A program made the translations under genes and the position numbers. The notes below the pieces were generated by a model, which saw nothing but the letters and a program-made list of their open reading frames with translations, was not told the origin of the DNA and made no database searches. Positions 1 to 64,000 of a stretch of DNA of 64,000 nucleotides are shown piece after piece. This stretch comes from Schmidtea polychroa (lineage: Eukaryota): positions 101,804,001 through 101,868,000 of the forward strand of contig CM097885.1 of NCBI GenBank assembly GCA_044892525.1, in the 5' to 3' direction. How positions within the stretch are numbered: position 1 is the first letter of the stretch; every line of letters begins with the position of its first letter.

Positions 1-102
1 TATGTCAAATGGCATGGTTATCAAAACCCATCATGGATATCAGAAAAGGATCTAGTAAAGTATATTTTTATACTATTTTACCAAGCAATAGTTGCCCATT
101 AA
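1..102 (+). CDS. int: C-terminal chromodomain tail of Polinton integrase (partial, frame +1, not in ORF track)
   Basis: Frame 1 reads YVKWHGYQNPSWISEKDL, matching the VKWxGY...SW chromodomain motif. The homologous segment in the relic at 9090-9150 reads VR*HGYQNPTTISASQI. Confidence 0.8.
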   Translation, partial: YVKWHGYQNPSWISEKDLVKYIFILFYQAIVAH

Positions 103-1070
103 TTCATCCAGATAATCAAGCCAGTAAATTCATGGTTAATCTCCAGAATCCGATTTCTTTAAATGGTGACTGGGAAGTTGCACTGCAAGATTTTACATTC
201 GTGTACAATACATTCCCATTTTATAGTCAATGTAAGATTGATTTCAAAAGGAATATTGTGAAAACATGTAGTGGTATCTTTATTATCAGTAATTATGATA
301 AAACATATCATATTCCGAATCAAATATTAGATCCGCATTGCTCTATGTTTTACAAGGATGGATTAAATATCAGTTGTGATTTTAAACCATTTTCAATAAC
401 ATTCGAATATATTGAAGATGCCAGACGAATGGGTTGCAATAAGTTGAAAAATGAAGTTATGGAAACAGAATATTTATTACGCTTTGATCTATTTGAAGCA
501 AACAGTGTAATGAGAGAAATCAAAATATCAGTGTCGTATAATAATGAAGTTGAAGAATCATTCACCATCGCTGACGAATTATATATTGATAAACTTGATG
601 TATTACTTAAATATTTAAAGTTCAATTGTTCACACATATTTAAAAGTTTGGACATTGTGAAAGATTTGTTATTTACCTTCAGTTTGAATGATGACATTTG
701 CGAAGTTACATTTGATAAAAATTTGACAAATACACTTGAATTAGATAAGCAAAAATATCGAGAAAAATCTGCTGGTATACGTAAACCAAGAATACTTGAA
801 CATCATCAACAAATGTTCAATAATAATATTATTGAGCCTATAATAGTCGGTGATTCCAGTGTTCCTCCAATGAAATTGGTATGGATTGGAAAATATGAAC
901 ATGATGAAGTTGTCAATATAAATATAGATAATCCCATGTATTTACCAATTTCAAGCTCATATATAAATAATATAGAAATAAATATTCGTGACGATAATGG
1001 AAAACGTATAAACTTCCCAAAAGACTCAAAAACTCATTTGACACTACATTTTCGTAAAGTAGATGGCTAA
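9..1070 (+). CDS. Polinton/adintovirus minor capsid protein (penton)
   Basis: N-terminal TILPSNS..DNQASKFMVNLQNPISLNGDWEVAL and C-terminal EPIIVGD...YLPI...IEINIRDDNG..F...LTLHFRK are the motifs typical of this family. The true start is probably near 58-66, because 9-57 overlaps the integrase tail. Confidence 0.88.
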   Translation: MAWLSKPIMDIRKGSSKVYFYTILPSNSCPLIHPDNQASKFMVNLQNPISLNGDWEVALQDFTFVYNTFPFYSQCKIDFKRNIVKTCSGIFIISNYDKTYHIPNQILDPHCSMFYKDGLNISCDFKPFSITFEYIEDARRMGCNKLKNEVMETEYLLRFDLFEANSVMREIKISVSYNNEVEESFTIADELYIDKLDVLLKYLKFNCSHIFKSLDIVKDLLFTFSLNDDICEVTFDKNLTNTLELDKQKYREKSAGIRKPRILEHHQQMFNNNIIEPIIVGDSSVPPMKLVWIGKYEHDEVVNINIDNPMYLPISSSYINNIEINIRDDNGKRINFPKDSKTHLTLHFRKVDG

Positions 1071-1431
1071 TTCCAATATTATTAGTATGTATAGTGATAG
1101 CCAATCTGGCGGTGAATTACCATATTTTATTGGTAAACAGTACGGATCAGGTTGGTTAAAAACAATAGGGAGATTTGCACTTCCTATTCTTAAACGTATT
1201 GGTAGTTTTGGTATGAAAACTGCAAAAGATGTGATTATGAATGAACAGAAAATATTACCATCTCTAAAAACAAATGCTTTAGCTGAGTTAGGGAAGGTTC
1301 TACCTGGAGTTGTTGGTATGTTTCAAAAAGATACGCCTCCATCCCCAGCCCCAGCTCCAAAATGTAAAGGACATGGAATATCGCGTATAAACAAACGAAT
1401 GAAAGGACATGGAACTATATTTGCAAAATGA
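1063..1431 (+). CDS. Small Polinton virion core/membrane-active precursor (QxGG / QxGxG-type)
   Basis: Y..QSGG.LPYF.G.QYGSGW..IGRFALPILKRIG: glycine motifs plus a basic amphipathic helix. It sits between penton and hexon, as in Mavericks. Confidence 0.7.
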   Translation: MANSNIISMYSDSQSGGELPYFIGKQYGSGWLKTIGRFALPILKRIGSFGMKTAKDVIMNEQKILPSLKTNALAELGKVLPGVVGMFQKDTPPSPAPAPKCKGHGISRINKRMKGHGTIFAK

Positions 1432-2455
1432 TTTGTGGTAAATTCGAATTATGTATATTTGATAGACCATCGCCCCAGGCTGTAATAGAATTTGGGGCCT
1501 TTGAAGAAGTTTTTCCTATGAATTCAATTACTGATAGTAGAAATGATATCGAGTTTTATATTAATGGTTCGCAAACTGAATATTTAGATTTGAACGATAC
1601 TTTAATGACTGTTCAGATCAAAGTTGTAGATAAAGATAGAAAAGTTTTGGATGCCAATGCGGATGTATTACCAAACAATTTCATGTTTCATACTCTGTTT
1701 AAAGATGCAGTGTTGGGATTTATTAATATCAAGATTGAGGGTGGAAATAATACATTCATTCACAAGGCGTTGAAAGAAACTATTTTAAATTACAATTCCG
1801 ATACTAAAAATACCTGTCTTACACATATGGGTTATGCAGCAACAGATGATGAAAGAAAAAAGTGGGTTAAAGGTTCAAAAGTATTCACTATGTGCTCATC
1901 ATTACAACTTGATTTTATGAATCAACCGAAATATTTACTACCGGGAGTTAATGTACATATTAGATTTAAAAGGTCCGATTCTGCATTATCTCTTACTAGT
2001 GCAACTGGTACACCAATTGCTAAAGGTGCTTCATCATTCTATAAAGAACAAATATTTGGTGACAGAAGAATGCCTAATTTTATTCTGGTAACATTTCAAA
2101 GTGAAACGCAATATAATGGGTCTTATACTGCTTCCACCTCAATTTTCAAAAACTTTGGTGTTACTTCATTGACTTTGTCGAAAAATACTGATTATAGAGA
2201 AACATATACTCAAGATTTCGAAAGTGATAGTTACTGTGCGACATATATGCAGAGTATGGTTAGAAATCTTGGTTATTTAGATAAAAACTTGAATTGCGGA
2301 ATAACTCTAGAAGATTTTAAAAGCAAATACCCATTTTTACATTTGTTTTAGCTCCGGATTTTGATTTAAATCAGAGTCAATTACCACAAAACGGGAATTT
2401 ACGACTGGATATTAAGTTTGCAAAGGTCATTACAGTTATAATATATGAGCAGTAA
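1428..2455 (+). pseudogene. Polinton/adintovirus major capsid protein (hexon, double jelly-roll), disrupted
   Basis: ELCIFD.P..Q..IE...FEEVFP...IEF.I.GS..EYLDL.DT is the typical N-terminus. There is an apparent internal in-frame deletion near 2015 (TGTP|IAKG). A -1 frameshift in the T run at ~2334-2338 hides the continuation FTFVLAPDFDLNQSQLPQNGNLRLDIKFAKVITVIIY, and the C-terminus is truncated at the protease junction. Confidence 0.9.
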
Positions 2456-2705
2456 TCAAGCAATAATCATCAATACTCAATCGTCTCATCTTGGTGGAGA
2501 ACATTGGATTGCTATATATATGAAACCTAGTAATATATTCGTGTTCAATCCAATGGGTTTCTATTATCCTGCTTTGTTGATATCAAAACTTCAAACAATG
2601 GGGAAACCTATCGTGTATAATAAAACTATGTTTCAAAATCCGTTGACCCAAACATGTGGTCAACATTGTTTAGCTTGGTTGTTGTATAAAAAATTTGATG
2701 TTTAA
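2445..2705 (+). pseudogene. Adenain-like cysteine (maturation) protease, N-terminally truncated
   Basis: AIIINT....GEHWIAIY (catalytic His), VFNPMG (canonical FDxxG Asp appears as Asn), FQ...QTCGQHC (oxyanion Gln, catalytic Cys). Confidence 0.85.
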
Positions 2706-2732
2706 TAAATGTATCCTTTCCTTTGTTGTTGT

Positions 2733-2733
2733 G

Positions 2734-2800
<67 letters not shown>
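2733..2800. repeat. (TAT)n microsatellite
   Basis: Direct inspection; it produces the spurious poly-Asn ORF 2626..2853. Confidence 0.97.
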
Positions 2801-2802
<2 letters not shown>

Positions 2803-2922
2803 TTTAATTAAATTTATTTTGAAAAATATTATTATCAAATAAAGACAACACATTCATTGTGCATGCACAGCACAAAGTCATGACTAACAAAGATAGTCAG
2901 TCCCATGAAGTAGATACCATTT

Positions 2923-2977
2923 GATTGGCTGATAGAGGAAAAATAATTTCTGATTGGTTGAGACATGGAAATATAAA
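2923..2977 (+). promoter_or_regulatory. Pol II promoter: two inverted CCAAT boxes (GATTGG at 2923 and 2952) plus TATA box (TATAAA 2972-2977)
   Basis: The boxes are 29 bp apart. TATA lies ~65 bp upstream of the aaaATG at 3037 that starts the spliced gene. Confidence 0.65.
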
Positions 2978-3036
2978 CATTCACAAATTCCAAATTCATC
3001 ACAATTATTCTTAAATTTTACAAATTTCAAATTAAA

Positions 3037-3094
3037 ATGGACGCAGATTTAAACAATATTTTGAATGCCATGTCGATGGGCGAAAATGGTAAAT

Positions 3095-3127
<33 letters not shown>

Positions 3128-3528
3128 TATTATTTTAGAGAATTTATGGTTTCAAGTTACAGAAAACATTTATAATCGAGAAAGTATTATTATTAGTGAT
3201 GATGATACGAGTAAATTTATTTTTTTTATTTTATAAATTTAAAAATTCAATTTAGGTGAATGCGAAATCATTGAAAATGATGACAATAATGGACCCTGTA
3301 AAATAATAGATGATATTGAAAATGATGTCACCAAATCACGTAAATTTATTTTATTTTATTTTATTTTATTTATTAGAAAATTTAGAATATGTAGTTATTA
3401 GCGATGATGATGTTCCAGCTACTAATGATTATGTCCCCACTCGAGAAGAAATTGATATTCCTATGCAGGATGCCCCTATGAGAGATGTCCTCTCTGAAGA
3501 GGAATATGATGCCCCCACTACTATTTGA
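3037..3528 (+). CDS. Spliced acidic poly-SIM-like protein of the Polinton; exons 3037-3088, 3139-3210, 3256-3339, 3377 (or 3386)-3528
   Basis: Three phase-1 introns (50, 45 and 37 or 46 nt), each GTAAAT...TTAG. The spliced frame is open for 119 (or 116) aa: MDADLNNILNAMSMGENENLWFQVTENIYNRESIIISDDDTSECEIIENDDNNGPCKIIDDIENDVTKSQNLEYVVISDDDVPATNDYVPTREEIDIPMQDAPMRDVLSEEEYDAPTTI*. After the TGA the same frame continues EESETDSESQC* to 3564. Confidence 0.8.
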
Positions 3529-3694
3529 GAAGAATCTGAAACGGATTCAGAGTCTCAATGTTAGTTTTTATATATTTATTTTTAACATTATGTTTAAAAG
3601 TTTATTTTTAACATTTATTTTTAATATAATTATTTTTTAACATTTATGTTTAAAAGTTTATTAATATTATTATTTTCGTAAAATATCATGAAAA

Positions 3695-3861
3695 GTTTAA
3701 ATGAAATTATGGTTCCTAATGATAATGAAACTATGAAAATGTTCATGAAAATTTGTTACGGAAATTTAAATGAAACTATGAATGAAACTATGAAATTTAA
3801 ACGAAATTATGGTTCCTAATGATAATGAAACTATGAAAATGTTCATGTAAATTTTTACGGA

Positions 3862-3865
<4 letters not shown>
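3695..3865. repeat. Imperfect tandem duplication (two ~65-bp copies, ~98-bp period) inside the Polinton
   Basis: gaaattatggttcctaatgataatgaaactatgaaaatgttcatg occurs at ~3704 and ~3803. Confidence 0.85.
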
Positions 3866-3892
<27 letters not shown>

Positions 3893-3949
3893 GAAATAAT
3901 TACTCCAAGTAGTTTGCAACTACATCAAGTAATAATAATAATAATATAT

Positions 3950-4164
3950 CTTGTAGTCTGCAGTCAGCATGCAGCTACATCAAACAATTTATTTATTGGG
4001 TAATAATTACCCTCTTTAAATATAGTCAGCATGCAGCTACATCAAACAATTTATTTATTAGGTAATAATTGCCCTTTATTAGATGTAGTCTGCAGTGAGC
4101 ATGCGGCTACATCTCTTTATTATGATTGCCCCAATAAATGTAGTCTGCAGTCAGCATGCAGCTA
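3950..4164. repeat. Tandem array (~65-bp period) containing the imperfect hairpin TGTAGTCTGCAGTCAGCATGCAGCTACA; runs into an N gap
   Basis: Core copies at ~3952, 4024, 4084 and 4140. Confidence 0.85.
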
Positions 4165-4395
4165 NNNNNNNNNNNNNNNNNNNNNNNNNNNNNNNNNNNN
4201 NNNNNNNNNNNNNNNNNNNNNNNNNNNNNNNNNNNNNNNNNNNNNNNNNNNNNNNNNNNNNNNNNNNNNNNNNNNNNNNNNNNNNNNNNNNNNNNNAACT
4301 ATCTTTGAACATAAAGAATATTATAGATTATTATTTTTATGGTTATTAGTTAATCCTTTTTTTTATAATGATAAAAATAGACTAACTAATAACAA

Positions 4396-5370
4396 TTGGT
4401 TATAATATGTTACACCATCTTTTATAATTTATCGTTAACAGGTAAATTATATCGCAAATATTGCCAATCTTCAATAGGCCATTCTAATTTATGCCATAAG
4501 ACCATGAAAAGGTATTATGGTCATAGATTCTATGGCATCAACTACTATATTTGTCCCATATGCGAGACAGCCCAAAATATAAAATATAAGTGTTTTTATA
4601 TGAGCCATAAGACTCATCTTAACCAGTATACAATATATAAAAAGAAACTTTTTAATAAAATAAAAAGTAAAACACCTGTAAATAATACACATGTAAATAA
4701 TAATTCGCGACCTATAACAAAAACTGCAAATAATACAAATAATACACATGTAAATAATAATTCGCGACCTATAACAAAAAATCTCTCTACAAATACTTCG
4801 CCCGTGATTATATCTTCTCCTGTGAATATAACTGCTCCTGTGATAAATCCCTCTGTGATAAAACCTTCTGTGATAAAACCTTCGGTGATAAAACCTTCTG
4901 TGATAAAACCTTCGGTGATAAAACCTTCTGTGATAAAACCTTCGGTGATAAAACCTTCTGTGATAAAACCTTCTGTGATAAAACCTTCTGTGATAAATAA
5001 TAAACGGCCTGCTGTTAGTTTTGGGTCTGGTGTTCCCTCTAAAATTACTAAAATAGATCAAATAAGTGATTTAAATAATATTCAAATAGGTGGTTCAGTA
5101 AATAATAAGAGTTCGATCGACATTGACGATGAACCTGAAATTGAGATAGATGTTAAGGGGGCGAGAACGAATTTACGCTTTAATATGAAAAAGGATAACT
5201 TGGTGCAAATTTCCCTTACAAATAAAATTATAAATAAATTAATTGCCGAAATCGTAGGTATGGGCACAGTTAAAATACAATTCACCGTTTTAATCCAATT
5301 CGAAAAAGATGGGGAAATTAGAGATAATTTTTTCTCTAATAGCGCCGAAGTTTTTTCAGAAATTTTTTAA
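4396..5370 (+). pseudogene. polB: N-terminal (terminal-protein-region) part of protein-primed PolB, separated from 5379 by a frameshift
   Basis: Contains a CPIC..HK.H zinc-finger-like motif, VIKPS repeats, then KIQFTVLIQFEK...FFSN. Restoring one T in the run at 5363-5368 gives EIFLINGMTRLNNK...GSGW, continuous with 5379..7886. Confidence 0.8.
4840..4997 (+). repeat. 15-bp coding tandem repeat GTGATAAAACCTTC(T/G), nine full VIKPS units plus flanking variants
   Basis: Direct count. The third position alternates T/G in the first six units (30-bp higher-order period). Confidence 0.95.
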
Positions 5371-5378
5371 TTAATGGA

Positions 5379-7886
5379 ATGACCAGATTAAATAATAAAA
5401 TTGGAAAGTTCACATATTTGGGTAGCGGATGGCGGGTAGTTAAAATCAAAGAGATAGATTTTATCCTAACTAAATATACACATATGAATAGGCTAGCTGG
5501 ACATAGTTATATCCCCACCCCATCAGCTTTAAATTCTAAAAAAGCAATAGTAAACGTTCAAAACAACGACGATATGTGCTTTATATATAGTATTTTAGCA
5601 CTGTTAAAACGCGATGTTATACGTCATCATAGAAATCGTGTTAGTTCCTATGAAAATTATTTAGGCGAACTGAATTTTGACCCTATAGATGATTGCCCCA
5701 TGAAATTATGTGATATCCCTAAATTTGAAAGGAAAAATAAGGAATTAAATTTGGCAATTAATGTATTAACCTATAGGAAAAACTCAGCTAAGCCTATAGA
5801 AAACGATGATAGTAACTATATCCCCCATCATCACCATTTAGATATTATTCACCGCTCTAAAGTTATAGACGGTCAACCAATTTACTTATTGTTATTAGAA
5901 GATGGTACCGAATTTCACTACACCGCAGTTTTTGATTTGCAAAAGTTAATGAACTCTCACCCTAGTAGCTCCTGTAGTGCTCGAATTCGTGTAAACTGGT
6001 GCCCCACTTGCCTTAATGGATTTAGATATAAAAATGCATTTGATATTCATGTCGCCTTATGCATAAAAAAACAGATAGGAACAACTCTATACACCCTACC
6101 TAAAGATAAAAATTTAATATTTAAAGATTACTCCAAAACAGTCACCCCGCCATTCGTAATATATGCCGATTTTGAGGCAATTTTACCTGAGGATATTACC
6201 CATCACCAAATACACTTGCCAATAACAGCAGGCATGTTTTTAATTAATAATTATAATAATACAAGATTTTATTATGAGTTTGTTGGTGAGGATTGTGTGT
6301 TGTCTTTCCTTCGTAAGGTGGAGGAAATTGCTGTCACAATTGTCCTACCATATTACGAAATGAATGGGCGAAAACCTATTCAAACTTTGTCTTTCGTTCA
6401 ACAGCGGGCATATAAAGATTCCAGAACCTGTTACCTTTGTAAAAAATTCATTAGAGATAGAGTTAGGGACCATTGCCACTTCACAGGCAAGTATCTTGGT
6501 GCTGCTTGTAGGAAATGTAATGTGTCTCGGCGAATTCAGAAACAGTTACCTGTTGTTTTTCACAATTTTAGGGGGTATGATCTCCATCATATTTTGAAGT
6601 ATGATTTGAAAGATTTTACTTCTTGGGAGTTAAATATTATTCCGACCACTACTGAAAAATTCATCTCTCTCATCGCGTACATTAACAAATTGCCTGTTCG
6701 TTTTATTGACAGCATGCAGTTTGTTAATTCATCTTTAGCAAAAGCAGTTAAGACTCTTTCCGATCTGCCTTTAACTTCTTCTGTTTTTGATGGCGCAATT
6801 GTTCGATCCAAAGGTATCTTTCCTTATGACTTCGCCACATCTCTTGAGGTTCTGGAATCGACTCTTGAACTACCTCCTATCTGGGATTCTGTATCTAATG
6901 ATGAGTATGCATTAGCCCAAGTTATTTGGACTCAGCAAAACTGCAATAACATGTTAGATTACATGTTAACTTACCTTAAATTAGACGTGTTTCTCCTCGC
7001 AGATTATTTTCAACAATTCCGTGCAAAGGCCATTGCTTACAATGGTCTTGAACCTCTTAATTTCTACGGAATTCCCGGTATGTCATGGGCTTCAGCGCTT
7101 ATGACATTAACGGAACCCATAGAACTTTTGCAGGACATGGAAATGTTTAATTTCTATGAAGGAGGTATACGGGGCGGGTTAACATTTGTTAACAAACATT
7201 ATGTTGCTAGTTCTGAAGACACAGAACTCTTGTATATTGATATTAATAACTTGTATGGTTGGGCCTTAAGCCAAAATCTGCCTTATGCTGACTCTGTATG
7301 GGTGTATGATGATTTTTATATTATACTTATAAGTAAAGGTTTAGGGTATAAGGAGTGGGTTTTCTTAAGACCTAAGTGTTATAGTTTGTTAGAGGCTAAA
7401 GATCATTTAAAAGCAAAGAGAGTCAAATTGATAGGGACTGAAATTGGACACCAGTCTTATTTAGACTGCTACAACAACAGCGTAGTATATACGGTGCCAC
7501 AGACGAGAATAGGAACACGCAACCACCGGCTCTTTACTTTTAAAAATAATAAAATAGCCTTGTCGAACAACGATGACAAGCGCCTTTGGGTGGGTCCTAA
7601 TACCAGTCTCGCATATGGACATTTTTTAGGAGTCGATGTTCCAGATGTTGACCATGTATCTGAAGTTGGTCCTCTCTTTGGCGGTATGAGCCCGAGCTTT
7701 GATGATGAGGATTGTGATGAATCCCAGAACAATAGAGTCGAAGTTGGTCCTCTCTTTGGCGGCATGAGCCCGAGCTTCTGTGATTCAGACGATAATGTAA
7801 ATATTGAGTATGACAATAATGATATGAATATTAATGTAAATATTGAGTATGACGTCGATATCGACGATGTTTTATTAAGCGATTAA
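5379..7886 (+). pseudogene. polB: Protein-primed family B DNA polymerase of the Polinton with polymerase core deleted
   Basis: Motifs present: GSGW, SYIPTP..L.SKKAIVNVQN.D..CF, ExoI YADFE, endonuclease-VII-like VRDHCHFTGKYLGAACRKCN, ExoII FHNFRGYD, KGIFPY, ExoIII YLKLDV, Pol motif A DINNLYG, and C-terminal LRPKCYS and ALS..DDKR..LAYGH. Motifs B (K..N..YG) and C (DTDS) are absent, with a junction near 7310-7330. Confidence 0.92.
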
Positions 7887-8166
7887 TAAATCTTTTAAAA
7901 CATTATTTTTGCGTTCTATTTTATTATGTAAATAATTTTTATTTTCGAAAACTCGTTATAGTTTTCATTACTTTTTTCATCCTTAGTTACATTTTATAAT
8001 ATTGGTAATTAAACTCTATAAGTATCTAATGATGGAAAAAGTAATATGGTATGTTTTTGTGTATGTTGCAGTCAGCATGCAAATACATGTATTATGGTAT
8101 GTTTTTATGTATGTTGCAGTCAGCATGCAAATAAATGATAATAATAAAAATAATAATAATAATAAT

Positions 8167-8195
<29 letters not shown>

Positions 8196-8210
<15 letters not shown>

Positions 8211-8797
8211 TAATAATATGAGTCATCGTTCTAAAAATATGTGGCATCGATTACATAATAGTTCTAAAAATATGAGACATCGTTCTAAAAATATGAGGCA
8301 TCGTTCTAAAAATATGAGGCATCGATTACGTAATAGTTCTAAAAATATGAGGCATCGTTCTAAAAATAATGAGCTATCGATTAATAAATTCAGATGATGG
8401 AAACAATAACTTGTTGCATGACCAAAACCATGTCACCGCTAGATCACTAATAATATTTTGAATAATAATAATAATTTCACTATGAAAAAGATGGTGGTCA
8501 TCAATTGTTAATAACTATACCAATAATAATGATGATGATAATATTTATATATCAGTAGATAGACTGGGCTTTAAAATGAGCTATCGATCGATGAAATAAA
8601 ATGATGAGAACGATAACTTTTGGACAAACGAAAACCAGGGGCCCGCTGGACCACTAATAATATGAGGCATCGTTCTAAAAATATGTGGCATCGATTACAT
8701 AATAGTTCTAAAAATATGTGGCATCGTTCTAAAAAATATAATTTTTCAGACCGGGGGGGGAGGGGTATGTGGTCTAGCGGGCCCCTATCCATCTACT
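8196..8797. repeat. Polinton subterminal/TIR region with 21-bp (AATATGAGGCATCGTTCTAAA) and 33-bp tandem units
   Basis: Arrays at ~8215-8368 and ~8659-8735, a G-run at 8753-8765, and terminal CATCTACT at 8790-8797. Confidence 0.8.
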
Positions 8798-8829
8798 AAA
8801 CTCTCTTGATAATATACATGTAACAATCA

Positions 8830-9450
8830 TTATTTAATTTCTTTATTGGCATTTCATCAACTTCGGGTTCTATATTGCAAAAAGTGCTAACTGAATTTGG
8901 TGCAATATTTTTATATTCGATCTTAGAATTACTGTAAAATGGAAATGTGTTGTACACAAATGTCAATCAAAGCAACTTCTCACATGTTGTCCAGGTGATT
9001 GGGATTTTGTAACTCTACAATAAATTTACTAGCGTTATTATTAATGGACAACTATTGCTTGGTAAAATAGTGAAAAAACATTTTTCTATTCATTCAATTT
9101 GAGATGCTGATATGGTAGTTGGGTTTTGATATCCATGTCACCTAACCTATAATTGTTTCTCCTTACCTTTATATTTTGTTATAAAAATCTTTTCAATTCT
9201 GAAGACAGATGGTGTAGGAATAACTTGCAGTTCCTGTTCGTAAAGTTTACACTGGATTTCATTATCATCATTATCTTTAATAACATACATATCATGATTC
9301 TTTTGTCATGTTTTATTAGATAATAAACATCTTCCAATAAAAACTTCATCTAGTCAATTACATGAAGGTCTAGATATATTACGAAATGTGATTTAGTAAA
9401 GAGCAATATGAAACCTTTCTTTCAGAAAAATCTCTAACTGTCTAACTTTA
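8830..9450 (-). pseudogene. Older Polinton relic (copy 2): integrase C-terminus (9090-9450) followed by penton N-terminus (8830-9081)
   Basis: The minus strand reads N*LDEVF...YVIKDNDDNEIQCKLYEQELQVIPTPSVFRIEKI...VR*HGYQNP, then FTILPSNSCPLI..NASKFIVELQNP...*EVAL..TFVYNTFPFYS. The latter is clearly homologous to ORF 9..1070. Confidence 0.85.
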
Positions 9451-10711
9451 TTGAAAAAAAATCAACTTAATGACCGATAGCACCTACTTGTATCTATTTG
9501 ATATAATGGATTTTTTGATGAATATCATTGTTTTGTGATCCTCGAGGTTAGGAGTGTTTACCAACTGTTCTAACAGGCGTTAACTAGATGTACCAGCGAT
9601 AAATTAATGGTTCAAAGTATTTTGACTTCACTAAGTAAATTGTATTAATATTAATGGATACATTTAATGGACACATTATATTTCATGCCTATTATACATG
9701 ATTCTCTATTTTAATTCTAATAACCAATTTTCACCTCAAATCCATTCATTTCAATTTCATTTCTCTTGAATAAATATGAGAGTATTAATTGTTTGTTTAT
9801 CTGGATTACTAATATTATGTCAATTGAATCGTTGAATCGAATGTTATTCCTAATATATATTCTTGATTATTTTTAATTGAATTTTTAAATTTCATTTTGT
9901 AAATATATTTTTTTTGTTATCGTATTTTGGAGATAATTTTCATTGTTAAATGTTATTAATTTACATAAAATAAATGGGAAAACAAACAGACAAATATAGT
10001 CCAATTAAAACTGAAAAAAGTTGTGAAAAAAATTGATATTAGAAGGAAAAAATTGATTATGCCCAATACTTCCCTAAATTTTAAATTATTTTGCAATGAC
10101 AAAATTAAAACATTTTTCACTTTTTAATGTGAATATTTTGATTTTTTTTCCAAATAAAACATGCGAAATCTTAGTCAAATTGATATGTAATGAAATATAT
10201 TCTTAATAAAACAAAACGGTTATGTAATTTATTGTAAAGTACTCACAATTTCTAGATGTTGTTAATTAAAAAAATTAAATGATATAAGTTAAAATTTTTT
10301 ATTCATTTTGTTTAATAGAGAAAATGGAAAATTATCCGAAGACCACAATATCCCATATAAACATTTGACATTTCACAGTAAAACCTTAATTATTTGAACT
10401 CTGAAGGAAGTTGAGCTGTTCAGGTGGTCAAATAATACGTCAGGTTGATATTTATCGAAGTAAAATAAAATGAAATAAACGCACAAGTCTCAAAATTGAG
10501 TTAATCTCAGTTCCACAAGGTTTTCTACTTTTTTTCGACACAGAAGTCAAAGACGAGGATAGGTCAAAGATGAATTACAACATAAAAAATATTCAATGAC
10601 TGTCAAATAAAACAATTAATAGATTTTCTTTTAAACATTCCAAATACTACATAAAAACATAAAATAAAGATTTTTTAATAAAATGTTACATGAAACAATC
10701 GCTATTATTAA

Positions 10712-10936
10712 CCCTCTTACCGCGTTTTTTTTTAATTTGATTAAAAAATTGTATTAATAAATAATGTTAGTACGTCGAAATCGGGATGCATAAAATTATC
10801 ACCACAGGAAGACAGCTTGAACGGAATAGCAACGTTAGAAAACATAAATAAATGCGAGCACGTCCAAATCACGAGATGCGTATAATTAAACCAGTAGATG
10901 CTGCACTCGTAAATCGCGGGATACTCGGTCAGAGGG
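10712..10936. mobile_element. piggyBac-like MITE (225 bp)
   Basis: TTAA flanks at 10708-10711 and 10937-10940; TIR CCCTCT(T/G)ACCG matches 10/11. Confidence 0.85.
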
Positions 10937-11210
10937 TTAAAATATCAATAAATGTTTTCATTATCAAAAAATGACCATAAAATTTTAAATATCCCAAATC
11001 ATATGAATCTGATAAATGCCACATAGATTATTTGTTTATTTTGTTTTTCATTCTCTACAAATGTTTACCTTTAAAATTTGCATGATTAACTTCAAATGAA
11101 ATAAATTACTAAATTTTTTACAAAATTATTTTTAACTAATGTTTAAGTAAAGACTTCTCTAGAAAATGATATTACAATTAAAACAAAATAGTAAAAAATG
11201 TGATTCTTAC

Positions 11211-11258
11211 CGAGAGTGAGGCTAGCAACTTGTAGTAAATGCTTTTCTGCGTAAAATT
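11211..11258 (-). CDS. Candidate 48-nt internal exon of an unidentified host gene
   Basis: Minus-strand acceptor TTTTTATTGCAG and donor GTAAG. Two frames are open (FYAEKHLLQVASLTL or NFTQKSIYYKLLASLS). No neighbouring exons could be linked. Confidence 0.35.
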
Positions 11259-11582
11259 CTGCAATAAAAAATTGAAATTTATTTGTTACCTATCCTAAAA
11301 TTTTGAAATTTCAATTTTGCTGACTTTCTAAATTTGACCAAAAACTTCAGCCTTAATATTTCAGTTTTGAAATTCTTGTCATATTTTATTTATCGCACAG
11401 ATTTAAACTAAACTTGTAGTAGGTGTACTTATACTTTCTTTAGTAGACAGAGTAGTGATAACGTTTTTAAAACATTTACTTTTGAAATTGGTTTAATATT
11501 TTCTACAAAGATTATGACTGTTACCTATAAAAAATTAAAGCAAATATTAAAAATGTATGACTATGTAATTATTTTATCTTAA

Positions 11583-11726
11583 CCGTTTGCGGACGTTCTA
11601 CAATGTATAATGGCCAGTTGTGCTGGCCAAACTTTAAAAATATCATACCACGATATCGGGTATCCGTATATTAAAAACTTATGCTAAAAAATACTACTTA
11701 TTAAAATTAATTCCGTCCGCAAACGG
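11583..11726. mobile_element. piggyBac-like MITE (144 bp)
   Basis: Perfect 13-bp TIR CCGTTTGCGGACG; TTAA at 11579-11582 and 11727-11730. Confidence 0.9.
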
Positions 11727-14478
11727 TTAATTTAAATTTAATGAAAACAAATCAAAAATTATCAAAAATTAAGATATTTTAAGTCAATTCAAAATATTAA
11801 AGATTTCATGCATCATTTGAAATAAAAAAAAATTTTCATGAAGTGAAAAAAAAGAAATTCAAACAGAATGTAATGTGAGAATTTTCGTGTGAATTTTTTA
11901 TGAGTTTTGTCTGTTTCGTCAATAATAATTGTTTTAACACATTCCTTTCGTAGAATTTATTTGTAAAATTATACAAAATGGAAATTGGTTTCTAATGGTT
12001 ACATGAAGATAATTGTTATGCATGATTGAACCAAAGCGGAACAAATCCAGAATTTATTCATTTTGAAAAAGTTTTACAGAAAATAAATTCAGTAAGCAAT
12101 TAATAGCATTAAAGAAAAGATTTTAACCGATGAAAGAATTAACTGACACGACAAATTCATTAGAATTGGTTTGCATCAATGAATAAATGGCATTTTTGTC
12201 TCATTTATAATTAAAATTACTATGAATAACTAAAACATAAGACTTTTAAATAAATGCGTTTATTTAATAACAAGAAAATAGAAAATAACTATTGTTTTAA
12301 ACAAAGTAATGTTTTTAAATTAATTTTTTGTTGTTTAAGTAGACTGATATTTTCAGCTTATTTTTAAATATAAAAAATGAAATATTAAATAAGACTAGTT
12401 GCAACCCGTTAAATATTCATGAAAATAAAACAAATTTCACAAATTTTTCAAAAATACAAGATTGAAAATGAAGTTCTAAACTCATTTTTTAAAATAAATA
12501 AAATGTAGAAACGCTGCTGCTTTTGATGATTTGTAGTGAAAATTTGTACGTTCAATATAAATTCTACTTACAGATTTTGTCATTTATTGTGGAGACTTAA
12601 AAATAAGCTAATTTTTTCATGTCTCTGTCACATTTTCAGTATGATGGTGATAATGTCCTGCTTTTCCTTGTTGAAGATTTTTGATAATTGGATGATGAAT
12701 TTAAAGAACTGAAAACGTTTAATACCTCTTCCCAACATCTACATTGATGAGTTATTTAATTCTCAAATATCTTTCTATACAAGATGTTTTGTCTACAAAC
12801 ATTATTATTGTTGAATTTCAATCGTTCTTAAAGTTTTCTTTGGAGACTTGTTTCGGAGATTTTTACTTTAATGTTTTCGCGCTTCCGACATCGTGAAAAA
12901 GATACATAATTGATCATGATTAATCACAACATTAAGCAAAATAGATCACAAATGTTCAAAACATTATTTTTGTGATTTATTTATTCGCACGTTGTCCTTC
13001 AATTTGGTTATTTCTCTCTATTTTTAATATAATATTTTTAATTTTAATTAATAAACTTCTTGCATTGAAAAACATGAACTCCATAATTGTTGAACTCTTG
13101 GTTTTCAAAACCGTATTTAATGATATTTTAATATTTTTAAATTGTTTAACTTGATTTTTCATTTTCAAAATTAATTTTATAAAATTTTATTCAAACATTT
13201 TTTATTAAATAATTTGATTTATTAAAAATCATTTCTTAATTAGTCATCAAGAAATCAGATTTTAATTATTATTTATCATTCAAAGAAAATTTATTTCTTT
13301 TGAAATTTAAATAAGTTTTATATAATAAAGGTTTTCTAATAAAATTTGTTTTCAGATTGCCGGCCCTAATGTTTTTGGTGCACTTATAAAGTTATTATCA
13401 TCGCACTTATTGAATTTATTGGCAATATATTTTCATTAAAAATTATTTTACAGGTAAACAGAAAATATATGAGTGGTTATAATTAATTGAAAAGGATTAT
13501 CTTATAGTCGAAAATTTTTTCATTTATATTAAACATATACGCAGCAAAAGGCTTAAATTATCATTTAATTGTTTTTAAGTTTGTAATTACAATAATTACG
13601 ATAAATTTTATTTTATTTTTAAGTATAAAGAAAGTATTTACTTAAAATAATAAACAGCTGTATTTATATATAAAAATCATAAAACAGAATAATGATGTAT
13701 CGAGTGAAGTTTATCAATTAAATACTTTAAAATATTAAGGAAATTATTTCAATTTTTACTGCAAAGATTAATATTCTACAAGGAATATAATTATTATTGA
13801 TTTTTTTAAAGACAAACATTCCAACAATCACCAAAAACAAAGGTTGGAACTTCTTCACTACATAATTTTTAAAATAAATTTTATATATTCGAGTTGCAAC
13901 AAGAATATATAAAATAATTAGTATCAATGAGTTGTGGCAAAAAAAAAGAAAAAAATAGATTTTATGGAAATGATTTCATAATAAAAGATTAACAAAGGAT
14001 CCAAATATATTTTGACTTTTATTGCTATTCTATCGTTATGCTCGTGCGACTCCAATCAATATAAAGTTTGTCCATGGTATGAAATCAATAATCACAGATG
14101 GTCATCCAAATAATCTTCAAAAAAAGTGTGGGTATATCTATATATGCTTGTATGGATTTTTTTTAATTTTTTTTAGTTTTCTGCACATAATCCCCTAAAG
14201 TTACAGCTCGATCCTGCATAAATTTTCAAGAATTCATGATTTTTCTTTTGTTAGATATAGTTTTTGCGTAAAATTAGTGATAAATACGAAAAGTTAAAAA
14301 AGTTGTAAGAAATGTTAATTTAAAACATTGTTTTAATAGAAATTTCTAAACAAATTAGAAATTAGAAATTAATTAGAAATTTAAATTTAAATATATATAT
14401 ATATATATATATTATGTAGGATGTATAGTGTTATATAGTGTTGTATGTAATATATTTGAATTGATGAGGGCGTGTGTC

Positions 14479-15060
14479 TGTTAGGAAATTTGATGAACCC
14501 AACAGAGTATCCGTTAAAAATTGTGGCGGGACAATAGGGGTGCGTGTGTATCTGCGTGTTTACCGAATACAAATAAAAATGTATAATAACCAAACAATAA
14601 CAAATTTTATTAATAAAATAAATAAAATAATACGCACTGATGTGGAGCTTAATACGAAGGGATTTTCGTAAATCGACGGAGGACTTTGATTAGGAATGTT
14701 ATTTATAATAGGTAAGCTTCTGATATTAGTAAGACAATCGCCAGGGAAAATTTGCTATAGGATTCTATAAAGGATCCAGAGATTAGAAAGTTCTACGACT
14801 AATCTTCTAAGAGAATTGATTTGGGCAATTGTATTTCTTTATGTTTCTTTTTCTATAGCTTATTTTTTGATTTGTATTCCTTTTTGATTGTTTTGAAATT
14901 GGAAGTTTTAATCTAATTGCTTCCTAGGATTGTATACCTTTTTATTCTTTTGAAATTATAAACTTTGATCTAATTGTCTTATCGGATTGTATTCCTTTTC
15001 TTTAGTTTGAAATTCTAACTTTGTATTCTTTTGTTATTGATTTTTTTTCAAATTGTCAAT
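14479..15060. repeat. LTR-like repeat starting TGTTAGGAA, with ~60-bp tandem units at ~14860-15030; first ~135 bp homologous to 27378-27510
   Basis: Visual alignment: tgttaggaaatttgatgaacccaacagagt...tggcgggacaataggggtg versus tgttaggaagatttgtagagcccgatagagt...tggcgggtcaatcggggtg. Confidence 0.5.
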
Positions 15061-15554
15061 TTTTGTATAGCGATAATTTACCATAGTAAATTATCGCTTT
15101 ATAGTATTTTTTATTCATTTCCCATTAAGGCCTGCCCTCAATAAAATAACAAGGTGTCGCGAAACCTTGTTTAAAAATAAATAGAATGTATGATTGTACA
15201 TTATATATATTAAAGCAAATATATATATTAAAGCAAATTTAATGAAAATAATTATGAAATACTTTTAATATTTTATTCATTAATAATCAAACTTAGAAAT
15301 TCGCAAAGTCTTAAAATTAAGGGCACTTTATGAAAGAATTTATAAATTGTTTTTTTTGTTCAAATTAATTTTTCTAAATTAATTAATTGTGAAATTTATC
15401 AATATTGATAACAACAAAAAAGGATTTTAATTTTGCCATTTTTCAAAGATAAATACAATCTAAACAGACAAGGTTAATAAAATTTGTTTGATTTAAATCA
15501 ATAAATATTTCAGGATTTATTTGAAGTTTATGCAAACTAAAATATTTTCATTAA

Positions 15555-15646
<92 letters not shown>
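15555..15646. repeat. (ATT)n microsatellite
   Basis: Direct inspection. Confidence 0.97.
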
Positions 15647-17731
15647 GTATACTTGACACAGTTTATATTGACATTCTGTATTGACATTTTATAATTATAT
15701 TGTAACAAATATTTTGAATAATTGGTGATAATGCCCTTAAAATCTTTTATTCATTAGTCAAATCGTATTAAATTTTGAATTTTAATAATGAAAAATAAGA
15801 TATAGCTAATAATCATGAATTTTTATGAGAAAAATTTGTTAGTTCACTTTAAATATTTTTTTATTTTAATGTTTAATTATATATTTATACATTTATATTT
15901 TATAGTTTTGATTTATTTATTTGTAAAGTAAAATAAAATTCTTTTATTTTAAATTTTTGCAGTTAATATCAAAAAATAATTTAAAAATTTAAGAACTAGA
16001 ATTTAATTACTTTATTTGAAATTATAAATGAAATATTTCTGAATTATTTAATCTCAATTTAGATCTGACCGATAAGTCCATTTAAAATACCATTAGTGGC
16101 TATTTTATTAAAGTATTATAACAGTTAAATATTTTGAATAAGCTTTTACAAAGTTATCTAAAATCTTATCTTTTACATATTTCATTGGAATAATTATTTT
16201 ATTTTTATTACATTATTATTATAAATTGATTTCTTTTATTGTCATCGCTGCATTTCAGATAAGTCTTTACCGAATTATATAAGTTTATTATTTATTTAAT
16301 ATTTATAATTACGTTGAAACTAAGTCATCAATGTTTACTCGTTTAATAATGTTTATTACGGATTATATAAAAATATATAATTTTTATGTGATATGACTGA
16401 GTTTAAGTATGATATTTATTGACAACTTTAATAATATTTGGTATTTTGTTAATTTTTTAATATTTATTTCTTATTTGGAATTTCGATGAATATTTTGTTT
16501 TGTATATGACATATATTTTTATTCAAAGCTTGGTTTTACCTACCGCTCCGTAAATAAAATAAATAACTATTCGAAAATTCTTGTTAGTTTAAAAAAGAAG
16601 TGATTTGGGGCCCACAAAATCAAAGACATTTCAATTTTGTACTTTATACAGAAAAACTATATATAACCAACACAAAAATGGAATTGAATATCGAAGCCGA
16701 AAACCTGGAAAACAATAATATAATTCAAAGTAATTTATGATTTAATTAATTAATAATCTTATTATTTTCAATAATATTAAATACATAACATTGAAATAAA
16801 TATCATTTCCAAATAAGCTAGAATTTTCTCTGTTTTCTAAAATCACAAGTCTGCTCTGTTAACCAAATCTAAAAAAATAAATCAAAAATGAAAACAGAAA
16901 ACCTTTAATATTACTTCAAAGGAGAAATTTAGTAAAATATATATATATATATATTGAATATAAAATATATTAGTGTCACACTTAGAAAATAAAATATTAA
17001 TAATTNNNNNNNNNNNNNNNNNNNNNNNNNNNNNNNNNNNNNNNNNNNNNNNNNNNNNNNNNNNNNNNNNNNNNNNNNNNNNNNNNNNNNNNNNNNNNNN
17101 NNNNNNNNNNNNNNNNNNNNNNNNNNNNNNNNNNNNNNNNNNNNNNNNNNNNNNNNNNTTAAAATAATAATATTGATAATAATAATGAAAATAATATTTA
17201 AAAAAATATTTAATATAAATTAATTATTTAGGTTATTAAATAAGTTATTTTCTTCTGTGTCATTTTTTGTTAGAAACAAAAATATAATATTTCTTTATAT
17301 AAATATTTAAAATATCTTATAATTCCGAATAAATTAGTAAATGAAATATTTTAATGATAAATTATCATTTTTCGCTCAAATTTGATAAATTTCTTCAAGT
17401 GTTCAAATGACTTGAGATTAATTGCGACATTTATTGTTAACAATTTGACATGAAAATGGTTGAAATTTATGTTTCTGGTATTGATATATTTAACTAAAAT
17501 TTTAATAAGTTGTGTAAAATATTTTTTGATTAAATAAAATTAGAACAATTTTCATTTAAGAAAATAAATGTTATTTGTTATAATAAATTTCAATTCAACT
17601 ATATTTGGTTATCTAAATAAAAGATATGTAAAAATGTAATAATGAGTTAGAAATATTTTTGTACAAATGTTTAAAGAATTTATAATGATTTTATTTGAAA
17701 ATTATGAAAACTGCTTCTTTGACGCCGAGAC

Positions 17732-18096
17732 CAGTGGCGTAGCGAGGGGGGCGAGGGGTGACAGTTGCCCCGGGCGCCACAATTTTTGGGGCGCCGGATT
17801 GAACGCAATATATATAAAATATATAAATATAGCCAAGCATTGAAAATTTTTTAAAATAAACGATGAAAAGGGGATTTTATTTTTCTGTTTTCCAGTTTTT
17901 TTCTAGTTTTGTTATATTTATATATTTTATATTTTATATTTTTTTTAAATATTGTTTTAGAATTTATTAATATGCATTTTATATTTGGCGTTTTTACATA
18001 TGTCTATTTTAATATCACAAAAAATTTTTTATAGTAAGCCAAGGGCGCCAAAAATATCACTGCCCCCGGGCGCCAAGTACTCTAGCTACGCCACTG
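17732..18096. mobile_element. hAT-family MITE (365 bp)
   Basis: Perfect 12-bp TIR CAGTGGCGTAGC; perfect 8-bp TSD GCCGAGAC (17724-17731 and 18097-18104); subterminal GGGCGCC motifs. Confidence 0.95.
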
Positions 18097-19288
18097 GCCG
18101 AGACCATCAGCCATGAATCATCCGCTGAATTGATGAAATGATTATATTATATTTATTATAAATATTTTTTATCAGTGAAAAAGTGTTTTGTTTTTAGAAA
18201 TGTTAAACTTTTATTGAAATTTCTTTAATTTTTGGGAATTTTCAATTTCCTGTATTTTTATTTCTTTATTTATAATATTAATCTATAAGTTGTATTAAAA
18301 ATGATTTTGATTGATGTTTTAAAAGAAAGAAAAATAAATAAATAATGAATAATCTTTTTATTTGCTGTTGGAAGGTACACTTTATTCTTTAAAATCCATT
18401 CTATAGTAAGGGGGTCTCTTTGGACCATTAGTACTTTTCGTACACAAAATCCCGGTCTTGGTAAAAAGTCACTGCTGCCGGGGGCTACTCGATATTTTTT
18501 CACAGCGTAGTCAGGGGTTATCTCTGGTCTCTGAAAATTTCTATACAAAAAGCCATTGCTGCAGAAGGCTACAGGGTATTGTATTCAAAATACTACTGTC
18601 AATAAAAAGCCAAAGTATTTAAAGATCCCAGGATTTTTTATACATAGAATTTATGGTCAGATATTTTGATGAATCGATGACCTCGGAAAATTTTGGTAAT
18701 TATTTTAAATTAAAGTAAATTAAGGTAATGTTTTAAAATAAGTTATAGATTTTAAATAGGTAAAGTAATATTTTTTAATTAAAATATATTATTCTAATAA
18801 TTTAAAATAAGTTTATTAAAGTAATAATTTAAAATTTATTGTCAGATATTTTGAAAAACTGATGGCCTCTAAGAAATTTTAAAAAAGTTTAGAAATAATT
18901 TTTTGTTTATATTAATAATATTAATAATAATTCAACTAAGTACTTACAACTAGTTACTAACAAACACATAAAAATAATAATAATTAAAGAAAAAAATAAT
19001 AAGTTTATTCTTCATCACAAAATTGTTTATAATAAACTCTTTTTAATTCGGCAAGTAAAATGTGCACTATTTCTTTCTTCTTATATTTTTGACAGTATCT
19101 AAAAGAACAAGTTAACTTTGGAGGATCTGTACAAACCACACAATCCTCTATACATTATATCATGTATGCGTAACCAATTAACCAACTAAAAATCTAATTT
19201 CTTCAGTGTATTTTATCAAATGTTTTTTAAATAAATAAAATTTTTTTATTTGTTTTAGAATTCAAAAATATTTTTAACTAAATTGCAA

Positions 19289-20178
19289 TCAGTAGTTAGA
19301 AAACTTTATCTGAAAAAATTCTATTGGGAGTGAAACATTGTCTTTAATTTGATGAAGGACTGCGCCGGCGGTGAAATTTGATGCATCTGTTGTGAGGATG
19401 AATGGGAGGTCATGACTCGGGTAGTGAAGTGTTGTAATCTTGGCTAGAGCGTCTTTGACTGTGTTGAATGCGTCACATGTTGTGTCGGACCAGTTAATGG
19501 TGGAGTTTTTCTTTCCTTTGTTAAGTGCTGAAAGAGATGCCGTTATGTGTGATGCGTTTTTATGAATCTGTGAGAAAATTGACAATGCCAAAAAAGCTAC
19601 ATTGTTGTGTTACGGTGGCGGGTAATGGAAAAGCTGCGGATTATGTCAAGTCATTTAGGAAAAAGTTCGCAACCCGTAGATGAAATTATGTGACCAAGGA
19701 ATCTGACGCGTTTTTGAAAGAAATTGCATTTATTTACATTGAACTGTAAGTTATAACGATTCAAAATGTCAAAAACAGTGTGTAGGTCTTCGTTATGTGT
19801 CTTGCGGTCGGGTGATGCTTCGATTATATCATCGAAGTATGCAAAAGCGTGGGGGACGTCCCGGAAAATTGTGTCCATGAAACGTTGTAAGGATTGACAG
19901 GCATTCCTTAGGTCGAAAGGCATGAACATGTATTCGAAATTTCCAAATGGTGTGGGTACAGCGGTTTTGGGAACATCATCGATGTGGACAGGAAACTGAT
20001 GGTAAGCTTTCGAGAGGTCAATAGTGGAAAATATGGTGGATTGTGAAAAGCGGGTTATAAAATCTTTGATAAGTGGCATTGGGTATGCGTCGTGAACAGT
20101 GACTTGATTGAGTTGACTGTATTCGTCGCACGGCCTGAGTGAACCGTCTTTCTTGGTGACTACGTGTATTGGTGACAC
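19289..20178 (-). pseudogene. pol: Gypsy/Ty3 pol fragment (RT and partial RNase H)
   Basis: SPIHVVTKKDGSLRPC, FSTIDLSKAYHQ, KTAVPTPFG..EYMFMPFDL, YFDDII, FLGHII and ILTTDASNF, with stops and frameshifts. Confidence 0.93.
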
Positions 20179-23100
20179 TCATAGTGATGAATAATGGCGT
20201 ATAATACCGGTATTCTCTAGACTTGTGAATTCGGCTTTAACTGCGTCGAGTTTGATGGGTCTAAGAGGCCTAGCATGATTGTGTTGTGATATGCACGTAA
20301 TGTCGGAATATAATGAGTCGATAGAGTTGTAAGTGGTATGATAGGGGATTTTATGATGATGTTTAGGTATGTGATTGAGATTGTCTCGATTACGTCGTGC
20401 ATTGGCTCTGAATAAGGTGAGTATTGGATTTCTGAGATGTGTTTATTGCGTTCCATCGTGTCAGTAGATTGGATAAATCTGAGTTGGGTCGTTGGAGATG
20501 CCAGCGTAAAGACTGATGTTCTGTTTGGTGATACATTTGTGGATATAGGATTGAGATTGGATATATTGATGAGATCGAAAAACTCGAAATTAGTCTACTA
20601 TTGGGATTTGCACTGGGTAACAGAAAGCTTATATATATATTTATTACATTTTAATTTTGATTTACTCAATACCGTGACGTTATTTTGAATTTAAAATAAT
20701 TTCAAAACTATACATGTCATTCAAATATCATTTTTCTTTAATTAATTTTTCTATGACAATAGTTATTTTGAATAATATTTAAATTTTTGTAAATAATTTT
20801 ATTCAAAATATTTATAATCCACAAAATAAAGGTTTCATTGAATTGAAATATAGCAAATTCATAAAATGGGAGCAATATGTTCTAATGGATTAGCATGAAG
20901 AATTTTATTTAAATTCGTGATTTCTCCGTATAAAACATGATTGTACCAAAATAAAATTTATTTAAAATATATGATTATTCAATTTAAATTATTAGTTAAT
21001 AATAATATTATTTTTAAAATTCTGTTAACAAAAATATTTAATTTTATAATAAAAAAGAATAACTATAAATCTTTTAAACAAATTTCTTTGATTTTCGGAA
21101 ACAATAATATATTTAGTTGTCAATACTTAAAAAAACAAATATTTTTTTCAATGCTGTGAAAACGATAATATATATGAAAGTTTGATATTTTTAATCAACC
21201 TTAACCCTTGAACATAAACTAGGGTATTTTTGCTTGTTATCAATATTTTGACATCTTCTACCAAGTCAAGATTTCACCAACTCTAGGATTAAAGTTATTG
21301 GAAAAAATCGATACCTCTCTAGTAATTTGAGTTGAAATTTTTCTTTAGGGTAGAAAGACCTATCGTCATTTTTTCCCCATTAAAACATGTGTCTTTNNNN
21401 NNNNNNNNNNNNNNNNNNNNNNNNNNNNNNNNNNNNNNNNNNNNNNNNNNNNNNNNNNNNNNNNNNNNNNNNNNNNNNNNNNNNNNNNNNNNNNNNNNNN
21501 NNNNNNNNNNNNNNNNNNNNNNNNNNNNNNNNNNNTTTTCTAGAATTGGGAAATTATATAAAAATTTAATAATATTGTATACATGTATTGTGAGAAGTTT
21601 GCACTCATTATTTTTTATATTTAAATATTTTAGTTTGATTTTGTCGGTCTCTTTTATCATTATTTCTTTGAAATTTTTATCTAGAATTTGCACTTATATG
21701 TTTTCATTTTGCATAAATTCGTGTTGTTTGAAATTATAAAGTTATTTACATCTGTTCTCTAAAACTCCATTGATTCTCAACAGCTTCAGCTGTTCATTTT
21801 TTATAATTTTATTCAAATAATTTAATTTTTACAATTTAATTTTTCAAACAATTTTACATAAAATGACACAAAATTCTCACAAAACTAGTGCCTCAACAAG
21901 TTATTTAAAGAGATCATTATGAATTTGTTGGGTTTTTGACAATTAAATATTTAAAATTCAATAAATAAAATAAAAATACTAAAACTATTTTTAAGTATAA
22001 AAAAATTATAATCGGTAATAAAAGTCACAGTAGCCTTTTGAAAGATTTTCTATTTCATTTCAAACAATAGATCAATATTTTTTTTACTTATTTAACAAAC
22101 AATTGAAAAAGCCTGGCCTTAAATTTGTATTAAATAAATTAAAAGTCTAAGAAGAAATAATAATGTTATTAAAATCCAATAATATTTTTGGATTAAAATT
22201 TTTTAATAGTTATATAAAAAGTTGTTTAAATTTTATAATTGCTACAAAAATAAATTCATATAAAATGAATTTATCACATTAAAGGAAGATTTGTCCTTCC
22301 ACTTCCTCTTATTGTCTCCCTGATTTTAATATTATTTAAAATTTAAAAATCGACTTTACGATATAATGAAATAAGTTTCGAATGACCGAACAATAAATAT
22401 ATTAAAATAAAATCATTTAAAATATATATTAATACATTAAAATTCCTTAAATCAAATTTCTTTTTTAAATATATATTTTCTCACGTAAACATTTTGTAAT
22501 GAAATCAATGAAATTAAAGTTAATTAAATTAATTAAAATAATATTTACATTTTATATTAAAATAGCGTAAAATTATTCCTTTTTTCATTTTTTGTGTATT
22601 TTCATGCGAGGTTTTCAATAAATTTTAAATAATCTTTTTGTTTGTATTTTCAAGCGGTAATGTTGTTAATTCTTTGTAGTTTGTAGACGAATATAATATA
22701 AATATGGTTTTATTTTTTTACTGATATGTTCAATGACATATCTATCGAGAGGACCCATTACTTGTTTTAACACATTTATAGTGTTGAAGACATCTCTTTA
22801 TTACTATTTCACTATGACTTTGATGACATTGCTTTGGATAGCTTTACTATTAAAACTAATAAAACTATCGTATTAACTATATTACTAAAACATTTCATAA
22901 AGATTATTCCGAAATCTCGCAGTAAGTATAAAGTAACCCTAAATGATTTTAAGGTTACTAAATAACCGTAACTTCGGAAACCGTTTTTTCACCGATTCTA
23001 AATTTTGAAAACTGGTTTTTCCTGGTTTTGAGTAAAATAACCTATAATTTAAAAAAGTTGCAAATAGGTAGCAAATAGGATCTATTTTATTTTCCGATTG

Positions 23101-23583
23101 AGAATCTGCTAGGTTTTATAAATTATTTTTAATTAATTTTCAGACTTTTAGGAATTTTATGAAATTTATTTTGTAATTATTTATAATTATTTCGACATAA
23201 TGTAAGTCACATCAATTTCAGTAAGTCAATCTCACTTGGCTATTCATTTTCAGCTCTTGTTAACTTTCAATACTTAAAACATTTCATTTAAACATAAAAA
23301 TGGTGACTACTTCATTAAAACGAAATATTATTATGTTGGGTTTAGTACAAAAACCAAAAAATATATATATAAAAGGATGGCATAACAAATATTGGTAAAA
23401 ATATTAAATAAAAGTGAAAAATTAATTAAAACTTACAAAAATCAAAAATCAATATTGAACGGGGTATCGGGTATGGTTGAACACCAAATTGATAGACAAG
23501 TTCAGAGATTATAATGAAAATCTAATAAGGTGTTCACATGGCAAGTTAATGTGGAAAAACAAATTAATTAAAATTAATTAATC

Positions 23584-24147
23584 TGTAATGAAAAGTCCGT
23601 GTCAATGGGTAGCCCCACCACTGAAGGAACCCCGATGCGCAGTGAGACCTGATTGATCAGATAAGAGAAGGAATATTTCGAGTGCTAATCTAGGATAAAC
23701 AAATTAAAATAATTTGGAAACCCTAAAATGTGTCCCTAGAACTCGCGGGTAATAATTACTTGCAATTATGTAGATAATTGGCATCTCAGAAACAGTATAA
23801 AAAGAGACCTCAGAAACAGACAAGCCGCCAGTTCGTCGAAGGAACAAAGTGGAACTCAGAGAATCAGGCGATCAGTTATCAGAAAAGGAAAAATATAGTA
23901 ATTCGAAAAAGAAGATAAATGAATAATAATTAATCCTTGTACCAGAAAAGGTGATTGCCCCTTGGGTTATCTACCTTATCGAGTGATAATTATATTGCGC
24001 AAAAGGTGCAAATATAGTGACAAATTGTAATTTGTTTGAAATTGAATAAAATTATTCCGTGTTGGGTTTCGATTTATTGGTTTGAATAAGAATACGAAGA
24101 GTCAGAGAGAAAACCGACTTTAAAAATAAAACCCAACAATTATTACA
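23584..24147. mobile_element. Probable solo LTR (564 bp)
   Basis: TGTAAT...ATTACA termini, internal TATAAAA (~23797) and AATAAA (~24045), GC-richer than the flanks. The flanks do not give a matching TSD. Confidence 0.6.
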
Positions 24148-24853
24148 CAAATGTGTGTTTGATTATGTAATTATATATACTGTATAAAACACATATATTA
24201 TGTAAAACTGACATTTCGCCTGTCAAGATCGAGGATTTCAATAATAATTAAATTGATTTTTTTCACTAAATTAATTAGTTCTATTTTCTATATCTTTGTC
24301 CAGAGATCTCCAGTTTATTTTATATTACTATATTCGTATTTGTCTCATCATTTTCCACCAGCACATACCTGTTTCCACCGAAAAATATTAGTTTTAAAAT
24401 TTAAAATTATTTTGTTGCATTTTATATTTATTTCTGCGTTTTTGTGTTAAATTTTTTAGTTTTATTTGCATTGCTCTTAATTCTGTGTCTCTACGTTAAT
24501 TTTACAAATCCCAAGAAGTGAATCTACTACAGTGTTTGTCACTCATGAACAATATCAAGGTTTTGATGTCAGAACTCATAATAAAAAAAATCGTAAAAGC
24601 ATTTAAATGAATAATAAAGTTTATGATTATTATTTTTAATCGAATTCGAATTTATACATAAATAGCTTAATCTATAAACTAATGAGCCTTTTTTGTCTTT
24701 TATAGTTATCAATTAGAAATGTCAAAAGATCAAGTGATACAATTTTGGAATGGATCTATTCATACCAAGAAAATTAATGATTATATTAAATATTTCACAA
24801 GATGATCACTGATTTGTACTTACGCTTTTCTTCTTTTTATTATTTCACATAAA

Positions 24854-25298
24854 CAGGGCCTTAAAAAGGGTGATGCGAGCGGTGCAGTCGCACAGGGCGC
24901 ACATCTGAAAGGGGCGCAAAATAGGAATGTAACATTTTTTTAATGTTACCAAAAAATAACAAAATATAAATAAAAGAAATTATCAAATGGCCTGCACGTA
25001 AAAAAGACACACTAACTAGGCTGTCTTTAACATAGCTGATTGGACTGGTCCATTAGCGTGCCTTCGTAGGTGTGCATTTTGAAAAATGTTAGTCCACAAA
25101 ATGGACTTCTGTCATTTTTTCAATTAGCAACAGAATTTTAAGAGCATTACAACCTATTATAATAGCTGAAGATGAATACAGAGCTAACAATCTCAACATG
25201 AATATTATAATTATTATAGTAGGCTGATTTGAATTCGCCAGAAGGGGCGCCAGATATATGAACCGCACATGGTGCAATAATGCCCTGTAACGGCCTTA
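24854..25298. mobile_element. Degenerate hAT-family MITE
   Basis: Starts CAGGGCC and ends GGCCTTA; GGGCGC subterminal motifs; 8-bp TSD CACATA(A/G)A matches 7/8. Confidence 0.7.
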
Positions 25299-25542
25299 CA
25301 CATAGACAGTTCAAGGAAAATTTCAATAAAATGAAATCATACCTAGATTTTAATTTTGAAATTTTAACCAATAAAATTACAGAGAATTTATCAAAAAATA
25401 TTTCTCATTTTTTTGCATTTATCACATTTATCAATTAAAATCAAATTTTATATTTCAATATATAAAATATTAAGGTACTCAAATAAAATTTATATAATTC
25501 ACCAGAAATCTATGAGTAAATAAAATATATATTCCAATTTTA

Positions 25543-26673
25543 CTAATACTTGGAAATTCGCTTATTTGAAACGGCTTGATAATTGTCTATGGATATCTTT
25601 TTACGGAAAATCGTACATTTACATATATATCGAAATGTCGAATTAGAGACTAAATATATGACCAAATTCAAAGTCGAATCGAAAGAAATGAGCATATTAG
25701 CACAAATACTAAAATGTTCATTGTGGATATTGAAAACAATCCATAATAATTTCGAAAAGAATCCCGGAATTTCTAGAATAGCAAAACAAAGTGATAAAAG
25801 TAAAACCAAACTGCAGGAATTCTGTCGAAGATTCGATCTTGAACATCGTCTTTTTGAATTGTTAAGATTTGTGCCGAGCATTTTTTCACGGGGTCCATTA
25901 TTGTTAGTCAAAGAATGACCAAAGCTTTTTTGGCGTATCAATGACTGTAGATGGATCTTTCTGATCACCATAGAGCTGAAAATAACGACCAATGTTACTG
26001 GACCGAAATTTTGAAATAAAAATAAAATGACCCCGATGTAGCAATATTTAAACCAAGGATTAAATGCGTAATTCGGCAGATAACTACATATCGCGCCTGT
26101 GTGAATACAAATTTCCGGCAACTCTTCCAAAATCCTTGGAGTTGACACTGTACAACAGACGATTAAAATAATCATGTCAACTAAAGTTATGTTTTTTAGT
26201 GTGAATAAATTAGTCGTTAACTGTCTTCCGGTTTCACAAGTCGCTCTACAGACCATTTGATATCGATAGAAGGACAGAAATACTAGAGACCAATTTCGAG
26301 CCATCTGAAATGTCACAACAAACACATCGACTGTCAATAGAATCAATTCTACAAATCCAACAAAACGCATCCCATATTTATGGGAAGGAATGAGAAAATC
26401 ATAGTTCTGAGATAATATTTGCAAAAACATAAAGAAATTAAAAATGGCTTCGAATAAAGAAATGCTTCTCAACAGTCGAGACATTGTTACTTTGTTCCAT
26501 AAAGCGTGGCTTAGAATGTAGAGAGAAAAAAGATGACTGAATACATTAATCATACTCAGAGTATAAGAAACCCAAATATACATTTTCATAAACGATGAAG
26601 TGTTAAAACCTTTGTTGCAAGATAAACAATTGTTTGTAAAATAAACAATTCCTAAGATATTATCGTCCACCAT
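25543..26673 (-). CDS. Single-exon rhodopsin-class (class A) GPCR, neuropeptide/FMRFamide-receptor-like orphan, 376 aa
   Basis: Seven hydrophobic segments; RNWSLVFLSFYRYQMVC (DRY variant), STPRILE after TM4, C..LL.LSLCFAILEIP in TM6, DSTLNLVIY...FR (NPxxY variant plus helix 8). The ORF is uninterrupted. Confidence 0.92.
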   Translation of the reverse strand: MVDDNILGIVYFTNNCLSCNKGFNTSSFMKMYIWVSYTLSMINVFSHLFSLYILSHALWNKVTMSRLLRSISLFEAIFNFFMFLQILSQNYDFLIPSHKYGMRFVGFVELILLTVDVFVVTFQMARNWSLVFLSFYRYQMVCRATCETGRQLTTNLFTLKNITLVDMIILIVCCTVSTPRILEELPEICIHTGAICSYLPNYAFNPWFKYCYIGVILFLFQNFGPVTLVVIFSSMVIRKIHLQSLIRQKSFGHSLTNNNGPREKMLGTNLNNSKRRCSRSNLRQNSCSLVLLLSLCFAILEIPGFFSKLLWIVFNIHNEHFSICANMLISFDSTLNLVIYLVSNSTFRYICKCTIFRKKISIDNYQAVSNKRISKY

Positions 26674-27869
26674 TGAAAAATAAAAACAATAATTTCCTCT
26701 TTTTAAGAAAGTCAGCTATCCCATTTGATTGGCTAATTTCAATTATTTAAAACAAATATCACTTCTTTCCATATTGCAATATATATATTTGGAATAAATT
26801 TTATTTGTCGGTTGACAAACGATTTAAGATGAGTAATTAATTATTTATAATTATTTAATTATAATTTTATACTTTAATAAATTATTTGAAGTTCGAATTT
26901 AATTAATTAAATGATTTTTTATTGGTCATCCATAAGATTTTTTAGTTTTTTTTAACGTTTGATCGGTTTTTGTTCTTTCAACATTTCACCTATTTTCATT
27001 ACGTCTATAGATCAAATCTTTTTCAATATGTAACACTGCCTTTTTCAAGTATTATTTTAACACTTGATAAAGACAGTAGTGAAAATTTCTGTTACACAAA
27101 CAAAAAAGAAATTTCATCTATAGTCATAATGAAAATAAATTATAGTTTTTTGTTATCAAAAGAGACCTTTGAAATCTTCTATTATTACATCATCCATTTT
27201 TTACAATGGATATTAATTTTATCTGTTATACTCATCATTTACAGTGTCTAACATAGGTGTAGGTATCTGTTATGTGTTATTTGATGGTTTTATCTTATTT
27301 ATTTACCCTATTTATAGTTATGTTTTATAAATGTATATACTATATTATGTTGATTATTATTTTCAGTTGCCACTTTATGTTAGGAAGATTTGTAGAGCCC
27401 GATAGAGTCACCTATAAAATTATTTGGCGGGTCAATCGGGGTGATTGTATGTAGTGCGTGTAATAATACAGACTATAATAAAATAAAATTTACAAATTTA
27501 TTAATAGAGAAAATGATACTTGAATTAGATAAAATCTTTTTGTTAATAGTTTTCGATTATTTTCCCCTTTGCTATGTCTTTGGCCGAACTGGGTCTATAT
27601 ATTTTCTTCGAACTTCTGTGTTTTTCCGGTGATTTGAATTAAGCGAAAATTTCTTCCGGAACTTGATCATATACGAAAGGATTAGTTCCTTTCTTTAATA
27701 ACTTTTGATAATTTACAACTTTCTTGTTTCCAGATAATCAGGTTTTCGTATTTCATTTATTCCACACGACAGCTTAGTTATCGCTATATAGTTTTTTAAA
27801 ATATCCTTCGTCCACCGCTACTGGGACGACAATGACCCAAAAGAAAACAAGGCCAAATTGAAATATCGT

Positions 27870-28150
27870 TTAAAATTACAATGACAGTTAACATACAACA
27901 ATCTGTTACAGTATCCTTTGTTAATTTTTGAATAAGGAATCATTTCCATCAAATTCATTTGCCATAAATCATTGGTTCCAAATGTTTTGCATGGCCTTGT
28001 TGAGAATCGCTTCAACATTGGTCTATTTAAACTAAAGGCTAATTGATCAGATAACTATTTCTGAGTTTTTTTCTTTGAATTATTTACTCGTTTTGCTAAT
28101 TTTTCTACACCACCAAAACCAATTGGATCTTTTGGGTTTTTTCATATTGA
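27870..28150 (-). pseudogene. int: Polinton retroviral-like integrase, N-terminal relic
   Basis: NPKDPIGFGGVEKLAKR...LSDQLAFSLNRPMLKRFSTRPCKTFGTNDLWQMNLMEM..YSKINKGY matches the Polinton integrase N-terminus (DLWQxDL). Confidence 0.85.
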
Positions 28151-28281
28151 TTAGAGCTTTTTCTCCTTTGTTTTCAGTTTTTTCTCGTTAGTTTTGGAAA
28201 ATATTTCCTTCATTATTACAGCACGTCGTTAAAATATTTAAATCTATAATATAGTTTTTGGTAATGAACTCTTGGTGCCCA

Positions 28282-28570
28282 CTAAGATCTTAACAATGAA
28301 ATTGCCCTAATTGCTGATAAGACTATTGGAATTAATGCACCCAAGAACCCACCTTTGTTTATATATTATCATTCTCATCAGACGCCTATTCTTAGTATCG
28401 ACCAACAATAAAAGGGATCTCTTATATCTTTGCAATACTAATCTTTTAGTTTTAGTAATATTAACATTACCACAAACAACATTTACAATAACTTCAAGTA
28501 AATCATCAATAAAAAAACTGGAAAAGCTTGTAAAATCGACATTCGTTTTGTATTTGAAGCCTTTATCCAA
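28282..28570 (-). pseudogene. Small Polinton protein ending in an adenovirus protein X-like GGFL + amphipathic helix
   Basis: LLEVIVNVVCGNVNIT...LQRYK..L, then after a frameshift KGGFLGALIPIVLSAIRAISLL (compare adenovirus pX RGGILPLLIPLIAAAI). Confidence 0.7.
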
Positions 28571-28789
28571 GCATTAAAATATGATAAATTCCGTTCAAAT
28601 TTCATTATTACTTTATTTCACGTGATGGATTGTTTATAATTTAATCCATTTTGTTTCTTACCCTTCTTAGTATTCTTACTTTTCATACTAAGTTTTATTT
28701 TCTTATTAACTTTTTAGGAAACATTTGGAACTATAGAGTTTTTAACAATAACTTTTTTAAATGTCATGGTTAGTTTTAATTAGTTGTTT

Positions 28790-29273
28790 TCAATTTTGTT
28801 TATAAATCGTGATACCATTTACATTAAAAATATCTCTTCTAATAAGCAAATTATCAGGAAATTGTATCATATATTGAACATTTAAATGACGCGTTCTTTG
28901 ACTTCCACCTTGATGAAAAGGGTTTTGTATTATGAAAATAACTGTAACCCCACAATGTCTACTGATTTTTGTAAATAGATTATTAAAACCTTTTTCTTTA
29001 TTTGATTCCTGATACAAATCATCGATAATAATAACATCACCTTGATGTAATCTAGATGACCAATTTTTATCAAATCTTTTAATTATAGTCATTTTTTAAT
29101 TTACATAAACTGTTTTGAGTTAGACCATGCTCTTCATTTGAAACTCTCTGTCAATAAATTTTTTTGAATTTTGATTTAAACATGTTTGATTGTAATAAAT
29201 TACATGCGAATAAAGTTTTTCCACTACCACTAGGTCTTACAATTTGATATACTGTATCATTTCTTAATTCCAT
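28790..29273 (-). pseudogene. Polinton A32/FtsK-like packaging ATPase, disrupted
   Basis: MELRNDTVYQIVRPSGSGKTF (Walker A, G>R), IIIDDL (Walker B), and LFTKISRH...VIFIIQN.F..G...RT..LN.QY. Confidence 0.9.
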
Positions 29274-29492
29274 TTTAATTAAACTGTTTTGTTTTATTTG
29301 TTTATAATTAGAATAATATCAAAAATGATAAGAAACATCAATTATAGAGGAAGATGATTAGTAGATGGAATGAACAGATATTGTGTTACAAATATCCAGA
29401 ATAATCTGGAATATAAGATTACTTTTATGTATTTATTTGAAATAATAATTGTAATAAACAATAATTATAATAAAAAAAATTATAATAATAAT

Positions 29493-29532
<40 letters not shown>

Positions 29533-30411
29533 TAAATTCACCAACTAAGTCTATTAAAATATAACATTTCTATATATTTTGACCGTTTAACAGTCCTCTT
29601 CTGGCTAAGAAACGTATAAATAACAACTAAATGAAAATAATAATATTCAAACCAATTAACAACTAATAATCGTAATCCAATTGTATCAAACTAAAAGATA
29701 TTTCAATAAACATTTTTTAATCAAATAAAAATTAATTTAATTTTAAAAAACGCACAAAATTGTTAACATTCTCATACAAAAAAATTTTTTATTTTTATTT
29801 TAAAAATTGTTTTTATACAAAACATTTAACAAACGACATCATCCCATATATAAAATATACAAGTTATTTAAATACATTCAAAATCCATGTAGACTGGGCA
29901 CTTAGAATATTAGTTATAGGATTTAAAGATCAAATTAACAACGACTCGCACGTTACTCGTTCCCAGTAATTACTCAAACTCTTCGACAATCAGCAATACT
30001 TATTTTTTTACTGGTACACTTCCTAAAATTGTCACTAATGTGGGTCAATCCGTTCCGTCGACAATGCTCAAGAACTCGAATGAAGAGATGACTGACCGTG
30101 GGCCTGTGACCTACTCATTTATTATTAAAACTGTATATAGAATGTCAATAACCTTCTTATTTTTGTCCTAACGGAGACTTGACCTACTTATTTAATAATG
30201 AAACTATATATAATGTGTATGTGTTTGACCTACTTATTTTATATACTGTCCTAATGGGGTATTATTTTTAGGTAAACTTGACCTCCATAAAATTTGAGTT
30301 ATTTTGAAATGATTGAGTTCACCTACATCAAAATATTAAATTAAATATTAGGGGAGGTTTGTCCGAGTGCTAAGCAATTCATCTACTTTTTCCATATATA
30401 ATGATTATGAG

Positions 30412-30413
<2 letters not shown>

Positions 30414-30500
<87 letters not shown>
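30414..30500. repeat. (AT)n microsatellite
   Basis: Direct inspection. Confidence 0.97.
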
Positions 30501-30504
<4 letters not shown>

Positions 30505-31356
30505 CAGGTTATAATAAATGTTTATCTACAAACACTTTAGCTAATTGATATTTAATTATTGAACATAATATAATTAAATTCTAATGTTGAATTATTTTGA
30601 CGGCTTTTAAAGGCAGATAAATAACATATATTTGATATATTTTAATTTTAAAAATGAAATATAAATTTGTGAAACAATTATATCAATAATAGAAATTAGT
30701 TATTTTTCCCAGGAGAATAGAAAAATAATAAAACTAAATTGATACATTTAATTTTTATTACAATTGATTAATAATGACTATATCAATAAAAAAACAAATT
30801 GAAAGAGAAACTTATAATTTAAAACAAATTGTTATAATTTTTTTAGTAATTTTAAATGACGATTTACTAAAACAAAAAAAATCAAAAATATAAAAATTAA
30901 ATATTCAAATAAAATTAAATTGATTAATTAGCTATTCGTAAAATATGTACAAATTTATTAAAATGCATTTTAATTATTAAATGACAATTAGTCATTATTT
31001 ATTAAGTATTTAATCCGCGTTCTGATGAATATTAACATTTTGATTGATATTAAAAGAATTTATTAAATTAAATAATTAATATTAAAAGTATTGTTTAAGT
31101 AATTTCTAAAAATTGTAATATAAATTATAAATGGTTTTTAAATCATATTTTAACATTTTGGATAATGAAATTAATGAAATGTAAATTAGGAATATAATTT
31201 TTAATGGATCACATTTATTTTATATTGAATATTTATTTTGAAATCGGAGTCAAGCATTAATCAACTTTTCAGAAGTCAAAATAAATATTTTGTTAAATAA
31301 TACTAGATATCTCTGGGGAAATAATTTTGAAAATGTTTCTCTTAGATATTCTTTAA

Positions 31357-31584
31357 CACTAGATTTACGGGTAAAATAGCCGCAAAAATAGGTATACCTA
31401 ATTTGATAAACGAAATGAGGGAGCGGGTAGAAACGAGTAATTAATATTTACCTATATTTCATGACATATCTAAAAACCAACATATGTATTCAAAAAATAA
31501 TAAATCAGTATTATATGTAGCAATAGAATTTAAAAGATATGAAATTTGAAACCCGTCAAATTGACGGGTTTCGTAAATCTAGTG
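31357..31584. mobile_element. TTAA-flanked (piggyBac-like) MITE, 228 bp
   Basis: 13-bp TIR CACTAGATTTACG; TTAA at 31353-31356 and 31585-31588; internal palindrome GAAACCCGTCAA-A-TTGACGGGTTTC (31548-31572). Confidence 0.88.
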
Positions 31585-32199
31585 TTAAAAGGGAAATCAC
31601 CGTCAAATCTGCTATTTTTCTTCAAATTCTTCAAAATTCTAAAAAAGCCAAGTCAGACTCTGAAAAGAATATGAGAGATGATTTATGTCAAATCGCAAAA
31701 TGTTTTTGTCAAAAACTAAGTGCTTTTCTAGAACTTAATAATAATAGTAGTTTGGAATAATAATAATTGTTCATGTTGATTATAACTTCTATGGGAATTT
31801 TAATACGTTTGAAAGATTTGCTAGAATATTTTATGAAATGCATATCTTTATAAGTTGTGTTGAAATTCGTTAAAATCTTAGATTTGTGTTCACTAGATTG
31901 AACTTGTCCATTGAAATTCGAACCAAGCAAATTATGTCACCAACTGATTCCCACTCTCTTTCTCAGTGAATTTTAATTGATATTATTTCTGTTCAATGAC
32001 TCATTACTTGAATCATTAAAAGAACCTTTCATATTACACTTCATCGATTTTATTTTCTCTGCATTCACTAAAGTTTCTGCTATATTCGTTGGTATCAAAT
32101 TTGATTCATCTTTTTTTTCAAAAAAATTAATTTTAAAATTCCAATAAAGAAAATTCCATAATTCAAATTATTATTATTACCAATTAAAGAAAATACAAA

Positions 32200-32400
32200 T
32201 TCGAAAATCACAAATACATCATTTTCAATTGTAAAATCTTCTATATATGTTGATTGCATAGGCCTAGCTCTCTTCACTTCCTCTAAATACTTTTCTTTAC
32301 TCTTTATTATCGTGCTAATTGTTGAATGAGACAGTTTGAAATTTTTAGCAAGTTCATGTTATTAGTGATTTTGTGTTACTTATACTCGCATTTAGTTGCA
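32200..32400 (-). pseudogene. pogo/Tigger transposase N-terminal HTH relic
   Basis: LAKNFKLSHSTISTIIKSKEKYLEEVKRARPMQST resembles the CENP-B/psq-type HTH of Tigger transposases. Confidence 0.6.
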
Positions 32401-32793
32401 TGAAAGAATAGATAGGCGAAATTCAAGACCTACGACGAATTAGCCATTTATAACATTTGATCAATGGGAAATAAAACCTCTCTTTACGACTGATCACATT
32501 ACGACATCTTATCAGCAACCAATTAGGTCGTAATTGCGAGGTTTACTGTACTAGAATTTTTAGTATAAACTTGTTAACGGCACGCAGTGATACATCACAC
32601 TTAAAGAATATCTTTGTTTTCTTATTAATTCTGCGTCCTAAGCTAAGTTCTTTGTAGTGTTCCCTTTTTGCTCTTTCAAACATAAAAACAAAAAAACGCT
32701 GTTAAAGTATATTAAAGAAAAACTACTAAGCAGATTGGCGACCCCTCAATAAAACAAAGCGGAAGTGACGATATACAAAAAAATATAGAATAG

Positions 32794-35090
32794 GTGCATA
32801 TAATAAATGTAGATCAACTAATGGATGATATTCAAGAACAAATAAAACAAAAAGAATGTGGCGAAAATAGCGAAAATGAAAATGATGAAATCAAAATAAA
32901 TGATTTACATGCTCAATGCTTAAATGTAGTAAAAAATATTGATATTTCTTCTTGGCCCCATCATTTACCAAGTAAATCTCAAGATTACATTCTTAAAAAC
33001 AAGCCAACTCTTAATATTTCACTTATTTATATGCCTAAAAAGGTGGTAAAAGAGGGAGTTAAAGATGTATCAAGATCGCTGAAATAGAATAGATTTTTTC
33101 GAACCAAAGTAAATAGCGAAAAAATTTCTAGAGAGTTACTAGTTTATAGTGCTATCAGTAAAGCGATTTATTGTTATGTTTACAAAATATTTTCGGGGAA
33201 ATATAACAGAAGGATACAGTGACTGAAAGAATGCATCTGTAAGAGTGCAGGAACATGAAAATTTGATACATCAAAGAAATTCGATCAAAATATTACTAAC
33301 AAGAAAAGCTGTTGAAGAGTATATTGAAACCTATGTTGCTAAAGCTCATTTAGAAGAAAAATATTATTGGTGAAAAGTTCTGCAACATGTAGTCGCAACA
33401 ATTAAATTTTTGGCCAAACATTCACTAGCTTTTCGAGGCAATAATGAAACATTTTCTGGATCTTCTTAAAGTGGAAATTATATTGGAGGTTCGGTATATC
33501 TGGCTGAATTTGATGAATTTATTTTTTTATCTAACATAAAAAAATATAATTAACCCAGATGTTGCCAAAACTTTCTTATTCAAAAAAAAACATAAAATTA
33601 GAAAAATGTTATTTAAAGTAGCTAAATAAAGTTATTATACAAAATCAAGAATAAACAAAGAAGTTAACTGGTCAAGACTTGTAATTGTGATGTGCTAAAC
33701 ACATTCTTATTATAGATATCTCTAAATAACTAGCGTATGCAAAATAAAAAAATATATAAGGAGCGTTCTTTTAAAAGGACGGTGGCAACATTTGGGTTAA
33801 GTTGGAAAAAGGAATTTTAGTTATCTTTCGTTAACCATTTGTGACAAATTTATTGAGGTTATGAATACAAAAATGATAAGTACATCTCAATCAAGAATAA
33901 AGGACTCTAAATATTTTTCTATTATCATCGACTCAACCCCGGATATAACTCACACAGATCAACTTACTTTTGTGCTGCGCTATTTAACAGAAAGGGGAAT
34001 TCCTGTGGAACGATTTTTTGGATTTTTGCCTATACATTCTCATAGAGGAGAAGCTTTAATATAAGAAATGTTAAAATACATTGAAAAATTAAATTTTGAT
34101 ATTACCGACTGACGAGGGCAAAGTTATGATAATGCAACAAACATGTCCGGGAAATATATTGGAGTCCAAACCAGAATTAAGAAACACAGCGAAACTGCCC
34201 ATTTTGTTCCATGTGCTGCAGATACGTTAAATCTGGTAGTTAATGGTACTGCTGAATCATGTCTGCAAGCAATAATATATGTTAACTTACTAGAAAGCTT
34301 TTATACATTTTTGTCGGCGTCAACGCATTGATAGTATATTTTGAAAAAGCGTTTAGAATAATAAACGTTTTACAGTTAAAAGATTATGTACAACAAAATG
34401 GTTCTGCAGAGCTGATGCAGTAGAAACAGCTCGTACTGGATATAACCATATTAAAACTTCGTTGCTTGAAATTGCTCAAGATTTAACACAGAAATGTTCA
34501 GTTAAACATGAAGCTCAGGAATTAGCGAATCAAATATATACATTGGAATTTGTTTAATGACGGAAGGATCCTAGTATTTCCCTAGTATCTTAAATAAAAT
34601 CCTATTCAAACTTAGAGAAAAGACAAAGGAAAAGAAAAAATCCGTATGATTAAGATTGTAATGAAGACGATATACATTTAATTGAACAGAAAGTAATTGC
34701 TTTTTTTGTGATTTATGATAATATTGTCTAAGAACTAAAAGCTAGTAGCTAAAGTTACAACGTAATTAACAAAATTTTTAAAATTTTCCATTCTAATGAA
34801 GACCTCGATGGCATTTCCTTATTTCCGAACACAAAGAGGAATAAAAAAAATTTTGTAAAAACGTTATTAATATTAACGAATTAGATGAAGAATTATTACA
34901 ATTTTTAATACTGAGAATTTAAATTCCCCTATAAATATGCTCCTGTTTACAAAAGAATTACTTGTAAAGAATTATCTTAGAAATTCTATAAGTAAGTCGA
35001 AATTAAGTCGTTTAGCTGAATTGTGAGGATATAATTGATAAATTTGCAGGCATGAGAGACAGGAAAAGGGACTTTTAATTTTTTTAAGAA
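32794..35090 (+). pseudogene. hAT transposase (ZMYM/DUF4371-type), heavily disrupted
   Basis: YFSIIIDSTPDITHTDQLTFVLRY...ERFFGF, RGQSYDNATNMSGKYIGVQTRI...FVPCAA..LNLV and KRLCTTKW.CRADAV, with many stops and frameshifts. Confidence 0.88.
33554..33796. mobile_element. piggyBac-like MITE (243 bp) inserted in the hAT transposase
   Basis: TIR CCCA(G/A)ATGTTGCCA matches 13/14; TTAA at 33550-33553 and 33797-33800. Confidence 0.85.
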
Positions 35091-35614
35091 ATACTCGTTT
35101 ATTTTTACCGTTAAATACTAATTAATACTATATTTATAATATGTATATTTTAATTTTATTTGCTAATATGTACGATATACTTGTAACGAAAATATTAAGA
35201 TTTATTGTTTTTTCTATTAAAAACTATTTTTTATTATGCTTTTTAATTTTTATGCATTTTTACGCAATTAAGTTTTATTTTCCTAATTAAGAAAGTTTAA
35301 TTCTAATTATCCTCAGCCCTATGGTGCCCGGAGATAAAAAATGTCAAGAACCCCACAAAANNNNNNNNNNNNNNNNNNNNNNNNNNNNNNNNNNNNNNNN
35401 NNNNNNNNNNNNNNNNNNNNNNNNNNNNNNNNNNNNNNNNNNNNNNNNNNNNNNNNNNNNNNNNNNNNNNNNNNNNNNNNNNNNNNNNNNNNNNNNNNNN
35501 NNNNNNNNNNNNNNNNNNNNNNNNNNNNNNNNNNNNNNNNNNNNNNNNNNNNNNNNNNNNNNNNNNNNNNNNNNNNNNACATGGCAATGATTTAATTATA
35601 AGATAACGCCAATC

Positions 35615-36133
35615 AAACATTCTTTTCACGATATATTTCGACAGTTTTCCTGTCATCAGCAGGTGGGATATAATAACTATGTAAAATAAGGATTTTAAAC
35701 AAATTTATTAATTATATATAAAATATTTTTTTATTTAATAAAAACATTGAATTATTTTTAAAAATTTATAATTAAATTAATATATTATTTTTTTAAATTT
35801 TAGCATTCAAAATTTAATTTAATAATTTAAAAATTTTATTAATTATTTTATTTAATACAACAATTACTACATACAATATAAAAAAACTTATTTAAAAACA
35901 CTCAAAACACAATTCTGTACATTAATTTTCGGATTAATTATTAAATTAAATTTTAAAAAAATAATATATTAATTTAATTATAATTTTTTTAAATAATTAA
36001 ATGTTTTTATTAAATAAAAATTTTTTTTATATATAATTAATAAATTTGTTTAAAATCCTTAATTTACATAGTTATTATATTCCACCTGATGATGACAGGA
36101 AAACTGTCGAAATATATCGTGAAAAGAATGTTT
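35615..36133. repeat. Long inverted repeat (foldback): arms ~35615-35800 and ~35948-36133, bracketed by N gaps
   Basis: aaacattcttttcacgatatatttcgacagttttcctgtcatca... is the reverse complement of ...tgatgacaggaaaactgtcgaaatatatcgtgaaaagaatgttt, with a few mismatches. Confidence 0.9.
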
Positions 36134-39100
36134 AANNNNNNNNNNNNNNNNNNNNNNNNNNNNNNNNNNNNNNNNNNNNNNNNNNNNNNNNNNNNNNNNN
36201 NNNNNNNNNNNNNNNNNNNNNNNNNNNNNNNNNNNNNNNNNNNNNNNNNNNNNNNNNNNNNNNNNNNNNNNNNNNNNNNNNNNNNNGGTTTCTCTATCTT
36301 TATTTTTGATGACTAATAAAATAAAAAAATTACATGGATTTTAATCCATGAAATGAAACTAATAACTGAAACCACATTTGTTAAATTAATTTTAAAAACA
36401 TTCGCTTAAAATTAATTATTTGCACAACTTAAACAAAATCAATTATTTCTCTCTTGAAAATTTGAGTTTTTCTTTAGATTATTTAAATTTTTTTAGTTGA
36501 AATATAATTACATTATAACACTAAAATATATGACGATTTTGGCAATTCAGTTGTTCCAAAACTTTGTTGTTTTGTGTACTAATGATTGAACTGTTGATAC
36601 AGTCAAAAGATATTTTAAAAAATATTATATAAAATAATTTCGAACGTCGAATCAATAAAGAAATCTAAATTTCTTTAAAGGGTTTTGAGAAATTTTTTTT
36701 TCATATACCAAATTACATCAAATATTTTTAAACAAAAAATTAAAATAAAATTATAAATATTTCTTTGTTTCAATAAAAATTGAAAATATTTAGTGAAATT
36801 ATGTCGTCTACTGATAAAAAATAATGATATGCTTTGAGTAAGATTTAGTATTTGTCTCTTAAGATTAGAGTCTATTTTATAAGAAGTTTTAACATTAGAT
36901 TCAATCAGCTTAAAGAGTTAAAAATTCAATTATCTAAAGTTCAGTAAGCTCTTGACGATCCAGAATCGAATTAAAAATGTTGTGAATTAACTGTGTAGTA
37001 ATAATTCACTTATTTAATAATTTTTTGAACTAATTGAAAAATTAAATACAAGATACGTAAGATTAGATAAGTAGGAAATTATGTAGAGAAGATTATGAAT
37101 ACGAAAATTTTGGCTTTTTTTTACTAAAAAAATATTTTATGAAAATTTTTTTAAGTATTTCTAAACTCACATTAGTGACCATTTTATGAATATATTTAAA
37201 TTTAAAATTTTCCCTGTTCAAAAATAATTTTTTTTTAAATGATCGATATCGTCAAATTTATATTTTGGTTTGTATTTTTTCAAAACCGATGTCTTTCAAA
37301 AGTTTTTCTAAGTAATTTAAACATATTTTTGGGTCGTACTGAGATCAAGATCATAGAAATTTCTAGGGAACACAAAACAGAAGTGATCCGTTGACAGACG
37401 ACCACATGACTGTTGAATCTGACTCTCTGCATACCCACGGAGACGGACATATTGGTACTGTATACAGTGGCTGGGTGTGAGCAGACAGGTGAGCTTTCCT
37501 ACCAAGACTACTTTCTACTGTCACCCATCTAGAGATCGGGATGGCGTGTAGAAGGTCTTATGTTTCTTGTTCCGGTACATTTAAGTATTTATTAAGAGCC
37601 GAAGGCTTGGCGAACGTAAGAACTTAATCTAGTAGCGTTTTTTTTATAGCATTGCGTTCGAGTCTGGTGTTTCCGTTTTGATTTTGGAATTGGAACGATC
37701 GGCTCAAATGTTGTTATATTATTAGTCTTATAAATCAAAAAATGAATATGCTTACTGAAAATGATAAATTATATTTAATGTTATTCAATTTTTTAATAAT
37801 TGTTTGGAAAAATTAATGTTGATTTTGATCGGAAAATGGAGGAACTGTATCCAAAAATCTTAGCAGAACTCGTTTGTTGCGCTCTGGAGATTATTCCATT
37901 CCAAATAATGCTCGTAACATGTATAAATTTTAAGGAATTTTTTCTGGAACATCTAAGTACTATTGATGATCAAATACAGATCGTGTGTCATCCGTCAGTT
38001 TGCGTATATGAGTGTGAGGCATTATTGAATTGTCTTCGTAACCATCTTAATTGGTTATTACATGCCGAATTAATTCGCTTGTAGTGTCGATTAGTAATAT
38101 ATGTTTTTATACAATGTGTTTTGTTTTAGTGCTTTATTGTTTTTGTTAGTAATAATATATTTTTCCCAATATGGCGAATAGGACGCGTAAGTCTTTCTTT
38201 TGAATTTTGATGGGAATAAGCTGTGTATTATTAAATAAAAGTATTATGTAGATTTTGTTATTGATTTTAATAAAAACATTTTGACTAATATGTGTATGTT
38301 TAACAAAGCAATGTGCATGTCATTAGTATTAAATTGGTAGAAATTAAACTTCAAGTAAAATTGTTGTTAAGTTCAAATAAAAAAAATACAAAATTCAAGT
38401 AAAAATTAAAATAATTCTAAGTAAACAGTAAATTTTAATTTTAAATCAAATTATCTAACAATTAATGCTTTTTTAGTTTTTTCTAGTCTACCTCCTATTC
38501 TTTTTCAGCAAGTGAAACACTTCTTTCTCCTGATAACTTTAATCGTAATGCTATTCTTAAAAGATGCTTATCAATATATTCTTTTAGAAATGATGGACAG
38601 TATTTACATCCAAAAAGTAGCTAACAAATTTTTTATCAAATTTTGGAAATTTCACATTTTTAATTATTGTCTGATTTTAAAAAAAGTTTTTTAAAAAAAA
38701 TGAAGTTAATTTTAATTGTTAAATGGATTAAATAATAAAATTAATCTTGTCAAAAGTTAAATGTATTAAGCTAATCATTGATAATTTTCTCTTTTATCAA
38801 AGATTTAGTAAAAATAATTTAATTTGGTGAAAAGAATTTTTAAACAATTATCTAAATACATAATTCTGGTATGATGGTAATGTTTCTATTTGTTAAACAT
38901 ACAAATAAGTTACTTACAAGAATAAGTAAATAAATATAATATTGAAATGAGATTAAGTGAGAGTAAGTGATAAACAAATTATTGATTTTTATAGAATGAA
39001 TGCTGAAACTCTGCAAGAACTCGAGTTGTGTAGGAATCGTGAAAGAGTGCAATGTTGGATAAATTAATCAACTGCGGTAGCTCAGCAGGTCCAAATGTCA

Positions 39101-39263
39101 AGAACTAATTTAAAATAACTAATTAATGTAAACCTGAAATTCAAACAGAGATGTTCATCATTTTTGACGGGTGGTAAATGGTTAATACTAAACAATTAAA
39201 ACTTACAAATTTCTTTCTATATTCGTTTATCCTTTCTTCTCAAAATGAAAGTGTACTTCGAGC

Positions 39264-39720
39264 AGGGTTGCCAGTTTTCTTAATGACATATTGAGATTTA
39301 ATAAATAAAATTAAATCTAAATTTTTTTATTTAAAGAATAAATCTGTTATCAATAATATATGTATTTATAAAAAACAAAAATAACATAAACAAAACATTC
39401 ATTGTACCTTATATATAAAAACACAACTAAAAAAAATATTAGTATTGCATTAAACTTTATTTTATTATTTTTCGTTTCCTGGGCACTTTTTTAAATTCTC
39501 TGTGGTCTTTCTTTTTTTTAAATAAGTCTAAACTCTTTGCATGTCATTTTGTAATTTTCTTTGACCATTAATTCCGCTACTAAATTTTGAATTAGTAAGT
39601 TATTATACTCATTAAGTCACGCGGTGGTCATTAAACTGAATATTCTTTCTGATATCGCATTCAAATGTGGTATCGAAAAAATGTAATTAGCTTTAAGTAT
39701 GATAAAACTAACAATATATC
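39264..39720 (-). pseudogene. hAT transposase C-terminal dimerisation-domain relic with probable TIR
   Basis: The minus strand reads YIFSIPHLNAISERIFSLMTTA*LNEYNNL...VAELMVKENYKMTCKEF; CAGGGTTGCCAG at 39264. Confidence 0.8.
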
Positions 39721-41440
39721 AACTCGAAGATGAAAACCGTAAAAATGAAGTAGTTTGCTACATTTAAAATTAATTATAATAATTATTGTTTTAAATAATA
39801 AATGCTGCTACAAAGAAATCATCACTTAATAATTATTATTAATATGCTATTATTATTATCACAATATAAAATGACAGTAGAAAAATGTGGAAGAGTGGAA
39901 AATTGAGATATTTAATGACAACGAAACATATGCATTCGTTTATTCATTTTTATTCATGAGGAGATGAGATTTTGAATTGTATATTTAGTCTACTTTTGTT
40001 TCTGGGAAATATTCTCAATTACCGAAGTTACTATTTCTTGTTTTCTTTATTAAAATAATTTTTCTAAGGTACTTAGTGAATTTACGATTTTAAAAGTGTT
40101 ATGATAATGAATAATAAGTAAAAATCTAATCGGAAAATGAACAGATGATCATGAAAACCACAAGTATTTGCATATACATAAGAAATAATAAATTAATTAG
40201 TTAATTAAGAAAAAAATTGAACTAACCAAACAATTGTGAGTGTAAGCAATGATTTCACATTGATATGGTTAATATATAAAGTGATGATTTCTTAGTAGCA
40301 GCATTAATTAAATTTTAAACAATTAAATGATAATTTAATTTTCGATAGTCCTTGGAAATTGACAAGGACTATCGTATAGTCGAAAAAATTTCATTTGTAT
40401 TAAATATATTATTTGCAGCAAAAGACTTAAATAATCATTTAATTGTTTAAGATATGGTGAATCGAAATAAATAGATAAAATTTCAAATGAAAATTATCTA
40501 ATGGCTGTCAAGCAGTAATTATTTTGGTGGAATTTTTATATAACAAAGTTGTGAAAGTCATAAAAAAAGCTTGAAAGTAGGATTGAATAAAATAATAACG
40601 AATATTCAAAAATAATTTTAAGAATATAAAAAGATTTTAAATATATTTAGAAGGATTTTAAATTTAAGAGATGATTTTTGATATTGATGATTTGTGATAT
40701 TTGTTAATATTTATATTTTTGTGAGCTTATTAAAAAATGGCTTGTGGAGGATTTTACTACTTTTTATATGATTAATGTCCATGAGGACTCAGTAATTGAT
40801 CAATGACAGTTAATTATAATTAGAGTCTAATAAAGATAAAAAAATTAATATATTCAACATGAATAACTATAGACAGTCAAAAATGGAAGATCNNNNNNNN
40901 NNNNNNNNNNNNNNNNNNNNNNNNNNNNNNNNNNNNNNNNNNNNNNNNNNNNNNNNNNNNNNNNNNNNNNNNNNNNNNNNNNNNNNNNNNNNNNNNNNNN
41001 NNNNNNNNNNNNNNNNNNNNNNNNNNNNNNNNNNCCATGTTAAATTATTTCTACTAAATATTTTGATAATTATGTCTTGTTTGTTGTTGAAAATAATTAA
41101 TAAACGTTCTATGAAATGCAAAAAAAATAATATCTTTCTTTTGTTCTGAATCGCAATGCAGCTAATTAACAGTGAAAAAATCAAGTAGTCGAATATTTTA
41201 CGTTATTGGTTATTTTAAATATTGTTCTATTCATTTCATATGAAAATTTAATTTTTTCAATATTTAATATTAAGCTCATACATTTTTACAAAAGATTTAG
41301 TATTGAAAATTTAATATGCTCTTTCTATTTTTAAATATTTTGTAATTTTATTTTTTGTTTAAATATTACAGTATCCACAATTAACACTGTAGGAATAATG
41401 TAATATTAAACAATTAATGTTGTTTTAATATTATGAAAAT

Positions 41441-43579
41441 GTGGTAAAAATAGAATTTGAAAAACGTTTTGTCTTACAAGCTATCCGGGCAATGGAAATC
41501 AACAAGATCATAATTGAAAATGTTGGAAAATTCGATGGCAAAAATACAGATGTGGAAGAATGGTTTGACAAATTCGAAATTATTTTGGAAGCCAAGAATG
41601 TGAAAAATGTCATGAATGTAATGCCAATTTTACTTGAAGGGCAATCTTATGCAGTTTCCAAACAGTTAAAGAAAAGCAATACGACAATGGATTTTAGTAT
41701 GCTGCAGAAGGAATTATTGAAAACCTTCGGTATGACCGAGCAAGAAGCTTTTACGAAACTTTTACAGAAAACGTTATTAGTGGGTGATAACTTGGATGTC
41801 CATGTAAATGAATTAAGCTCACTGTTGGAATGTTCAGGTGATCTACTAACCCGATTTTTTGTAAATAGTTTACCAAGTGATTTGTCAAATCAGCTCATGA
41901 TGTCAACAGGAACAACAATGAATGAGTTAGTCCCTCAAGCAAAGAAAATTGCAAGTCATCAAATTTATGACAATGAAACGAATGCAGTAGTAGTACCAAG
42001 ATCAGATAGTGGAAGACAAGCCAATCGAAAATTCTATATATGCAATAGTGCTAATCATGTGGTAAGATACTGTCCAGAAAGACGCAACATTAGATATGCA
42101 AAATGCAGTATTATGGGACATATTTCAAGGTTTTGCAAGTCGGGAAAAGATCAAGGGGCTACACACAATGTGGAGTCGGGTGTGGCCCTAAGAATTGTGA
42201 ATATGTGAGACTCCTTAAAGTAAATGGTGATGTAAAAGCATGTTTAATTGATTCGGGCAGCACTACCACTATAGTAAAAGGAAATACACGAAATTCTATG
42301 ACGCGGTAGCGATGCTTGATGGTTCAATCATATATGCTGAGCGAAGTAAAGTTGATATATGGGTTGGAGATAAGTTATTTAATATTGATTGTTTAATATA
42401 CCCGAAACTAGTATCCAATTATGATTTAATTTTAGGAGTGAATGCTATTAATATGTTTGGTGGAGTTCGATTGAATAAAGAAGCCATATTCGGCTGTGAA
42501 GAAGCACCTTGTCACGTAGCGTGCTCTAGTAGTAGTATGTCAGAAATATTGAAGGAAAGCTTTTCTGCGAGATTTGAAAACGAGAAATGGATTGTCAAAT
42601 GGAATTGGAAGTCAGAGCCGCCGACATTTCTACCTAATAGAAATTCAAACTTTTATGATAATTGTAGTAAGGATCAGGAGACGATGGTTAATGGGAAGAG
42701 ATATGCGCTTACGAAAATGGAATTTGGATTGAATATCGCGCCAACGATAATGACAGAGATTGTGAATAAAGTATTGAACAACAATGAATCAATCAAGAAT
42801 AGCACAAATTCATACATAGACGATATATTCGTAGATGAATCTAAAGTTAAAGCAAGTAAAGTAAGTGCAGAAATGCGTAAATTTGGTTTGATATGTAAAG
42901 AAGAAGAAAAGTTCAAGGATACTCTCTGTGTAAGAGTATTAGGTATTGATGTATTTCGAAAGAATAATGAACTACATTGGAAAGGATCGAACAATATTCG
43001 GATAAATGAATTAAATGAAGGGATTTCAAGAAGAGAGCTGTATTCGTTATGTGGCCAGTTAGTTGGAATTTATCCTGTGTCTGGGTGGTTGCGGCCAGCT
43101 TGCTCATATATCAAGAGGCTATCCAGTGGAAATTAGGATGATTCAATAGAAAATCATATCGTTGTCAAAGTAAAATGGTTATTAGAAAAACTGAATGAAA
43201 GAAATCCATCGTCAGGTATTTGGAGTGTTCCCAGCAATCAGACAGGCTTAATTTGGTGCGATGCAAGTTCGATCGCCATTGGAATTGTATTAGAAATGGA
43301 AGGTTCAGTGATTGAAGATACGTGTTGGTTACAAAAACCTGATGATTCAAGACACATTAATTTGGGTATTGTGAAGGGTATTAATTCATGTATTAAATGG
43401 AATCTAAAGTACATCAAAATTAAATCCGATAGTAAATCAGTTGTGTGTTGGGTTAACAGCATATTATCAAGCGACAGAAAAATACATACAAAAGCAAATT
43501 CAGAGTTGTTAATACGACGAAGGCTGGAGCTTTTAAAAGATCTAGCGATTGAGTATGAACTTTATTAGGAGGTTCATCC
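41441..43579 (+). mobile_element. Gypsy-like LTR retrotransposon A (gag-pro-RT-RNase H relic)
   Basis: Gag with two degenerate CCHC knuckles, protease LIDSGST, RT RYALTKMEFGLNIAP...YIDDI (upstream RT motifs apparently deleted near 42670), and RNase H WCDAS...IKSDS. It is interrupted at 43580 by the LTR of element B. Confidence 0.85.
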
Positions 43580-46500
43580 TGTAAAACATTAAAATCAGTT
43601 TTTGCTTCCATAAAATTTATTTCAGTAAATATTAATATCAAATTATATCTTCTTTAATCTTTCTTATTTAAACAAATTTTCTACGAAGATATTTTTAATT
43701 AAAATATCTTCTTATATTTTTTTTAAATATTAATCTAAAATTTAATTTTTAAAATTTTCAATTTAAAAATTTCTTCATCATAAAACTTCCTCATATCTCC
43801 CTTCTTAAGAAATTTTTAAGTTTTTCCACATTTCTTTCGATCCTTTTTCCATCTTCATTTCTTAAGATGTATCGTCTGTCATGCACTTTCTCTATCACTT
43901 TGTACGGACCTTCATACCTGTCCTGGCCTTTGTGGCGTGTTTCTACTTTTACTAATACTTCTTCTCCTACATTGAATTTTCTCCTTGTTTGTTCTTCTAG
44001 TTCTTCCTTTATCGGTATTTCTTTGGACCCGTACCATTTTTCCCTGTTAATCTTTTTTCCAAAAACTATCTCTGTCGGGCTTTTCCCTGTCGTTTTTTGT
44101 TTGGTTGCATTTAAAGTGAATTCGACTTCTGGTAATATCTCTGCCCAATCCGTCTTCTTTCTATCCTGTAAAGTAGCATTTATCAAATCCCGTATTGTCC
44201 TGAATTGTCTTTCTATCTGACCGTTTGTTTGGTGATGGTATGGACTCGAAAAACATAATTTAATATCTAGCATCTTTGTGAATTCTCTCATCATTCCTGA
44301 TTCAAACGCCTTTCCGCAATCAACTCTTATCTCCTTTGGGCATCCAAATCTTAAAATCCACTTTTCTAAAATCGTTTTCTTTATTGTTTTTTCGTCTTGT
44401 TTTGTTATCGCTGTCAAGACTTGATACTTACTATACTGATCTATTATGCCCAATATATACTTCTTACGTCCTTTTGTTTCTGTCAACGGTCCACATATAT
44501 CCACGAATATAATTTCGAACATTTCCTTCGAATCTTGTTTTTTTTACTGGTTCTTTCGTTGTTATTGTTAAAGCCTTGGTTTTTTGACAAATCTCACAAC
44601 TTCGAATAATTTCCTGAATCTGACTCCACAGGTGTTTTCCAACATATCTATCTTTCATATAATCGGCAATCTTCTCGACTCCAGCATGACACAATAGTCT
44701 ATGTATTTCCTTTATTGTTTCTTGTAACTCATTTTCAGGTATCATCGTTTTCTTTCGTACTTCTTCTACCATTCCATGTTGGATGTTGCTTCTTCCCTCT
44801 TCTCTGATCGAGTCTAGTAATCTGTTTTTTTATCTTTCCTTTCTTAGCTTCTTCGTGGGCCATTTGACATTGAACACACGTGTCACATTTAGTTCTCGAC
44901 ACCATGTCTGCATTTTGGTGATTAATACCATTTCTGTATTCTACTCTTATATCTAAACTGCTCAAATAATTGATCCATGTTTGGAATTGTGAAGTAATCG
45001 GCTTCTTGGTTGTCATCATAAACGTTATTGCTTTGTGGTCTGTCCTGAGCGTGAATCTTCTTCCGTAGAGATAGTGCTTAAAATGAATGCAAAAATAATA
45101 TACCGCCAATAATTCCTTTCTTGTAATACAATATCCTTTCTCGTGGCTCGTCATCGAGTGTGATCCATACGCAATTACTCTTTCCTTTTCATCTTTATCT
45201 CTTTGTGAAAGTACTGCTCCAATGGTATCGAAACTAGCGTCGGTATCTAAAATGAACTCCTTTTTCAGATCCGGAAAACATAAGATTGGCGCCGTCGTGA
45301 GTGCTAATTTCAATCCCTCAAACACGCTATTCGTTCCTTCACTCCATTCTAATTTTTTGTTACTTGGTCCGCTACATAATTGTTCTAACATCCTTGCCTT
45401 CTTTGCATAATCACTGATGAATCTTCTATAATAATTGCAAATACCTAAAAAGCTTCGGAGTTTCTTTACGCAATTAGGCTTCCCAAAGTTCTGTATGGCC
45501 TGAATTTTAGATGGGTCTGTCTGTACTCCTTCCTTGCTGATTATGTGTCCTAAGAATCTGATTTCTTCCTTTATTATTTGGCATTTTTCTGGATTAATCC
45601 TTAGGCCTGCTTCCTCAATCGCCTTTAACACTTCTCCGAGTATTGTATAGTTTATCTCTTTACTGCTTGAATAAATCAAGATGTCGTCCAAATACACCAT
45701 TGCTCCCTTTATTTTGCCTAATACTTTTGTCATCATTTCTTGGAACTTACCTGGTGCTGCTGTAATTCCAAACGGCATTCTGTTGCGACAATATTGTCCG
45801 TTCTTTGTTGAGAAAGCTGTTTTCTCCTGTGATTCTTCTTCTAGTTCCACTTGGTAATATGCATTACCTAGATCGATTGAGCTGAAAAAGACGGATCCTC
45901 CTAACAAATCCAACATCTCGTCTATGTTTGGCATTGGAAATGCCTGCCTCTCTGTTACCGCGTTCAGCTGTCTAAAGTCCAAGCATAGTCTAATATCCTT
46001 TTTCTCTTTTTTCCATACACATATTAGCGGTGTATTCCATGGATAGTTACATTTCCGTATAATTCCATTTTCGTACAAATTTTGTATTGCTTCTTCAATC
46101 TTTGATTCCAAATTTAGTGGTTGGCGATATAGTTTTATGTTTATCACCATCTTGTGTTTTACCAAATGTGTGCGACCCACATCCCATTTATCTGCCATAA
46201 ACACGTTTCCACTGTTTGTTATAATTTCCTTTAATCTGCTATCTTCATTGATCTTTAACTGTTCCAACGCTCGTATCAATCGTTCTTCATCCTTTATTTT
46301 TCTGCCAAATTTGCGCTTCAATGTTACAAATATAGTTCTTGTCTTTTTCACTAGCCTCGATATCTTTAGTTTTTAACAGTCTAAATCCAAATGTTTCTTG
46401 TAATTCGATTCCTCCAATCACATCTGGTGTCACTTTCTCCGCCACAATGAATATAACTTCCTTCGAAACATTTCCAATGGTTACTTGCACCTTCGTTTTC

Positions 46501-46842
46501 CCTATTGTCTCGATCGTACTCTCTTTTGCACATCGTAACTTATCGTCACTTTTCGTCAATTGTTGTCCTCGTAGCTTGTTAAAACAGTTCACACTCATTA
46601 CATTGATTCTTGCACCAGTGACTAATAAACAGACGAAATTTTCCCCATTCATCCTTACTGTTATACTAGGCCTTCCTTGCATTTTCCCATGAAGCAAAAT
46701 ACCATAAATACGACAAGCATTAAAAGCAGGTTGGCGTCGGAAAATAAAAGATTTTTTCTTCATAAGAGACAGGTTGGAATTATGGCCAATTTTTATGTCG
46801 AAATTCGATTAAAAGGGCATACACCTGAAATGCTGGAAAGGT
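43580..46842 (-). mobile_element. pol: Gypsy LTR retrotransposon B: protease-RT-RNase H-integrase plus 3' LTR (43580-43793)
   Basis: LLVTGA (protease, D>V), FSSIDLGNAYYQ, YLDDIL, LDTDAS, TDHKAI, HxxxxH...CxxC, integrase DICGP...VDCG...QTNGQIER. The PPT AAGAAGGGAGA is adjacent to a 214-bp TG...CA LTR. Confidence 0.92.
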
Positions 46843-47438
46843 TGTTATGAATATAATAGCAGCATACACCCCTTGAACGACTTCACCGACGAAGGGTATT
46901 GGAACACAGTTCGACAATAAAACCGTTCGCCAGCGAAATCTTTCTCTGGGGCTAATTATAGTAAATAATATAAGCTGAATTAAATAATTCAGCTTAAATA
47001 CAAATGCAAATAAATGATGCCCATGAAATAAATAATTACATAATTATGTTAGCTTAACAAAACAACTAGATTCATGTTTTAATTTTTCAATAAAAGTTAA
47101 ACGAATAGATCTGAACGATTTAGGTAAGACGACCACGAGCAAAAATAAATTTCAGAGTCAAAGAAAATTTTTGTCACTGGTTGAATTAGTAATAAAGTAT
47201 TTATTAGGAAGATCCCTTTCGATGTTTCCAGGTTGAGGCTATAGGGTGATGATAAGTAAATGACTATCCATTTTGGCGGTAAATTGGTCATCGAACTTAC
47301 GACACGGAACACTATTACCATCAGAGGATAACTATTCGTTCGAACCACTGTTTTACGTCTTAGCGGATTGATGAGAAAGATGAAATTTTTAAAAGGGGAA
47401 AAGACCATTATCGTTAACCATCCTTATTTATTAACAGA

Positions 47439-47801
47439 ATGTCTCAAACAAGTGAACCCGACGAAGCGGAATACAGGCAGAGGATCACGCGGCTCCGGAC
47501 CCGGTACATCTGGTACCGGATTCATGATTGGAACCGGGGGTTGGACCTAGATAATTATGGTCCGGTCATCCGAAGTGGCCCCGAGCCCGATGCCCCGGCG
47601 TGGATGAAAGTAGAGCCGACCAACAATGTGTTGCGAGAAGCCCGCGATCGAGCGGCCGGCGAAGTAGACGAGTCCCAGAGGCGACTGAAGAGACTCGAGC
47701 TCCAGCTCAGAGCCGAAGCAGAGGGAGTAACCCTCGAAGAGCTAGAAGAGGCAGATGCTCCTCCACGAAAACGAGGGAGGCCCCGTAAGAATCCTGCCTA
47801 A
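47439..47801 (+). CDS. LTR-encoded 120-aa protein with coiled coil, acidic patch and C-terminal AT-hook
   Basis: Intact ATG-to-stop ORF, GC-rich, ending EELEEADAPPRKRGRPRKNPA. Confidence 0.65.
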   Translation: MSQTSEPDEAEYRQRITRLRTRYIWYRIHDWNRGLDLDNYGPVIRSGPEPDAPAWMKVEPTNNVLREARDRAAGEVDESQRRLKRLELQLRAEAEGVTLEELEEADAPPRKRGRPRKNPA

Positions 47802-48112
47802 GCCGCCAGCAGTGGCAACTGGAATAACACTATCTAACAAATTTAATCCAATGATGTGGTGTTTGCGTTTGACTTCATTAGTAGCTAGTATAACAAATTA
47901 CAATTTTTGTTCATTAACCTTTTGACAACATCGTTCATCATGTATCTTCGTAGTATAATAAATTGTTTTTCTGTTATTACATTTGGACTTTATGGCTTAT
48001 GGAGTGTATTCATGATTGAGGTGACCCTTCCCATCCTTCTTCTATTAATTTTATGCAATTAATCGAATCACCTTTACGCACATGGAAGCGAGCGATGAAA
48101 TTTTATTATTGT

Positions 48113-48479
48113 TTTCCTTCAGTGTACTCGAAAATTACTCGAAAACCTACGCAAGGACCGCGAACAAGCCCAGCAACAAGCCGAAGACCTCCGAAGTCCG
48201 GTCGAGAAGCTTAAAGTCAAGTGCCGAGAGCTCGAAGGTACTTGGTTCAGTCCGGCTGAGATGAAGAAACGAACGACACACATCTCGCGACTCCAGACCC
48301 AGGCGAAGCAGGACCAACTCGAAATCCGAGCACTGAAGTTGCAAGTGTGCACGCTCGAGAGTAGATTGAACGAAAGGTTCATCCAGGACACTCTCCGAGA
48401 ACAGATTCGTCCACTTCCCGTGGAGCTGGCCAAGATATACCCCCGGCCCAGACGAGCAAGCCGAAACGTAAACGGTTAG
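48113..48479 (+). CDS. LTR-encoded coiled-coil ORF (frame open from ~48113; possible splice acceptor ending 48123)
   Basis: FLQCTRKLLENLRKDREQAQQQAEDLRSPVEKLKVKCRELE...MKKRTTHISRLQTQAKQDQLEIRALKLQVCTLESRL; preceded by ttgttttccttcag. Confidence 0.5.
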
Positions 48480-48962
48480 GGCGAAATACGCGAGAGAAAT
48501 TGAAAAGGGCCTGGCTGACCGAGCAGGAAAAATCGAAAGAGCCTGCAGCCACTCCACGATCCTGAGGAATGTTTGAGAGTGCGACCCCTCCTGGGTAAAA
48601 CCGACATTGTGATATTGTAGTGTTTAAATAAATAATTTCATTGTCTGATGGGTATGTGATTAAACTTGTGATTGTCCCGAGCAGGACGGTCGACAGAAAA
48701 GAGTTTGGGAAAACAATCTCGATAAGGGACCGAAATAAATCGGACACATGCCTTCTATCGGCCGTCCGTGAACCCTTGGAGTGCTCGACAATTATAGTGC
48801 TCTTAACGCGCTCACTTTTTGCGAGTACTCCACCCCTTGGTACAGCACCAACGTTGATTACTCAACGGGTACCAAGTGGAAAATAATGTTGCATGCTGGG
48901 TTACGCTGGTAACAGCACTAAAGAGCAAAATATTTGGTCATCAGTAACCCACCATACAAATT

Positions 48963-48980
48963 TGGGGGCTCAGCCGGGAT
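48963..48980 (+). promoter_or_regulatory. Primer binding site, tRNA-Pro
   Basis: TGGGGGCTCAGCCGGGAT matches 16/18 positions of the canonical tRNA-Pro PBS TGGGGGCTCGTCCGGGAT. Confidence 0.88.
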
Positions 48981-49673
48981 TGTAAAAATTTAATTGGTGA
49001 AAGAACCCGAGAATAGATATAATGGGGAGAGAGTAAAAGCTGATATAAAGTGATATGCATTCAAGAACGAGCAAATTGCTTTCCCAAACACTTAAACTTA
49101 GTACATGGATATGTGAATATGATGGAATATATGTGAAATGTTTAAATGAGTAATGGGAGTTTTAAAGTGTGTCAATAGATGAATGTATTGAAAGTGAGCA
49201 TGAGAATACTGTACGAATAGCGTAGTAATAGAATGAAATGATGATAAACGAAAATTAAAACTAAAACAAAATATAGTAAAGTTTTTAAATATTAACGATT
49301 AATAAAATGTAAATATACGAAATAATAAAAATTTAAAAATAGGGGAAAAGGGGGGATAGCACGCTAATAAAAATAAAACGAATGAACAGCGTAATTAAAC
49401 TTAATTAGAAAACGTGTAAATTATGGCGATAATGAATGGGATATGGGTTATATATAATGAAACGATTATAATAAAATCACAAGATCATGAATGAAATTTG
49501 CGCGTGATAGAACATAAAACAGAGGAAGACGGGGTTGCTAAGAGTGATAAGTAGAGGTTTATGGAAGCACTAATAAAATAAGGTATTCATGATATTAGAG
49601 GGAAAACGATAAAAGGGGAAAACGACGCGGAGTATTAATAAAAAGAGCATTTTAATTAATAAGTCTTAATTAG

Positions 49674-50156
49674 ATGGAATCAACCGACTACATTACAAAG
49701 AGACTCGAAAAATTCGTAAATTTAAAACGCAATTCGTTACAACGGCTAAATCGCAAAGCGGACCAGTTGGTGAAAATCCAAGACGAGATTAGCTTGAATC
49801 CAAGACCGCAAGCTTAGGAAATATGTGTAATGATGAAAATAGCAACGCCTAATGCAGAATTGACCACTAAAAGAGTCTACCAAATTCAAAATTTACGATT
49901 AGATAATGCCAAATTTAACATCAAATGGCAGGAGATAATGATAAAAATGGAAACAATCGAAGAAGAAATTAAAGAAGCAATCGAACATCAAGTTAAAGAT
50001 TTTAGAAAATGCTTCATATGCAGAATCAATGAAATACGAGTAATGACGATCCCATGTGGTCATTTATGTTACTGCGAGAATTGCGCAATGAAAATTAAAC
50101 GATGCAACGTATGCGATACGAACGTTAGAGAGAAAATTGTAATATACCTCCCGTAA
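49674..50156 (+). pseudogene. Coiled-coil + IAP-type C3HC4 RING E3 ligase ORF in the retroelement leader (frameshift near 49820)
   Basis: CFICRINEIRVMTIPCGHLCYCENCAMKIKRCNVCDTNVREKIVIYLP aligns to the XIAP/cIAP RING including the terminal hydrophobic tail. An upstream frame MESTDYITKRLEKF... starts at 49674. Confidence 0.85.
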
Positions 50157-50894
50157 GGAGATGTTGTCAAATAAATTTCTTTTGAATGAATATAAAATAA
50201 GATAATTATTAAATTATATTAAAAATCCATTATAGCAACCGAAAGGTATAAAACATAAGATGAACATAGACATATAAAGGACACATAATACGTTAAATAA
50301 ATAGACAAGCAACACAGCAATTAGAAATATTAAAATCAAAATTGAATGCAGGACTGATCATAGTCGTATGAATGAGCTGATCGATAAGATCAGTACGATT
50401 GTTATTTCCAATTTTCATTTCTTCCTGTTTTATTATTTTGGCATAGAGAGATACAATAATGAGGGGATGACAAGTGGATCGTCCTTACGACACTTGCCCG
50501 GATGGGGAAATCCTGATCACCCTGATGAGAGAATGTAGTAGGATCCATCTCAAATGTTGGGGAGTTTCTGTCGAGTGACTGATCACCACTTGTGGTAAAT
50601 GAACCAACGCGATTATTATATTTTTTTGTCTGGGAGACTGGGATTGACTAAAAGGGTGAATAAAAATAGAAAAATAAAATAAAAATTGAAAACGCGCGCT
50701 AAACGTTAAAAATTTAATCCGAGAGCAGCTGCGGATTTGAAGAAACCATTTTTGGACTTCAAATCGAATGAAGAGTAATTATTTTTTCCCTAGCGAGTGA
50801 TGAGGCACCCGAGTACAGCGGCTAACCACCGGACTGTAGTGTCCAGGATATTATCAGCCAAGGGACTGATGATGCTGGATCACCCAATACAAAA

Positions 50895-51860
50895 ACCTGG
50901 ATACCACACCGAGTATTGGGCGCATTTTTTTGTGAGTTGCTAGCGGGATTTGATACAAAAACACGGAAGGGTAGCGATCGAGAGAGACCCAGTTACCTAC
51001 ACCGAGTATTAAGGAGCCCAGTGAAACGGTTGTGAGATGCGAGTCAACCGGTAAAGGACTCGTACTCAATAGGCAACCAAGATTGGACTAGTTGTGAGGC
51101 GGAGGACCGAAAGTCAACTGCATATCCAATTTCCTTTTATTTTCACTAGTCGGGAGATCTGATTCATCACTTTTGAGAATCACGATCGAGGCGATTAGGC
51201 ATTTCCGTGTTTTTTAAATCCTGACAGATAGGATGTTTTTCTTCGTGATTATTGCTAACAGGGGTCGGTACAAAACCCGGATGCCCACACCGAGTACCGA
51301 TAGGCCCAGTGAAACGGCGATGAGATTAGAGTTACCGGTATTAGACTCTTTTCAATAAGCGGCCAAGAATTGAGCCAGTTGTGAGGCCTCAGCAGATTAG
51401 GAATTTGAGTAGGAGGAGCCTTGAATTTTTAATTAGTCCGAAAGTCAACTGTCAACTCAATTTAATCGCGGTAGGGACGATAGTAGGTGTAAAAACCGAA
51501 GGCTTCTGGGGGTTGAAGAAACCTCATTTAGGGCATTTGAAACCGGTCAGGGACCGAAGACTGCGAATACGGCGTAATGGTGTAAAAGCCCAGGCGTCTA
51601 GGAGTCGTAAAAGACTTCAAATTATGATTAAACCGGCCGGAAGCCGATGCCGACGCGGAGGTCTAACAAACCAAAGCGTTGATGGGTAATAGTAGATTAT
51701 ATGGCGTAACGGTGTAAAAGCCCAGGCGTCTAGGAGTCGTAAGACTTCATGAGATTAAAATGAGTTGATTAAACTGGCCAGAGAGCCGATGGTAATTGAG
51801 TGAAATGATTTAAATGAAATAAGAGAGTTGATTAAACCGGCCAGGGAGCCGATGGTAAAT
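50895..51860 (+). repeat. Imperfect direct repeats in the 5' leader
   Basis: cacaccgagta... at ~50903, ~50999 and ~51287 (the last two extend ~130 bp); ggcgtaa.ggtgtaaaagcccaggcgtctaggagtcgtaa at ~51571 and ~51703; gattaaac.ggcc...gagccgatg three times. Confidence 0.85.
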
Positions 51861-52617
51861 GAATGTAGACGCAGAGATCGCGCGAACCAAAGCATCGATG
51901 ATTAACTATGAAATTGATTAAATTGGAATAGATTAAGTGCGACAAATATGTAATGAGTAAAGGAAAATTATGATGAAGCGCCGGCGCAAGAGAAAATGAA
52001 ACCAGTTTTTGCATGGGGAAAAGCGAACGAATAGATAGTAGTTGAATTATTGAATTTTATTTATTAATGATACGTTTATTTTGATATTTATGTGATTGAT
52101 ATTATATTTATATGATGATTATAAAAGGGATAGATAATTGATACGACTATATAGATAATTGGTACGAGTTATAGATAATTTAAAATCGACTTAAAATCAA
52201 AATGGGGTGAATAACGAGAAGTGTAGGAAAGCTAGAAAATTTGAAGCGAAGGAGCAGTAAAATAAAGGGGAAATGGAAAGTAAATGAAGGGTTTAATAAA
52301 GAGAATTTATGATATGTACTAGAAGTGTTAATTATTTTAGAATAAAGCAAACAATTCAGAAAGAAAATCAAAGAAATCAAGGAAGCAATAGAAATCAAGG
52401 GATATAAAGAAATCAATTAAAAGCGAAGAATCAAAGAAATTAATAAAACCAAATCCAAGAAGAATTAGAGAATCGTAAAGATTAAAGCGAGACAATAATT
52501 AGAAAACATCAAGCTCGATCGACGAAGTAGAAAATTTATCAAAGGATAGCAAAAGGAGGAAAAATTGATAGTATAGCTAGCCGAACCAGGCGAAAAAGTA
52601 AAGGAAACCTCAGTTTA

Positions 52618-55600
52618 TTGGAAAAGGAAGAGATAGAAAAAGCCAAGACCAACAGACAACTACACAGGAAACCGGCATCAGTGGAAAGATTATTTGAATC
52701 AAACAGTTTAACTAACGAATTTGAGAACAGCGACGATTTTAAACGAACCGAATTAGATCCAATAAGCGACGCCGAATCAACTGACGAAGAGGAAAATATA
52801 TCCGAGACAACAGAGATAACCGTACTGTGCCAAGAGATAATGTCGGACGGAAACACGAATGAACAAAGGGTAACGGACCCACCAGGAACAAGTAATGTTC
52901 ACGTCAACATTGGAGAATTCAGAGAGAAATTTCGAGGAGAGCCATTCGATGGAAATATAAACCAGCTGGAAACGTTTATAAAAGAATTCGAAATATGCAT
53001 TACGATATGTCACTGGCCAGACATAGTCATACGAGAGCGAATACCCCTATATCTAAAGGGAAGCGCCCAAGATGTATATTTAGAGGCAAAATGCGATGCA
53101 ACAAAGTTGAGAACATGGAAAGAGATCAAAGAGTTTTTAATAAAAACCTTCGGTACCGAAAAGGAAGGAAATCGGAAAATGTTGGACTTTCTACATCGAA
53201 AGCAGAAATATAACGAATCCAATGCACTGTACGCATGTGAAATGAAACGATTAGCAAGAGAAGCCTTCGATTCAAATCAACCAGTTCCGGAAGATAAGAT
53301 AATAGCCGTATTCGTAGATGGTATGAAGCGAGAGGATATACGAGCAACCTTGGGATGTCGAGCACCAGAGATGCCGGAAGAAGCACTAAAAATGGCTAAC
53401 AAATGTGAAACCTACTTAACACCAATACAAGTAGCAGCTATGACAGCAGCCCCAGCAGCTCCAGCAACAACAGCAACAACTACAAACAACCAAGTCAATA
53501 ATGCAAATCCAGTAATGAATCAATTCATCCCAGGATCGCAACAGTTGTTCAAAACCCCACAAACAAGAAACCAAGACAATAGAGGTAATATTCAAAATTT
53601 TACTAATAATTTCAGGAACAACGACATTAACAATCGAACGTGCAATATATGCCAACGATCAGGGCATTGGAGCAATGAATGTTATAGAGCAAGGATGTGT
53701 CAAAAGTGTGGGAGAAGAGGACACACGGAAAACGTCTGTAGCGGACCCATGAAGTCTATTGGCAGAGGAGGAACCAGAACCTGCTACAATTGTAATCAGC
53801 CTGGACACATGGCAAGGGAATGCAAGATGAGAGTGAAACCAAATCAACCAGGATCAAACAATCCAATTCAGAACACACAAATCAACCTCATGCAGGAAAT
53901 CGAACAATTAAAAGATATGATCCAACGAATACCGGTGAATAATCAACAACAACGAATCAACATGATGCAGAGCACCGAGGAAATCCGGAAGCAACCAAGC
54001 AGGCAACAACAAGATCAACAACGAATCGAATGGCAAAGATTACAAAACGAAGAAGCCAGAGAAATTCAAGAAAGATGGAAACAACGGGACGCGAATCCCG
54101 GAAGAATAAATATGATGAGATTAACAAATAAAGAGGAACCGCACACTGCGGAGCAGTGTGTTAACAACGAAGGGAGTGGTCCGATAATAAACGAGGAGAT
54201 AAAAACGACAAAAGAAAATGAGATTGATCAACGGACAGAATTAAGCAGTGAAGAGAAAATACAATTGATTAAAGAATTTACCCAAGAGGAGAAAGAAAGG
54301 AGACAAAAAAGAGATGAGAGTAAAGATGAATCAAAAAGTAATGAAATAGTTACAAAAATTCGAATTCAGAGGGTACTACTACAAAAAATCGAAGACAGAA
54401 TCAAAAACGAAAACCCTACATTAACTAAGGAACAAATAAAAGAAAAAGTGAAAGAGCATTGGTTCAGGAAAAATGAGTGGTTCGAAAAGAAAGAACCACA
54501 TACCAAAGCTAAAATAAACATGCTGAGACAAATGCGGAGTGACCAGACGGATCAGGAAGACGAGAAAAGTGAGGTGAGTAGCCTGGGAGGTGAATTATTT
54601 CAGTCAAGTGAGGAAAATAACGAACCAAAAACACCTCCAAACAGTGAAACACCTCAAAGTAGTGATGAGAGTGAAAATGATGACATGAAATCAATGATAG
54701 AAAAAGATGATGAGGAGATATTTGAGGAAATTTTCGACACAGTAACAGAAATAGAGCGAAATGAGAGCTACATCAACGAGTTAATATACAGAAAATGCTT
54801 AAAACTTATAACTCAAGTATACCAGTGTGAAGGAGGTATAATAACGGCAGCATGGAAAGAATTAACAACAAAATATAAAGAGAAACTAAAGGAAGCAGAC
54901 CCAGATCAATATCAAGTAAGTATTCAACACCCTGAGATTCAGATACAGACTATTGAATTAAAAGGAACAAATACTGATGAACTGTACAACTGGGTACAGG
55001 AAAAAATGGGAACGAGCCATAAAAATAAACAATTATATGTCGATGGTTACAAAGTTAAAATGGGCATACATTTGGTAGATGCGATGATATGGCCAAACGA
55101 AACGAACATCTTAACCTTAGAGAAAACCAGAGACGACGAATCAGTGGCAGAAATGTTCAAGAAAATCCAACAAGTGTTTAACAATGAAGTGGAACCAGAA
55201 TTGGAAAAGATCGAACGGAAAATAATGAAAGAAAATCAAATAATCTTAGTCAAACAAGCTATCGATCAGGCAAGGAAATATATTAATAGACTAAGAGAAA
55301 GATGGCCGCAACTAATGAAACAATTTGTCAAAGACGTACGAGACACGGAAATTATGAGATTCGAAGATAAACGAGCGACAGAATTGATATCAAAATACGG
55401 AGAATACGAGAGAACCAAATGTGAACAAGAAACGATAAAAATAAAGGTGAAATTGCCAAATGAAGAGAAACAAATAATAGAAGTTAATCCCGATTGCCAA
55501 GTTGACGAGTTAGTGCAAATCATAGATCAAGAGATCATCCAAAAAGCTCGAGAAAATAGTGAGGATGGAATGATCGAAGATGTGATAATAATGTACAACC

Positions 55601-55995
55601 GGCATATGTTAGAAAGAGGAGACCGAACTGTAATTTACGAACTAGGAATCTGGGAAGATGGAACCGTCATCAATATAATCGCGATGGATGAACCATCTGG
55701 TGGGCACAAAAACGCCACCAAAACCGATCAACAAATCAAGAGATTCCAATGGGGAATGAGAGCCAAGATGGACCGAATAATAGATATTTATAACCATTGG
55801 CTAAAAGATGATAAACTAAAACTAGCAGCATTCAATGATAAAGATTGCAAACTGATACCATGGAAAAAGGTGTGGATTGAAAGTGAAGCTCGATGGGATT
55901 GGGAACAGCAAAAGTTGGAACCAAATTGGATAGATAATATACCAGAAGAGATTGCAGCAGTATGGGTAAGAGAGAAACCGATCGATACTTACTAG
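52618..55995 (+). CDS. gag: Gag with three CCHC zinc knuckles (53641-53823), coiled-coil/acidic linker and two ubiquitin-like domains (~54910-55125, ~55430-55680)
   Basis: Capsid-type PFDG..QLETFIKEFE...W...IPLYLKGSAQDVY; knuckles CNICQRSGHWSNEC, CQKCGRRGHTENVC and CYNCNQPGHMAREC. The ORF ends at an in-frame TAG followed by DILPQE. Confidence 0.92.
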   Translation: MEKEEIEKAKTNRQLHRKPASVERLFESNSLTNEFENSDDFKRTELDPISDAESTDEEENISETTEITVLCQEIMSDGNTNEQRVTDPPGTSNVHVNIGEFREKFRGEPFDGNINQLETFIKEFEICITICHWPDIVIRERIPLYLKGSAQDVYLEAKCDATKLRTWKEIKEFLIKTFGTEKEGNRKMLDFLHRKQKYNESNALYACEMKRLAREAFDSNQPVPEDKIIAVFVDGMKREDIRATLGCRAPEMPEEALKMANKCETYLTPIQVAAMTAAPAAPATTATTTNNQVNNANPVMNQFIPGSQQLFKTPQTRNQDNRGNIQNFTNNFRNNDINNRTCNICQRSGHWSNECYRARMCQKCGRRGHTENVCSGPMKSIGRGGTRTCYNCNQPGHMARECKMRVKPNQPGSNNPIQNTQINLMQEIEQLKDMIQRIPVNNQQQRINMMQSTEEIRKQPSRQQQDQQRIEWQRLQNEEAREIQERWKQRDANPGRINMMRLTNKEEPHTAEQCVNNEGSGPIINEEIKTTKENEIDQRTELSSEEKIQLIKEFTQEEKERRQKRDESKDESKSNEIVTKIRIQRVLLQKIEDRIKNENPTLTKEQIKEKVKEHWFRKNEWFEKKEPHTKAKINMLRQMRSDQTDQEDEKSEVSSLGGELFQSSEENNEPKTPPNSETPQSSDESENDDMKSMIEKDDEEIFEEIFDTVTEIERNESYINELIYRKCLKLITQVYQCEGGIITAAWKELTTKYKEKLKEADPDQYQVSIQHPEIQIQTIELKGTNTDELYNWVQEKMGTSHKNKQLYVDGYKVKMGIHLVDAMIWPNETNILTLEKTRDDESVAEMFKKIQQVFNNEVEPELEKIERKIMKENQIILVKQAIDQARKYINRLRERWPQLMKQFVKDVRDTEIMRFEDKRATELISKYGEYERTKCEQETIKIKVKLPNEEKQIIEVNPDCQVDELVQIIDQEIIQKARENSEDGMIEDVIIMYNRHMLERGDRTVIYELGIWEDGTVINIIAMDEPSGGHKNATKTDQQIKRFQWGMRAKMDRIIDIYNHWLKDDKLKLAAFNDKDCKLIPWKKVWIESEARWDWEQQKLEPNWIDNIPEEIAAVWVREKPIDTY

Positions 55996-56001
55996 GATAT
56001 A

Positions 56002-56520
56002 TTGCCACAAGAATTCCAAAATGATTTACAACCAGAAGAAGATGAAGAGATACGAGAACCGGTAAGGTTAGCGCCATTCACGTGGAAAATTGAGAATTGG
56101 ATGGAAAAGATAAAATCAGCAAAGGAAGAGAAAATCACACGATTAGTAAGTCCACCGTTCTACTCAGGATTAGGTGAATACAAGATGAAATTGCGAATAT
56201 ACCCGAACGGAGACGAGGTAGGAAAAGGAAGTTACGTATCAGCATTCTTCATCATCTGCAAAGGGAACTATGACGACAAGGTACCATGGCCGTTTAGCAG
56301 AAAAGTAACGATAGCAATCGAACACTGAAAGATAGCCTTAACGTACATAAAGAAACAATGAAACCAGATCCAAGGAGCACCTGCTATCAACGACCGACGA
56401 CATTAGAAAATATCGCTTCTGGGACGTCTAAATTAATACGTCTAAGTTACATTGAGAATGATTAGTCAATATTCGTGAAAGACAATGCCATCCAGATCAG
56501 AGTGGAGGTGGAAACAGAAA
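56002..56520 (+). pseudogene. TRAF-C (MATH) domain within the polyprotein (frameshift ~56326, in-frame stop 56463-56465)
   Basis: FTWKIENW...SPPFYSG..EYKMKLRIYPNGD..GKGSYVSAFFII.KG.YDD..PWPF..KVT, then KPDPRSTCYQRPT..ENIASG...FVKDNAIQIRVEV: the classic TRAF-C motifs. Confidence 0.92.
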
Positions 56521-57480
56521 AAGTAATGAACCAACGACTGAACATACCGGAAAACCAACCGAGAATCTGTATGATGAGGAAAAGAGTGCCTGATTCAGGG
56601 CATCTACCAATAGACGCCGACGCAGATGAGGAGGAAGCAGCAACATTGCTAGAAGCACAAAAGTGTAAGGAGTTGATGGAGATATTACAAAACGGTGCGA
56701 AAAATCGTCGACGAGCGGTAGTAGAACTAGCAAAATGGATAGCCGAATCATGCAAAAGAATTCAAAACCTTCGAAAAATCGTTAAAGCGATTGAGGAATA
56801 TCGACGGGTATACGTATGGTACCCTGAGCAATTCGGTGAAATCATCCGGAAATGGAAACAACAAGAGTGGGCCGAAAACTCACCCGAGAAATATCAACTA
56901 AAAATATTCTTGCCAGATTTCGAACCAATGGAAAAGGAATTCTACACGACAGCCAAAGTCAGGGAAGTTAAAAAGAGAATACTTTATGAACTTCCGTTCC
57001 ATTTACAACACGAGGGGCGATCATTAGACGACGATGTTGAAATTGGTGTGACACCACTCCAAGGAGAAATTGTGAACAGACTAACGGTGAGTAAAATTGC
57101 AGGTAGAGAATTAAGGAGAAGAGAGATAAAGCAAAAATCATCCACCCAACCAGGAAGTTTGGACACACCAGAAGTCCCAAATGCGGTTAGTGAAGTGACG
57201 ATCGAAACAACGGGAGAAGACGAAATACTAGACGAATTACAAGAGAGAGTAGAAGCAGGCGAGATTATGAGAGCATCACAATCAGGAGATCTATTTATGC
57301 GCGCAAAGACAACCAGTAGAAACGACAGAAGCCGAGACGGATTTAGATAATGTAGAAAGAGGTGACAATAAAGAAGTAACTACAACCGACGAATGGAGCA
57401 ACTGGAGAGTAGATCCAGGAGCGACCACGTCAAAAGATATAACTTACAATCCGCCAAAACGGAAAGAAACCGGAACAGCT
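56475..57480 (+). pseudogene. Polyprotein segment with helical region, third ubiquitin-like domain (~56890-57090) and acidic linker (frameshift ~57300)
   Basis: KYQLKIFLPDFEPMEKEFYTTAKVREVKKRIL...LQHEGRSLDDDVEIG fits a beta-grasp pattern. An alternative frame from ~57305 runs into ATG 57481. Confidence 0.65.
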
Positions 57481-60075
57481 ATGGATCGACGAACAAGAGG
57501 AAGACCAAAAACAGATAAAGCAGAGGCAGAACCAAAATCCAAAATTCAGGCGCAAATGGAACAGGTAAAAACTAAAATGGATAAACTAAGTGCATTAGTA
57601 AAACAAGTCAAAGTGAAGACAAGCGTCCAAGAACAAGAAACACGATGGATAAACGACTTATTAGCTAACATGTTAGCGTTAGCAAATCCAGATGTGAAAA
57701 GAGTAATGAGGAAGGATAATATCCCAACCGAAGCCAAACAATTATGGGCGGTATTGAAACCGATAATAATGAAAATCATGGATAATAAAATTCGATTAAC
57801 GTTAAAAGATCCCGTGGAACTCAGATTAATTGTGGAACATCTATTAAGCAGATCAGAGGACCAAAATCGATATTTAGTGGGATTAGCATATTTAGTATAT
57901 AACGTTATTGGTCAATATAAAAAACGAATGCCAAATTACAACGCAACTGGTTACGAATTCACAGCAACGGAAGTAATCAAACGATCAATAGAACCATATA
58001 TACTTGAACAAGGGGGATGGAGAAACTTCATCGAATCAACTGGGAAGAAAGATCAAACGGAAATGATGCAAGCAAGGTTACGCGACTTGCTAACTGAATT
58101 CGAAGGGACAATCAATATGAACGATCCAAGAGCAATCCGAAAAGGAATGAATGCCATAATAACCACAATATTGATATGGATGATGTGTATCAAAGGAACA
58201 GAGTCATTTGCAGTGTACGACTGCGACAACATAAAAATCCATGAGAAATATTCATTAAAGGATACAGAAGACTGTAAAGCGGCAAACCCAAGAAAATCAC
58301 AAAGAGTCATGGCATCAGTCTCGTATAATGTATATCAAGAAGCAGATTTCATCAAAACCATGGTCCAAGAATGTACGGTAACTAGAAAGATATTCGCGCA
58401 TCACTGCGGTTCATCCTCCCACTCAACAATCATAGAACCGGGATTAGAATCGACAGTAATATTACTATCAAGAGAGGAATGCGAGGAAGGATTCCGGTCG
58501 GGGAGAATCCACTTAAGACAAGGGATTGAAATTGCTGCAGAACCAGGGAAAATAAAAACGACTCGCGTGTATACGGCAGGCAGAATAACCAAAGGAGATG
58601 GAACATGTGAGACAGGAACATACACCCTGAACGGACAACTGGTTAGTGGAGTGGTCGTAATAGAAAGCTACGAAGCTAAATTAGAAAGGTATCAAGGTTA
58701 TTTCGACCCTGACACGCAAGCAATGAAGAAATACCCAAGCTGTCTCGCATCAGATCGATCATGTTCAACCGGAATGTCAACTCTGGTATACCATGCAGAT
58801 CAGAAAGTATGTCGACTAATGTTACTCAAGACAGCAATATTCGAAGAAATCCAAGGGAAAGTGTACAGTGAACCAAAAGGAGAAGCAGAAAAACGAGCGA
58901 TGGAAGAGTTGAGAGCAAGGAAAGGATTCAGAGAAGACGTAATAACCTCGAAATTGGAATCGGAAGTGACACCCAAGGCGATAATCTCCAAAGACGATGG
59001 AATAGGAATGAGGTTCATAAAGAACAAAGTGGTGAGTAAATGCGATGAGATGGTGATCAGCACCAATTATAAAGGGATCTACTTGTCACGGAGAACCCTA
59101 GCAAATGCAGTCGGAAGACTAAGCGAAAAGGATGTCAAATTATATTTATATGCTAATAACAAAATGGATTTCTTATATCACAGAGGATTAACATCTACGG
59201 AAAAAGTCTATCATGATCTGTTAAGAAACGATTGCCTGCTCAACAAAGAAATATTGAGAACAAAATTAGCAATGGCAATTACAAACCCAGATAACGCAAT
59301 TCCGTTACTACCGCTGCAAGAAGGATATTTCGGACGAATCGTGGGCGAAGTAATGTACACCTACCAATGCAAAAAGATAATTGCAAGATTGCCGGAAAAC
59401 CCTATTATACCAAGGAATAAATGTGCAAACGAACTCGAAATCATCCACGAAGGCAAACCCAGATTTGTGCAAGCAGTCACCAGGATAATGAACCCGGTAG
59501 AGTTTCAACCAAACCTGTTTAATTGTAGTAATGCATATGGACCAATGTATGAAAAAGAGGATGGACAATGGGTGCAATTTCCAAGTAAAACAATCGTAAT
59601 AGCACCCAAGAAATTTGGATTGTCGGAACTAACAACAGAATTAGAATTCAAGCCGATAGACGTATCCCAGAGTGGATTATATACACCAAAAGATCTTGAA
59701 TCAGCAAGAGCCCACATGTTATTTCCAGCACAGAGACAAGCGATCTTGTCAAATATAGTGACTATTTCTGGAAGAAATAATTATGGGGAGAGCCCGAATT
59801 ACGAGCTATTATTATCACCAAGTCACTATCAACAAGCAACAGCAAATATGATGAAGGCTATGTGGGGTCGATTTTTGGTATTTGGCCAAATGATGGCAGG
59901 AATACTCGGAATTATTCTGATAATACAAATAGTCAGAGTGATACTAACTCAGATGTTAGCATGTTTTGACATCTATAAACGCGAGAGAAAAGTAAATTGG
60001 AAACTTACAATTGGATTCTTACCGTTCTTAGCGAAAACAATGGTGTTGCATGGACACTCAAAGGATATTTATTGA
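57481..60075 (+). CDS. env: Bcl-2-like domain (~57640-58040) + internal signal sequence (~58150-58206) + chuvirus/Monjiviricetes-type fusion glycoprotein with TM (~59870-59960)
   Basis: BH1-like QNRYLVGLAYL and BH2-like YILEQGGWRNFIE; glycoprotein motifs AVYDC..YSL..C, QECT....HHCG..SH, GDGTC, ANNKMDFL, NDCLLN, GYFGRIVGEVMYTYQC and CANEL...TRI. Confidence 0.88.
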   Translation: MDRRTRGRPKTDKAEAEPKSKIQAQMEQVKTKMDKLSALVKQVKVKTSVQEQETRWINDLLANMLALANPDVKRVMRKDNIPTEAKQLWAVLKPIIMKIMDNKIRLTLKDPVELRLIVEHLLSRSEDQNRYLVGLAYLVYNVIGQYKKRMPNYNATGYEFTATEVIKRSIEPYILEQGGWRNFIESTGKKDQTEMMQARLRDLLTEFEGTINMNDPRAIRKGMNAIITTILIWMMCIKGTESFAVYDCDNIKIHEKYSLKDTEDCKAANPRKSQRVMASVSYNVYQEADFIKTMVQECTVTRKIFAHHCGSSSHSTIIEPGLESTVILLSREECEEGFRSGRIHLRQGIEIAAEPGKIKTTRVYTAGRITKGDGTCETGTYTLNGQLVSGVVVIESYEAKLERYQGYFDPDTQAMKKYPSCLASDRSCSTGMSTLVYHADQKVCRLMLLKTAIFEEIQGKVYSEPKGEAEKRAMEELRARKGFREDVITSKLESEVTPKAIISKDDGIGMRFIKNKVVSKCDEMVISTNYKGIYLSRRTLANAVGRLSEKDVKLYLYANNKMDFLYHRGLTSTEKVYHDLLRNDCLLNKEILRTKLAMAITNPDNAIPLLPLQEGYFGRIVGEVMYTYQCKKIIARLPENPIIPRNKCANELEIIHEGKPRFVQAVTRIMNPVEFQPNLFNCSNAYGPMYEKEDGQWVQFPSKTIVIAPKKFGLSELTTELEFKPIDVSQSGLYTPKDLESARAHMLFPAQRQAILSNIVTISGRNNYGESPNYELLLSPSHYQQATANMMKAMWGRFLVFGQMMAGILGIILIIQIVRVILTQMLACFDIYKRERKVNWKLTIGFLPFLAKTMVLHGHSKDIY

Positions 60076-60084
60076 ATAAAAAGA

Positions 60085-61041
60085 TTGTTGAAAATATTAA
60101 CGCAAATGAAAGGGACAGACGAAGAAGTCGGACGTAAGTTCAAAGTGATAATGAGATTAGAAGCAGAAAGAACTCAAGAGAAAGCGAAAAGAACCGGGAA
60201 GTGGAAAAAGTGGATGAACCTCAGACGAAACGATGACAGCGACAACGACAATGATGATTTCGACGACGATGATAATAACCAAGGAGGAGCAATGCTGATA
60301 AACAAAAATACAGCCACTTGGGAAAACGAAAAAATGAAACCATGGGGATCACCATATTTACAGGCATCAACTAATGGACCAATGCGACGACCAGGAACAA
60401 TGAGAGAACGGATAAGAATGGGAACCGGAAGATTACCCATACCAAACATTTATCCAACAGCTTATGAACCAAATTGGGCAGCAATGGATCCAACGATGAT
60501 CAAACAGGCTAAAAGTGTAGAACAAGAAGTTGAGACACGAACGATTGCGGTATTGCAGACACCAGCCGGACCCTCATTAAACATCACGGTTGAAGTAAAC
60601 GGAATAGAGATGGATGCAATGATCGATACCGGAGCAAACTTTTCGGCAATAAATATGAATATGCTACCAGGTAGACTATGGCCATGCATTGAAGAGACAA
60701 CCATGGATGTAATAACATGCAGCAAACAATCCATAGCGACAGTAGGAAGAGTATGGTCAACGATTGAATATAGAAGGGTTAAAGTTACAACGTACCTCGC
60801 AGTCATTAGACAGCTAAGCGTATCATGTATAATTGGAACAGATGTAATGCCGGAATTGTTGAAAGAAATTGTGATTGATTTGAGTTCCATGAAATTAAAA
60901 GATAAAACGGGACAGATATGCACAATGAGAACAGAAGTGAGATGTTCCGAAAAAATGATAATACCAGCACGTACCCAGACCATATGTTATGTCAAAGTCG
61001 ATAATGAAGCCAAAGGAAATATGATATGTATATTTTTGTAG
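60085..61041 (+). CDS. pro: Linker + retropepsin aspartic protease (DTG at 60625), in frame with env across a single TGA
   Basis: VEVNGIEMDAMIDTGANFSAI...SCIIGTDVM, followed by the Gypsy-type post-protease spacer IIPARTQTIC. Confidence 0.9.
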   Translation: MLKILTQMKGTDEEVGRKFKVIMRLEAERTQEKAKRTGKWKKWMNLRRNDDSDNDNDDFDDDDNNQGGAMLINKNTATWENEKMKPWGSPYLQASTNGPMRRPGTMRERIRMGTGRLPIPNIYPTAYEPNWAAMDPTMIKQAKSVEQEVETRTIAVLQTPAGPSLNITVEVNGIEMDAMIDTGANFSAINMNMLPGRLWPCIEETTMDVITCSKQSIATVGRVWSTIEYRRVKVTTYLAVIRQLSVSCIIGTDVMPELLKEIVIDLSSMKLKDKTGQICTMRTEVRCSEKMIIPARTQTICYVKVDNEAKGNMICIFL

Positions 61042-61043
61042 AT

Positions 61044-61802
61044 ATGAATTATTTAAAAGAAAGAGAATCAACGAGTAACGAAGAAAGAAGGTCAAACGAC
61101 CAACCCGAACAAAGCCAGAATACGATACCAATCAAACAAGAACCGATGAAATATTATAGTAATAAATGGAGAGTCAGCAAGAAGTTGTTCAGAACAAAAA
61201 TTGCAAATCAAAATGAGAGATTACGAGATTGAGACAGCAAATTGTTCAATCAAGGCGATTAATAAACACTGTCAAGCAAGAAATTTTGAGGGAAATAAAT
61301 TAATCGAAACGAAAAGAGACAGAAAATAAAAACCTGAGACAAGAGATAGTAGAGTTGAGAGCTCAGGCAGTAATCGAAGACTATTGGAAATCAGAAACAA
61401 GGAAGTTGAAATATCGATCAAGTTTATATCGAACAGTTAGAAGCACAATATGCTTATGCAAAAACGAGAATGCGAGAAAGTAAAAAAGTCGAGAAGAGAA
61501 ATGCAAAACTCAAGGAAGAGATCAAGGAACAAAGAGAGAAAACAGAAAAACAATGGAAGTTGAAGGAAAATTACCAGAGAATTTTAAATCAAAAACGACG
61601 AAGCATGCAGACACTGCAGACGACAATGACCATCAAGCAGAGAAAATGGAAAAGTAAAGAGAAGCAATTACAAGAAATACCAGAATTAAAGAAACAGTTG
61701 GTAGCAATGCAACTCGAAATAATAAGAATGAACGAGTTGAGTAAAAGACGAGCACCTGAACCTCCCGTAAAATTAAGGGATGAGGTCGGTGACTCCCAAT
61801 AA
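61044..61802 (+). pseudogene. Disrupted coiled-coil accessory ORF
   Basis: K/E/Q-rich heptad-like segments in the fragments 61026..61232 and 61470..61802. Confidence 0.55.
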
Positions 61803-61861
61803 ATGAGACAAAATAACTGTGTAAATAAATTGTAAATAAAGCCAAGTAATTATTGTTAAAG

Positions 61862-62710
61862 ATGAGAAGCCTAATCGTGGTGATGATTATAATGACAATG
61901 CCAAGAATCCTGCAAGCTGAAGAATCAATGATCAGATGCCAGAAAGAATACCCATACCGAAGAGAAGATAGCACCTGTAGTAGCTTTTAATCGATCTGCG
62001 AAAAACCCAATGAGGAATGCGAACAAATCAACTCGCAATGTTCGCAATGTCCACAAACAACAGAAAATTCGATGGAAGTGCAAATGGCTCAGACAATAAA
62101 AACAAGCTTGGAACAAGAAATGAAAGTTATCAGAACCCAGATAGCAACATTTGCCAAACAATGTCAAAGCCAGAAATCAAAGAAAGAATCCCAAACAGAT
62201 CCAGCCGCAATGAGAATGATAAAAACATTAGAGGAAATAAAACAACAAGTAATAACAGCCGCCGATGGACGTTCAAGCAATTGCGGAATGGTAGTGAAAT
62301 CTTTAGAGGAAATGAAAGGAAAAATAACTTCCATCATCAAAGAGGAACCCAGCATTAAAAAGGAAGTGACGAAAAACTTGAAAGAAATAACAAGAGAAAT
62401 CTTAACTGCCATGAACAGGAATCCGATGAACTCCGAAAAGATGATTAAAACCCTTGAAGAAATTAAAAAGAAAGTTGTCAGCTCGGAAGAAAACAAACTC
62501 GACAAACCCGAAAAGTCGGAAATTGTAGATATAACCCAAGTGAGAGAAACTATGAACAAACTCAAAGTAATAGAACCAAGAGAGTCTGAACCCCTCACAA
62601 AATCGATCCTATTAGCGGCGAGCCTAATGGTAAATATCACCATACTGAGCCTGATTGCACTCAAACCCAATTTCAGCAAAGAAATAAACAAAACCTTCAA
62701 ACTAAAATAA
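61862..62710 (+). pseudogene. Accessory type-I membrane-protein-like ORF: signal peptide, Cys-rich head, repeated coiled-coil stalk, C-terminal hydrophobic anchor (one in-frame TAA)
   Basis: MRSLIVVMIIMTMPRILQA-EESMIRCQKEYPYRREDSTCSSF*SICEKPNEECEQINSQCSQC is in frame with 62072..62710, which contains SILLAASLMVNITILSLIAL. Confidence 0.65.
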
Positions 62711-64000
62711 CAATCACGAAGTATTCGTATCCCAATAGAAGAACCACTAGTCCAAACAACGAGCCAACCAAGATATTTCAAATCTTCTCCAAACATTGAA
62801 ACCAGAGCCGTCATCGAGACGAGATCCCGAACAACAGAATTCTACTAATGTGACATCACGACAGTATAAACATTTCGTGACATTATAAAACATTACCAAA
62901 CAATTGTGATTTCAAAGACTGAGACTGATTATGATTAATACCATTAATTCTTGAGCATGATAATTTAATGTGGATCGACCTCGGTCGTTCTTTTTCTTCA
63001 TCTTTCAACCCATCTGTAAAATGTAGTGTAATAGTAACATTTTTATGTATGTGGGTATTGAGGTCACGACCCTGTAGCTCGTAGACCCAATTTGCATGTA
63101 GGCACTTGTAATATAGTGCAAGTATTCTGAAAAATAATCTTATTCATCTTCTGATTTAAATTGCGGGTCGCAATTTTATGGGCCCCCGAGTGTTTTATGT
63201 TGGGCTAGAACTGACTTCTAGACCCAAACTATAATTGTGACTGGAATGCGTAGGTACATAACATGAAAAAAGCAAAAAGTATAGTTAAATATTAAAAATA
63301 CACCAAATAAACAATATTAATTAAAAGAGAAAACAACAAAAAATATAAACACAGAAATTAAATAAAATTATACAAAAGCAAAAAGTTATGCAAAATCTAA
63401 CTCAAAAATAACCAAATAAACATAGAATTACAAAAAACCAAACTCGAATAACTTAAAAAATGGTAAAAACAGTAAAAAATTCCAGAAAAACCCAGAACAT
63501 TCCATAAAAATGGCGACGATCATCACAAAAGCTACCTTGAACAATAAAATATTAGAAAAATAACTAAATTAGTAATAAAAATAAAAATTCGTAAAAAGAA
63601 ATTCAGAAAAACGTCAATTAAATAAAAACTAAATTAAAAGTAATATGGAATGTTCTGGAACCGTTCCAAATCCATCATGGACGTAGAATTAATGAAAAAT
63701 TATTAAAAATTTAAAATTTAAAAATAAAAACAAAAATTATGGCATAAAAATTGCCATTAAAAATATCAAAATCGCGAAATAGAAAATTCTGGAATAAAAG
63801 GAATTCGAGTTTGTTTTAATGCATCAATACATACACATGTACAAAATAGGTATATATACTGACGCATTTCAGTCACAAAATCAATCACTTTATGCCAAAT
63901 TCATTTTTTTGATTTTGTGAAAACTCTTTGGGAAAAATCTTAATAGTAAGGAGTACTTTATTTACATTATAATATGTTTTTATAATATGTTTTATATGAT

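What the first reader, a model, noticed from the sequence alone, without database searches (positions are those of the whole stretch)
3037..3564. Hidden spliced gene inside a Polinton encoding tandem SUMO-interacting-like motifs
Seen: three tiny phase-1 GTAAAT..TTAG introns whose removal gives an open 119-aa acidic protein with ESIIISDDD, CEIIENDD, KIIDDIE and YVVISDDD. Exons 2 and 3 are symmetric (72 and 84 nt) and each carries such motifs, so skipping either keeps the frame. Established: (V/I)-x-(V/I)-(V/I) cores followed by Ser and acidic residues are phospho-SIMs (Daxx IIVLSDSD, PML VVVISSSED), and SUMO-dependent silencing restricts DNA viruses and transposons. Inference: a virus-encoded poly-SIM decoy or adaptor against SUMO-based silencing, possibly with a splice-tunable SIM count. 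Introns are unusual in Polinton genes, and the ORF track misses this gene.
Basis: partly seen in the sequence, partly recalled or inferred. Interest (0 to 1): 0.86.

Follow-up and report, generated by a model that had tools for sequence, protein, structure and literature searches.

The report
Small spliced acidic gene beside Polinton polymerase
A four-exon gene missed by ORF finders sits between the protease and polymerase genes of a decayed virus-like transposon (Polinton); it encodes a very acidic 119-residue orphan protein with four loosely SUMO-binding-like motifs, so the gene model holds on sequence grounds while the SUMO function stays a hypothesis.

Summary
Removing three tiny, phase-1, almost pure A+T introns (GTAAATT...TTAG; 50, 45 and 37 or 46 nt) joins four exons into a 119-aa (or 116-aa) ORF with pI 4.05. 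A strict spliced-ORF search finds nothing else like it in the window and nothing in 200 shuffles. Every exon scores as coding in the predicted frame. A promoter-like CCAAT-CCAAT-TATA block lies upstream.

The protein is an orphan. I found no relative in 1.84 billion representative proteins, JGI metagenomes, IMG/VR, PDB, Pfam or 11 sister loci.

The SIM reading is only loosely met:
- No motif fits the strict four-residue core (I/V/L at three set positions).
- All four fit the looser published definition (P = 0.0008 against shuffles).

TGA is an ordinary stop here, so the sense-codon idea fails.

Introns are not unique to this gene in the lineage. Sister Polintons carry a Bcl-2-like gene and an acidic gene with 41-43-nt introns. 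That acidic gene has strict acid-flanked SIM cores, and one sister element encodes a Ulp1-type protease.

The neighbouring genes are broken, no second copy was found and no expression data exist. My verdict is a real, probably element-borne accessory gene; SUMO binding is plausible but unproven.

The parts
2923..2961 (+). Two GATTGGYTGA boxes (inverted CCAAT type), 29 nt apart, about 85-115 nt upstream of the ATG. Promoter-like.
   Evidence: These are the only two exact copies in the 64-kb window. The same ATTGGTTGA plus an A/T-rich box lies upstream of the Bcl-2-like gene of sister locus L001. Function is inferred, not shown.
2971..2977 (+). ATATAAA, a TATA-like box about 66 nt upstream of the ATG.
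   Evidence: Read directly from the sequence. Inference only.
3037..3088 (+). Exon 1 (coding part), with ATG in an AAAATGG context; 52 nt.
   Evidence: Codon score in frame is +0.345 per codon.
3089..3138 (+). Intron 1: 50 nt, phase 1, GTAAATTATT...TATTTTAG, largely a (TTA)n run.
   Evidence: G+C is 4%. Found by my scans. TRF shows period 3.
3139..3210 (+). Exon 2: 72 nt, carrying ...ESIIISDDDTS.
   Evidence: +0.308 per codon in frame.
3211..3255 (+). Intron 2: 45 nt, phase 1, GTAAATTTAT...CAATTTAG.
   Evidence: G+C is 7%.. Its 5' end resembles that of intron 3.
3256..3339 (+). Exon 3: 84 nt, carrying CEIIENDD and CKIIDDIEND.
   Evidence: +0.411 per codon. There is an internal 16-nt duplicate, 3270-3285 and 3315-3330, at 94% identity.
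3340..3376 (+). Intron 3: 37 nt, phase 1, GTAAATTTAT...TTTATTAG. An alternative in-frame acceptor lies 9 nt downstream (intron end 3385).
   Evidence: G+C is 5%.. It contains a (TTTAT)5 run.
3377..3528 (+). Exon 4 coding part including the TGA stop. It carries EYVVISDDD and VLSEEE.
   Evidence: +0.497 per codon. Positions 3379-3411 duplicate 3174-3206 of exon 2 at 76% identity.
3529..3564 (+). Short in-frame stretch after the stop, running to the next stop, with the same acidic/Ser composition.
   Evidence: Codon score is +0.264 in frame against -0.07 and -0.54 in the other frames. It is too short to decide whether the ORF was once longer.
2445..2705 (+). Polinton maturation protease (adenain-like, C5), the upstream neighbour.
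   Evidence: Pfam Peptidase_C5, E 4.2e-06. It is 61% identical to the L010 protease.
1428..2446 (+). Capsid-module gene (409 aa in L001); broken in this copy.
   Evidence: tblastn to the L001, L002 and L003 proteins. I count one frame change, and the gene is about 48 residues shorter than in L001.
4396..7886 (+). [quoted passage not shown]
   Evidence: Pfam DNA_pol_B_2, E 2.4e-16. Relatives are about 1190-1260 aa and 57-59% identical. I count one frame change and one large internal loss of about 285 residues.
3565..4395 (+). Repeat-rich spacer between the gene and PolB. It holds 14-nt, 45/100-nt and 62-nt tandem units, an (AAT)13 run and one masked N stretch (not touched).
   Evidence: Sister loci L003 and L005 also have repeat arrays upstream of PolB.

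Best explanation
The sequence supports a genuine, or recently genuine, RNA polymerase II-type accessory gene. It has a promoter-like CCAAT/CCAAT/TATA block, four exons and three 37-50-nt spliceosomal introns. It lies in the variable slot between the maturation protease and the polymerase of a decayed Polinton.

Shown from the sequence: it encodes a 119-aa, strongly acidic protein (net charge -27, pI 4.05) built by internal duplication. The protein carries four modules of a short aliphatic run, then Ser or Glu, then acidic residues, spaced 11-18 residues apart.

Inferred: the protein is disordered. Each module can add a beta-strand to a partner's groove while the acidic or CK2-type phospho-Ser patch contacts a basic rim. 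This is the layout of a 'parallel' SUMO-interacting motif, so four modules would bind SUMO chains or multiply sumoylated proteins multivalently. Bound in this way, the protein would compete with host SUMO readers that assemble repressive complexes on incoming or integrated DNA.

My estimates are about 0.8 that the gene model is real, about 0.7 that the gene belongs to the element rather than to host DNA, and about 0.3 that SUMO is the partner.
For: Gene model:
- Composition contrast between introns and exons, and the repeated extended donor.
- Uniqueness in the window and 0 of 200 shuffles.
- Codon scores.
- Start context and the promoter-like boxes.

The same intron class occurs in accessory genes of sister elements:
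- The L001 Bcl-2-like gene has a 41-nt GTAAAT...TTTAG intron placed exactly at the end of the Pfam Bcl-2 match. The next exon supplies a hydrophobic tail.
- The L003/L005 acidic gene has a shared 42/43-nt phase-1 intron.

Slot: acidic ORFs follow the protease-side module in L004 (170 aa, pI 4.05), L001 and L010.

Motifs:
- [IV][IV]ISDDD occurs twice and C[EK]II[DE] twice, each in 0 of 20,000 shuffles.
- There are four sites under the loose SIM definition of PMC12751080, all with the acidic patch on the C-terminal side. Shuffles give a mean of 0.60, P = 0.0008. Density is 33.6 per 1000 aa against 1.44 in other sister-element proteins.

Lineage context:
- Strict acid-flanked SIM cores occur in the L003/L005 acidic proteins.
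- A Ulp1-family (C48) protease, E 1.5e-22, lies next to PolB in L009.
Against: - There is no homologue anywhere and no second copy, so conservation, selection and splice-site conservation cannot be tested.
- None of the four motifs meets the strict hXhh/hhXh core. PMC8616421 warns that the consensus is degenerate and that many putative SIMs are not real.
- Similarity to the sister acidic proteins does not exceed what composition gives (P 0.03-0.8).
- The flanking capsid-module and polymerase genes are broken, so this copy sits in a dead element and may itself be inert.
- The element's ends were not found, so the gene could lie at a junction of two truncated elements.
- There are no expression data.
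Confidence: 0.35

Rival explanations
1. A real spliced accessory gene whose acidic, disordered product works through a partner other than SUMO. One candidate is an Atg8-family protein, because the EYVVISDDD module also fits the [WFY]xx[LIV] core. Other candidates are a basic DNA-binding, histone or core protein (charge mimicry or chaperoning) and a CK2-dependent docking partner.
For: The strict SIM core is absent. Two [WFY]xx[LIV] matches and six S/T-x-x-D/E sites are present but not enriched. PMC12751080 notes that the SUMO and Atg8 grooves are related. The acidic ORFs of L004 and L001, in the same slot, have no SIM-like site at all. This suggests that acidity is the shared property of the slot, not SIMs.
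Against: The four modules are the only strongly non-random feature of the sequence, and they follow the core-then-acid layout of parallel SIMs. The LIR and CK2 patterns are at chance level.
Confidence: 0.28
2. Passenger DNA. This would be a piece of a host gene, exons with their introns, picked up by the element or simply lying between two truncated elements. It would now be without function in a transposon graveyard.
For: - Sister elements clearly carry host-derived spliced genes, such as the Bcl-2-like gene.
- The sister elements closest in sequence have a different conserved gene ('YFID...') after the protease, and the window lacks it.
- Neighbouring genes are broken, and the window is full of nested retroelements.
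- Element ends were not found.
- It is unclear whether the polymerase belongs to the same element as the protease. The closest relatives have the polymerase on the opposite strand, while L002 and L009 have it on the same strand.
Against: - The unit is complete rather than a fragment: promoter-like boxes, ATG, three intact introns and a stop.
- The spacer is only 1.7 kb and repeat-rich, like the polymerase-upstream regions of L003 and L005.
- Acidic ORFs occupy the same slot in L004, L001 and L010.
Confidence: 0.25
3. No gene at all. Under this reading, chance open frames are separated by simple-sequence expansions that happen to begin GT and end AG.
For: Intron 1 is largely (TTA)n and intron 3 (TTTAT)n, and similar microsatellites flank the region. 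With loose GT...AG rules an A+T-rich sequence offers many ways round stops.
Against: All three segments share the extended donor GTAAATT and a TTAG end, and all fall in phase 1. Exact removal keeps one frame. None of 200 shuffles reproduced this. All four exons score as coding in the right frame, far above random windows. The motifs are duplicated across exons.
Confidence: 0.05

Closest known systems
Phospho-regulated 'parallel' SIMs of cellular proteins such as PML and Daxx (as described in PMC8616421 and PMC12751080)
   Same: An aliphatic run is followed directly by Ser and acidic residues. The Ser sits in a CK2-type context (S-D-D-D), and the region looks disordered.
   Different: The cores here have three aliphatic residues (III, VVI), or two plus Cys, not the four-position hXhh/hhXh pattern. 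No sequence relationship was found: PDB searches of each exon peptide gave nothing even at E <= 10.
Multi-SIM polySUMO readers (SUMO-targeted ubiquitin ligases and similar; PMC12751080)
   Same: Several SIM-like modules lie in a row, 11-18 residues apart, which would favour chains over single SUMO.
   Different: There is no RING or any other domain. The protein has only two Cys and no Pfam hit, so at most it is a reader or decoy, not a ligase.
SIM-bearing proteins of nuclear DNA viruses that counter PML-body repression (reviewed in PMC8616421, section 7.3)
   Same: The proposed logic is the same: a DNA-virus-like element meeting SUMO-dependent repression with its own SUMO-binding motifs.
   Different: Those proteins are large, carry catalytic or DNA-binding domains and have been tested experimentally. 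This is a 119-aa orphan in a broken element with no functional data.
Spliced acidic accessory gene of sister Polintons L003 (15439 to 14990, minus strand) and L005 (14747 to 14252, minus strand)
   Same: It is acidic, Ser/Asp-rich and 135-150 aa, with a tiny phase-1 intron of the same class. It has aliphatic-run-plus-SDDD/DSD motifs, and in these proteins the motifs meet the strict core.
   Different: It sits next to the packaging ATPase, not the protease. It has one intron, not three. Its similarity to the candidate is not above composition (P 0.03-0.15), so homology is not shown.
Host-derived spliced cargo genes in Polintons, for example the Bcl-2-like gene of L001 (12382-12911)
   Same: The intron class is the same (41 nt, GTAAAT...TTTAG, 12% G+C), and a similar ATTGGTTGA plus A/T-box lies upstream.
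   Different: That gene has a clear cellular family (Pfam Bcl-2, E 4.8e-10). The candidate has none.

Membership tests
SUMO-interacting motif (SIM) proteins | Four-residue core hXhh or hhXh with h = I/V/L (PMC8616421) | tested here: not met
   There are 0 matches in the 119-aa product, and shuffles of the same protein give about 2.2.
SUMO-interacting motif (SIM) proteins | Loose definition (PMC12751080): a four-residue core with at least three hydrophobic residues (V, L, I, also C), the residue next to the charged stretch aliphatic, and an adjacent acidic or phosphorylatable stretch | tested here: met
   There are four sites (residues 33, 44, 56, 74), all with the acidic stretch on the C-terminal side. 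Shuffles give a mean of 0.60, P = 0.0008. The density is 23-fold that of other sister-element proteins. The rule set is my own coding of the review's wording.
SUMO-interacting motif (SIM) proteins | Motif lies in an accessible, disordered segment | not tested
   Only composition is known: 27% D+E, net charge -27, few aromatic residues. The spliced protein has no reference, so it could not be given to the structure predictor.
SUMO-interacting motif (SIM) proteins | Direct binding to the SIM groove of SUMO | not testable with these tools
   No complex prediction or assay is available.
Phospho-SIM (CK2-regulated) | Ser immediately after the core with acidic residues at +1 to +3 | tested here: met
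   S-D-D-D follows III and VVI, and S-E-E-E follows VL. This holds at sequence level only. S/T-x-x-D/E sites overall are not enriched (P = 0.12).
SUMO-targeted ubiquitin ligase (SIM array plus RING) | RING or other ligase domain | tested here: not met
   The whole protein has two Cys, and exon 4 has no Pfam family.
Spliceosomal intron | GT...AG ends, a consistent extended donor, and a size class shared with other introns of the lineage | tested here: met
   GTAAATT occurs three times with TTAG ends, and lengths are 37-50 nt. Sister-element introns are 41-43 nt and begin GTAAAT or GTAATA.
Spliceosomal intron | Conserved in relatives or seen in RNA | not testable with these tools
   No relative of the gene exists in any collection searched, and there are no RNA data.
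Polinton/Maverick gene complement | Homologue present in other Polintons | tested here: not met
   There is no tblastn match in 11 sister loci. Only positional and compositional analogues were found.
Polinton/Maverick gene complement | Lies inside the element, between its terminal repeats | tested here: inconclusive
   The gene is flanked by the protease (2445-2705) and PolB (4396-7886) on the same strand. No terminal repeats were found, and the closest relatives place PolB on the opposite strand.

The most novel reading that the evidence does not exclude
A lineage of animal-type Polintons carries a fast-evolving, intron-bearing 'SUMO toolkit'. It would consist of small acidic proteins built of tandem SIM-like modules (this gene and the L003/L005 gene) and, in some members, a Ulp1-type protease (L009). 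The toolkit would blunt SUMO-dependent chromatin silencing of the element, with the number of modules adjustable by exon duplication or exon skipping.
Probability: 0.15. Interest if true: 0.8.

Novelty: new variant of a known kind. Interest (0 to 1): 0.5.

Why it matters
Polintons are usually annotated with ORF finders and are treated as intronless. This case, together with the spliced Bcl-2-like and acidic genes in sister elements, shows that part of their accessory gene content is invisible to that approach.

If the SIM-like array does bind SUMO, Polintons would join the nuclear DNA viruses that target SUMO-dependent repression. They would do so with a minimal decoy-type protein rather than a ligase. 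That would give a simple sequence signature to look for in other endogenous virus-like elements.

If it does not bind SUMO, the locus remains a clean example of a small orphan gene that grew by internal duplication of a short linear motif.

Tried and rejected
Searches that found nothing:
- Exact-sequence look-up of eight window ORFs. None is in the 15-billion-protein collection, so the source genome is absent and other copies could not be fetched.
- Word-based search with exon 4.
- Exhaustive phmmer of exon 4 against 1.84 billion representatives: 0 hits.
- tblastn-confirmed scans of JGI metagenomes and IMG/VR with exon 4: none.
- PolB scans of the same collections: only two distant loci, or none.
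- PDB searches with each exon peptide at E <= 10: none. Pfam on exon 4: none.
- Rfam over the whole window: nothing.

Host identification failed:
- There is no host gene in the window.
- A search with the retroelement glycoprotein gave one unnamed hit.
- A literature search gave no lead.

Element ends: inverted-repeat and self-blast searches found only microsatellites.

Homology between the candidate and the acidic ORFs of L001, L003, L004 and L005 is rejected as unproven, because alignment scores fall within the shuffles.

Ideas rejected:
- TGA as a sense codon.
- A 'fourth intron' at 3847-3893, which would give only an 18-codon ORF and is not part of a gene I can define.

Step left out: structure prediction and database searches with the full spliced protein. 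It has no reference, and I did not type it in.

(a) While reasoning I recalled from memory short SIM strings of a few human proteins. I used none of them in any tool or in this report. The motif descriptions cited come from the papers read.
(b) The tblastn table printed segment coordinates for the broken neighbouring genes, and I reasoned from them about where frames change. Those places are not repeated here, and only counts are given.

Full report
**Setting.**
The window is A+T-rich eukaryotic DNA, 22-31% G+C over the first 42 kb, and is packed with mobile elements.
- On the plus strand at the left edge lie the end of an integrase, three capsid-module genes, an adenain-like protease (2445-2705; Pfam Peptidase_C5) and a protein-primed family B polymerase (4396-7886; Pfam DNA_pol_B_2).
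- All of these match proteins of Polinton contigs recovered from ENA metagenomes.
- Pieces of a second, diverged Polinton lie on the minus strand. Where the two overlap they are 67% identical in DNA.
- The rest of the window holds LTR retroelements.
- The exact proteins of this window are not in the 15-billion-protein collection, so the source genome and its other copies were out of reach.

- The exon and intron coordinates, the phase of all three introns, the exon lengths (72 and 84 nt) and the four quoted peptide strings are all correct.
- The product is 119 aa, or 116 aa with an in-frame acceptor 9 nt further on. Its pI is 4.05 and D+E make up 27%.
- The longest unspliced ORF is 72 aa.

**It is not chance.**
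- The three introns are 4-7% G+C against 25-39% for the exons, and all start GTAAATT. That heptamer occurs only 31 times in 128 kb of both strands.
- I scanned the whole window for GTAAAT...TAG/CAG segments of low G+C flanked by richer, open sequence. It returns only these three and one more about 300 nt downstream of the gene's stop codon.
- A strict spliced-ORF finder gives a single hit in the window. It gives none in 200 dinucleotide-type shuffles of the A+T-rich 42 kb, even at the relaxed threshold of two introns and 80 codons.
- With a codon model trained on the element's own conserved ORFs, the spliced frame scores +0.415 per codon. Every exon is best in its predicted frame. The best frame of random 357-nt windows reaches 0.138 only at the 99th percentile.
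- Upstream lie two GATTGGYTGA boxes, the only exact copies in the window, and an ATATAAA box. The ATG has an A at -3 and a G at +4.

I therefore take the gene model as well supported on intrinsic grounds. RNA evidence is still missing.

**The introns fit the lineage.**
Literature on vertebrate Mavericks reports intronless ORFs (PMC8097293), so introns are unusual for Polintons as a class. The sister elements of this particular lineage, however, hold other spliced accessory genes.
- In L001 a Bcl-2-like ORF ends exactly at the end of the Pfam Bcl-2 match. It is followed by a 41-nt GTAAAT...TTTAG segment of 12% G+C. Removing that segment adds an acidic linker and a hydrophobic tail. To my knowledge animal Bcl-2-family genes have an intron at this position; this rests on memory and was not tested.
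- L003 and L005 share an acidic gene with a 42/43-nt phase-1 intron at the same place.

The candidate's introns are thus of the type expected for the hosts of this lineage. Spliced cargo is a recurrent feature that ORF callers miss.

**Is it part of the element?**
- It lies in a 1.7-kb spacer between protease and polymerase, on the same strand as both.
- The relatives closest in sequence (L001, L004, L010) have the polymerase on the opposite strand, converging on the protease. L002 and L009 have it on the same strand.
- No terminal repeats could be found. I cannot decide whether the window shows one element or the junction of two truncated ones.
- Either way the slot is an accessory region. 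In L004, L001 and L010 an acidic ORF (170 aa with pI 4.05, about 111 aa, and 42 aa) follows the protease-side module. In L009, L003 and L005 the stretch upstream of the polymerase carries accessory genes or repeat arrays.
- Those relatives also have a conserved 'YFID...' gene after the protease, and the window lacks it.

**State of the neighbours (counts only).**
- The capsid-module gene has one frame change and is about 48 residues shorter than in L001.
- The polymerase has one frame change and one large internal loss of about 285 residues.
- In the second element the ATPase has one frame change. Its integrase is interrupted by about 18 kb of foreign sequence and lacks its middle part.

So the gene sits among dead genes. 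At roughly one disruption per kilobase, an intact 360-nt coding sequence is not surprising and says nothing about selection.

**An orphan.**
- Exon 4 (49 aa), the least repetitive part, found nothing in any protein or contig collection searched.
- No exon peptide found anything in PDB at E <= 10. Exon 4 has no Pfam family.
- There is no second copy in the window or in 11 sister loci.
- Alignment scores against the acidic ORFs of L001, L003, L004 and L005 are within what shuffled sequences give (P 0.03-0.8). These are analogues by position and composition, not demonstrated homologues.

**The motifs.**
The protein shows internal duplication at the DNA level:
- 3174-3206 against 3379-3411, 76% identity.
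- 3270-3285 against 3315-3330, 94% identity.
- The 5' ends of introns 2 and 3 also resemble each other.

At the protein level [IV][IV]ISDDD and C[EK]II[DE] each occur twice, in 0 of 20,000 shuffles.

| SIM definition | Source | Result in the candidate |
|---|---|---|
| Strict: hXhh or hhXh, h = I/V/L, acidic flank | PMC8616421 | No match; about 2.2 bare cores expected by chance |
| Loose: four-residue core with at least three hydrophobic residues (Cys among the preferred), the position next to the charged stretch aliphatic, then an acidic or phosphorylatable stretch | PMC12751080 | Four sites, all in 'parallel' layout; 0.60 expected, P = 0.0008; 33.6 per 1000 aa against 1.44 in other sister-element proteins |

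Both reviews stress that the motif is degenerate and that many predicted sites are not real. The SIM-like character is therefore real but only in the loose sense.

**Circumstantial support from the lineage.**
- The L003/L005 acidic proteins do carry strict, acid-flanked cores. One of them is formed across the splice junction.
- L009, whose polymerase is 57% identical to the window's, encodes a Ulp1-family (C48) protease next to the polymerase (E 1.5e-22). The lineage's maturation protease is the short C5 type. A SUMO theme is thus conceivable. However, C48 and C5 belong to one clan (my knowledge), and L009 is only 5.7 kb, so I cannot show that it has both.

**The stop codon.**
TGA ends the conserved gene 1063-1431 exactly where the sister proteins end, and it ends several other ORFs. 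The standard code therefore applies and the sense-codon idea is not supported. The short in-frame stretch beyond the stop keeps the acidic/Ser composition and a positive codon score, but it is too short to decide whether the ORF was once longer.

**Verdict.**
- The gene model is confirmed on sequence grounds (about 0.8).
- The gene is probably element-borne (about 0.7).
- SUMO binding is the single most specific mechanism the sequence suggests, but it is unproven (about 0.3).
- The main rivals are another partner for an acidic disordered protein, or an inert passenger.

- One search printed segment coordinates of the broken neighbouring genes, from which I reasoned about frame changes. These places are not repeated here.
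The only joins made were of predicted exons as they stand: the candidate, the L001 Bcl-2-like gene and the L003/L005 acidic gene.
- Masked N stretches were left untouched.

Noticed in passing
window 8935-9440 and 27866-29276, minus strand: These are pieces of a second, diverged Polinton: the integrase C-terminal part plus the start of the next gene, then the integrase N-terminal part, a small gene and an A32-like ATPase. They are 67% identical in DNA to the first element where the two overlap. The integrase is split by about 18 kb that includes reverse-transcriptase and RNase H ORFs (19289-20178, minus strand).
   Followed up: partly
window 52618-61041, plus strand; 43791-46351, minus strand: These are LTR-retroelement genes. 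One element has a long zinc-knuckle gag-like ORF, an 864-aa ORF matching the Monjiviricetes (rhabdovirus-type) fusion glycoprotein family (E 1.3e-69) and an aspartyl protease. RT, RNase H and integrase ORFs of another copy lie on the opposite strand. An env-like glycoprotein of negative-strand RNA virus type in a retroelement may deserve its own look.
   Followed up: partly
L001 12382-12911, plus strand: This is a Polinton-borne Bcl-2-like gene with a 41-nt intron placed at the end of the Bcl-2 domain match. A second exon gives a hydrophobic tail anchor. TBP-like genes lie nearby in L001, L003, L005 and L006, and RING-finger genes in L002 and L006. These point to an animal host and to host-derived cargo.
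   Followed up: partly
L009 708-1565, plus strand: This is a Ulp1-family (Peptidase_C48) protease gene, E 1.5e-22, immediately upstream of PolB in a sister Polinton. It is preceded by an acidic, Pro/Gln-rich partial ORF.
   Followed up: partly
L003 15439-14990 and L005 14747-14252, minus strand: These are orthologous spliced acidic genes (135 and 150 aa, about 65% identical) next to the packaging ATPase. They have a shared 42/43-nt phase-1 intron and strict acid-flanked SIM-type cores. The metagenome gene caller had only the second exon.
   Followed up: yes
window 4838-4997; L002 9031-10035: The N-terminal (terminal-protein side) region of the polymerase carries a 15-nt tandem repeat of 10.7 copies, giving a five-residue Pro/Ser/Val/Ile/Lys unit. 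The matching region of L002 has repeated acid- and Ser-flanked VIDI motifs.
   Followed up: no
window 3565-4165 and 8094-8130: The spacer upstream of PolB is built of tandem units of 14 nt, 45/100 nt and 62 nt. The 62-nt unit contains GCAGTCAGCATGCAGCTACATC, and its core recurs once downstream of PolB near 8115. An intron-like GTAAAT...AATAG segment at 3847-3893 lies in the 100-nt unit but defines no convincing ORF.
   Followed up: partly
window 8002-8397 and 8575-8735: This ORF contains a poly-Asn run and 21-nt repeats encoding a basic His/Arg/Ser/Lys/Asn unit, with a second partial copy about 370 nt on. It has no family match.
   Followed up: no
L001 4464-4943, L002 8228-8566, L003 9011-9325, L004 4769-5239, L006 5876-6358, L010 3743-4228: A conserved 104-161-aa gene follows the protease in sister Polintons. 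It has an N-terminal 'YFID'-like motif and a C-terminal Cys/Tyr-rich motif, no Pfam family, and is absent from the window.
   Followed up: partly

Follow-up and report, generated by a model that had tools for sequence, protein, structure and literature searches.

The window analysed here, a 64,000-nucleotide stretch of the Schmidtea polychroa genome, contains an element which, judging from its sequence, is a broken, pol-deleted copy of a Burro1-like giant Ty3/gypsy LTR element with an envelope gene. An LTR pair and a tRNA-Pro primer site are present, and the following features were located:

46684..48958, +, 5' LTR remnant, its 5' part lost and joined to the truncated pol of a neighbouring Gypsy element; last letters ...TACA
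47439..47801, +, small Arg-rich ORF within the LTR (related open frame in 19/20 upstream stretches)
48099..48479, +, small coiled-coil-like ORF within the LTR (related open frame in 20/20 upstream stretches)
48963..48980, +, primer-binding site, tRNA-Pro(TGG), complementary to host tRNA-Pro genes at their 3' end
49674..50156, +, leader ORF of 160 codons, with a coiled-coil-like part and a C-terminal IAP-type RING (50,004-50,129); stop at 49,815 in the window copy
53044..53328, +, Retrotrans_gag capsid region (Pfam PF03732, E 1.5e-7)
53635..53830, +, three CCHC zinc knuckles (three CX2CX4HX4C motifs in translation; PF00098, E 7.5e-11, two stretches scored)
54910..55120, +, Ubl1, putative ubiquitin-like domain (a sliding hhalign test over 158 windows scored best here, with probability 57% and E 1e-4)
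55430..55704, +, Ubl2, putative ubiquitin-like domain, then Gly-Gly (55,699-55,704); four sub-threshold beta-grasp Pfam matches, E 0.007-0.07
56077..56520, +, TRAF-C/MATH domain, split by a frameshift near 56,326 and the stop at 56,463
56892..57100, +, Ubl3, putative ubiquitin-like domain at the position of the published Ubi2/SUMO-like motif (hhalign 34%, E 4e-4)
57620..58040, +, Bcl-2-fold domain; BH2 GGW kept, BH1 NWGR changed
58147..58212, +, hydrophobic stretch, predicted Env signal peptide (hydropathy; 45 residues past BH2)
58213..59946, +, Env, gB-type fusion glycoprotein (PF24664, E 1.7e-69), with a C-terminal membrane helix at 59,896-59,946 (hydropathy)
60583..60858, +, aspartyl protease (PF00077, E 7.9e-6), downstream of the stop at 60,073
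61003..61027, no strand, internal deletion junction, ~11 kb lost; 25 bases match both sides
61028..62850, +, the final two 3' accessory ORFs, both as broken remnants: a coiled-coil-like protein and a predicted membrane protein (comparison with other copies; hydropathy)
63198..64000, +, start of the 3' LTR (TGTTGGG...), continuing past the window; the homologous base begins the 5' LTRs of other copies

The ancestral frame of the window copy reads Gag–Ubl–Ubl–MATH–Ubl–Bcl-2–Env–protease and is interrupted by five breaks, namely in-frame stops at 55,993 (TAG), 56,463 (TAG) and 60,073 (TGA) and frameshifts near 56,326 and near 57,300. With these breaks, the stop in the RING gene and the internal deletion, this copy is dead. 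An earlier note on this DNA had joined the fragments into a single giant frame with these same stops and frameshifts, and comparison with 38 other genomic stretches, 92-95% identical to the window element, bears this out: the frame is uninterrupted at the five break places in 37/38, 35/38, 34/38, 34/38 and 30/33 covering copies. Intact frames exist as well, as two of the 38 stretches have no stop from Gag through protease and seven of the 150 MATH matches listed lie in stop-free frames of 4,785-4,791 codons. Chimeric assembly, or nested insertions imitating a single frame, might be suspected from the 5' LTR fused to a truncated Gypsy element in a region rich in repeats, but across the MATH region the order is collinear in 38 other copies, most of which are open at any given junction. 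Because each break is open in 30/33 to 37/38 other copies, chimeric assembly is excluded, and we grant this refuted explanation practically no probability. Two details of the note had to be amended: the leader ORF indeed encodes an IAP-type RING, but the proposed frame (49,674-50,156) carries its own stop, and the element frame, said to extend to 61,041, has no natural end there but an internal deletion. This deletion removed RT, RNase H, integrase, ankyrin and the accessory genes. As its junction is spanned by only one of 40 scored matches (of 601 candidates), the window copy itself, we do not take the deleted form for a non-autonomous subfamily that has been amplified.

The 5' LTR remnant differs from the 3' LTR, followed past the window end, by 20 substitutions in 1,616 sites, and no purine run that could serve as a polypurine tract is evident before 63,198 in the window copy. 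With the lost 5' end went any readable target-site duplication. The Arg-rich LTR ORF shows dN of 0.08-0.79 against dS of 0.48-3.0 or saturated. In nine of the 11 measurable LTR pairs of other copies the difference is 0-0.8%, which points to recent activity.

A full-length copy, followed stretch by stretch, measures ~34 kb in total and ~25.5 kb internally, whereas the window copy is ~11 kb shorter inside. In full-length copies the frame of ~4,790 codons runs Gag-Ubl-Ubl-MATH-Ubl-Bcl-2-Env-protease-RT-RNase H-integrase-ankyrin-tail. Outside this main frame they carry a leader gene for the RING and, behind pol, a complete TRAF gene and a complete BIR-RING IAP gene; this larger kit behind pol has been lost from the window copy. 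The accessory TRAF has a RING-zinc finger-coiled coil-MATH layout. The IAP gene comprises 392 codons (BIR E 9.4e-16, RING E 3.2e-12), has two mollusc IAPs as relatives in protein databases, and ~116 open frames of IAP length were counted in the genome. The leader ORF is open in 14 of 19 covering copies, and its RING (PF13920, E 2.4e-11) has cIAP2, cIAP1 and XIAP as best solved relatives; domain searches found no BIR beside this IAP-type RING.

Among the domains of the polyprotein, MATH is matched at E 8.9e-20 in the window copy (half of the domain) and at E 1.3e-28 in an unbroken copy. We built a tree from the 30 best host-type MATH loci and both element MATHs. An origin of the planarian TRAF expansion from Burro is unsupported, as a clade of 22 (support 100/99) leaves out both element MATHs; the tree sets the host's large TRAF expansion apart from the element. 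One versus two captures of the element MATHs are not distinguished (p-AU 0.36).

For the Bcl-2 segment, Pfam gave no Bcl-2 match, a single-sequence PDB search found nothing and the ESM Atlas offered no usable match. Its BH2 reads PYIxxxGGW in 36/38 copies, while only the Arg of BH1 NWGR is kept in alignment to host-type Bcl-2 loci. The structural model reaches Z 10-12 against BH3-binding Bcl-2 proteins and Z 6.5-8.8 against A52, N1, A46 and B14. A Bcl-2 helical fold with BH2 is confirmed for the element polyprotein.

The three putative Ubl domains are moderately to weakly supported. Pfam gave no ubiquitin match for the Ubl1 or Ubl3 segments of the window, Ubl2 reached only 3% in the sliding hhalign test, and hmmsearch with a profile of eight Ubl segments from other families matched neither Ubl1 nor Ubl2. 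With an independent profile, Ubl3 came top of 994 window frames (7.5 bits) and was beaten by one of 400 shuffles. A single-sequence AlphaFold model of Ubl1-Ubl2 had a pLDDT of 37; no relative of this pair was found among 360 candidates in protein databases, and the Ubl3-Bcl-2 segment had one. Of the domain set originally proposed, the IAP-type RING, MATH and the Bcl-2 fold were confirmed, the Ubl triplet standing on the weaker footing just described.

Env lies in frame between Bcl-2 and protease and matches the Monjiviricetes fusion protein family (PF24664). As in GAG-ENV-POL errantiviruses of the HSV/gB type, a gB-type env stands ahead of a Ty3/gypsy pol. The order Gag-Ubl-Bcl-2-signal-Env recurs in three families of the genome (49-51% RT identity) and in a metagenome contig (L160), with a hydrophobic peak 25-53 residues past BH2 across these four lineages. 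In the stretches read of the two shorter sister families, tblastn gave no match for MATH, TRAF, IAP or RING in their own orientation. As these families are nevertheless abundant, the MATH/TRAF/IAP/RING part is dispensable for such elements, the lineage-wide core beside Gag and Env being Ubl and Bcl-2.

The likely kinship with Burro proved right: the element is of Burro type and its domains are real. Burro1 (GYPSM1) of Schmidtea mediterranea was described in 2019 as a Gypsy-like LTR retrotransposon of >30 kb, with an internal part of up to 25 kb and an ORF of 4,873 codons, which carries MATH_TRAF_C, a Ubi2/SUMO-like domain between MATH and BCL-2, a BCL2-like domain, BIR and ankyrin, with env in frame between BCL2 and protease (PMC6431247, which cites Jurka 2007 and Grohme 2018 on Burro). 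The present family shares with it the length of >30 kb, the ~25 kb internal part, a single ORF of ~4,800 codons, a Gag with three CCHC, MATH, a Ubl between MATH and BCL2, env before protease, RT-RH-IN, ankyrin and BIR; PR-RT-RH-IN, ankyrin repeats and BIR are found in its other copies. The window copy differs in being broken and in having lost pol except the protease. The available Burro1 text names one Ubl where the present family has three putative ones, and does not include an IAP-type leader RING, a full TRAF gene or a full BIR-RING IAP gene, which its figure may show. Burro1 also has a published dUTPase-like region between protease and RT, annotated with HHpred; in the present family, Pfam and PDB phmmer did not find one in the corresponding gap of ~220 residues.

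Since section 7 of PMC6431247 already gives the layout of MATH, Ubl, BCL2 and in-frame env, the topology is not new, and the novelty suggested in the earlier note was overstated. Within the literature searched, Burro domain descriptions were met in PMC6431247 only. Apparently unpublished, in that we did not find them in the texts searched, are the leader RING gene and the complete TRAF and IAP genes behind pol (which Grohme 2018, Jurka 2007 or figures may show), as well as purifying selection on all cargo and the position of Bcl-2 directly ahead of the Env signal peptide in four lineages. A second published relative is Smed_errantivirus_6 (PMC13524379), which has the same gene order and an Env ectodomain identical at ~171/260 residues (~66%, ungapped, counted by eye), while other Smed families are mostly 27-38% alike. 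At 34%, the Env difference speaks for a related planarian's orthologous family and not for the same element. The main text of PMC13524379 has no mention of Burro, Bcl, ubiquitin or TRAF.

Cellular cIAP/XIAP, TRAF2/3/5 and Bcl-2 share with the element the IAP-type RING, the BIR-RING IAP, the RING-zinc finger-coiled coil-MATH TRAF and the Bcl-2 fold. Baculoviruses carry IAPs. The element, known from sequence, differs from the cellular and large-DNA-virus versions by carrying them together, partly inside a Gag polyprotein, and with BH1 changed.

Selection was evaluated by counting variants common to at least three copies. In the polyprotein, synonymous and non-synonymous shared variants stand at 4:1 for Ubl1, 14:3 for Ubl2, 18:2 for Ubl3, 28:6 for MATH and 20:4 for Bcl-2; in the separate genes, at 16:8 for the leader RING, 54:23 for the accessory TRAF and 27:11 for the IAP (the IAP BIR contributing 2:2 shared variants only). 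Omega is 0.00-0.28 across the cargo, 0.6-1.1 in the non-coding leader and 1.6-5.2 in shifted frames. The per-domain check proposed beforehand thus yields purifying selection on all cargo domains. Linkers show omega of 0.01-0.20, a constraint equal to that of the cargo domains; selection is therefore evidence for production of the polyprotein, and not for the action of any single domain. This equality, together with Ubl and Bcl-2 sequences far diverged from cellular ones, would suit domains that are captured passengers, retained merely for being in frame. We hold this to be very improbable, and largely refuted, as an in-frame position bars stops and frameshifts only, not amino-acid change, and as constraint is also seen in the leader RING, TRAF and IAP, which have genes of their own.

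What, then, might the cargo do? The Burro1 cargo has been proposed to meddle with apoptosis and ubiquitination (PMC6431247, 2019). We consider it fairly probable that the Bcl-2, TRAF, IAP-RING and Ubl cargo keeps somatic particle-making cells from dying or signalling. The polyprotein would thread the ER membrane, with Gag to Bcl-2 cytosolic, Env luminal and Pol cytosolic again, and the Env signal peptide could double as tail anchor of the Bcl-2 domain. IAP and TRAF would form a ubiquitin ligase and its adaptor, while the lone MATH and lone RING may serve as partners to the TRAF and IAP proteins of the host, or as decoys for them. A differentiated cell would in this way outlive heavy Env and particle output and particles would reach stem or germ cells, a route paralleling, by analogy, Drosophila errantiviruses leaving follicle cells; a soma-to-germline route is described for errantiviruses (PMC13524379). 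In S. mediterranea, BURRO1 is expressed in live differentiated cells, and smedwi-2 knock-down increases its RNA in differentiated cells of gut and epidermis (PMC8532177, available part). Against a survival role stand the changed BH1 NWGR, the ability of Bcl-2 folds to act on NF-kB, the abundance of sister families in which no MATH, TRAF, IAP or RING match was met in the stretches read, linkers constrained as much as the domains, and BURRO1 RNAi, which brought no improvement of the smedwi-2 phenotype (PMC8532177).

The earlier note had placed survival in the infected stem or germ cell. Inheritance does need insertions in neoblasts or germ cells, young copies exist, and neoblasts expressing transposons arise upon knock-down of three PIWI genes, but knock-down of smedwi-2 alone raises BURRO1 in gut and epidermis and leaves neoblast transposon expression largely unchanged (PMC8532177, available part), and a retained env argues that the producer cell is not the target cell. 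That version is unsupported, and we regard it as decidedly improbable.

Host deubiquitinases cleave after Gly-Gly, with a parallel in pestiviruses, and ubiquitin on Gag recruits ESCRT. The polyprotein cargo could accordingly serve particle making, the Ubl domains acting as processing or budding signals and the Bcl-2 fold as a scaffold anchored in the membrane or, like A52/B14, as an NF-kB decoy. The Gly-Gly after Ubl2 is kept in 37/38 copies, Ubl and Bcl-2 form the lineage-wide core, BH1 is changed, and a separate repeat family of the genome carries two near-canonical ubiquitins within long frames. Poxvirus Bcl-2 folds can act on NF-kB instead of apoptosis (PMC2494871). However, Ubl1 and Ubl3 have no Gly-Gly after the domain, the Bcl-2 model is nearer to BH3-binding proteins than to A52, N1, A46 and B14, and the complete IAP and TRAF genes are left unexplained. 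We therefore judge a role in particle making unlikely, and prefer protection of the somatic producer cell.

The window copy itself matters little, because the family and the idea are already published. What changes is that the 2019 proposal becomes testable, with cargo under purifying selection, a confirmed Bcl-2 fold, and very many open copies that contain the complete TRAF and IAP genes. Element-borne copies can confound both the counting of planarian IAP, TRAF and Bcl-2 genes and the RNAi reagents used on them. If active, the element would be a retroelement bearing tools of host control that are otherwise known in large DNA viruses. A stronger claim, possible but doubtful, is that the TRAF and IAP of Burro1-like elements make up a working ubiquitin ligase that is complete in itself, beside an ER-anchored Bcl-2 protein tail-anchored by the Env signal peptide. 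If this were true, with >100 open IAP genes in the genome, loosened PIWI control would release a retroelement-borne survival programme that could alter NF-kB/JNK signalling as well as cell death in the tissues of planarians.

An earlier note on the window had read 49,674-61,041 as fragments of one giant reading frame, and six-frame translation matches this layout, with three in-frame stops (55,993, 56,463, 60,073) and two frameshifts (near 56,326, near 57,300). The leader RING frame of this copy carries an extra stop at 49,815. A genome search with window positions 55,000-58,000 gave 530 candidates, 40 of which were scored: the window copy and 39 others (92-95% identity). Junctions were compared in 10-kb stretches of the 38 other copies covering the entire query, the single partial match being excluded. 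One frame runs through the five junctions in 37/38, 35/38, 34/38, 34/38 and 30/33 covering copies, and two of the 38 are free of stops from Gag to past the protease. Thus, the fragments do join: the frame Gag-Ubl-Ubl-MATH-Ubl-Bcl-2-Env-protease belongs to the family, and its interruptions are decay of the window copy.

The ends of this copy are as follows.
46,684-48,958: 5' LTR remnant, the only surviving part of this LTR
48,963-48,980: primer site, which fits host tRNA-Pro(TGG)
63,198 to past the window end: 3' LTR

The two LTRs show 20 differences over 1,616 sites. Homology to other copies stops at 61,027 and picks up about 11 kb further along in those copies; 25 bases at this deletion junction are compatible with either side, and the window copy alone spans it among the 40 scored matches. 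Two small ORFs lie within the LTR, one Arg-rich (47,439-47,801) and one coiled-coil-like (48,099-48,479), which are open in 19/20 and 20/20 other copies, respectively, with dN well below dS. As they are only 39-87% identical between copies, the LTR is diverging at a far higher rate than the internal region. The interval 41,429-46,808 holds two decayed ordinary Gypsy-type elements on opposite strands, the minus-strand one breaking off in its protease as the Burro LTR remnant starts. Genes for tRNA-Pro(TGG) form long tandem arrays with 475-base spacing in another stretch of this genome (L162), and their 3'-end pattern occurs 2,164 times genome-wide.

The region deleted from the window copy was read in 16 other copies, in which the main frame continues with RT, RNase H, integrase and ankyrin repeats. 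Separate genes follow, in the order 153 codons, a 487-codon TRAF (RING-like start, TRAF zinc fingers, MATH), a 392-codon IAP (BIR, E 9.4e-16; RING, E 3.2e-12) and a long frame; the first and last have no Pfam match. The TRAF is open in 7/13 and the IAP in 8/14 copies covered end to end. Frames of 392-393 codons hold about 116 of the 150 BIR matches listed in a genome search (309 candidates; counted by eye), and 24 of the 25 BIR loci fetched match the element IAP at 89-97%, some loci being on small contigs that are possible assembly duplicates. In one other copy (L042), two further hydrophobic helices flank a Cys-containing region past integrase and ankyrin, and this polyprotein tail is a predicted second surface protein.

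The earlier note had also proposed a per-domain selection analysis. Using variants common to at least three copies (36 copies plus the window copy, two near-duplicates dropped), all polyprotein parts gave omega values of 0.00-0.26, with shared variants mostly synonymous in each part. Values were 0.13 for the leader RING (20 sequences), and 0.07-0.22 for the accessory TRAF and 0.00-0.28 for the IAP (14-15 sequences, with few variants in BIR and RING), versus 0.6-1.1 for the non-coding leader and 1.6-5.2 for shifted frames. As linkers are constrained as strongly as domains, selection acts on the protein, and does not single out a specific function. In nine of the 11 measurable copies (12 tried), the difference between the paired LTRs is 0-0.8%, the two higher values containing paralogous pieces; the family therefore moved recently.

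The proposed IAP-type RING is borne out by Pfam (PF13920, E 2.4e-11) and by solved relatives, the nine best of 14 being cIAP2, cIAP1 and XIAP. Of the 19 copies that cover the leader gene, 14 have it open. It lacks a BIR, so it encodes an IAP-type RING, not an IAP. The TRAF-C assignment also holds, the MATH domain being clear. For the three Ubls (54,910-55,120, 55,430-55,704 and 56,892-57,100), a profile of host ubiquitin and other families' Ubls was compared with 158 overlapping windows, and the 16 best all fall within the three segments named in the earlier note, at probabilities of 57% (Ubl1), 34% (Ubl3) and 3% (Ubl2). Ubl2 has four sub-threshold beta-grasp Pfam matches and is followed by Gly-Gly in 37/38 copies; structure prediction gave a confident model for none of the Ubls, and support for the triplet is moderate to weak. 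Contigs from two sequencing runs, X1 and X2 (guessed to be RNA), share a deep joint at 55,237-56,098 that omits Ubl2, and an abundant variant without Ubl2 may exist.

A single Bcl-2-segment sequence finds no Bcl-2 match in Pfam or by PDB sequence search. A profile of seven retroelement sequences finds Bcl-xL and Bcl-2 (E 4.5e-5 to 4e-4) and gives 94.9% against host-type Bcl-2 loci. With a model built from the alignment behind this profile, which includes no cellular Bcl-2 (pLDDT 59), the first 35 rows of a search of 48,161 chains are all Bcl-2-family or viral Bcl-2-fold proteins, and Foldseek is concordant (best E 1e-3). The best match reaches Z 12.4 (rmsd 3.4 over 139 residues; first clearly unrelated title, Z 5.3), and as values below 13 are common among helical bundles, according to the tool's own caution, the assignment depends on the uniformity of the ranking together with the sequence profile. 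BH2 is retained in 36/38 copies; in the alignment to host-type Bcl-2 loci, the Arg is all that is left of BH1.

Genome searches with Bcl-2 and Env yielded two further families, with Gag-CCHC-Ubl-Bcl-2-Env-protease-RT in a single frame, one and two Ubls, no MATH match in their polyproteins, and RTs 49-51% identical to that of the Burro1-like family. Their frames are shorter, about 3,050 and 3,334 codons (same-genome stretches L103-L112, L121, L122 and L123-L133). Similarly, a metagenome contig (L160:61-4266) encodes Gag-CCHC-Ubl-Bcl-2, a TGA stop, then a gB-type Env in the same frame. In all four lineages, a hydrophobic stretch preceding Env sits 25-53 residues past BH2. Ubl and Bcl-2, common to all, thus form the ancient core, to which MATH, RING, TRAF and IAP appear to have been added in the Burro1-like family.

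Maverick/Polinton-like repeats (L113-L120), with a Pox_A32-type ATPase, an integrase-like frame and their own Bcl-2 gene, also transport cargo of this type, making them a second kind of mobile carrier; one (L117) has an IAP-type RING too. Another multi-copy repeat (L158, L159) has a long frame with two near-canonical ubiquitins, preceded by a proteasome-alpha-like piece and followed by a stretch whose motif resembles BEL/Pao Gag. The closest host relatives of the element MATHs (34-45% identity) are host-type TRAF matches whose frames run uninterrupted for 454-473 codons (L189-L192, L194). In a tree with the 30 best host-type MATH loci, both element MATHs fall outside the main host TRAF clade (22 loci, support 100/99), and the element thus does not explain the published planarian TRAF expansion (PMC6109357, excerpt).

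The window element is a further member of the known Burro1-type family. Burro1/GYPSM1 has a 4,873-residue ORF with MATH_TRAF_C, Ubi2/SUMO-like, BCL2-like, BIR and ankyrin parts plus an env in frame, and it has already been proposed to interfere with apoptosis and ubiquitination (PMC6431247, excerpt). For S. mediterranea, six elements whose Env is of the gB type are listed in an excerpt of PMC13524379; the Env of number 6 (label GAG-ENV-POL) and the window Env agree at about 171 of 260 residues, by eye, so that the host of the window element is most likely a related planarian. Our literature search found no description of a RING gene in the leader, of complete genes for TRAF and IAP, of a selection test or of the anchor arrangement considered below, some of which the original Burro papers and figures may show.

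Beyond the genes observed, their order, their open frames and the selection on them, hydropathy and general knowledge of viral polyproteins suggest that Gag-to-Bcl-2 would be cytosolic, Env luminal and Pol cytosolic, the Env signal possibly doubling as Bcl-2 tail anchor. Given the established biology of IAP, TRAF and Bcl-2, the cargo would damp the signalling of death and stress within the cell that produces the element. Poxvirus A52 and B14 show that a protein with a Bcl-2 fold does not have to block apoptosis (PMC2494871, excerpt). A cargo serving processing, budding or NF-kB decoying is rather unlikely here. In S. mediterranea, SMEDWI-2 loss is accompanied by BURRO1 RNA in living, differentiated cells of the gut and epidermis (PMC8532177, excerpt), which makes protection of stem cells, as the earlier note had it, very unlikely; its observation is confirmed, its interpretation only in part. 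Together with the passage of Drosophila errantiviruses from soma to germline (PMC13524379, excerpt), this RNA leads us to favour over both alternatives a cargo that probably protects the somatic cells producing the element.

Follow-up and report, generated by a model that had tools for sequence, protein, structure and literature searches.

Results

The window, by which we mean the whole 64,000-nucleotide stretch of Schmidtea polychroa DNA that was analysed, contains a short gene for a protein with a helical N-terminus and a C-terminal RING, located between the primer-binding site (PBS) and gag of an LTR element (Table 1). It is highly likely that this element is a decayed and truncated giant Ty3/Gypsy element of the Burro/GYPSM1 type and that the gene is its accessory gene, of which working copies encode 160 amino acids with two long helices and an IAP/IDOL-class RING, and that the copy in the window is dead. 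The architecture of the element and its AT-rich flanks fit a planarian genome. The original prediction described the gene without identifying its element as one of the Burro type, for which an upstream accessory ORF and apoptosis and ubiquitin modules have already been described (in the available parts of PMC6431247 and of PMC13465017, citing Lee et al. 2026).

Table 1. Features of the element and its accessory gene, with positions in the window
Feature	Position	Strand	Remarks
Probable 5' LTR	47000..48958	+	Right edge inferred from the CA end before the PBS; left edge not defined
Primer-binding site, 18-mer	48963..48980	+	Reverse complement ends in CCA
Accessory gene, helical N-terminus and C-terminal C3HC4 RING	49674..50156	+	160 codons, broken; open relatives P0001 and P0002; diverged relative P0005
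RING domain (eight zinc ligands spaced 11/3/6), followed by a tail of 13 residues in which +11 is Tyr	50010..50153	+	
Non-coding spacer from RING gene to gag	50157..52530	+	Two pyrimidine-rich splice-acceptor-like sites, 50793 and 51149; short two-copy repeats
gag frame, Retrotrans_gag and three CCHC knuckles	52531..55995	+	E 1.4e-07; first ATG 52840; weak ubiquitin-like region near end
MATH/TRAF domain, disrupted by one stop and one change of frame	55996..56465	+	MATH_2 E 8.9e-20
Polyprotein piece between MATH and BCL2-like region	56466..57350	+	No significant family
Weak BCL2-like stretch, then Monjiviricetes-type fusion glycoprotein (env-like)	57271..60075	+	PF24664 E 1.7e-69
Retroviral-type aspartyl protease	60076..61041	+	RVP E 7.9e-06

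Element surrounding the gene

A candidate PBS is present, as had been predicted, and it lies directly after the CA end of the probable LTR. For its first nine bases the window has a single occurrence, where 0.04 would be expected, and one occurrence is found in 4 of 100 shuffled sequences. We take this 18-mer to resemble a tRNA-Pro PBS; ARAGORN detected no tRNA gene in the window that could serve for comparison. The probable LTR also holds two GC-rich frames with no significant match in Pfam or PHROGs. The first (47439-47801, + strand) encodes 120 amino acids ending in KRGRPRK, which is presumably an AT-hook-like motif, and the second (48099-48479, + strand) is a coiled-coil frame of 126 codons that lacks an ATG.

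The ATG of the accessory gene follows the PBS by 693 nt, and the gene stop precedes the open frame of gag by 2374 nt and the first gag ATG by 2683 nt, in agreement with the predicted distances of about 0.7 kb and 2.5 kb. The leader contains 27 ATGs ahead of the RING gene, and a further 51 lie between the end of that gene and the first ATG of gag. Because of these many leader ATGs, and with acceptor-like sites located after the gene, expression of the RING gene probably needs splicing or an internal start. The repeats in the spacer comprise a pair of about 115 nt (50987-51100 and 51275-51387, 74% identical) and the pairs 51567-51649/51699-51791 and 51762-51802/51825-51865. It is possible that the acceptor-like sites and these repeats represent spliced leader exons or RNA elements; an Rfam search of 46800-53000 gave a single chance match (E 0.81).

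Downstream, the weak ubiquitin-like region of the gag frame (55396-55680, + strand) matches OTU1_UBXL, PI3K_rbd, UCH_UBL1, and UBX with E values of 0.006-0.06, which are below the cut-off. Of 36 weak PDB matches to the BCL2-like stretch, 35 are to Bcl-xL (best E 0.69), and Pfam gave no match there. The window copy is truncated after the protease, and at least five stops or frame changes interrupt it from gag to the end of the protease frame. No reverse transcriptase (RT) or integrase was found after the protease within the window by tblastn with the neighbouring Gypsy RT and integrase, no second LTR copy is present in the window, and Pfam scans revealed no ankyrin in the window copy. Two A-rich, element-like coiled-coil frames without a family match (61410-61802 and 61991-62710, + strand) are found at the place expected for RT, and these may reflect either an internal deletion or further accessory genes.

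The remainder of the window carries several other features. A Polinton/Maverick-like fragment occupies 1-7886 (+ strand), of which 5379-7886 encodes a DNA polymerase B of the protein-primed type that contains an endonuclease VII motif. The ORFs upstream of 5379 have no Pfam match, and we assume from their appearance that they are capsid-like. An intronless ORF of 376 amino acids at 25543-26673 (- strand) has several hydrophobic segments and appears GPCR-like by eye; at E 0.01 it has no match in Pfam. Decayed Gypsy-like fragments are found at three further places, 41492-43560 (+ strand), 43791-46808 (- strand), and 19349-20262 (- strand), the second of which adjoins the Burro-type element head to head. 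Finally, an inverted repeat of 152 nt (94%) at 35615-36133, situated between two N gaps, could be a MITE-like element or an assembly artefact.

Reading frame of the accessory gene

The original prediction treated the gene as an intact ORF and overlooked a stop codon that interrupts it. Translation of 49674-50156 yields 47 residues, an in-frame TAG at codon 48 (49815-49817), and then 112 residues ending in the RING and its tail, and the longest ATG-initiated frame containing the RING is 49830-50156 (108 amino acids). The predicted start at 49674 stands, as the open relatives begin at the same Met. Compared with these open copies, the window copy has the one stop and three private changes with a mean BLOSUM score of -1.33. 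A stop in a gene of 483 nt fits the level of decay of the whole copy, given the breaks in the polyprotein region. The AT skew of the two gene halves is +0.29 and +0.33, as compared with +0.29 to +0.45 for the coding frames of the element and -0.14 for the host-like ORF at 25543-26673. No poly(A) tract was found at the RING gene, and the flanking repeat amounts to one AT-only 12-mer at most.

RING domain and N-terminal helices

The predicted terminal RING with its IAP-like motif and C-terminal tail is borne out by the domain search. Codons 113-147 form a C3HC4 RING, which passes the curated Pfam cut-off for zf-C3HC4_3 (E 2.4e-11). The motif PCGH..C..CA...CxxC is present in it, and the 13-residue tail ends in Y-L-P. 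The protein had also been described as lacking a BIR domain; motif and Pfam searches indeed detected none in the ORF, in its open relatives, or in any frame of 46000-64000, and the protein itself is not an IAP because it has no BIR. P0001 had no match in PHROGs, and no substrate-binding domain was recognised in the RING protein.

The best PDB sequence matches of the RING are cIAP2, cIAP1, and XIAP (E 1e-9 to 6e-8), followed by CGRRF1, BIRC7, and MYLIP (about 1e-6), whereas the match to MDM2 is far weaker (E 0.02 or worse). Folding from three sequences was poor (pLDDT 46.9), and a usable model was obtained with an alignment of 54 sequences (pLDDT 81.5, with 95-98 in the RING). The closest structural match of the modelled RING is cIAP2 and the next is IDOL, with rmsd values of 0.6-0.9 A over about 60 residues, and the model also matches small BIR-less viral RING proteins and baculovirus IAPs; these fold matches are partly circular because the alignment is rich in IAP-class RINGs. 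A homodimer prediction with residues 84-160 of P0001 scored 0.00 without using the alignment and carries no weight for or against a dimer.

In a tree of 153 RING sequences, only 27 of 150 nodes reached a support of 0.9 and no supported sister group emerged; the set included three vertebrate-like sequences that were later removed, and P0005 was not even grouped with P0001 and P0002. Judged from sequence and model, the RING belongs to the IAP/IDOL structural class, and it is as a class only that this assignment is supported, as the tree does not resolve an origin from IAP RINGs. The predicted IAP-type RING holds as a statement of structural class, for which IDOL/MYLIP fits about equally well; an origin from IAP RINGs is one possibility. 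The tree gives no supported placement of the RING with those of IAPs rather than with IDOL, MIB, neuralized, or viral RINGs.

The heptad-like N-terminus of the open relatives has hydrophobic residues at 5-7 of 8 a/d positions in residues 1-42 and 64-105. The model places helices at 2-40, 47-56, and 61-110 before the RING, and the coiled coil predicted to precede the RING agrees with the heptad-like pattern and with the long first and third helices.

Relatives of the gene

A search with the 108-amino-acid piece returned two of six candidates, P0001 and P0002. Both are open proteins of 160 amino acids, identical to the window copy at 149/160 (93%) and 132/160 (82.5%) positions, respectively. When 1.84 billion representatives were searched with a profile, 1547 matched, and the best 150 of these were taken; P0003 and P0004, second and third in this search, proved to be tandem-repeat artefacts and were removed. 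When 149 stored proteins were compared with the window, P0005 was the only one among the best 150 of 1547 (the two artefacts removed) to match it outside the RING gene.

The alignment of P0005 to P0001 begins at Met1 and has 49/140 identical residues (35%) and one gap. Taken without the RING it still scores 162, where shuffled sequences attain 63 at most. Residues 1-48 of P0001, aligned to P0005 on their own, score 46, a value reached by none of 2000 shuffles. Length, start, zinc ligands, and helix pattern are retained across this gap of 35% identity. P0005 then continues into a Gag that is identical to the Gag core of the window at 113/176 positions (64%). Its RING stops before the last Cys pair and has no tail, and its Gag end diverges before the knuckles. 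P0005 may be a gene model, a spliced transcript, or a deletion product. Whichever applies, it puts a homologue of the RING gene in front of a related gag in another subfamily, which is neighbourhood evidence at best.

A later search returned 8 of 346 candidates and added a single new family member, P0152, whose N-terminus matches that of P0005 at 81/88 positions and is fused to a Sec7 domain. Like P0005, it may be a gene model, a spliced transcript, or a deletion product, and the fusion stems either from a chimeric gene model or from a transcript that joins element and host. Longer fused forms were found in none of 700 candidates by a search that was weak, as P0005 also escaped it.

Between P0001 and P0002, 14 of 25 changes are conservative, with a mean BLOSUM score of +0.96 against an expected -0.19 to -0.34 (P 0.03-0.08). 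A neutral sequence at this divergence would remain free of stops with a probability of 0.21-0.28. The pattern of changes may be taken as modest, marginal support for selection on the gene. The original prediction hinged on the presence of the ORF in other copies of the element, and here open copies exist and the diverged P0005 is joined to a closely related Gag. Because of these open 160-amino-acid relatives and the Gag-linked P0005, we consider the gene to be a lasting accessory gene of the element and not a stray insertion.

Residues for ubiquitin transfer

The three close copies carry Asp at the linchpin (+1), Val at +9, and Tyr at +11, together with Asn or Ser instead of Pro after Cys7. 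For comparison, 145 other RINGs among the matches listed were used, leaving out two artefacts, six matches of the later search, three family members, and one sequence without the pattern. In this set the linchpin is Arg or Lys in 96 and Asp or Glu in 11, Pro follows Cys7 in 100, and the combination of a missing Pro with an acidic linchpin occurs in 6. Among 82 RINGs with a 13-residue tail, +11 is aromatic in 79 and +9 is basic in 68. The unusual residues are known only from these three close copies, which are 82-93% identical, as the RING of P0005 ends before the last Cys pair.

In cIAP1, R606 (+1), R614 (+9), and F616 (+11) stabilise E2-Ub for transfer, with the last two acting in trans from the other subunit of the dimer (available text of PMC6349121). 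According to the accessible part of PMC12326332, an Asp linchpin weakens E2-Ub binding of RNF38 27.7-fold and Glu leaves trace activity, and XIAP with its Tyr linchpin is a weaker but working ligase. A basic linchpin, Pro after Cys7, and a basic +9 are typical of active RING ligases and are not strictly required. Strong stand-alone ligase activity is nonetheless doubtful, because these three ubiquitin-transfer features differ from the majority of related RINGs. Of the element-encoded E3 that had been proposed, the encoding by the element is borne out and the activity is doubtful.

Discussion

In the RING described here, the features related to dimerisation are kept and the catalytic ones are eroded, and for this reason we favour a scaffold over a stand-alone ligase. 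Tentatively, and with rather less than even confidence, we prefer the reading that the protein is a weak or scaffold RING acting as the dimer partner of an active IAP-class RING, for which we infer expression, dimerisation, the partner, and an effect on cell death. The protein would dimerise via its pre-RING helix, RING, and tail, and its active partner would come from the host, as an IAP, or from the element, as the BIR+RING protein reported for Burro1. The scaffold could contribute its aromatic tail in trans or could damp the self-ubiquitination of its partner. In this way the level of the IAP and the survival of the element-replicating cell might be tuned, as MDMX does for MDM2, and the N-terminal helices may serve oligomerisation or targeting in place of a BIR. 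Against this reading, a BIR+RING partner is not visible in the truncated window copy.

A somewhat unlikely alternative, which is the idea of the original prediction, is a stand-alone homodimeric E3. Its helices would bind a host substrate, for example a pro-death protein or a factor involved in silencing or restriction, and this substrate would be ubiquitinated by the RING. All eight zinc ligands, the first-loop Ile, the 13-residue tail, and the aromatic +11 are retained; small BIR-less helix+RING proteins labelled as ubiquitin ligases are common in large DNA viruses, and XIAP is active with a non-basic linchpin (available part of PMC12326332). However, the Asp linchpin and the missing Pro after Cys7, which occur jointly in so few related RINGs, along with Val at +9, argue against it, as does the fact that no substrate-binding domain is recognised.

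It is improbable that the gene is a 5' exon spliced onto gag to give a helix-RING-Gag protein with a role in the turnover of Gag, in handling RNA, or in assembling particles. P0005 has precisely the layout of this fusion, the 27 + 51 leader ATGs demand splicing or internal starts with acceptor-like sites at hand, and Burro accessory ORFs may alternatively be subdomains of the polyprotein (PMC6431247, in its available part). However, neither the last Cys pair nor the tail is present in P0005, and its likeness to Gag is lost ahead of the knuckles, which is what one would expect of a decayed copy or a gene model; the Sec7 fusion of P0152, with nearly the same N-terminus, points to chimeric gene models; no other fusion appeared among the 700 longer candidates, though that search also missed P0005.

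We give equally little credence to the gene being a passenger, that is, a captured RING fragment drifting in the element with no present function. The stop and the unfavourable private changes of the window copy would fit this, as would the apparent erosion of the catalytic surface, but over a wide divergence the gene has kept its length and start along with the zinc ligands and the helix pattern, and the stop matches the decay of the entire copy. Lastly, a separate insertion unique to this locus, such as a host retrocopy or a nested element, is very improbable: long non-coding stretches do flank the ORF on both sides, but P0005 is linked to a related Gag, the AT skew is element-like, and no poly(A) tract or target-site repeat accompanies the gene.

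Extending the preferred scaffold reading, we speculate that Burro-type elements carry a conserved BIR-less scaffold RING upstream of gag beside a BIR+RING gene directed against cell death, that the former heterodimerises with IAP RINGs to tune their turnover in the manner of MDMX, and that in some subfamilies it is spliced onto Gag as a particle protein with a RING-derived module. Taken as a whole, this proposal is a long shot. If the gene is kept in at least two diverged Burro subfamilies, a second, BIR-less RING would widen the toolkit of these elements for acting on host cell death, and the gene would offer a concrete case for a retroelement that regulates host IAP ligases through a scaffold RING.

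In the literature listings searched, no account of an ORF for a BIR-less helix+RING protein in front of gag came up, and the element maps of Grohme et al. 2018 and Lee et al. 2026 may show one. RING does not occur among the extra ORFs of bdelloid LTR elements (0 occurrences, PMC5408684), and the available parts of PMC8532177, PMC13238120, and PMC11410931 hold nothing on an upstream RING ORF. CERV of C. elegans Cer1 was considered as a RING finger and rejected, as "ring" denotes a multimer in the accessible text of PMC10309623. The apoptosis and ubiquitin modules of Burro and its upstream accessory ORFs are already published, and the BIR-less helix+RING ORF upstream of gag is apparently new, although it may already be mapped. 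Surprise is limited because the general theme has been published and this copy is dead.

Among known systems, the RING resembles those of cIAP1, cIAP2, XIAP, BIRC7, and IDOL (MYLIP) in its spacing, fold, pre-RING helix, 13-residue tail, and aromatic third-last residue. It differs from them in the absence of BIR, UBA, CARD, and FERM, in the Asp linchpin, in the lack of Pro after Cys7, and in the lack of a basic +9. RING proteins of pithovirus, iridovirus, and marseillevirus and short baculovirus IAPs are similar in size and in their helix+RING layout, with a likeness confined to the RING. In the MDM2-MDMX and RNF2-BMI1 pairs (PMC12326332, as far as its available text goes), a scaffold RING supports an active partner, which is the mode that we propose; the analogy is functional only.

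The closest parallels are found in the elements themselves. Burro/GYPSM1 elements are giant Ty3/Gypsy elements of Dugesiidae with the order gag (three CCHC)-MATH-BCL2-env-PR, and they carry MATH, BCL2-like, BIR, and ankyrin modules; an element of Dugesia tigrina has an accessory ORF upstream of the polyprotein that encodes MATH, and the copies in D. japonica are decayed (PMC6431247, available part). The window copy shares with Burro1-4/GYPSM1 the three-CCHC gag, MATH, and the mononegaviral-type env between gag and protease; a possible BCL2-like region, with weak matches only, lies at the expected place before env. It differs in that the upstream ORF encodes MATH there and helices with a RING here. 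In the window copy, which breaks off after the protease, RT, RNase H, integrase, BIR, ankyrin, and the 3' LTR are absent. Paired LTRs and a length above 20 kb are further traits of Burro/GYPSM1. The ubiquitin/SUMO-like domain that Burro/GYPSM1 elements have between MATH and BCL2 has no match at that place here, and the weak ubiquitin-fold matches lie before MATH. Finally, Burro1 reportedly has a captured IAP-like gene for B-IAP, a protein with BIR and RING that helps planarian stem cells to escape death by caspases (Lee et al., Dev Cell 2026, as cited in the available part of PMC13465017). B-IAP is an element-encoded IAP-like RING in the same type of element, and it differs from the protein described here in carrying a BIR.

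Follow-up and report, generated by a model that had tools for sequence, protein, structure and literature searches.

In Schmidtea mediterranea, Burro and GYPSM1 have been described as giant LTR retrotransposons of a gypsy-like kind (Arkhipova & Yushenova 2019, PMC6431247, citing Jurka 2007 and Grohme 2018), and the same account places the env of Burro between BCL2 and PR. GAG-ENV-POL elements, which are not monophyletic, occur in Platyhelminthes, Nematoda and Bryozoa (Chary & Hayashi, eLife, PMC13524379); Smed_errantivirus_1-6 are classed there as HSV/gB-type GAG-ENV-POL errantiviruses, and the gB-type ectodomain has either a signal peptide on one side and a TM segment on the other, or TM segments on both sides. 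The placement of Env at the locus studied here is not new: the layout is already in print (PMC6431247 section 7; PMC13524379), and our finding adds little to the published Gag-Env-Pro-Pol gene order. What happens to the encoded chain is another matter, since signal peptide, topology and Bcl-2 anchoring are absent from the text of section 7 of PMC6431247, and the words polyprotein, fused and frameshift are absent from the main text of PMC13524379, which thus leaves processing untreated.

The window, the whole 64,000-nucleotide stretch of Schmidtea polychroa DNA that was analyzed, carries an element that we explain, with good but incomplete confidence, as a degraded copy of a Gypsy retroelement of the Burro type, with a polyprotein that would be threaded through the ER membrane. 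Two ORFs of 934 aa (57271-60075) and 321 aa (60076-61041) share one frame and are separated by a TGA at 60073-60075. Within the open frame 57271-60072 a Bcl-2-like domain comes first, then a segment resembling a signal peptide, and after it a glycoprotein of class III followed by a single strong TM helix; the protease lies in the same frame as Env, 3' of the TGA. The features are as follows.

52840-53830, + strand: Gag, spanning the initial Met to the last of its three CCHC zinc knuckles (zf-CCHC, E 7.5e-11), within ORF 52531-55995
55993-55995, + strand: stop codon private to the window copy (open in 16/16 aligned copies; 2 of 18 copies unaligned here)
56077-56319, + strand: MATH/TRAF domain (MATH_2, E 8.9e-20)
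57628-58035, + strand: divergent Bcl-2-like domain, predicted cytosolic (profile and hhalign matches)
58036-58152, + strand: linker of ~39 aa, ending in the basic n-region RAIRKGMN (from the sequence)
58153-58206, + strand: predicted internal signal peptide (h-region of 13 residues, then KGTES as the c-region), with a predicted signal-peptidase cut after 58206
58207-59856, + strand: class III fusion glycoprotein ectodomain (chuvirus G/herpes gB-like), predicted lumenal (PF24664)
59857-59976, + strand: TM anchor, core ~59890-59946 (KD19 peak 2.53), followed by KRERK
59998-60048, + strand: further hydrophobic stretch, weaker than the TM, with Pro at its center (KD19, AF2)
60073-60075, + strand: TGA private to the window copy (open in 29/29 and 18/18 other loci)
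60076-60582, + strand: hydrophilic Env-protease linker, predicted cytosolic (no hydrophobic peak and no Cys in the scanned span)
60583-60858, + strand: retroviral-type aspartic protease, DTG at 60625-60633 (RVP, E 7.9e-6)
61027-61028, no strand: breakpoint of an internal deletion of ~11 kb (copy alignments stop at 61027)

With Burro the element shares a three-CCHC Gag, MATH, a BCL2-like domain, an env in frame between that domain and the protease, a mononegavirus-like glycoprotein, and ankyrin and BIR cargo (PMC6431247); the MATH domain lies in the window, and ankyrin (Ank_2), a TRAF ORF and a BIR-RING ORF were found in one copy. Burro ORF1 is given as 4,873 aa (PMC6431247), compared with ~4,790 codons from stop to stop here by coordinate arithmetic; unlike Burro, the copy in the window is disrupted and has lost pol. 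By eye, the window env is ~70% identical to the listed segment of Smed_errantivirus_6 (~112/157 positions); the window family is its sister and not the same family. A second family of this genome is nearly identical to Smed_errantivirus_2, also by eye.

Other copies of the element were compared with the window, these being the best-scoring DNA matches (40 of 590 candidates scored), a choice biased toward young copies. The codon at 60073 is sense in 35/35 distinct other copies (two comparisons, 29 + 18 loci; all but four minus-strand rows of the 39 non-self matches listed were covered), so the TGA is not conserved, as the first-pass reading required, and reflects random decay with no recoding signal; readthrough or re-initiation at this site is ruled out by the same count. 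The first-pass annotation had the Bcl-2-like domain through the protease in one frame save this single TGA, which is correct within 57271-61041 and does not extend toward Gag, where the window copy also has the 55993 stop and a pair of frameshifts, at ~56323 and ~57296, that compensate each other (indels relative to 8/8 copies). Downstream, 61040-62000 of the window matches copies ~11 kb farther along, and through this deletion the window copy has lost RT-RNase H-integrase together with the accessory ORFs. Of 18 plus-strand copies, 11 are open in a single frame from Gag through PR, and in 12/14 the frame stays open for ~2,050 aa from PR to past IN, a stretch that encodes RT, RNase H and integrase domains; the single giant ORF that is broken in the window copy is found in other copies. 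Gag-MATH-Bcl2-Env-PR-RT-IN lies in one frame in most copies examined and is under purifying selection, with pN/pS of 0.05-0.35 relative to 8 copies in all domains bar the short signal peptide. An identical domain order in one frame is present in the second family, which is 33% identical, and five long public proteins have env before PR in one ORF, with further cases in a later set; a search for proteins of near length gave only 3 relatives. The placement of Env between Gag and protease, inside a single Gag-Pol polyprotein in the copies, is confirmed. Separately, slippery heptamers seemed depleted relative to codon shuffles (1 vs 18.6), but under synonymous shuffles each of the three registers showed the depletion, which followed a lower number of A-runs and did not occur in the second family, and a programmed -1 frameshift signal was rejected. 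Burro-type elements have long LTRs and reach ~30 kb in total; window positions 47009-48438 recur ~7-9 kb past the window end, only a hint of long LTRs.

Gag begins MSDG, without a myristoylation glycine, and its three CCHC motifs were read off the translation. In Burro a Ubi2/SUMO-like domain lies between MATH and BCL2 and a dUTPase-like domain between PR and RT (PMC6431247, which used HHpred); here neither 56466-57347 nor the region after PR gave a Pfam match. The Bcl-2-like domain annotated at first pass stands at the profile level only, with homology to the Bcl-2 family over BH1-BH2: its profile matches PDB Bcl-xL (E 7.4e-4), hhalign against host-like Bcl-2 genes gives a probability of 95.6 (20 shuffled controls, at most 0.26), and the domains of relatives match PF00452 under its cut-off (E 0.003 and 0.001). 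It is nonetheless divergent, since the window domain has no Pfam match and reaches Bcl-xL by phmmer only at E 0.46 in a single-sequence PDB search. A BH2-like GGW is present at 58012-58020, and BH1 is degenerate, with DQNR in place of the NWGR groove motif of the host-like genes. The AF2 model of the domain alone is all-helical at pLDDT 45.7 (44-76 within a long model), and Foldseek with this low-confidence model gave no match at E ≤ 0.001. The domain span has no Cys, and its pN/pS is 0.13-0.32.

As first described, one hydrophobic segment follows this domain by ~40 aa: the uncharged run AIITTILIWMMCI begins 47 codons after the first G of GGW, ~40 after the BH2 end, and is followed by KGTES and the mature-like Env start FAVYDC at 58207. 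The features of a cleavable signal peptide (a basic n-region, an h-region of 12-16 residues and small residues at -3/-1) are all present in the window, where the net charge is +2, the h-region is 13 aa and -3/-1 is T-x-S. A hydrophobic run precedes a [YWF][DN]C start in 94 of 158 sequences surveyed, N-terminally in 68 and internally in 26. The median h-region length is 14 in the first group and 13.5 in the second, and the -3/-1 rule holds in 50/68 and 24/26, the cut site being placed by a fixed-offset assumption. Many of the 64 sequences without a qualifying run are fragments, and P0156, one of the 26 internal rows, looks like a false pattern call that was kept in the counts. The signal-peptide features are thus kept at an internal position in distant relatives, and the window peptide has no non-synonymous change relative to 6/8 copies, over just 19 codons. 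Because 68 stand-alone relatives carry a peptide of this form at their N terminus, the hydrophobic segment is, by its predicted features, the glycoprotein's own signal peptide.

The ectodomain matches Pfam Monjiviricetes_fusion (PF24664) at E 1.7e-69 and the G of Tacheng Tick Virus 4 at E 1.9e-36. Its AF2 monomer model (mean pLDDT 81) has the long central helix (model residues 505-552) and conserved Cys of a gB-like fold, and matches gB by Foldseek at E 1.1e-14 with low TM-scores of 0.27-0.31 by query. We conclude that the glycoprotein is class III (gB/chuvirus-like), and that it would be a putative trimer with putative membrane-fusion activity. The ectodomain has 14 Cys, whereas the Bcl-2 and linker spans on either side have no Cys. 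It has a single N-glycosylation sequon at 59521, no furin-type site (RxK/RR), and a pN/pS of 0.06-0.13.

The order ectodomain, TM, linker and aspartic protease, noted at first pass, is borne out by PF24664, the KD19 peak and RVP. Hydropathy was scored by Kyte-Doolittle and by a crude biological scale; 59857-59976 is the only segment within 57271-61038 whose Kyte-Doolittle 19-mer exceeds 1.6, and the main TM reaches KD19 of at least 1.6 in 18 of 19 element proteins. In the AF2 model the TM and the membrane-proximal region form a single uninterrupted helix (model residues 731-786), with two short helices after it and no hairpin within it. The hydrophobic segments were otherwise as first described, but the conserved, moderately hydrophobic stretch at 59998-60048 had been overlooked. 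Across the 19 element proteins this stretch has a KD19 of 1.01-1.66 (at least 1.6 in 1/19 and 1.5-1.66 in 6/19), with flanking K/R and a central Pro in 19/19; the Pro is present in 7/8 long-tailed relatives, compared with 10/80 short-tailed ones (17 of 105 rows, in which the region is uncovered, were left out, and P0045 is misaligned there). The stretch is conserved over the whole glycoprotein family (median KD19 1.26-1.45), and likely forms a helix-kink-helix that lies at the membrane interface on the cytosolic side. The Env-protease linker that follows has a pN/pS of 0.05-0.21.

Since Env lies within one Gag-Pol polyprotein and the internal signal-peptide features are conserved in distant relatives, a cytosol-lumen-cytosol topology of the polyprotein is probable. 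In such a scheme ~1,800 cytosolic residues would be synthesized first, SRP would bind the internal signal peptide, signal peptidase would cleave after KGTES, and the ectodomain would fold in the lumen. The TM would act as a stop-transfer, with the Pro-kinked stretch on the cytosolic face, and the protease, tied to the membrane through the Env tail ahead of it, would dimerize there, helped by Env trimers, and free Gag, cargo and Pol. The cut signal peptide may stay on the upstream half and keep Gag-MATH-Bcl-2 at the ER until release, much as the signal peptide of flavivirus anchored C and of HCV core holds the upstream protein at the ER, and the Bcl-2-like domain may retain it as a tail anchor in a secondary use. 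The first-pass annotation saw in this arrangement a fixed Gag:Env:Pro stoichiometry; that applies to the synthesis ratio and not to the particle ratio, since one ORF sets only synthesis.

The main alternative use of the internal peptide is that it is kept specifically as a Bcl-2 tail anchor, with the domain blocking cell death at ER or mitochondrial membranes, which we regard as possible, at somewhat below even chances. The domain has no other hydrophobic tail and is under purifying selection, TRAF and BIR-RING ORFs are also in the element, and where GGW is found upstream of an internal signal peptide the domain precedes it by 27-59 aa in 7/7 cases (27 aa in the second family), close to the gap in stand-alone tail-anchored Bcl-2-like ORFs of the same genome. 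Against this, the glycoprotein's own peptide predates Bcl-2 capture, being present in the 68 N-terminal cases and in the 19 of 26 internal cases without an upstream GGW, and its h-region is not longer in Bcl-2 carriers (median 13 vs 14). The degenerate BH1 makes BH3 binding doubtful, although poxvirus Bcl-2-fold proteins act without a BH1 motif, and the element protease or signal-peptide peptidase could release the domain. Because most relatives have their own signal peptide and no Bcl-2 upstream, any Bcl-2 anchoring would be a secondary use, and the proposal that the peptide doubles as a predicted tail anchor as such a by-product is again a tentative one, which may well prove wrong. More doubtful is the wider suggestion that particles of Gag-env-pol elements form in the manner of RNA viruses that bud at the ER, a scheme in which the leftover Env signal peptide would anchor the whole Gag half, Env-tail trimers would tether and activate the protease, and the captured Bcl-2 fold of Burro would be set directly before the anchor.

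Two further explanations dispense with a single threading. Env and Gag-Pol could come from separate mRNAs or start sites, through an env-skipping splice or a subgenomic env message, so that the long chain is never threaded. The env of Drosophila gypsy is spliced, a capsid needs Gag in large excess over both Env and Pol, as in Ty3 and retroviral assembly, and an ATG in the same frame at 58147, which precedes the h-region by two codons, could start a stand-alone Env. However, a Met within 20 aa is found in 10 of the 26 internal cases and is missing in 16, the second family included; a simple scan of 57000-58150 gave no acceptor-like site; no in-register slippery heptamer is present in the window Bcl2-Env or PR ORFs; and both junctions are in frame across families ~33% identical, which would not be needed if the messages were separate. 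This explanation is therefore improbable. Contigs from four sets guessed to be RNA gave 0/4 listed joints with GT..AG ends or with env skipped, and show presence only, being neutral on splicing. Alternatively, the C-terminal anchor could cross the membrane two or three times, giving a mixed topology with some Pro-Pol in the lumen and a lower Pol yield. The family-wide conservation of the second stretch, its higher scores in six of the 19 relatives and a main hydrophobic region of ~40 aa would fit this, but the invariant central Pro, the K/R flanks, the single protein reaching 1.6 and the unbroken main helix speak against it, and we consider it very improbable. Moreover, RT and integrase must access cytosolic RNA, from which it would follow that an even crossing number cannot be the sole form.

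If the threading proposed here is true, retroviral replication would be joined to RNA-virus-style membrane processing, and the elements may pass between planarian cells as enveloped particles; were the ER-budding assembly also true, every cell that makes particles would carry a load of a cell-death regulator bound to its membranes. A young high-copy family with a predicted cut site makes threading testable in a model animal. We found no published account of how a retroelement produces a lumenal fusogen from within its Gag-Pol chain (Sacco et al. 2022 may discuss one), and our literature searches returned neither the phrase gag-env-pro-pol nor anti-apoptosis work under the name Burro1.

Among more distant systems, the non-canonical nematode endogenous retroviruses of Sacco et al. 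2022 reportedly acquired env before pol through capture of an RNA-virus glycoprotein by a metavirus and are said to have a continuous gag-env-pro-pol ORF, in a host phylum different from that of the planarian element. BEL/Pao elements with a chuvirus-type glycoprotein, of the same family as the window Env, have reportedly been described (Dezordi 2020, PMC7642597), and in one BEL/Pao-type case of our survey, P0055, an internal signal peptide follows a DUF5641 domain; unlike in the window element, the glycoprotein ends that protein, so no enzymes would have to re-emerge. In flavivirus C-prM-E and HCV core-E1, the capsid-side protein ends in the signal peptide of the next glycoprotein, signal peptidase cleaves on the lumenal side and a viral protease on the cytosolic side, and the enzymes follow the last TM. 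Flaviviruses have a class II E with a prM chaperone and several lumenal excursions, whereas the planarian element has a class III (gB/chuvirus-like) glycoprotein and one predicted excursion, and no homology is claimed; the description of the locus as flavivirus-like thus holds for the processing logic only.

In the window copy, the element is arranged as follows:

52531-55995, + strand: Gag ORF with three CCHC knuckles
55996-56328, + strand: MATH domain
56466-57350, + strand: frame-shifted segment
57271-60075, + strand: 934-aa ORF including a Monjiviricetes fusion glycoprotein (Pfam E 1.7e-69)
60076-61041, + strand: 321-aa ORF including a retroviral protease (Pfam E 7.9e-6)

The last two ORFs share one frame and are divided by the TGA at 60073, bearing out the first-pass annotation that glycoprotein and protease are in frame save for this codon. 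As the only lesion, the TGA holds for this region; the copy as a whole is more broken: its frame stops at 55993 and shifts near 56323 and 57296, and a deletion of ~11 kb past 61027 removed RT, RNase H and integrase.

To ask whether the TGA is conserved, we examined other genomic copies of the same family, scoring 40 of 590 candidates from a DNA search of the genome; since the copies used were the best-scoring matches, the sample favours young copies. The site was open in each of 29 other loci and each of 18 longer stretches, together 35 distinct copies (four listed copies fall outside this count). The TGA is thus not shared, and is decay. In 11 of 18 + strand copies a single frame stayed open from Gag through protease, and in 12 of 14 from protease to beyond integrase; these open frames matched RT, RNase H, integrase and ankyrin. 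Against eight copies, pN/pS was 0.05-0.35 per domain (ectodomain, 0.06-0.13; Bcl-2-like domain, 0.13-0.32; the signal peptide, too short, was left out). A second family in this genome, 33% identical, has the identical domain order in a single frame. Downstream of integrase in the copies, the ORF continues for ~1,100 aa with ankyrin repeats, and beyond lie separate TRAF (zinc finger plus MATH) and BIR-RING (IAP) ORFs. Runs of at least six A in the coding frames of the window element's family occur at about half the frequency seen in synonymous shuffles (9 versus 16.6; 11 versus 19.7), despite a strong A bias.

The hydrophobic run of the window copy begins at 58153, 47 codons past GGW, the BH2-like motif of the Bcl-2-like domain. 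Such a run directly precedes the conserved [YWF][DN]C start of the glycoprotein in 94 of 158 sequences (68 N-terminal, 26 internal), with a median h-length of 14 in N-terminal and 13.5 in internal cases; with the cut site at a fixed offset, the -3/-1 rule was satisfied by 50 of the 68 and 24 of the 26, respectively. This signal peptide thus belongs to the glycoprotein itself and was retained when the env gene was fused into Gag-Pol. In the copies, some 1,800 residues separate it from the first Met; coronavirus pp1a is a precedent for such late internal signals. In the window, an ATG lies two codons upstream of the run, but a Met occurs within 20 residues in just 10 of the 26 internal cases and in none of the second family, and a simple scan found no acceptor-like splice site upstream of the signal peptide.

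Downstream of the ectodomain, 59857-59976 is the sole strong transmembrane peak, followed by KRERK and then by a second hydrophobic stretch (59998-60048) absent from the first-pass annotation. Were this stretch to cross the membrane, Pro-Pol would finish in the lumen. Six relatives score 1.5-1.66 here, so a second crossing may be entertained; however, Kyte-Doolittle 19-mer hydropathy reaches at least 1.6 in only 1 of 19 element proteins (18 of 19 for the main segment), and all 19 carry a central proline, which is present in 7 of 8 long-tailed rows versus 10 of 80 short-tailed rows (mostly stand-alone-size glycoproteins). The AlphaFold2 model likewise has a single unbroken helix (731-786), with two short helices after it. 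An interfacial helix fits sequence and model best, and the cytosol-lumen-cytosol threading of the polyprotein, modestly strengthened by the present analysis, is likely.

The glycoprotein model (AlphaFold2, 105 sequences, mean pLDDT 81) retrieved herpesvirus gB as the top PDB match in Foldseek (E 1.1e-14, TM-score about 0.3) and chuvirus-like glycoproteins as the top viral models (E 1.9e-36), and a profile search of PDB sequences returned gB alone (best E 0.008). Predicted fold and profile together identify the window Env as a class III fusogen; the flavivirus likeness proposed earlier therefore applies to processing, not to ancestry.

The window Bcl-2-like domain, whose BH1 is degenerate, alone gave no Pfam match, Bcl-xL at just E 0.46 and no usable modelled fold. 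A profile of 10 relatives matched Bcl-xL at E 7.4e-4, and profile-profile comparison with host-like Bcl-2 genes gave a probability of 95.6 (20 shuffles, at most 0.26). After cleavage, the signal peptide would stay on whatever comes before it, and the Bcl-2 domain with the whole Gag half would therefore be anchored, barring an earlier cut by another protease. In 7 of 26 internal cases a GGW precedes the signal peptide by 27-59 residues; the peptide in these is no longer than in the others, and full gag-env-pol proteins such as P0004-P0008 are without Bcl-2 ahead of it. Retention of the peptide as a functional Bcl-2 tail anchor is putative, and we lean slightly against it. Elsewhere in the genome, five loci (L109-L113) hold multi-copy Bcl-2-like frames, with matches running across one TAG, that probably belong to another repeat family; L109 and L112 have their own short tail anchor, with a stop 46 aa past GGW. 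The host-like Bcl-2 gene L105 (G000:C1:268544203-268544481) scored highest against the element Bcl-2 profile (E 5e-12; next, 1.5e-4) and is a candidate relative of the Bcl-2 donor.

The proposal that the fusion fixes Gag:Env:Pro stoichiometry holds for synthesis, which a single ORF sets at 1:1:1, but the particle ratio is not set thereby. Sequence scans found no excess-Gag device (stop, frameshift signal or splice site). In Tf1, surplus products are degraded, and by analogy our default guess is that surplus Env and Pol would be removed likewise. Eight related proteins (P0004-P0007, P0010, P0012, P0013 and P0018) carry two or three protease-like DTG/DSG motifs per chain, often as a tandem pair after Env, which might form a single-chain protease; P0004-P0006 and P0008 have a second hydrophobic anchor at the end, after integrase.

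Around the coding region, a RING finger remnant lies upstream of Gag (49818-50156, +; E 2.4e-11), with no DNA match to the IAP ORF of a copy at E 1e-20. Charged accessory ORFs from the family's 3' part (61410-61802 and 61991-62710, +), the latter ending in a hydrophobic stretch, were placed beside the protease by the deletion and have no clear Pfam family. The segment 47009-48438 repeats at 94% about 7-9 kb past the window end and is probably part of the two LTRs. Two further decayed Gypsy-type remnants (41429-43568, +; 43791-46808, -) show gag/protease/RT/integrase-like frames in translation, and 35615-35766 and 35982-36133 form a MITE-like 152-nt inverted repeat (94% complementary, 215 nt spacing).

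The architecture is real, well conserved and already known; Bcl-2 anchoring is possible. The literature searched gave no account of the processing or topology of such polyproteins, though one may exist in supplements or subscription papers. Burro carries MATH and BCL2, an env placed between BCL2 and PR, and ankyrin and BIR; it is termed the first case of env lying in frame between gag and pol (Arkhipova & Yushenova 2019, PMC6431247). Chary & Hayashi (PMC13524379) describe gB-type elements of GAG-ENV-POL order in flatworms, nematodes and bryozoans, whose ectodomains lie between a signal peptide and a TM or between two TMs. The window env resembles the env segment of one of these, Smed_errantivirus_6, which points to a planarian-type host; by eye the two are ~70% identical.

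Follow-up and report, generated by a model that had tools for sequence, protein, structure and literature searches.

We analyzed a 64-kb stretch of DNA, hereafter the window, which has the composition of AT-rich eukaryotic scaffold DNA. An intronless GPCR gene lies at 25543-26715; its first Atlas cluster is commonest in Platyhelminthes (score, 0.97), with nematode and mollusc clusters scoring 0.96 to 0.97, and we treat it as a lead. Further along, the plus strand carries a stop-free open reading frame (ORF) of 934 aa at 57271-60075, which contains an envelope glycoprotein (env). All 10 of the motifs that we searched for (YDC, QEC, HHCG, GTC, NNKMDFL, CLLN, GYFGRIVGEV, YQC, CANEL, and TRI) were present in this ORF, between nucleotides (nt) 58216 and 59487, in agreement with an earlier note on this DNA that had placed the motifs in one uninterrupted frame. 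The sole Pfam family found in the ORF was Monjiviricetes_fusion (PF24664), with an E value of 1.7e-69 and a score of 234.9 bits, where the gathering cut-off is 27; the search with a Monjiviricetes fusion profile, which the note had proposed as a check, thus returned that very family.

Pfam, alignment, and predicted structure delimit the ectodomain of a class III (gB/chuvirus G-type) fusion glycoprotein at 58207..59862 of the plus strand (552 aa). Each of its 14 cysteines is a Cys in 102 to 110 of the 110 aligned rows, and both this conservation and the PF24664 assignment are far beyond chance. The ectodomain contains a single N-glycosylation sequon, and no R-x-K/R-R furin site was found in its sequence. 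It is flanked on the same strand by an internal, signal-like hydrophobic stretch, recognized by eye directly 5' of it (58147..58206), and by a transmembrane helix and tail (59863..60075; hydropathy peak at 59863-59976), which end at a stop codon at 60073-60075. In 13 of 13 relatives inspected by eye, a hydrophobic stretch likewise lies ahead of the first cysteine of the ectodomain. This succession of signal-like stretch (by eye), ectodomain, and transmembrane anchor (by hydropathy) is the layout of a type I membrane protein. The earlier note had described an ectodomain of ∼580 aa; the segment is indeed uninterrupted, but the 584 codons of 58207-59960 include the transmembrane helix, and hydropathy leaves ∼552 aa for the ectodomain itself. 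The env frame opens ∼310 codons upstream of the ectodomain, with a Bcl-2-like stretch followed by the signal-like stretch, and has in-frame Met codons at 57481 and 58147. At its other end, the alignments of relatives cross the stop at 60073-60075 (P0005 to 60084 and P0014 to 60123). Env is part of a longer frame and not a free-standing ORF.

The predicted structure of the env monomer had a mean pLDDT of 88.8 and showed a 48-residue central helix (residues 312-359). When we searched the PDB with this model, 36 of the 36 matches listed were herpesvirus gB (best E value, 6.4e-14), with a TM-score of ∼0.4 against solved postfusion forms and an identity of 9 to 12%. Among predicted viral structures, the top matches were chu-like glycoproteins (E value, 2.3e-36; TM-score, up to 0.74; identity, ≤22%). 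By its modeled fold, env is a predicted class III fusogen of the gB/chuvirus G type, and the chuvirus/Monjiviricetes class III identity given in the note is borne out by the Pfam family, the gB-like model, and the chu-like viral matches alike. The best match was in neither search a baculovirus F or errantivirus env or a host protein, the kinds of match that the note had set against its own reading. We also considered an F-type (baculovirus F-like, class I) errantivirus env and rejected it, given a gB-like fold and no R-x-K/R-R site.

The surroundings of env have the character of a long terminal repeat (LTR) retrotransposon, and all of the features described here lie on the plus strand. The segment 47000..48958 is GC-rich, contains two small ORFs (47418-47801 and 48099-48479), and ends in CA, 4 bases before an 18-mer (48963..48980) that was located by sequence and that we take to resemble a tRNA-Pro primer-binding site (PBS). 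Composition and position ahead of this PBS-like stretch tentatively suggest a 5' LTR or its 3' part. As blastn detected no second LTR copy or LTR pair within the 64-kb window, which ends 3 kb past the protease, we speak of a candidate LTR. Neither a target-site duplication nor a tRNA gene for comparison with the PBS-like stretch was found in the window. The 5' leader includes an accessory ORF (49818..50156) with an IAP-type C3HC4 RING finger (PF13920; E value, 2.4e-11); no BIR domain was detected near it in the three forward frames of 46801-52901, and Pfam detected no ankyrin repeats. The gag ORF (52531..55995; first Met at 52840, stop at 55993-55995) has CCHC knuckles (zf-CCHC; E value, 7.5e-11) and a long acidic/coiled region and is similar to relatives P0022 and P0011; at ∼55440-55530 it contains a weak ubiquitin-like stretch, whose match to OTU1_UBXL (E value, 0.008 to 0.04) is below the cut-off. 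It is followed by a MATH/TRAF domain (55996..56510), broken at ∼56325 (frame change) and 56463-56465 (stop), the first part of which matches MATH_2 at an E value of 8.9e-20 and the rest, in another frame, at 3.1e-05. A linker ORF (56466..57350) then overlaps the env frame; it yielded a weak match to relative P0021 (E value, 6e-05) and no Pfam family above the cut-off.

In frame with env, the segment 57700..58070 may encode a Bcl-2-like helical domain, to which the matches are weak. A profile built from seven sequences matches Bcl-xL with an E value of 0.0016, and in relative P0010 Pfam gives Bcl-2 an E value of 0.00096, which is below its cut-off. With a model of pLDDT 44, Foldseek found no match at an E value of 0.001, and 42 of its 47 rows were Bcl-2 family members, all with E values above 0.4. 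The best Z score from VIA-align was 6.6, and none of the 50 matches listed was a Bcl-2 protein; Atlas gave no match at 0.9, and a single-sequence PDB search gave an E value of 0.6. The missing structural match does not count against the Bcl-2 reading.

On the 3' side, a linker and a retropepsin aspartic protease (60076..61041, with the protease at ∼60583-60858; RVP E value, 7.9e-06) continue in the same frame as env, and this frame ends shortly after the protease domain. Searches for reverse transcriptase (RT), RNase H, and integrase after the protease were negative: tblastn with Gypsy pol proteins found nothing past 60999, and Pfam on the six frames of 60901-64000 returned 0 families at an E value of 0.01. 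The segment 61042..62850, with decayed coiled-coil ORFs (61410-61802, and ∼61864-62710 with one stop) and no Pfam match, shares the purine-rich strand bias of the element (A+G of 0.65 to 0.68 up to 62500) and probably belongs to it as a 3' accessory region. A Gypsy pol at 43791-46808 is encoded on the minus strand and lies before the PBS-like stretch; it was set aside as a separate element.

An exhaustive search retrieved 951 relatives of env at an E value of ≤0.001, of which the best 150 were listed; a word-index homologue search returned only 4 proteins. We scanned the domains of 22 of the 153 collected relatives, picked as the best or longest. Env was followed by a protease in one protein in 12 of the 22 and by protease, RT, and RNase H in 5, with integrase as well in 4, which is the Ty3/gypsy order. 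The pol domains of relatives in the env clade belong to Gypsy-type Pfam families, including RT_RNaseH and Integrase_H2C2. Only one scanned relative of the 22, a distant one, carried DUF5641, presumably a BEL/Pao-linked domain. The alignment comprised the query and 109 of the 153 relatives, those omitted being mostly fragments. In a FastTree tree of 109 rows (P0012 was dropped as too short), the query fell in a 17-row clade (SH, 99) together with all nine env-protease polyproteins in the tree, and an IQ-TREE tree of 32 rows recovered the same clade (SH-aLRT, 98); the DUF5641 row was outside this clade in both. The env sequence is 27 to 46% identical to its nearest relatives, which are retroelement polyproteins, and at most 22% identical to named viral glycoproteins. 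By sequence comparison, env groups with other retroelement envs, in a deep clade. Both trees are midpoint-rooted and contain no named virus, and therefore do not give the donor, the host, or the direction of transfer. Membership in the Belpaoviridae (BEL/Pao) was rejected, as env precedes the protease, the pol of close relatives is Gypsy-type, and the DUF5641 row sits in another clade. The earlier note had assigned env to a Gypsy-like carrier. The domain order in the five relatives, together with the gag and protease at this locus, supports that assignment, but the copy itself lacks RT, so that "Gypsy-like" is based on gag, protease, and relatives.

Elements of this kind are already in print. 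According to a 2019 review (Arkhipova and Yushenova, PMC6431247), Burro elements are giant Ty3/gypsy retrotransposons of planarians (Burro1, which is GYPSM1, and Burro2-4), with a polyprotein ordered as gag, CCHC knuckles, MATH, ubiquitin-like, BCL2-like, env, protease, dUTPase-like, and RT. Their env, located between BCL2 and protease, repeatedly matches mononegavirus glycoproteins of arthropods and fish and was compared by HHpred to gypsy Env and to baculovirus/paramyxovirus F. The same text calls Burro elements possible proviruses and reports that copies in Dugesia japonica are decaying, with stops and frameshifts. A 2026 paper (Chary and Hayashi, PMC13524379) describes a gB-type env, similar to the Chuviridae glycoprotein, adjoining Gypsy pol across animals from cnidarians to insects, with the order gag-env-pol in Platyhelminthes. 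Nine flatworm elements are tabulated there, six of them from Schmidtea mediterranea with 1 to 215 copies each; six pairwise identities given among the S. mediterranea elements range from 32 to 64%. By a hand count against the sequence printed in that source, 58309-59088 of the window is identical to domains I-II of Smed_errantivirus_6 at 171 of 260 positions (66%), without an indel and with 8 of 8 cysteines conserved. An identity of 66% points to another family or another species.

Together, these data lead us to propose, with a probability of about 0.9, that the region represents the env module of a giant Ty3/gypsy LTR retrotransposon of the Burro type, present as a defective copy in the genome of a flatworm, most likely a planarian; such an element is an "errantivirus" with gag-env-pol order and a gB-type env. 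To judge from sequence, the copy very probably belongs to the Burro-type gag-env-pol Gypsy elements, with Smed_errantivirus_6 as the nearest named match. For the flatworm origin, the match to the Schmidtea element is stronger evidence than the GPCR cluster. Both agree with the earlier note in placing its candidate infectious agent in flatworms, but the copy cannot be infectious alone.

We located five breaks in the copy: a stop at 55993-55995, a frame change at ∼56325, a stop at 56463-56465, a frame change within 57271-57350, and the stop at 60073-60075, through whose position relatives read into the protease. Pol is lost after 61041. Four of the five breaks cluster in 55993-57350, upstream of env, and translation of env from the gag start is therefore blocked. 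With breaks from gag to env and with RT, RNase H, and integrase missing, the copy is dead as an element and could at most supply fragments of gag or env. We then placed five breaks uniformly over 8201 nt (8.2 kb), the break positions being the analyst's reading. The chance of no break was 0.30 for the 1754 nt of 58207-59960 and 0.12 for the whole env ORF, while the gag frame of 3153 nt is likewise unbroken (P = 0.09). The contrast drawn by the note between an intact env frame and neighbors with stops is true but not significant. At P = 0.30, an unbroken env does not indicate selection, and its selective preservation was rejected, the gag frame being just as whole. The break statistics fit neutral decay, and the env frame has probably escaped a break so far.

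Two other accounts of the copy were weighed. The host could have turned env into a cellular fusogen, by itself or jointly with the Bcl-2-like domain, using an internal start and with the stop at 60073 ending the gene. The 934-codon frame would suit such a gene, as would the retained signal stretch, 14 cysteines, and transmembrane helix, the Met codons at 57481 and 58147, and a stop just past the env tail. Moreover, Burro1 is reported as beneficial to planarian stem cells, as cited in PMC13465017. However, a frame left whole by chance at P = 0.12, next to a gag equally unbroken, needs no such function, and we rank co-option as the least probable of the alternatives. Nearly as improbable is the account that the copy, though non-autonomous and lacking pol, can still be mobilized in trans, with env retained for a function. 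In its favor, the copy has the PBS-like stretch together with gag, env, and protease, and shows a clean absence of RT, RNase H, and integrase. Against it, the four breaks that separate gag from env prevent a continuous polyprotein, and no 3' LTR was found in the window.

Another explanation concerns the origin of env. The earlier note had suggested an independent capture by a Metaviridae lineage. If this Gypsy lineage had acquired its glycoprotein from a chuvirus recently and independently, that would account for chu-like glycoproteins being the nearest named viral structures. It would also agree with the separation of the env clade from the DUF5641 row, whereby the Gypsy and BEL/Pao versions do not form one shallow clade. 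Against it, the closest kin of env are retroelement polyproteins (27 to 46% identity) rather than named viral glycoproteins (≤22%), and env lies within a deep clade of retroelement envs. In trees that are midpoint-rooted and hold no named virus, neither the donor nor the direction of a capture is shown. In addition, according to PMC13524379, Gypsy elements of hosts ranging from cnidarians to insects have a gB-type env, and its authors favor an ancient origin and co-divergence. The capture claim is not upheld by this evidence, and we consider a recent capture unlikely. A defective Burro-type copy carrying a gB-type env is the reading that we retain.

For intact elements of the Burro type, the fold, domain order, family, and membrane-protein layout established here allow a working model. 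Gag, accessory domains, env, and pol of intact relatives form a single polyprotein. Its internal signal stretch would thread the ectodomain into the ER lumen, where signal peptidase may cut ahead of the ectodomain; the transmembrane helix would anchor env and return protease and pol to the cytosol, and the element's protease would release the cytosolic parts. By analogy with other class III fusogens, an env trimer in the particle membrane would fuse with the target cell. The cleaved env signal might stay behind as a tail anchor of the Bcl-2-like domain. We infer this topology, processing, and fusion because the biology of signal peptides and of class III fusogens is established. More tentatively still, and by analogy, intact Burro-type elements could be enveloped planarian viruses that pass between cells or animals, with a particle made from a single membrane-threaded polyprotein in a flavivirus-like manner. 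The leftover env signal would double as the C-terminal anchor of the Bcl-2-like domain and so couple particle production to the control of stem-cell apoptosis. This somewhat doubtful proposal applies to the family, not to the broken copy.

The glycoprotein is real and was correctly named, and the kind of element that carries it is already described. A chuvirus-type env in flatworm Metaviridae, which the note had put forward, is in print in both the 2019 Burro review (PMC6431247) and PMC13524379. As a discovery, the locus matters little: the combination has been published for planarians, and the copy adds one more family member. What is gained is a gB-type structural model of high confidence for env of the Burro type, a protein that the 2019 review (PMC6431247) likened to F-type proteins. 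The larger matter is how elements with a gB-type env enter cells, a mechanism that, according to PMC13524379, is not understood. A literature search of partial coverage found no functional test of Burro env. Planarians are tractable for the entry question, as they offer RNA interference (RNAi) and abundant Burro expression. PMC8532177 reports that smedwi-2 RNAi derepresses Burro1, and PMC13465017 cites a 2026 Dev Cell study in which the RING-BIR region of Burro1 protects planarian stem cells. An intact multi-copy element would be a better subject for this question than the broken copy.

Among known fusogens, herpesvirus gB has an overall fold in common with the env model, but gB works with the partners gH/gL/gD, whereas env has no such partners and no furin site. 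The glycoprotein of Chuviridae/Monjiviricetes shares with env the Pfam family, the cysteine scaffold, and the fold (TM-score of up to 0.74 between predicted structures). BEL/Pao elements carrying a chuvirus-type glycoprotein of the PF24664 family were reportedly described by Dezordi et al. in 2020. The chuvirus and BEL/Pao versions are stand-alone ORFs or ORFs located after integrase, in contrast to env here, which is embedded in a gag-env-pol polyprotein.

Burro elements, matched by their description in PMC6431247, have in common with the copy a CCHC gag, MATH, RING, and an env in frame before the protease, and their BCL2-like and ubiquitin-like domains correspond to weak or below-cut-off matches in the copy. 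Burro-type elements are longer than 30 kb in total, and Burro1 has BIR and ankyrin repeats, neither of which was detected in the copy, which is deleted and may outrun the window. The copy further differs from Burro as described there in being broken and without RT, RNase H, and integrase and in having an env model that is gB-like class III and not F-like. The Schmidtea elements of PMC13524379 are intact, in contrast to our copy, and none of the six is assigned a PBS in its table, whereas the copy has a PBS-like stretch. The group of Smed_errantivirus_6 (C1a, HSV/gB-type ENV) in that source nevertheless has the same arrangement as the copy, namely, an ectodomain of the gB type flanked by signal and transmembrane segments, within a gag-env-pol order.

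Upstream of the PBS-like site of the Burro-type element (the defective Ty3/gypsy copy with a gB-type env), a GC-rich stretch carries two small plus-strand ORFs of unknown family, at 47418-47801 and 48099-48479. The former ends in what we take to be an AT-hook-like motif, and the latter encodes a coiled-coil. The leader between the PBS-like site and gag spans 3.5 kb, with imperfect direct repeats at 50987-51865 that are 40 to 115 nt long and 74 to 90% identical. In the probable 3' part of the element, a decayed ORF at about 61864-62710 (+), interrupted by one stop near 61988, combines a signal-like start, a cysteine cluster, a repeated coiled-coil, and a hydrophobic C-terminal stretch. It possibly encodes an accessory protein of the element, either secreted or membrane-bound.

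Six N runs of 132 to 218 N each (at 4165, 17006, 21397, 35361, 36136, and 40893) show that the window comes from a scaffolded draft assembly. None of the six falls within the Burro-type element; repeat misassembly is still a conceivable alternative cause of the pol loss in this copy. An inverted repeat at 35615-36133, with arms of 152 nt, 94% complementarity, and a spacing of 215 nt, lies between two N gaps and is either MITE-like or an assembly effect.

Other mobile-element remnants occur in the window. Gypsy pol without env, comprising PR, RT, RNase H, and integrase with frame changes, occupies 43791-46808 (-) and adjoins the Burro-type element in divergent orientation. A query from this pol (44735) matched decayed Gypsy RT-RNase H fragments at 19289-20594 (-) by tblastn (E 9e-36). 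A second, compact retroelement remnant at 41429-43568 (+) contains gag with a knuckle, a protease-like region, a partly deleted RT, and DUF7047 (E 2.2e-13). The Polinton/Maverick-like remnant at 3-7886 (+) includes a protein-primed DNA polymerase B at 5343-7886 (+; PF03175, E 2.4e-16 in Pfam). Upstream of it, the ORFs at 3-1070, 1063-1431, and 1368-2351 presumably resemble capsid-region genes and had no Pfam match above the cut-off. A 15-bp tandem repeat (4798-5027) within the ORF at 4393-5370 codes for repeated PSVIK. We assume that a short ORF fragment at 28790-29095 (-) resembles a Polinton packaging ATPase.

The window also harbors an intronless, seven-transmembrane rhodopsin-like host gene at 25543-26715 (-), which had no Pfam match and whose first cluster in Atlas is commonest in Platyhelminthes.

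Among the env-carrying relatives, P0005, P0006, P0008, P0009, P0012, and P0015 have at least two aspartic-protease-like stretches downstream of env, a duplication that is unusual.
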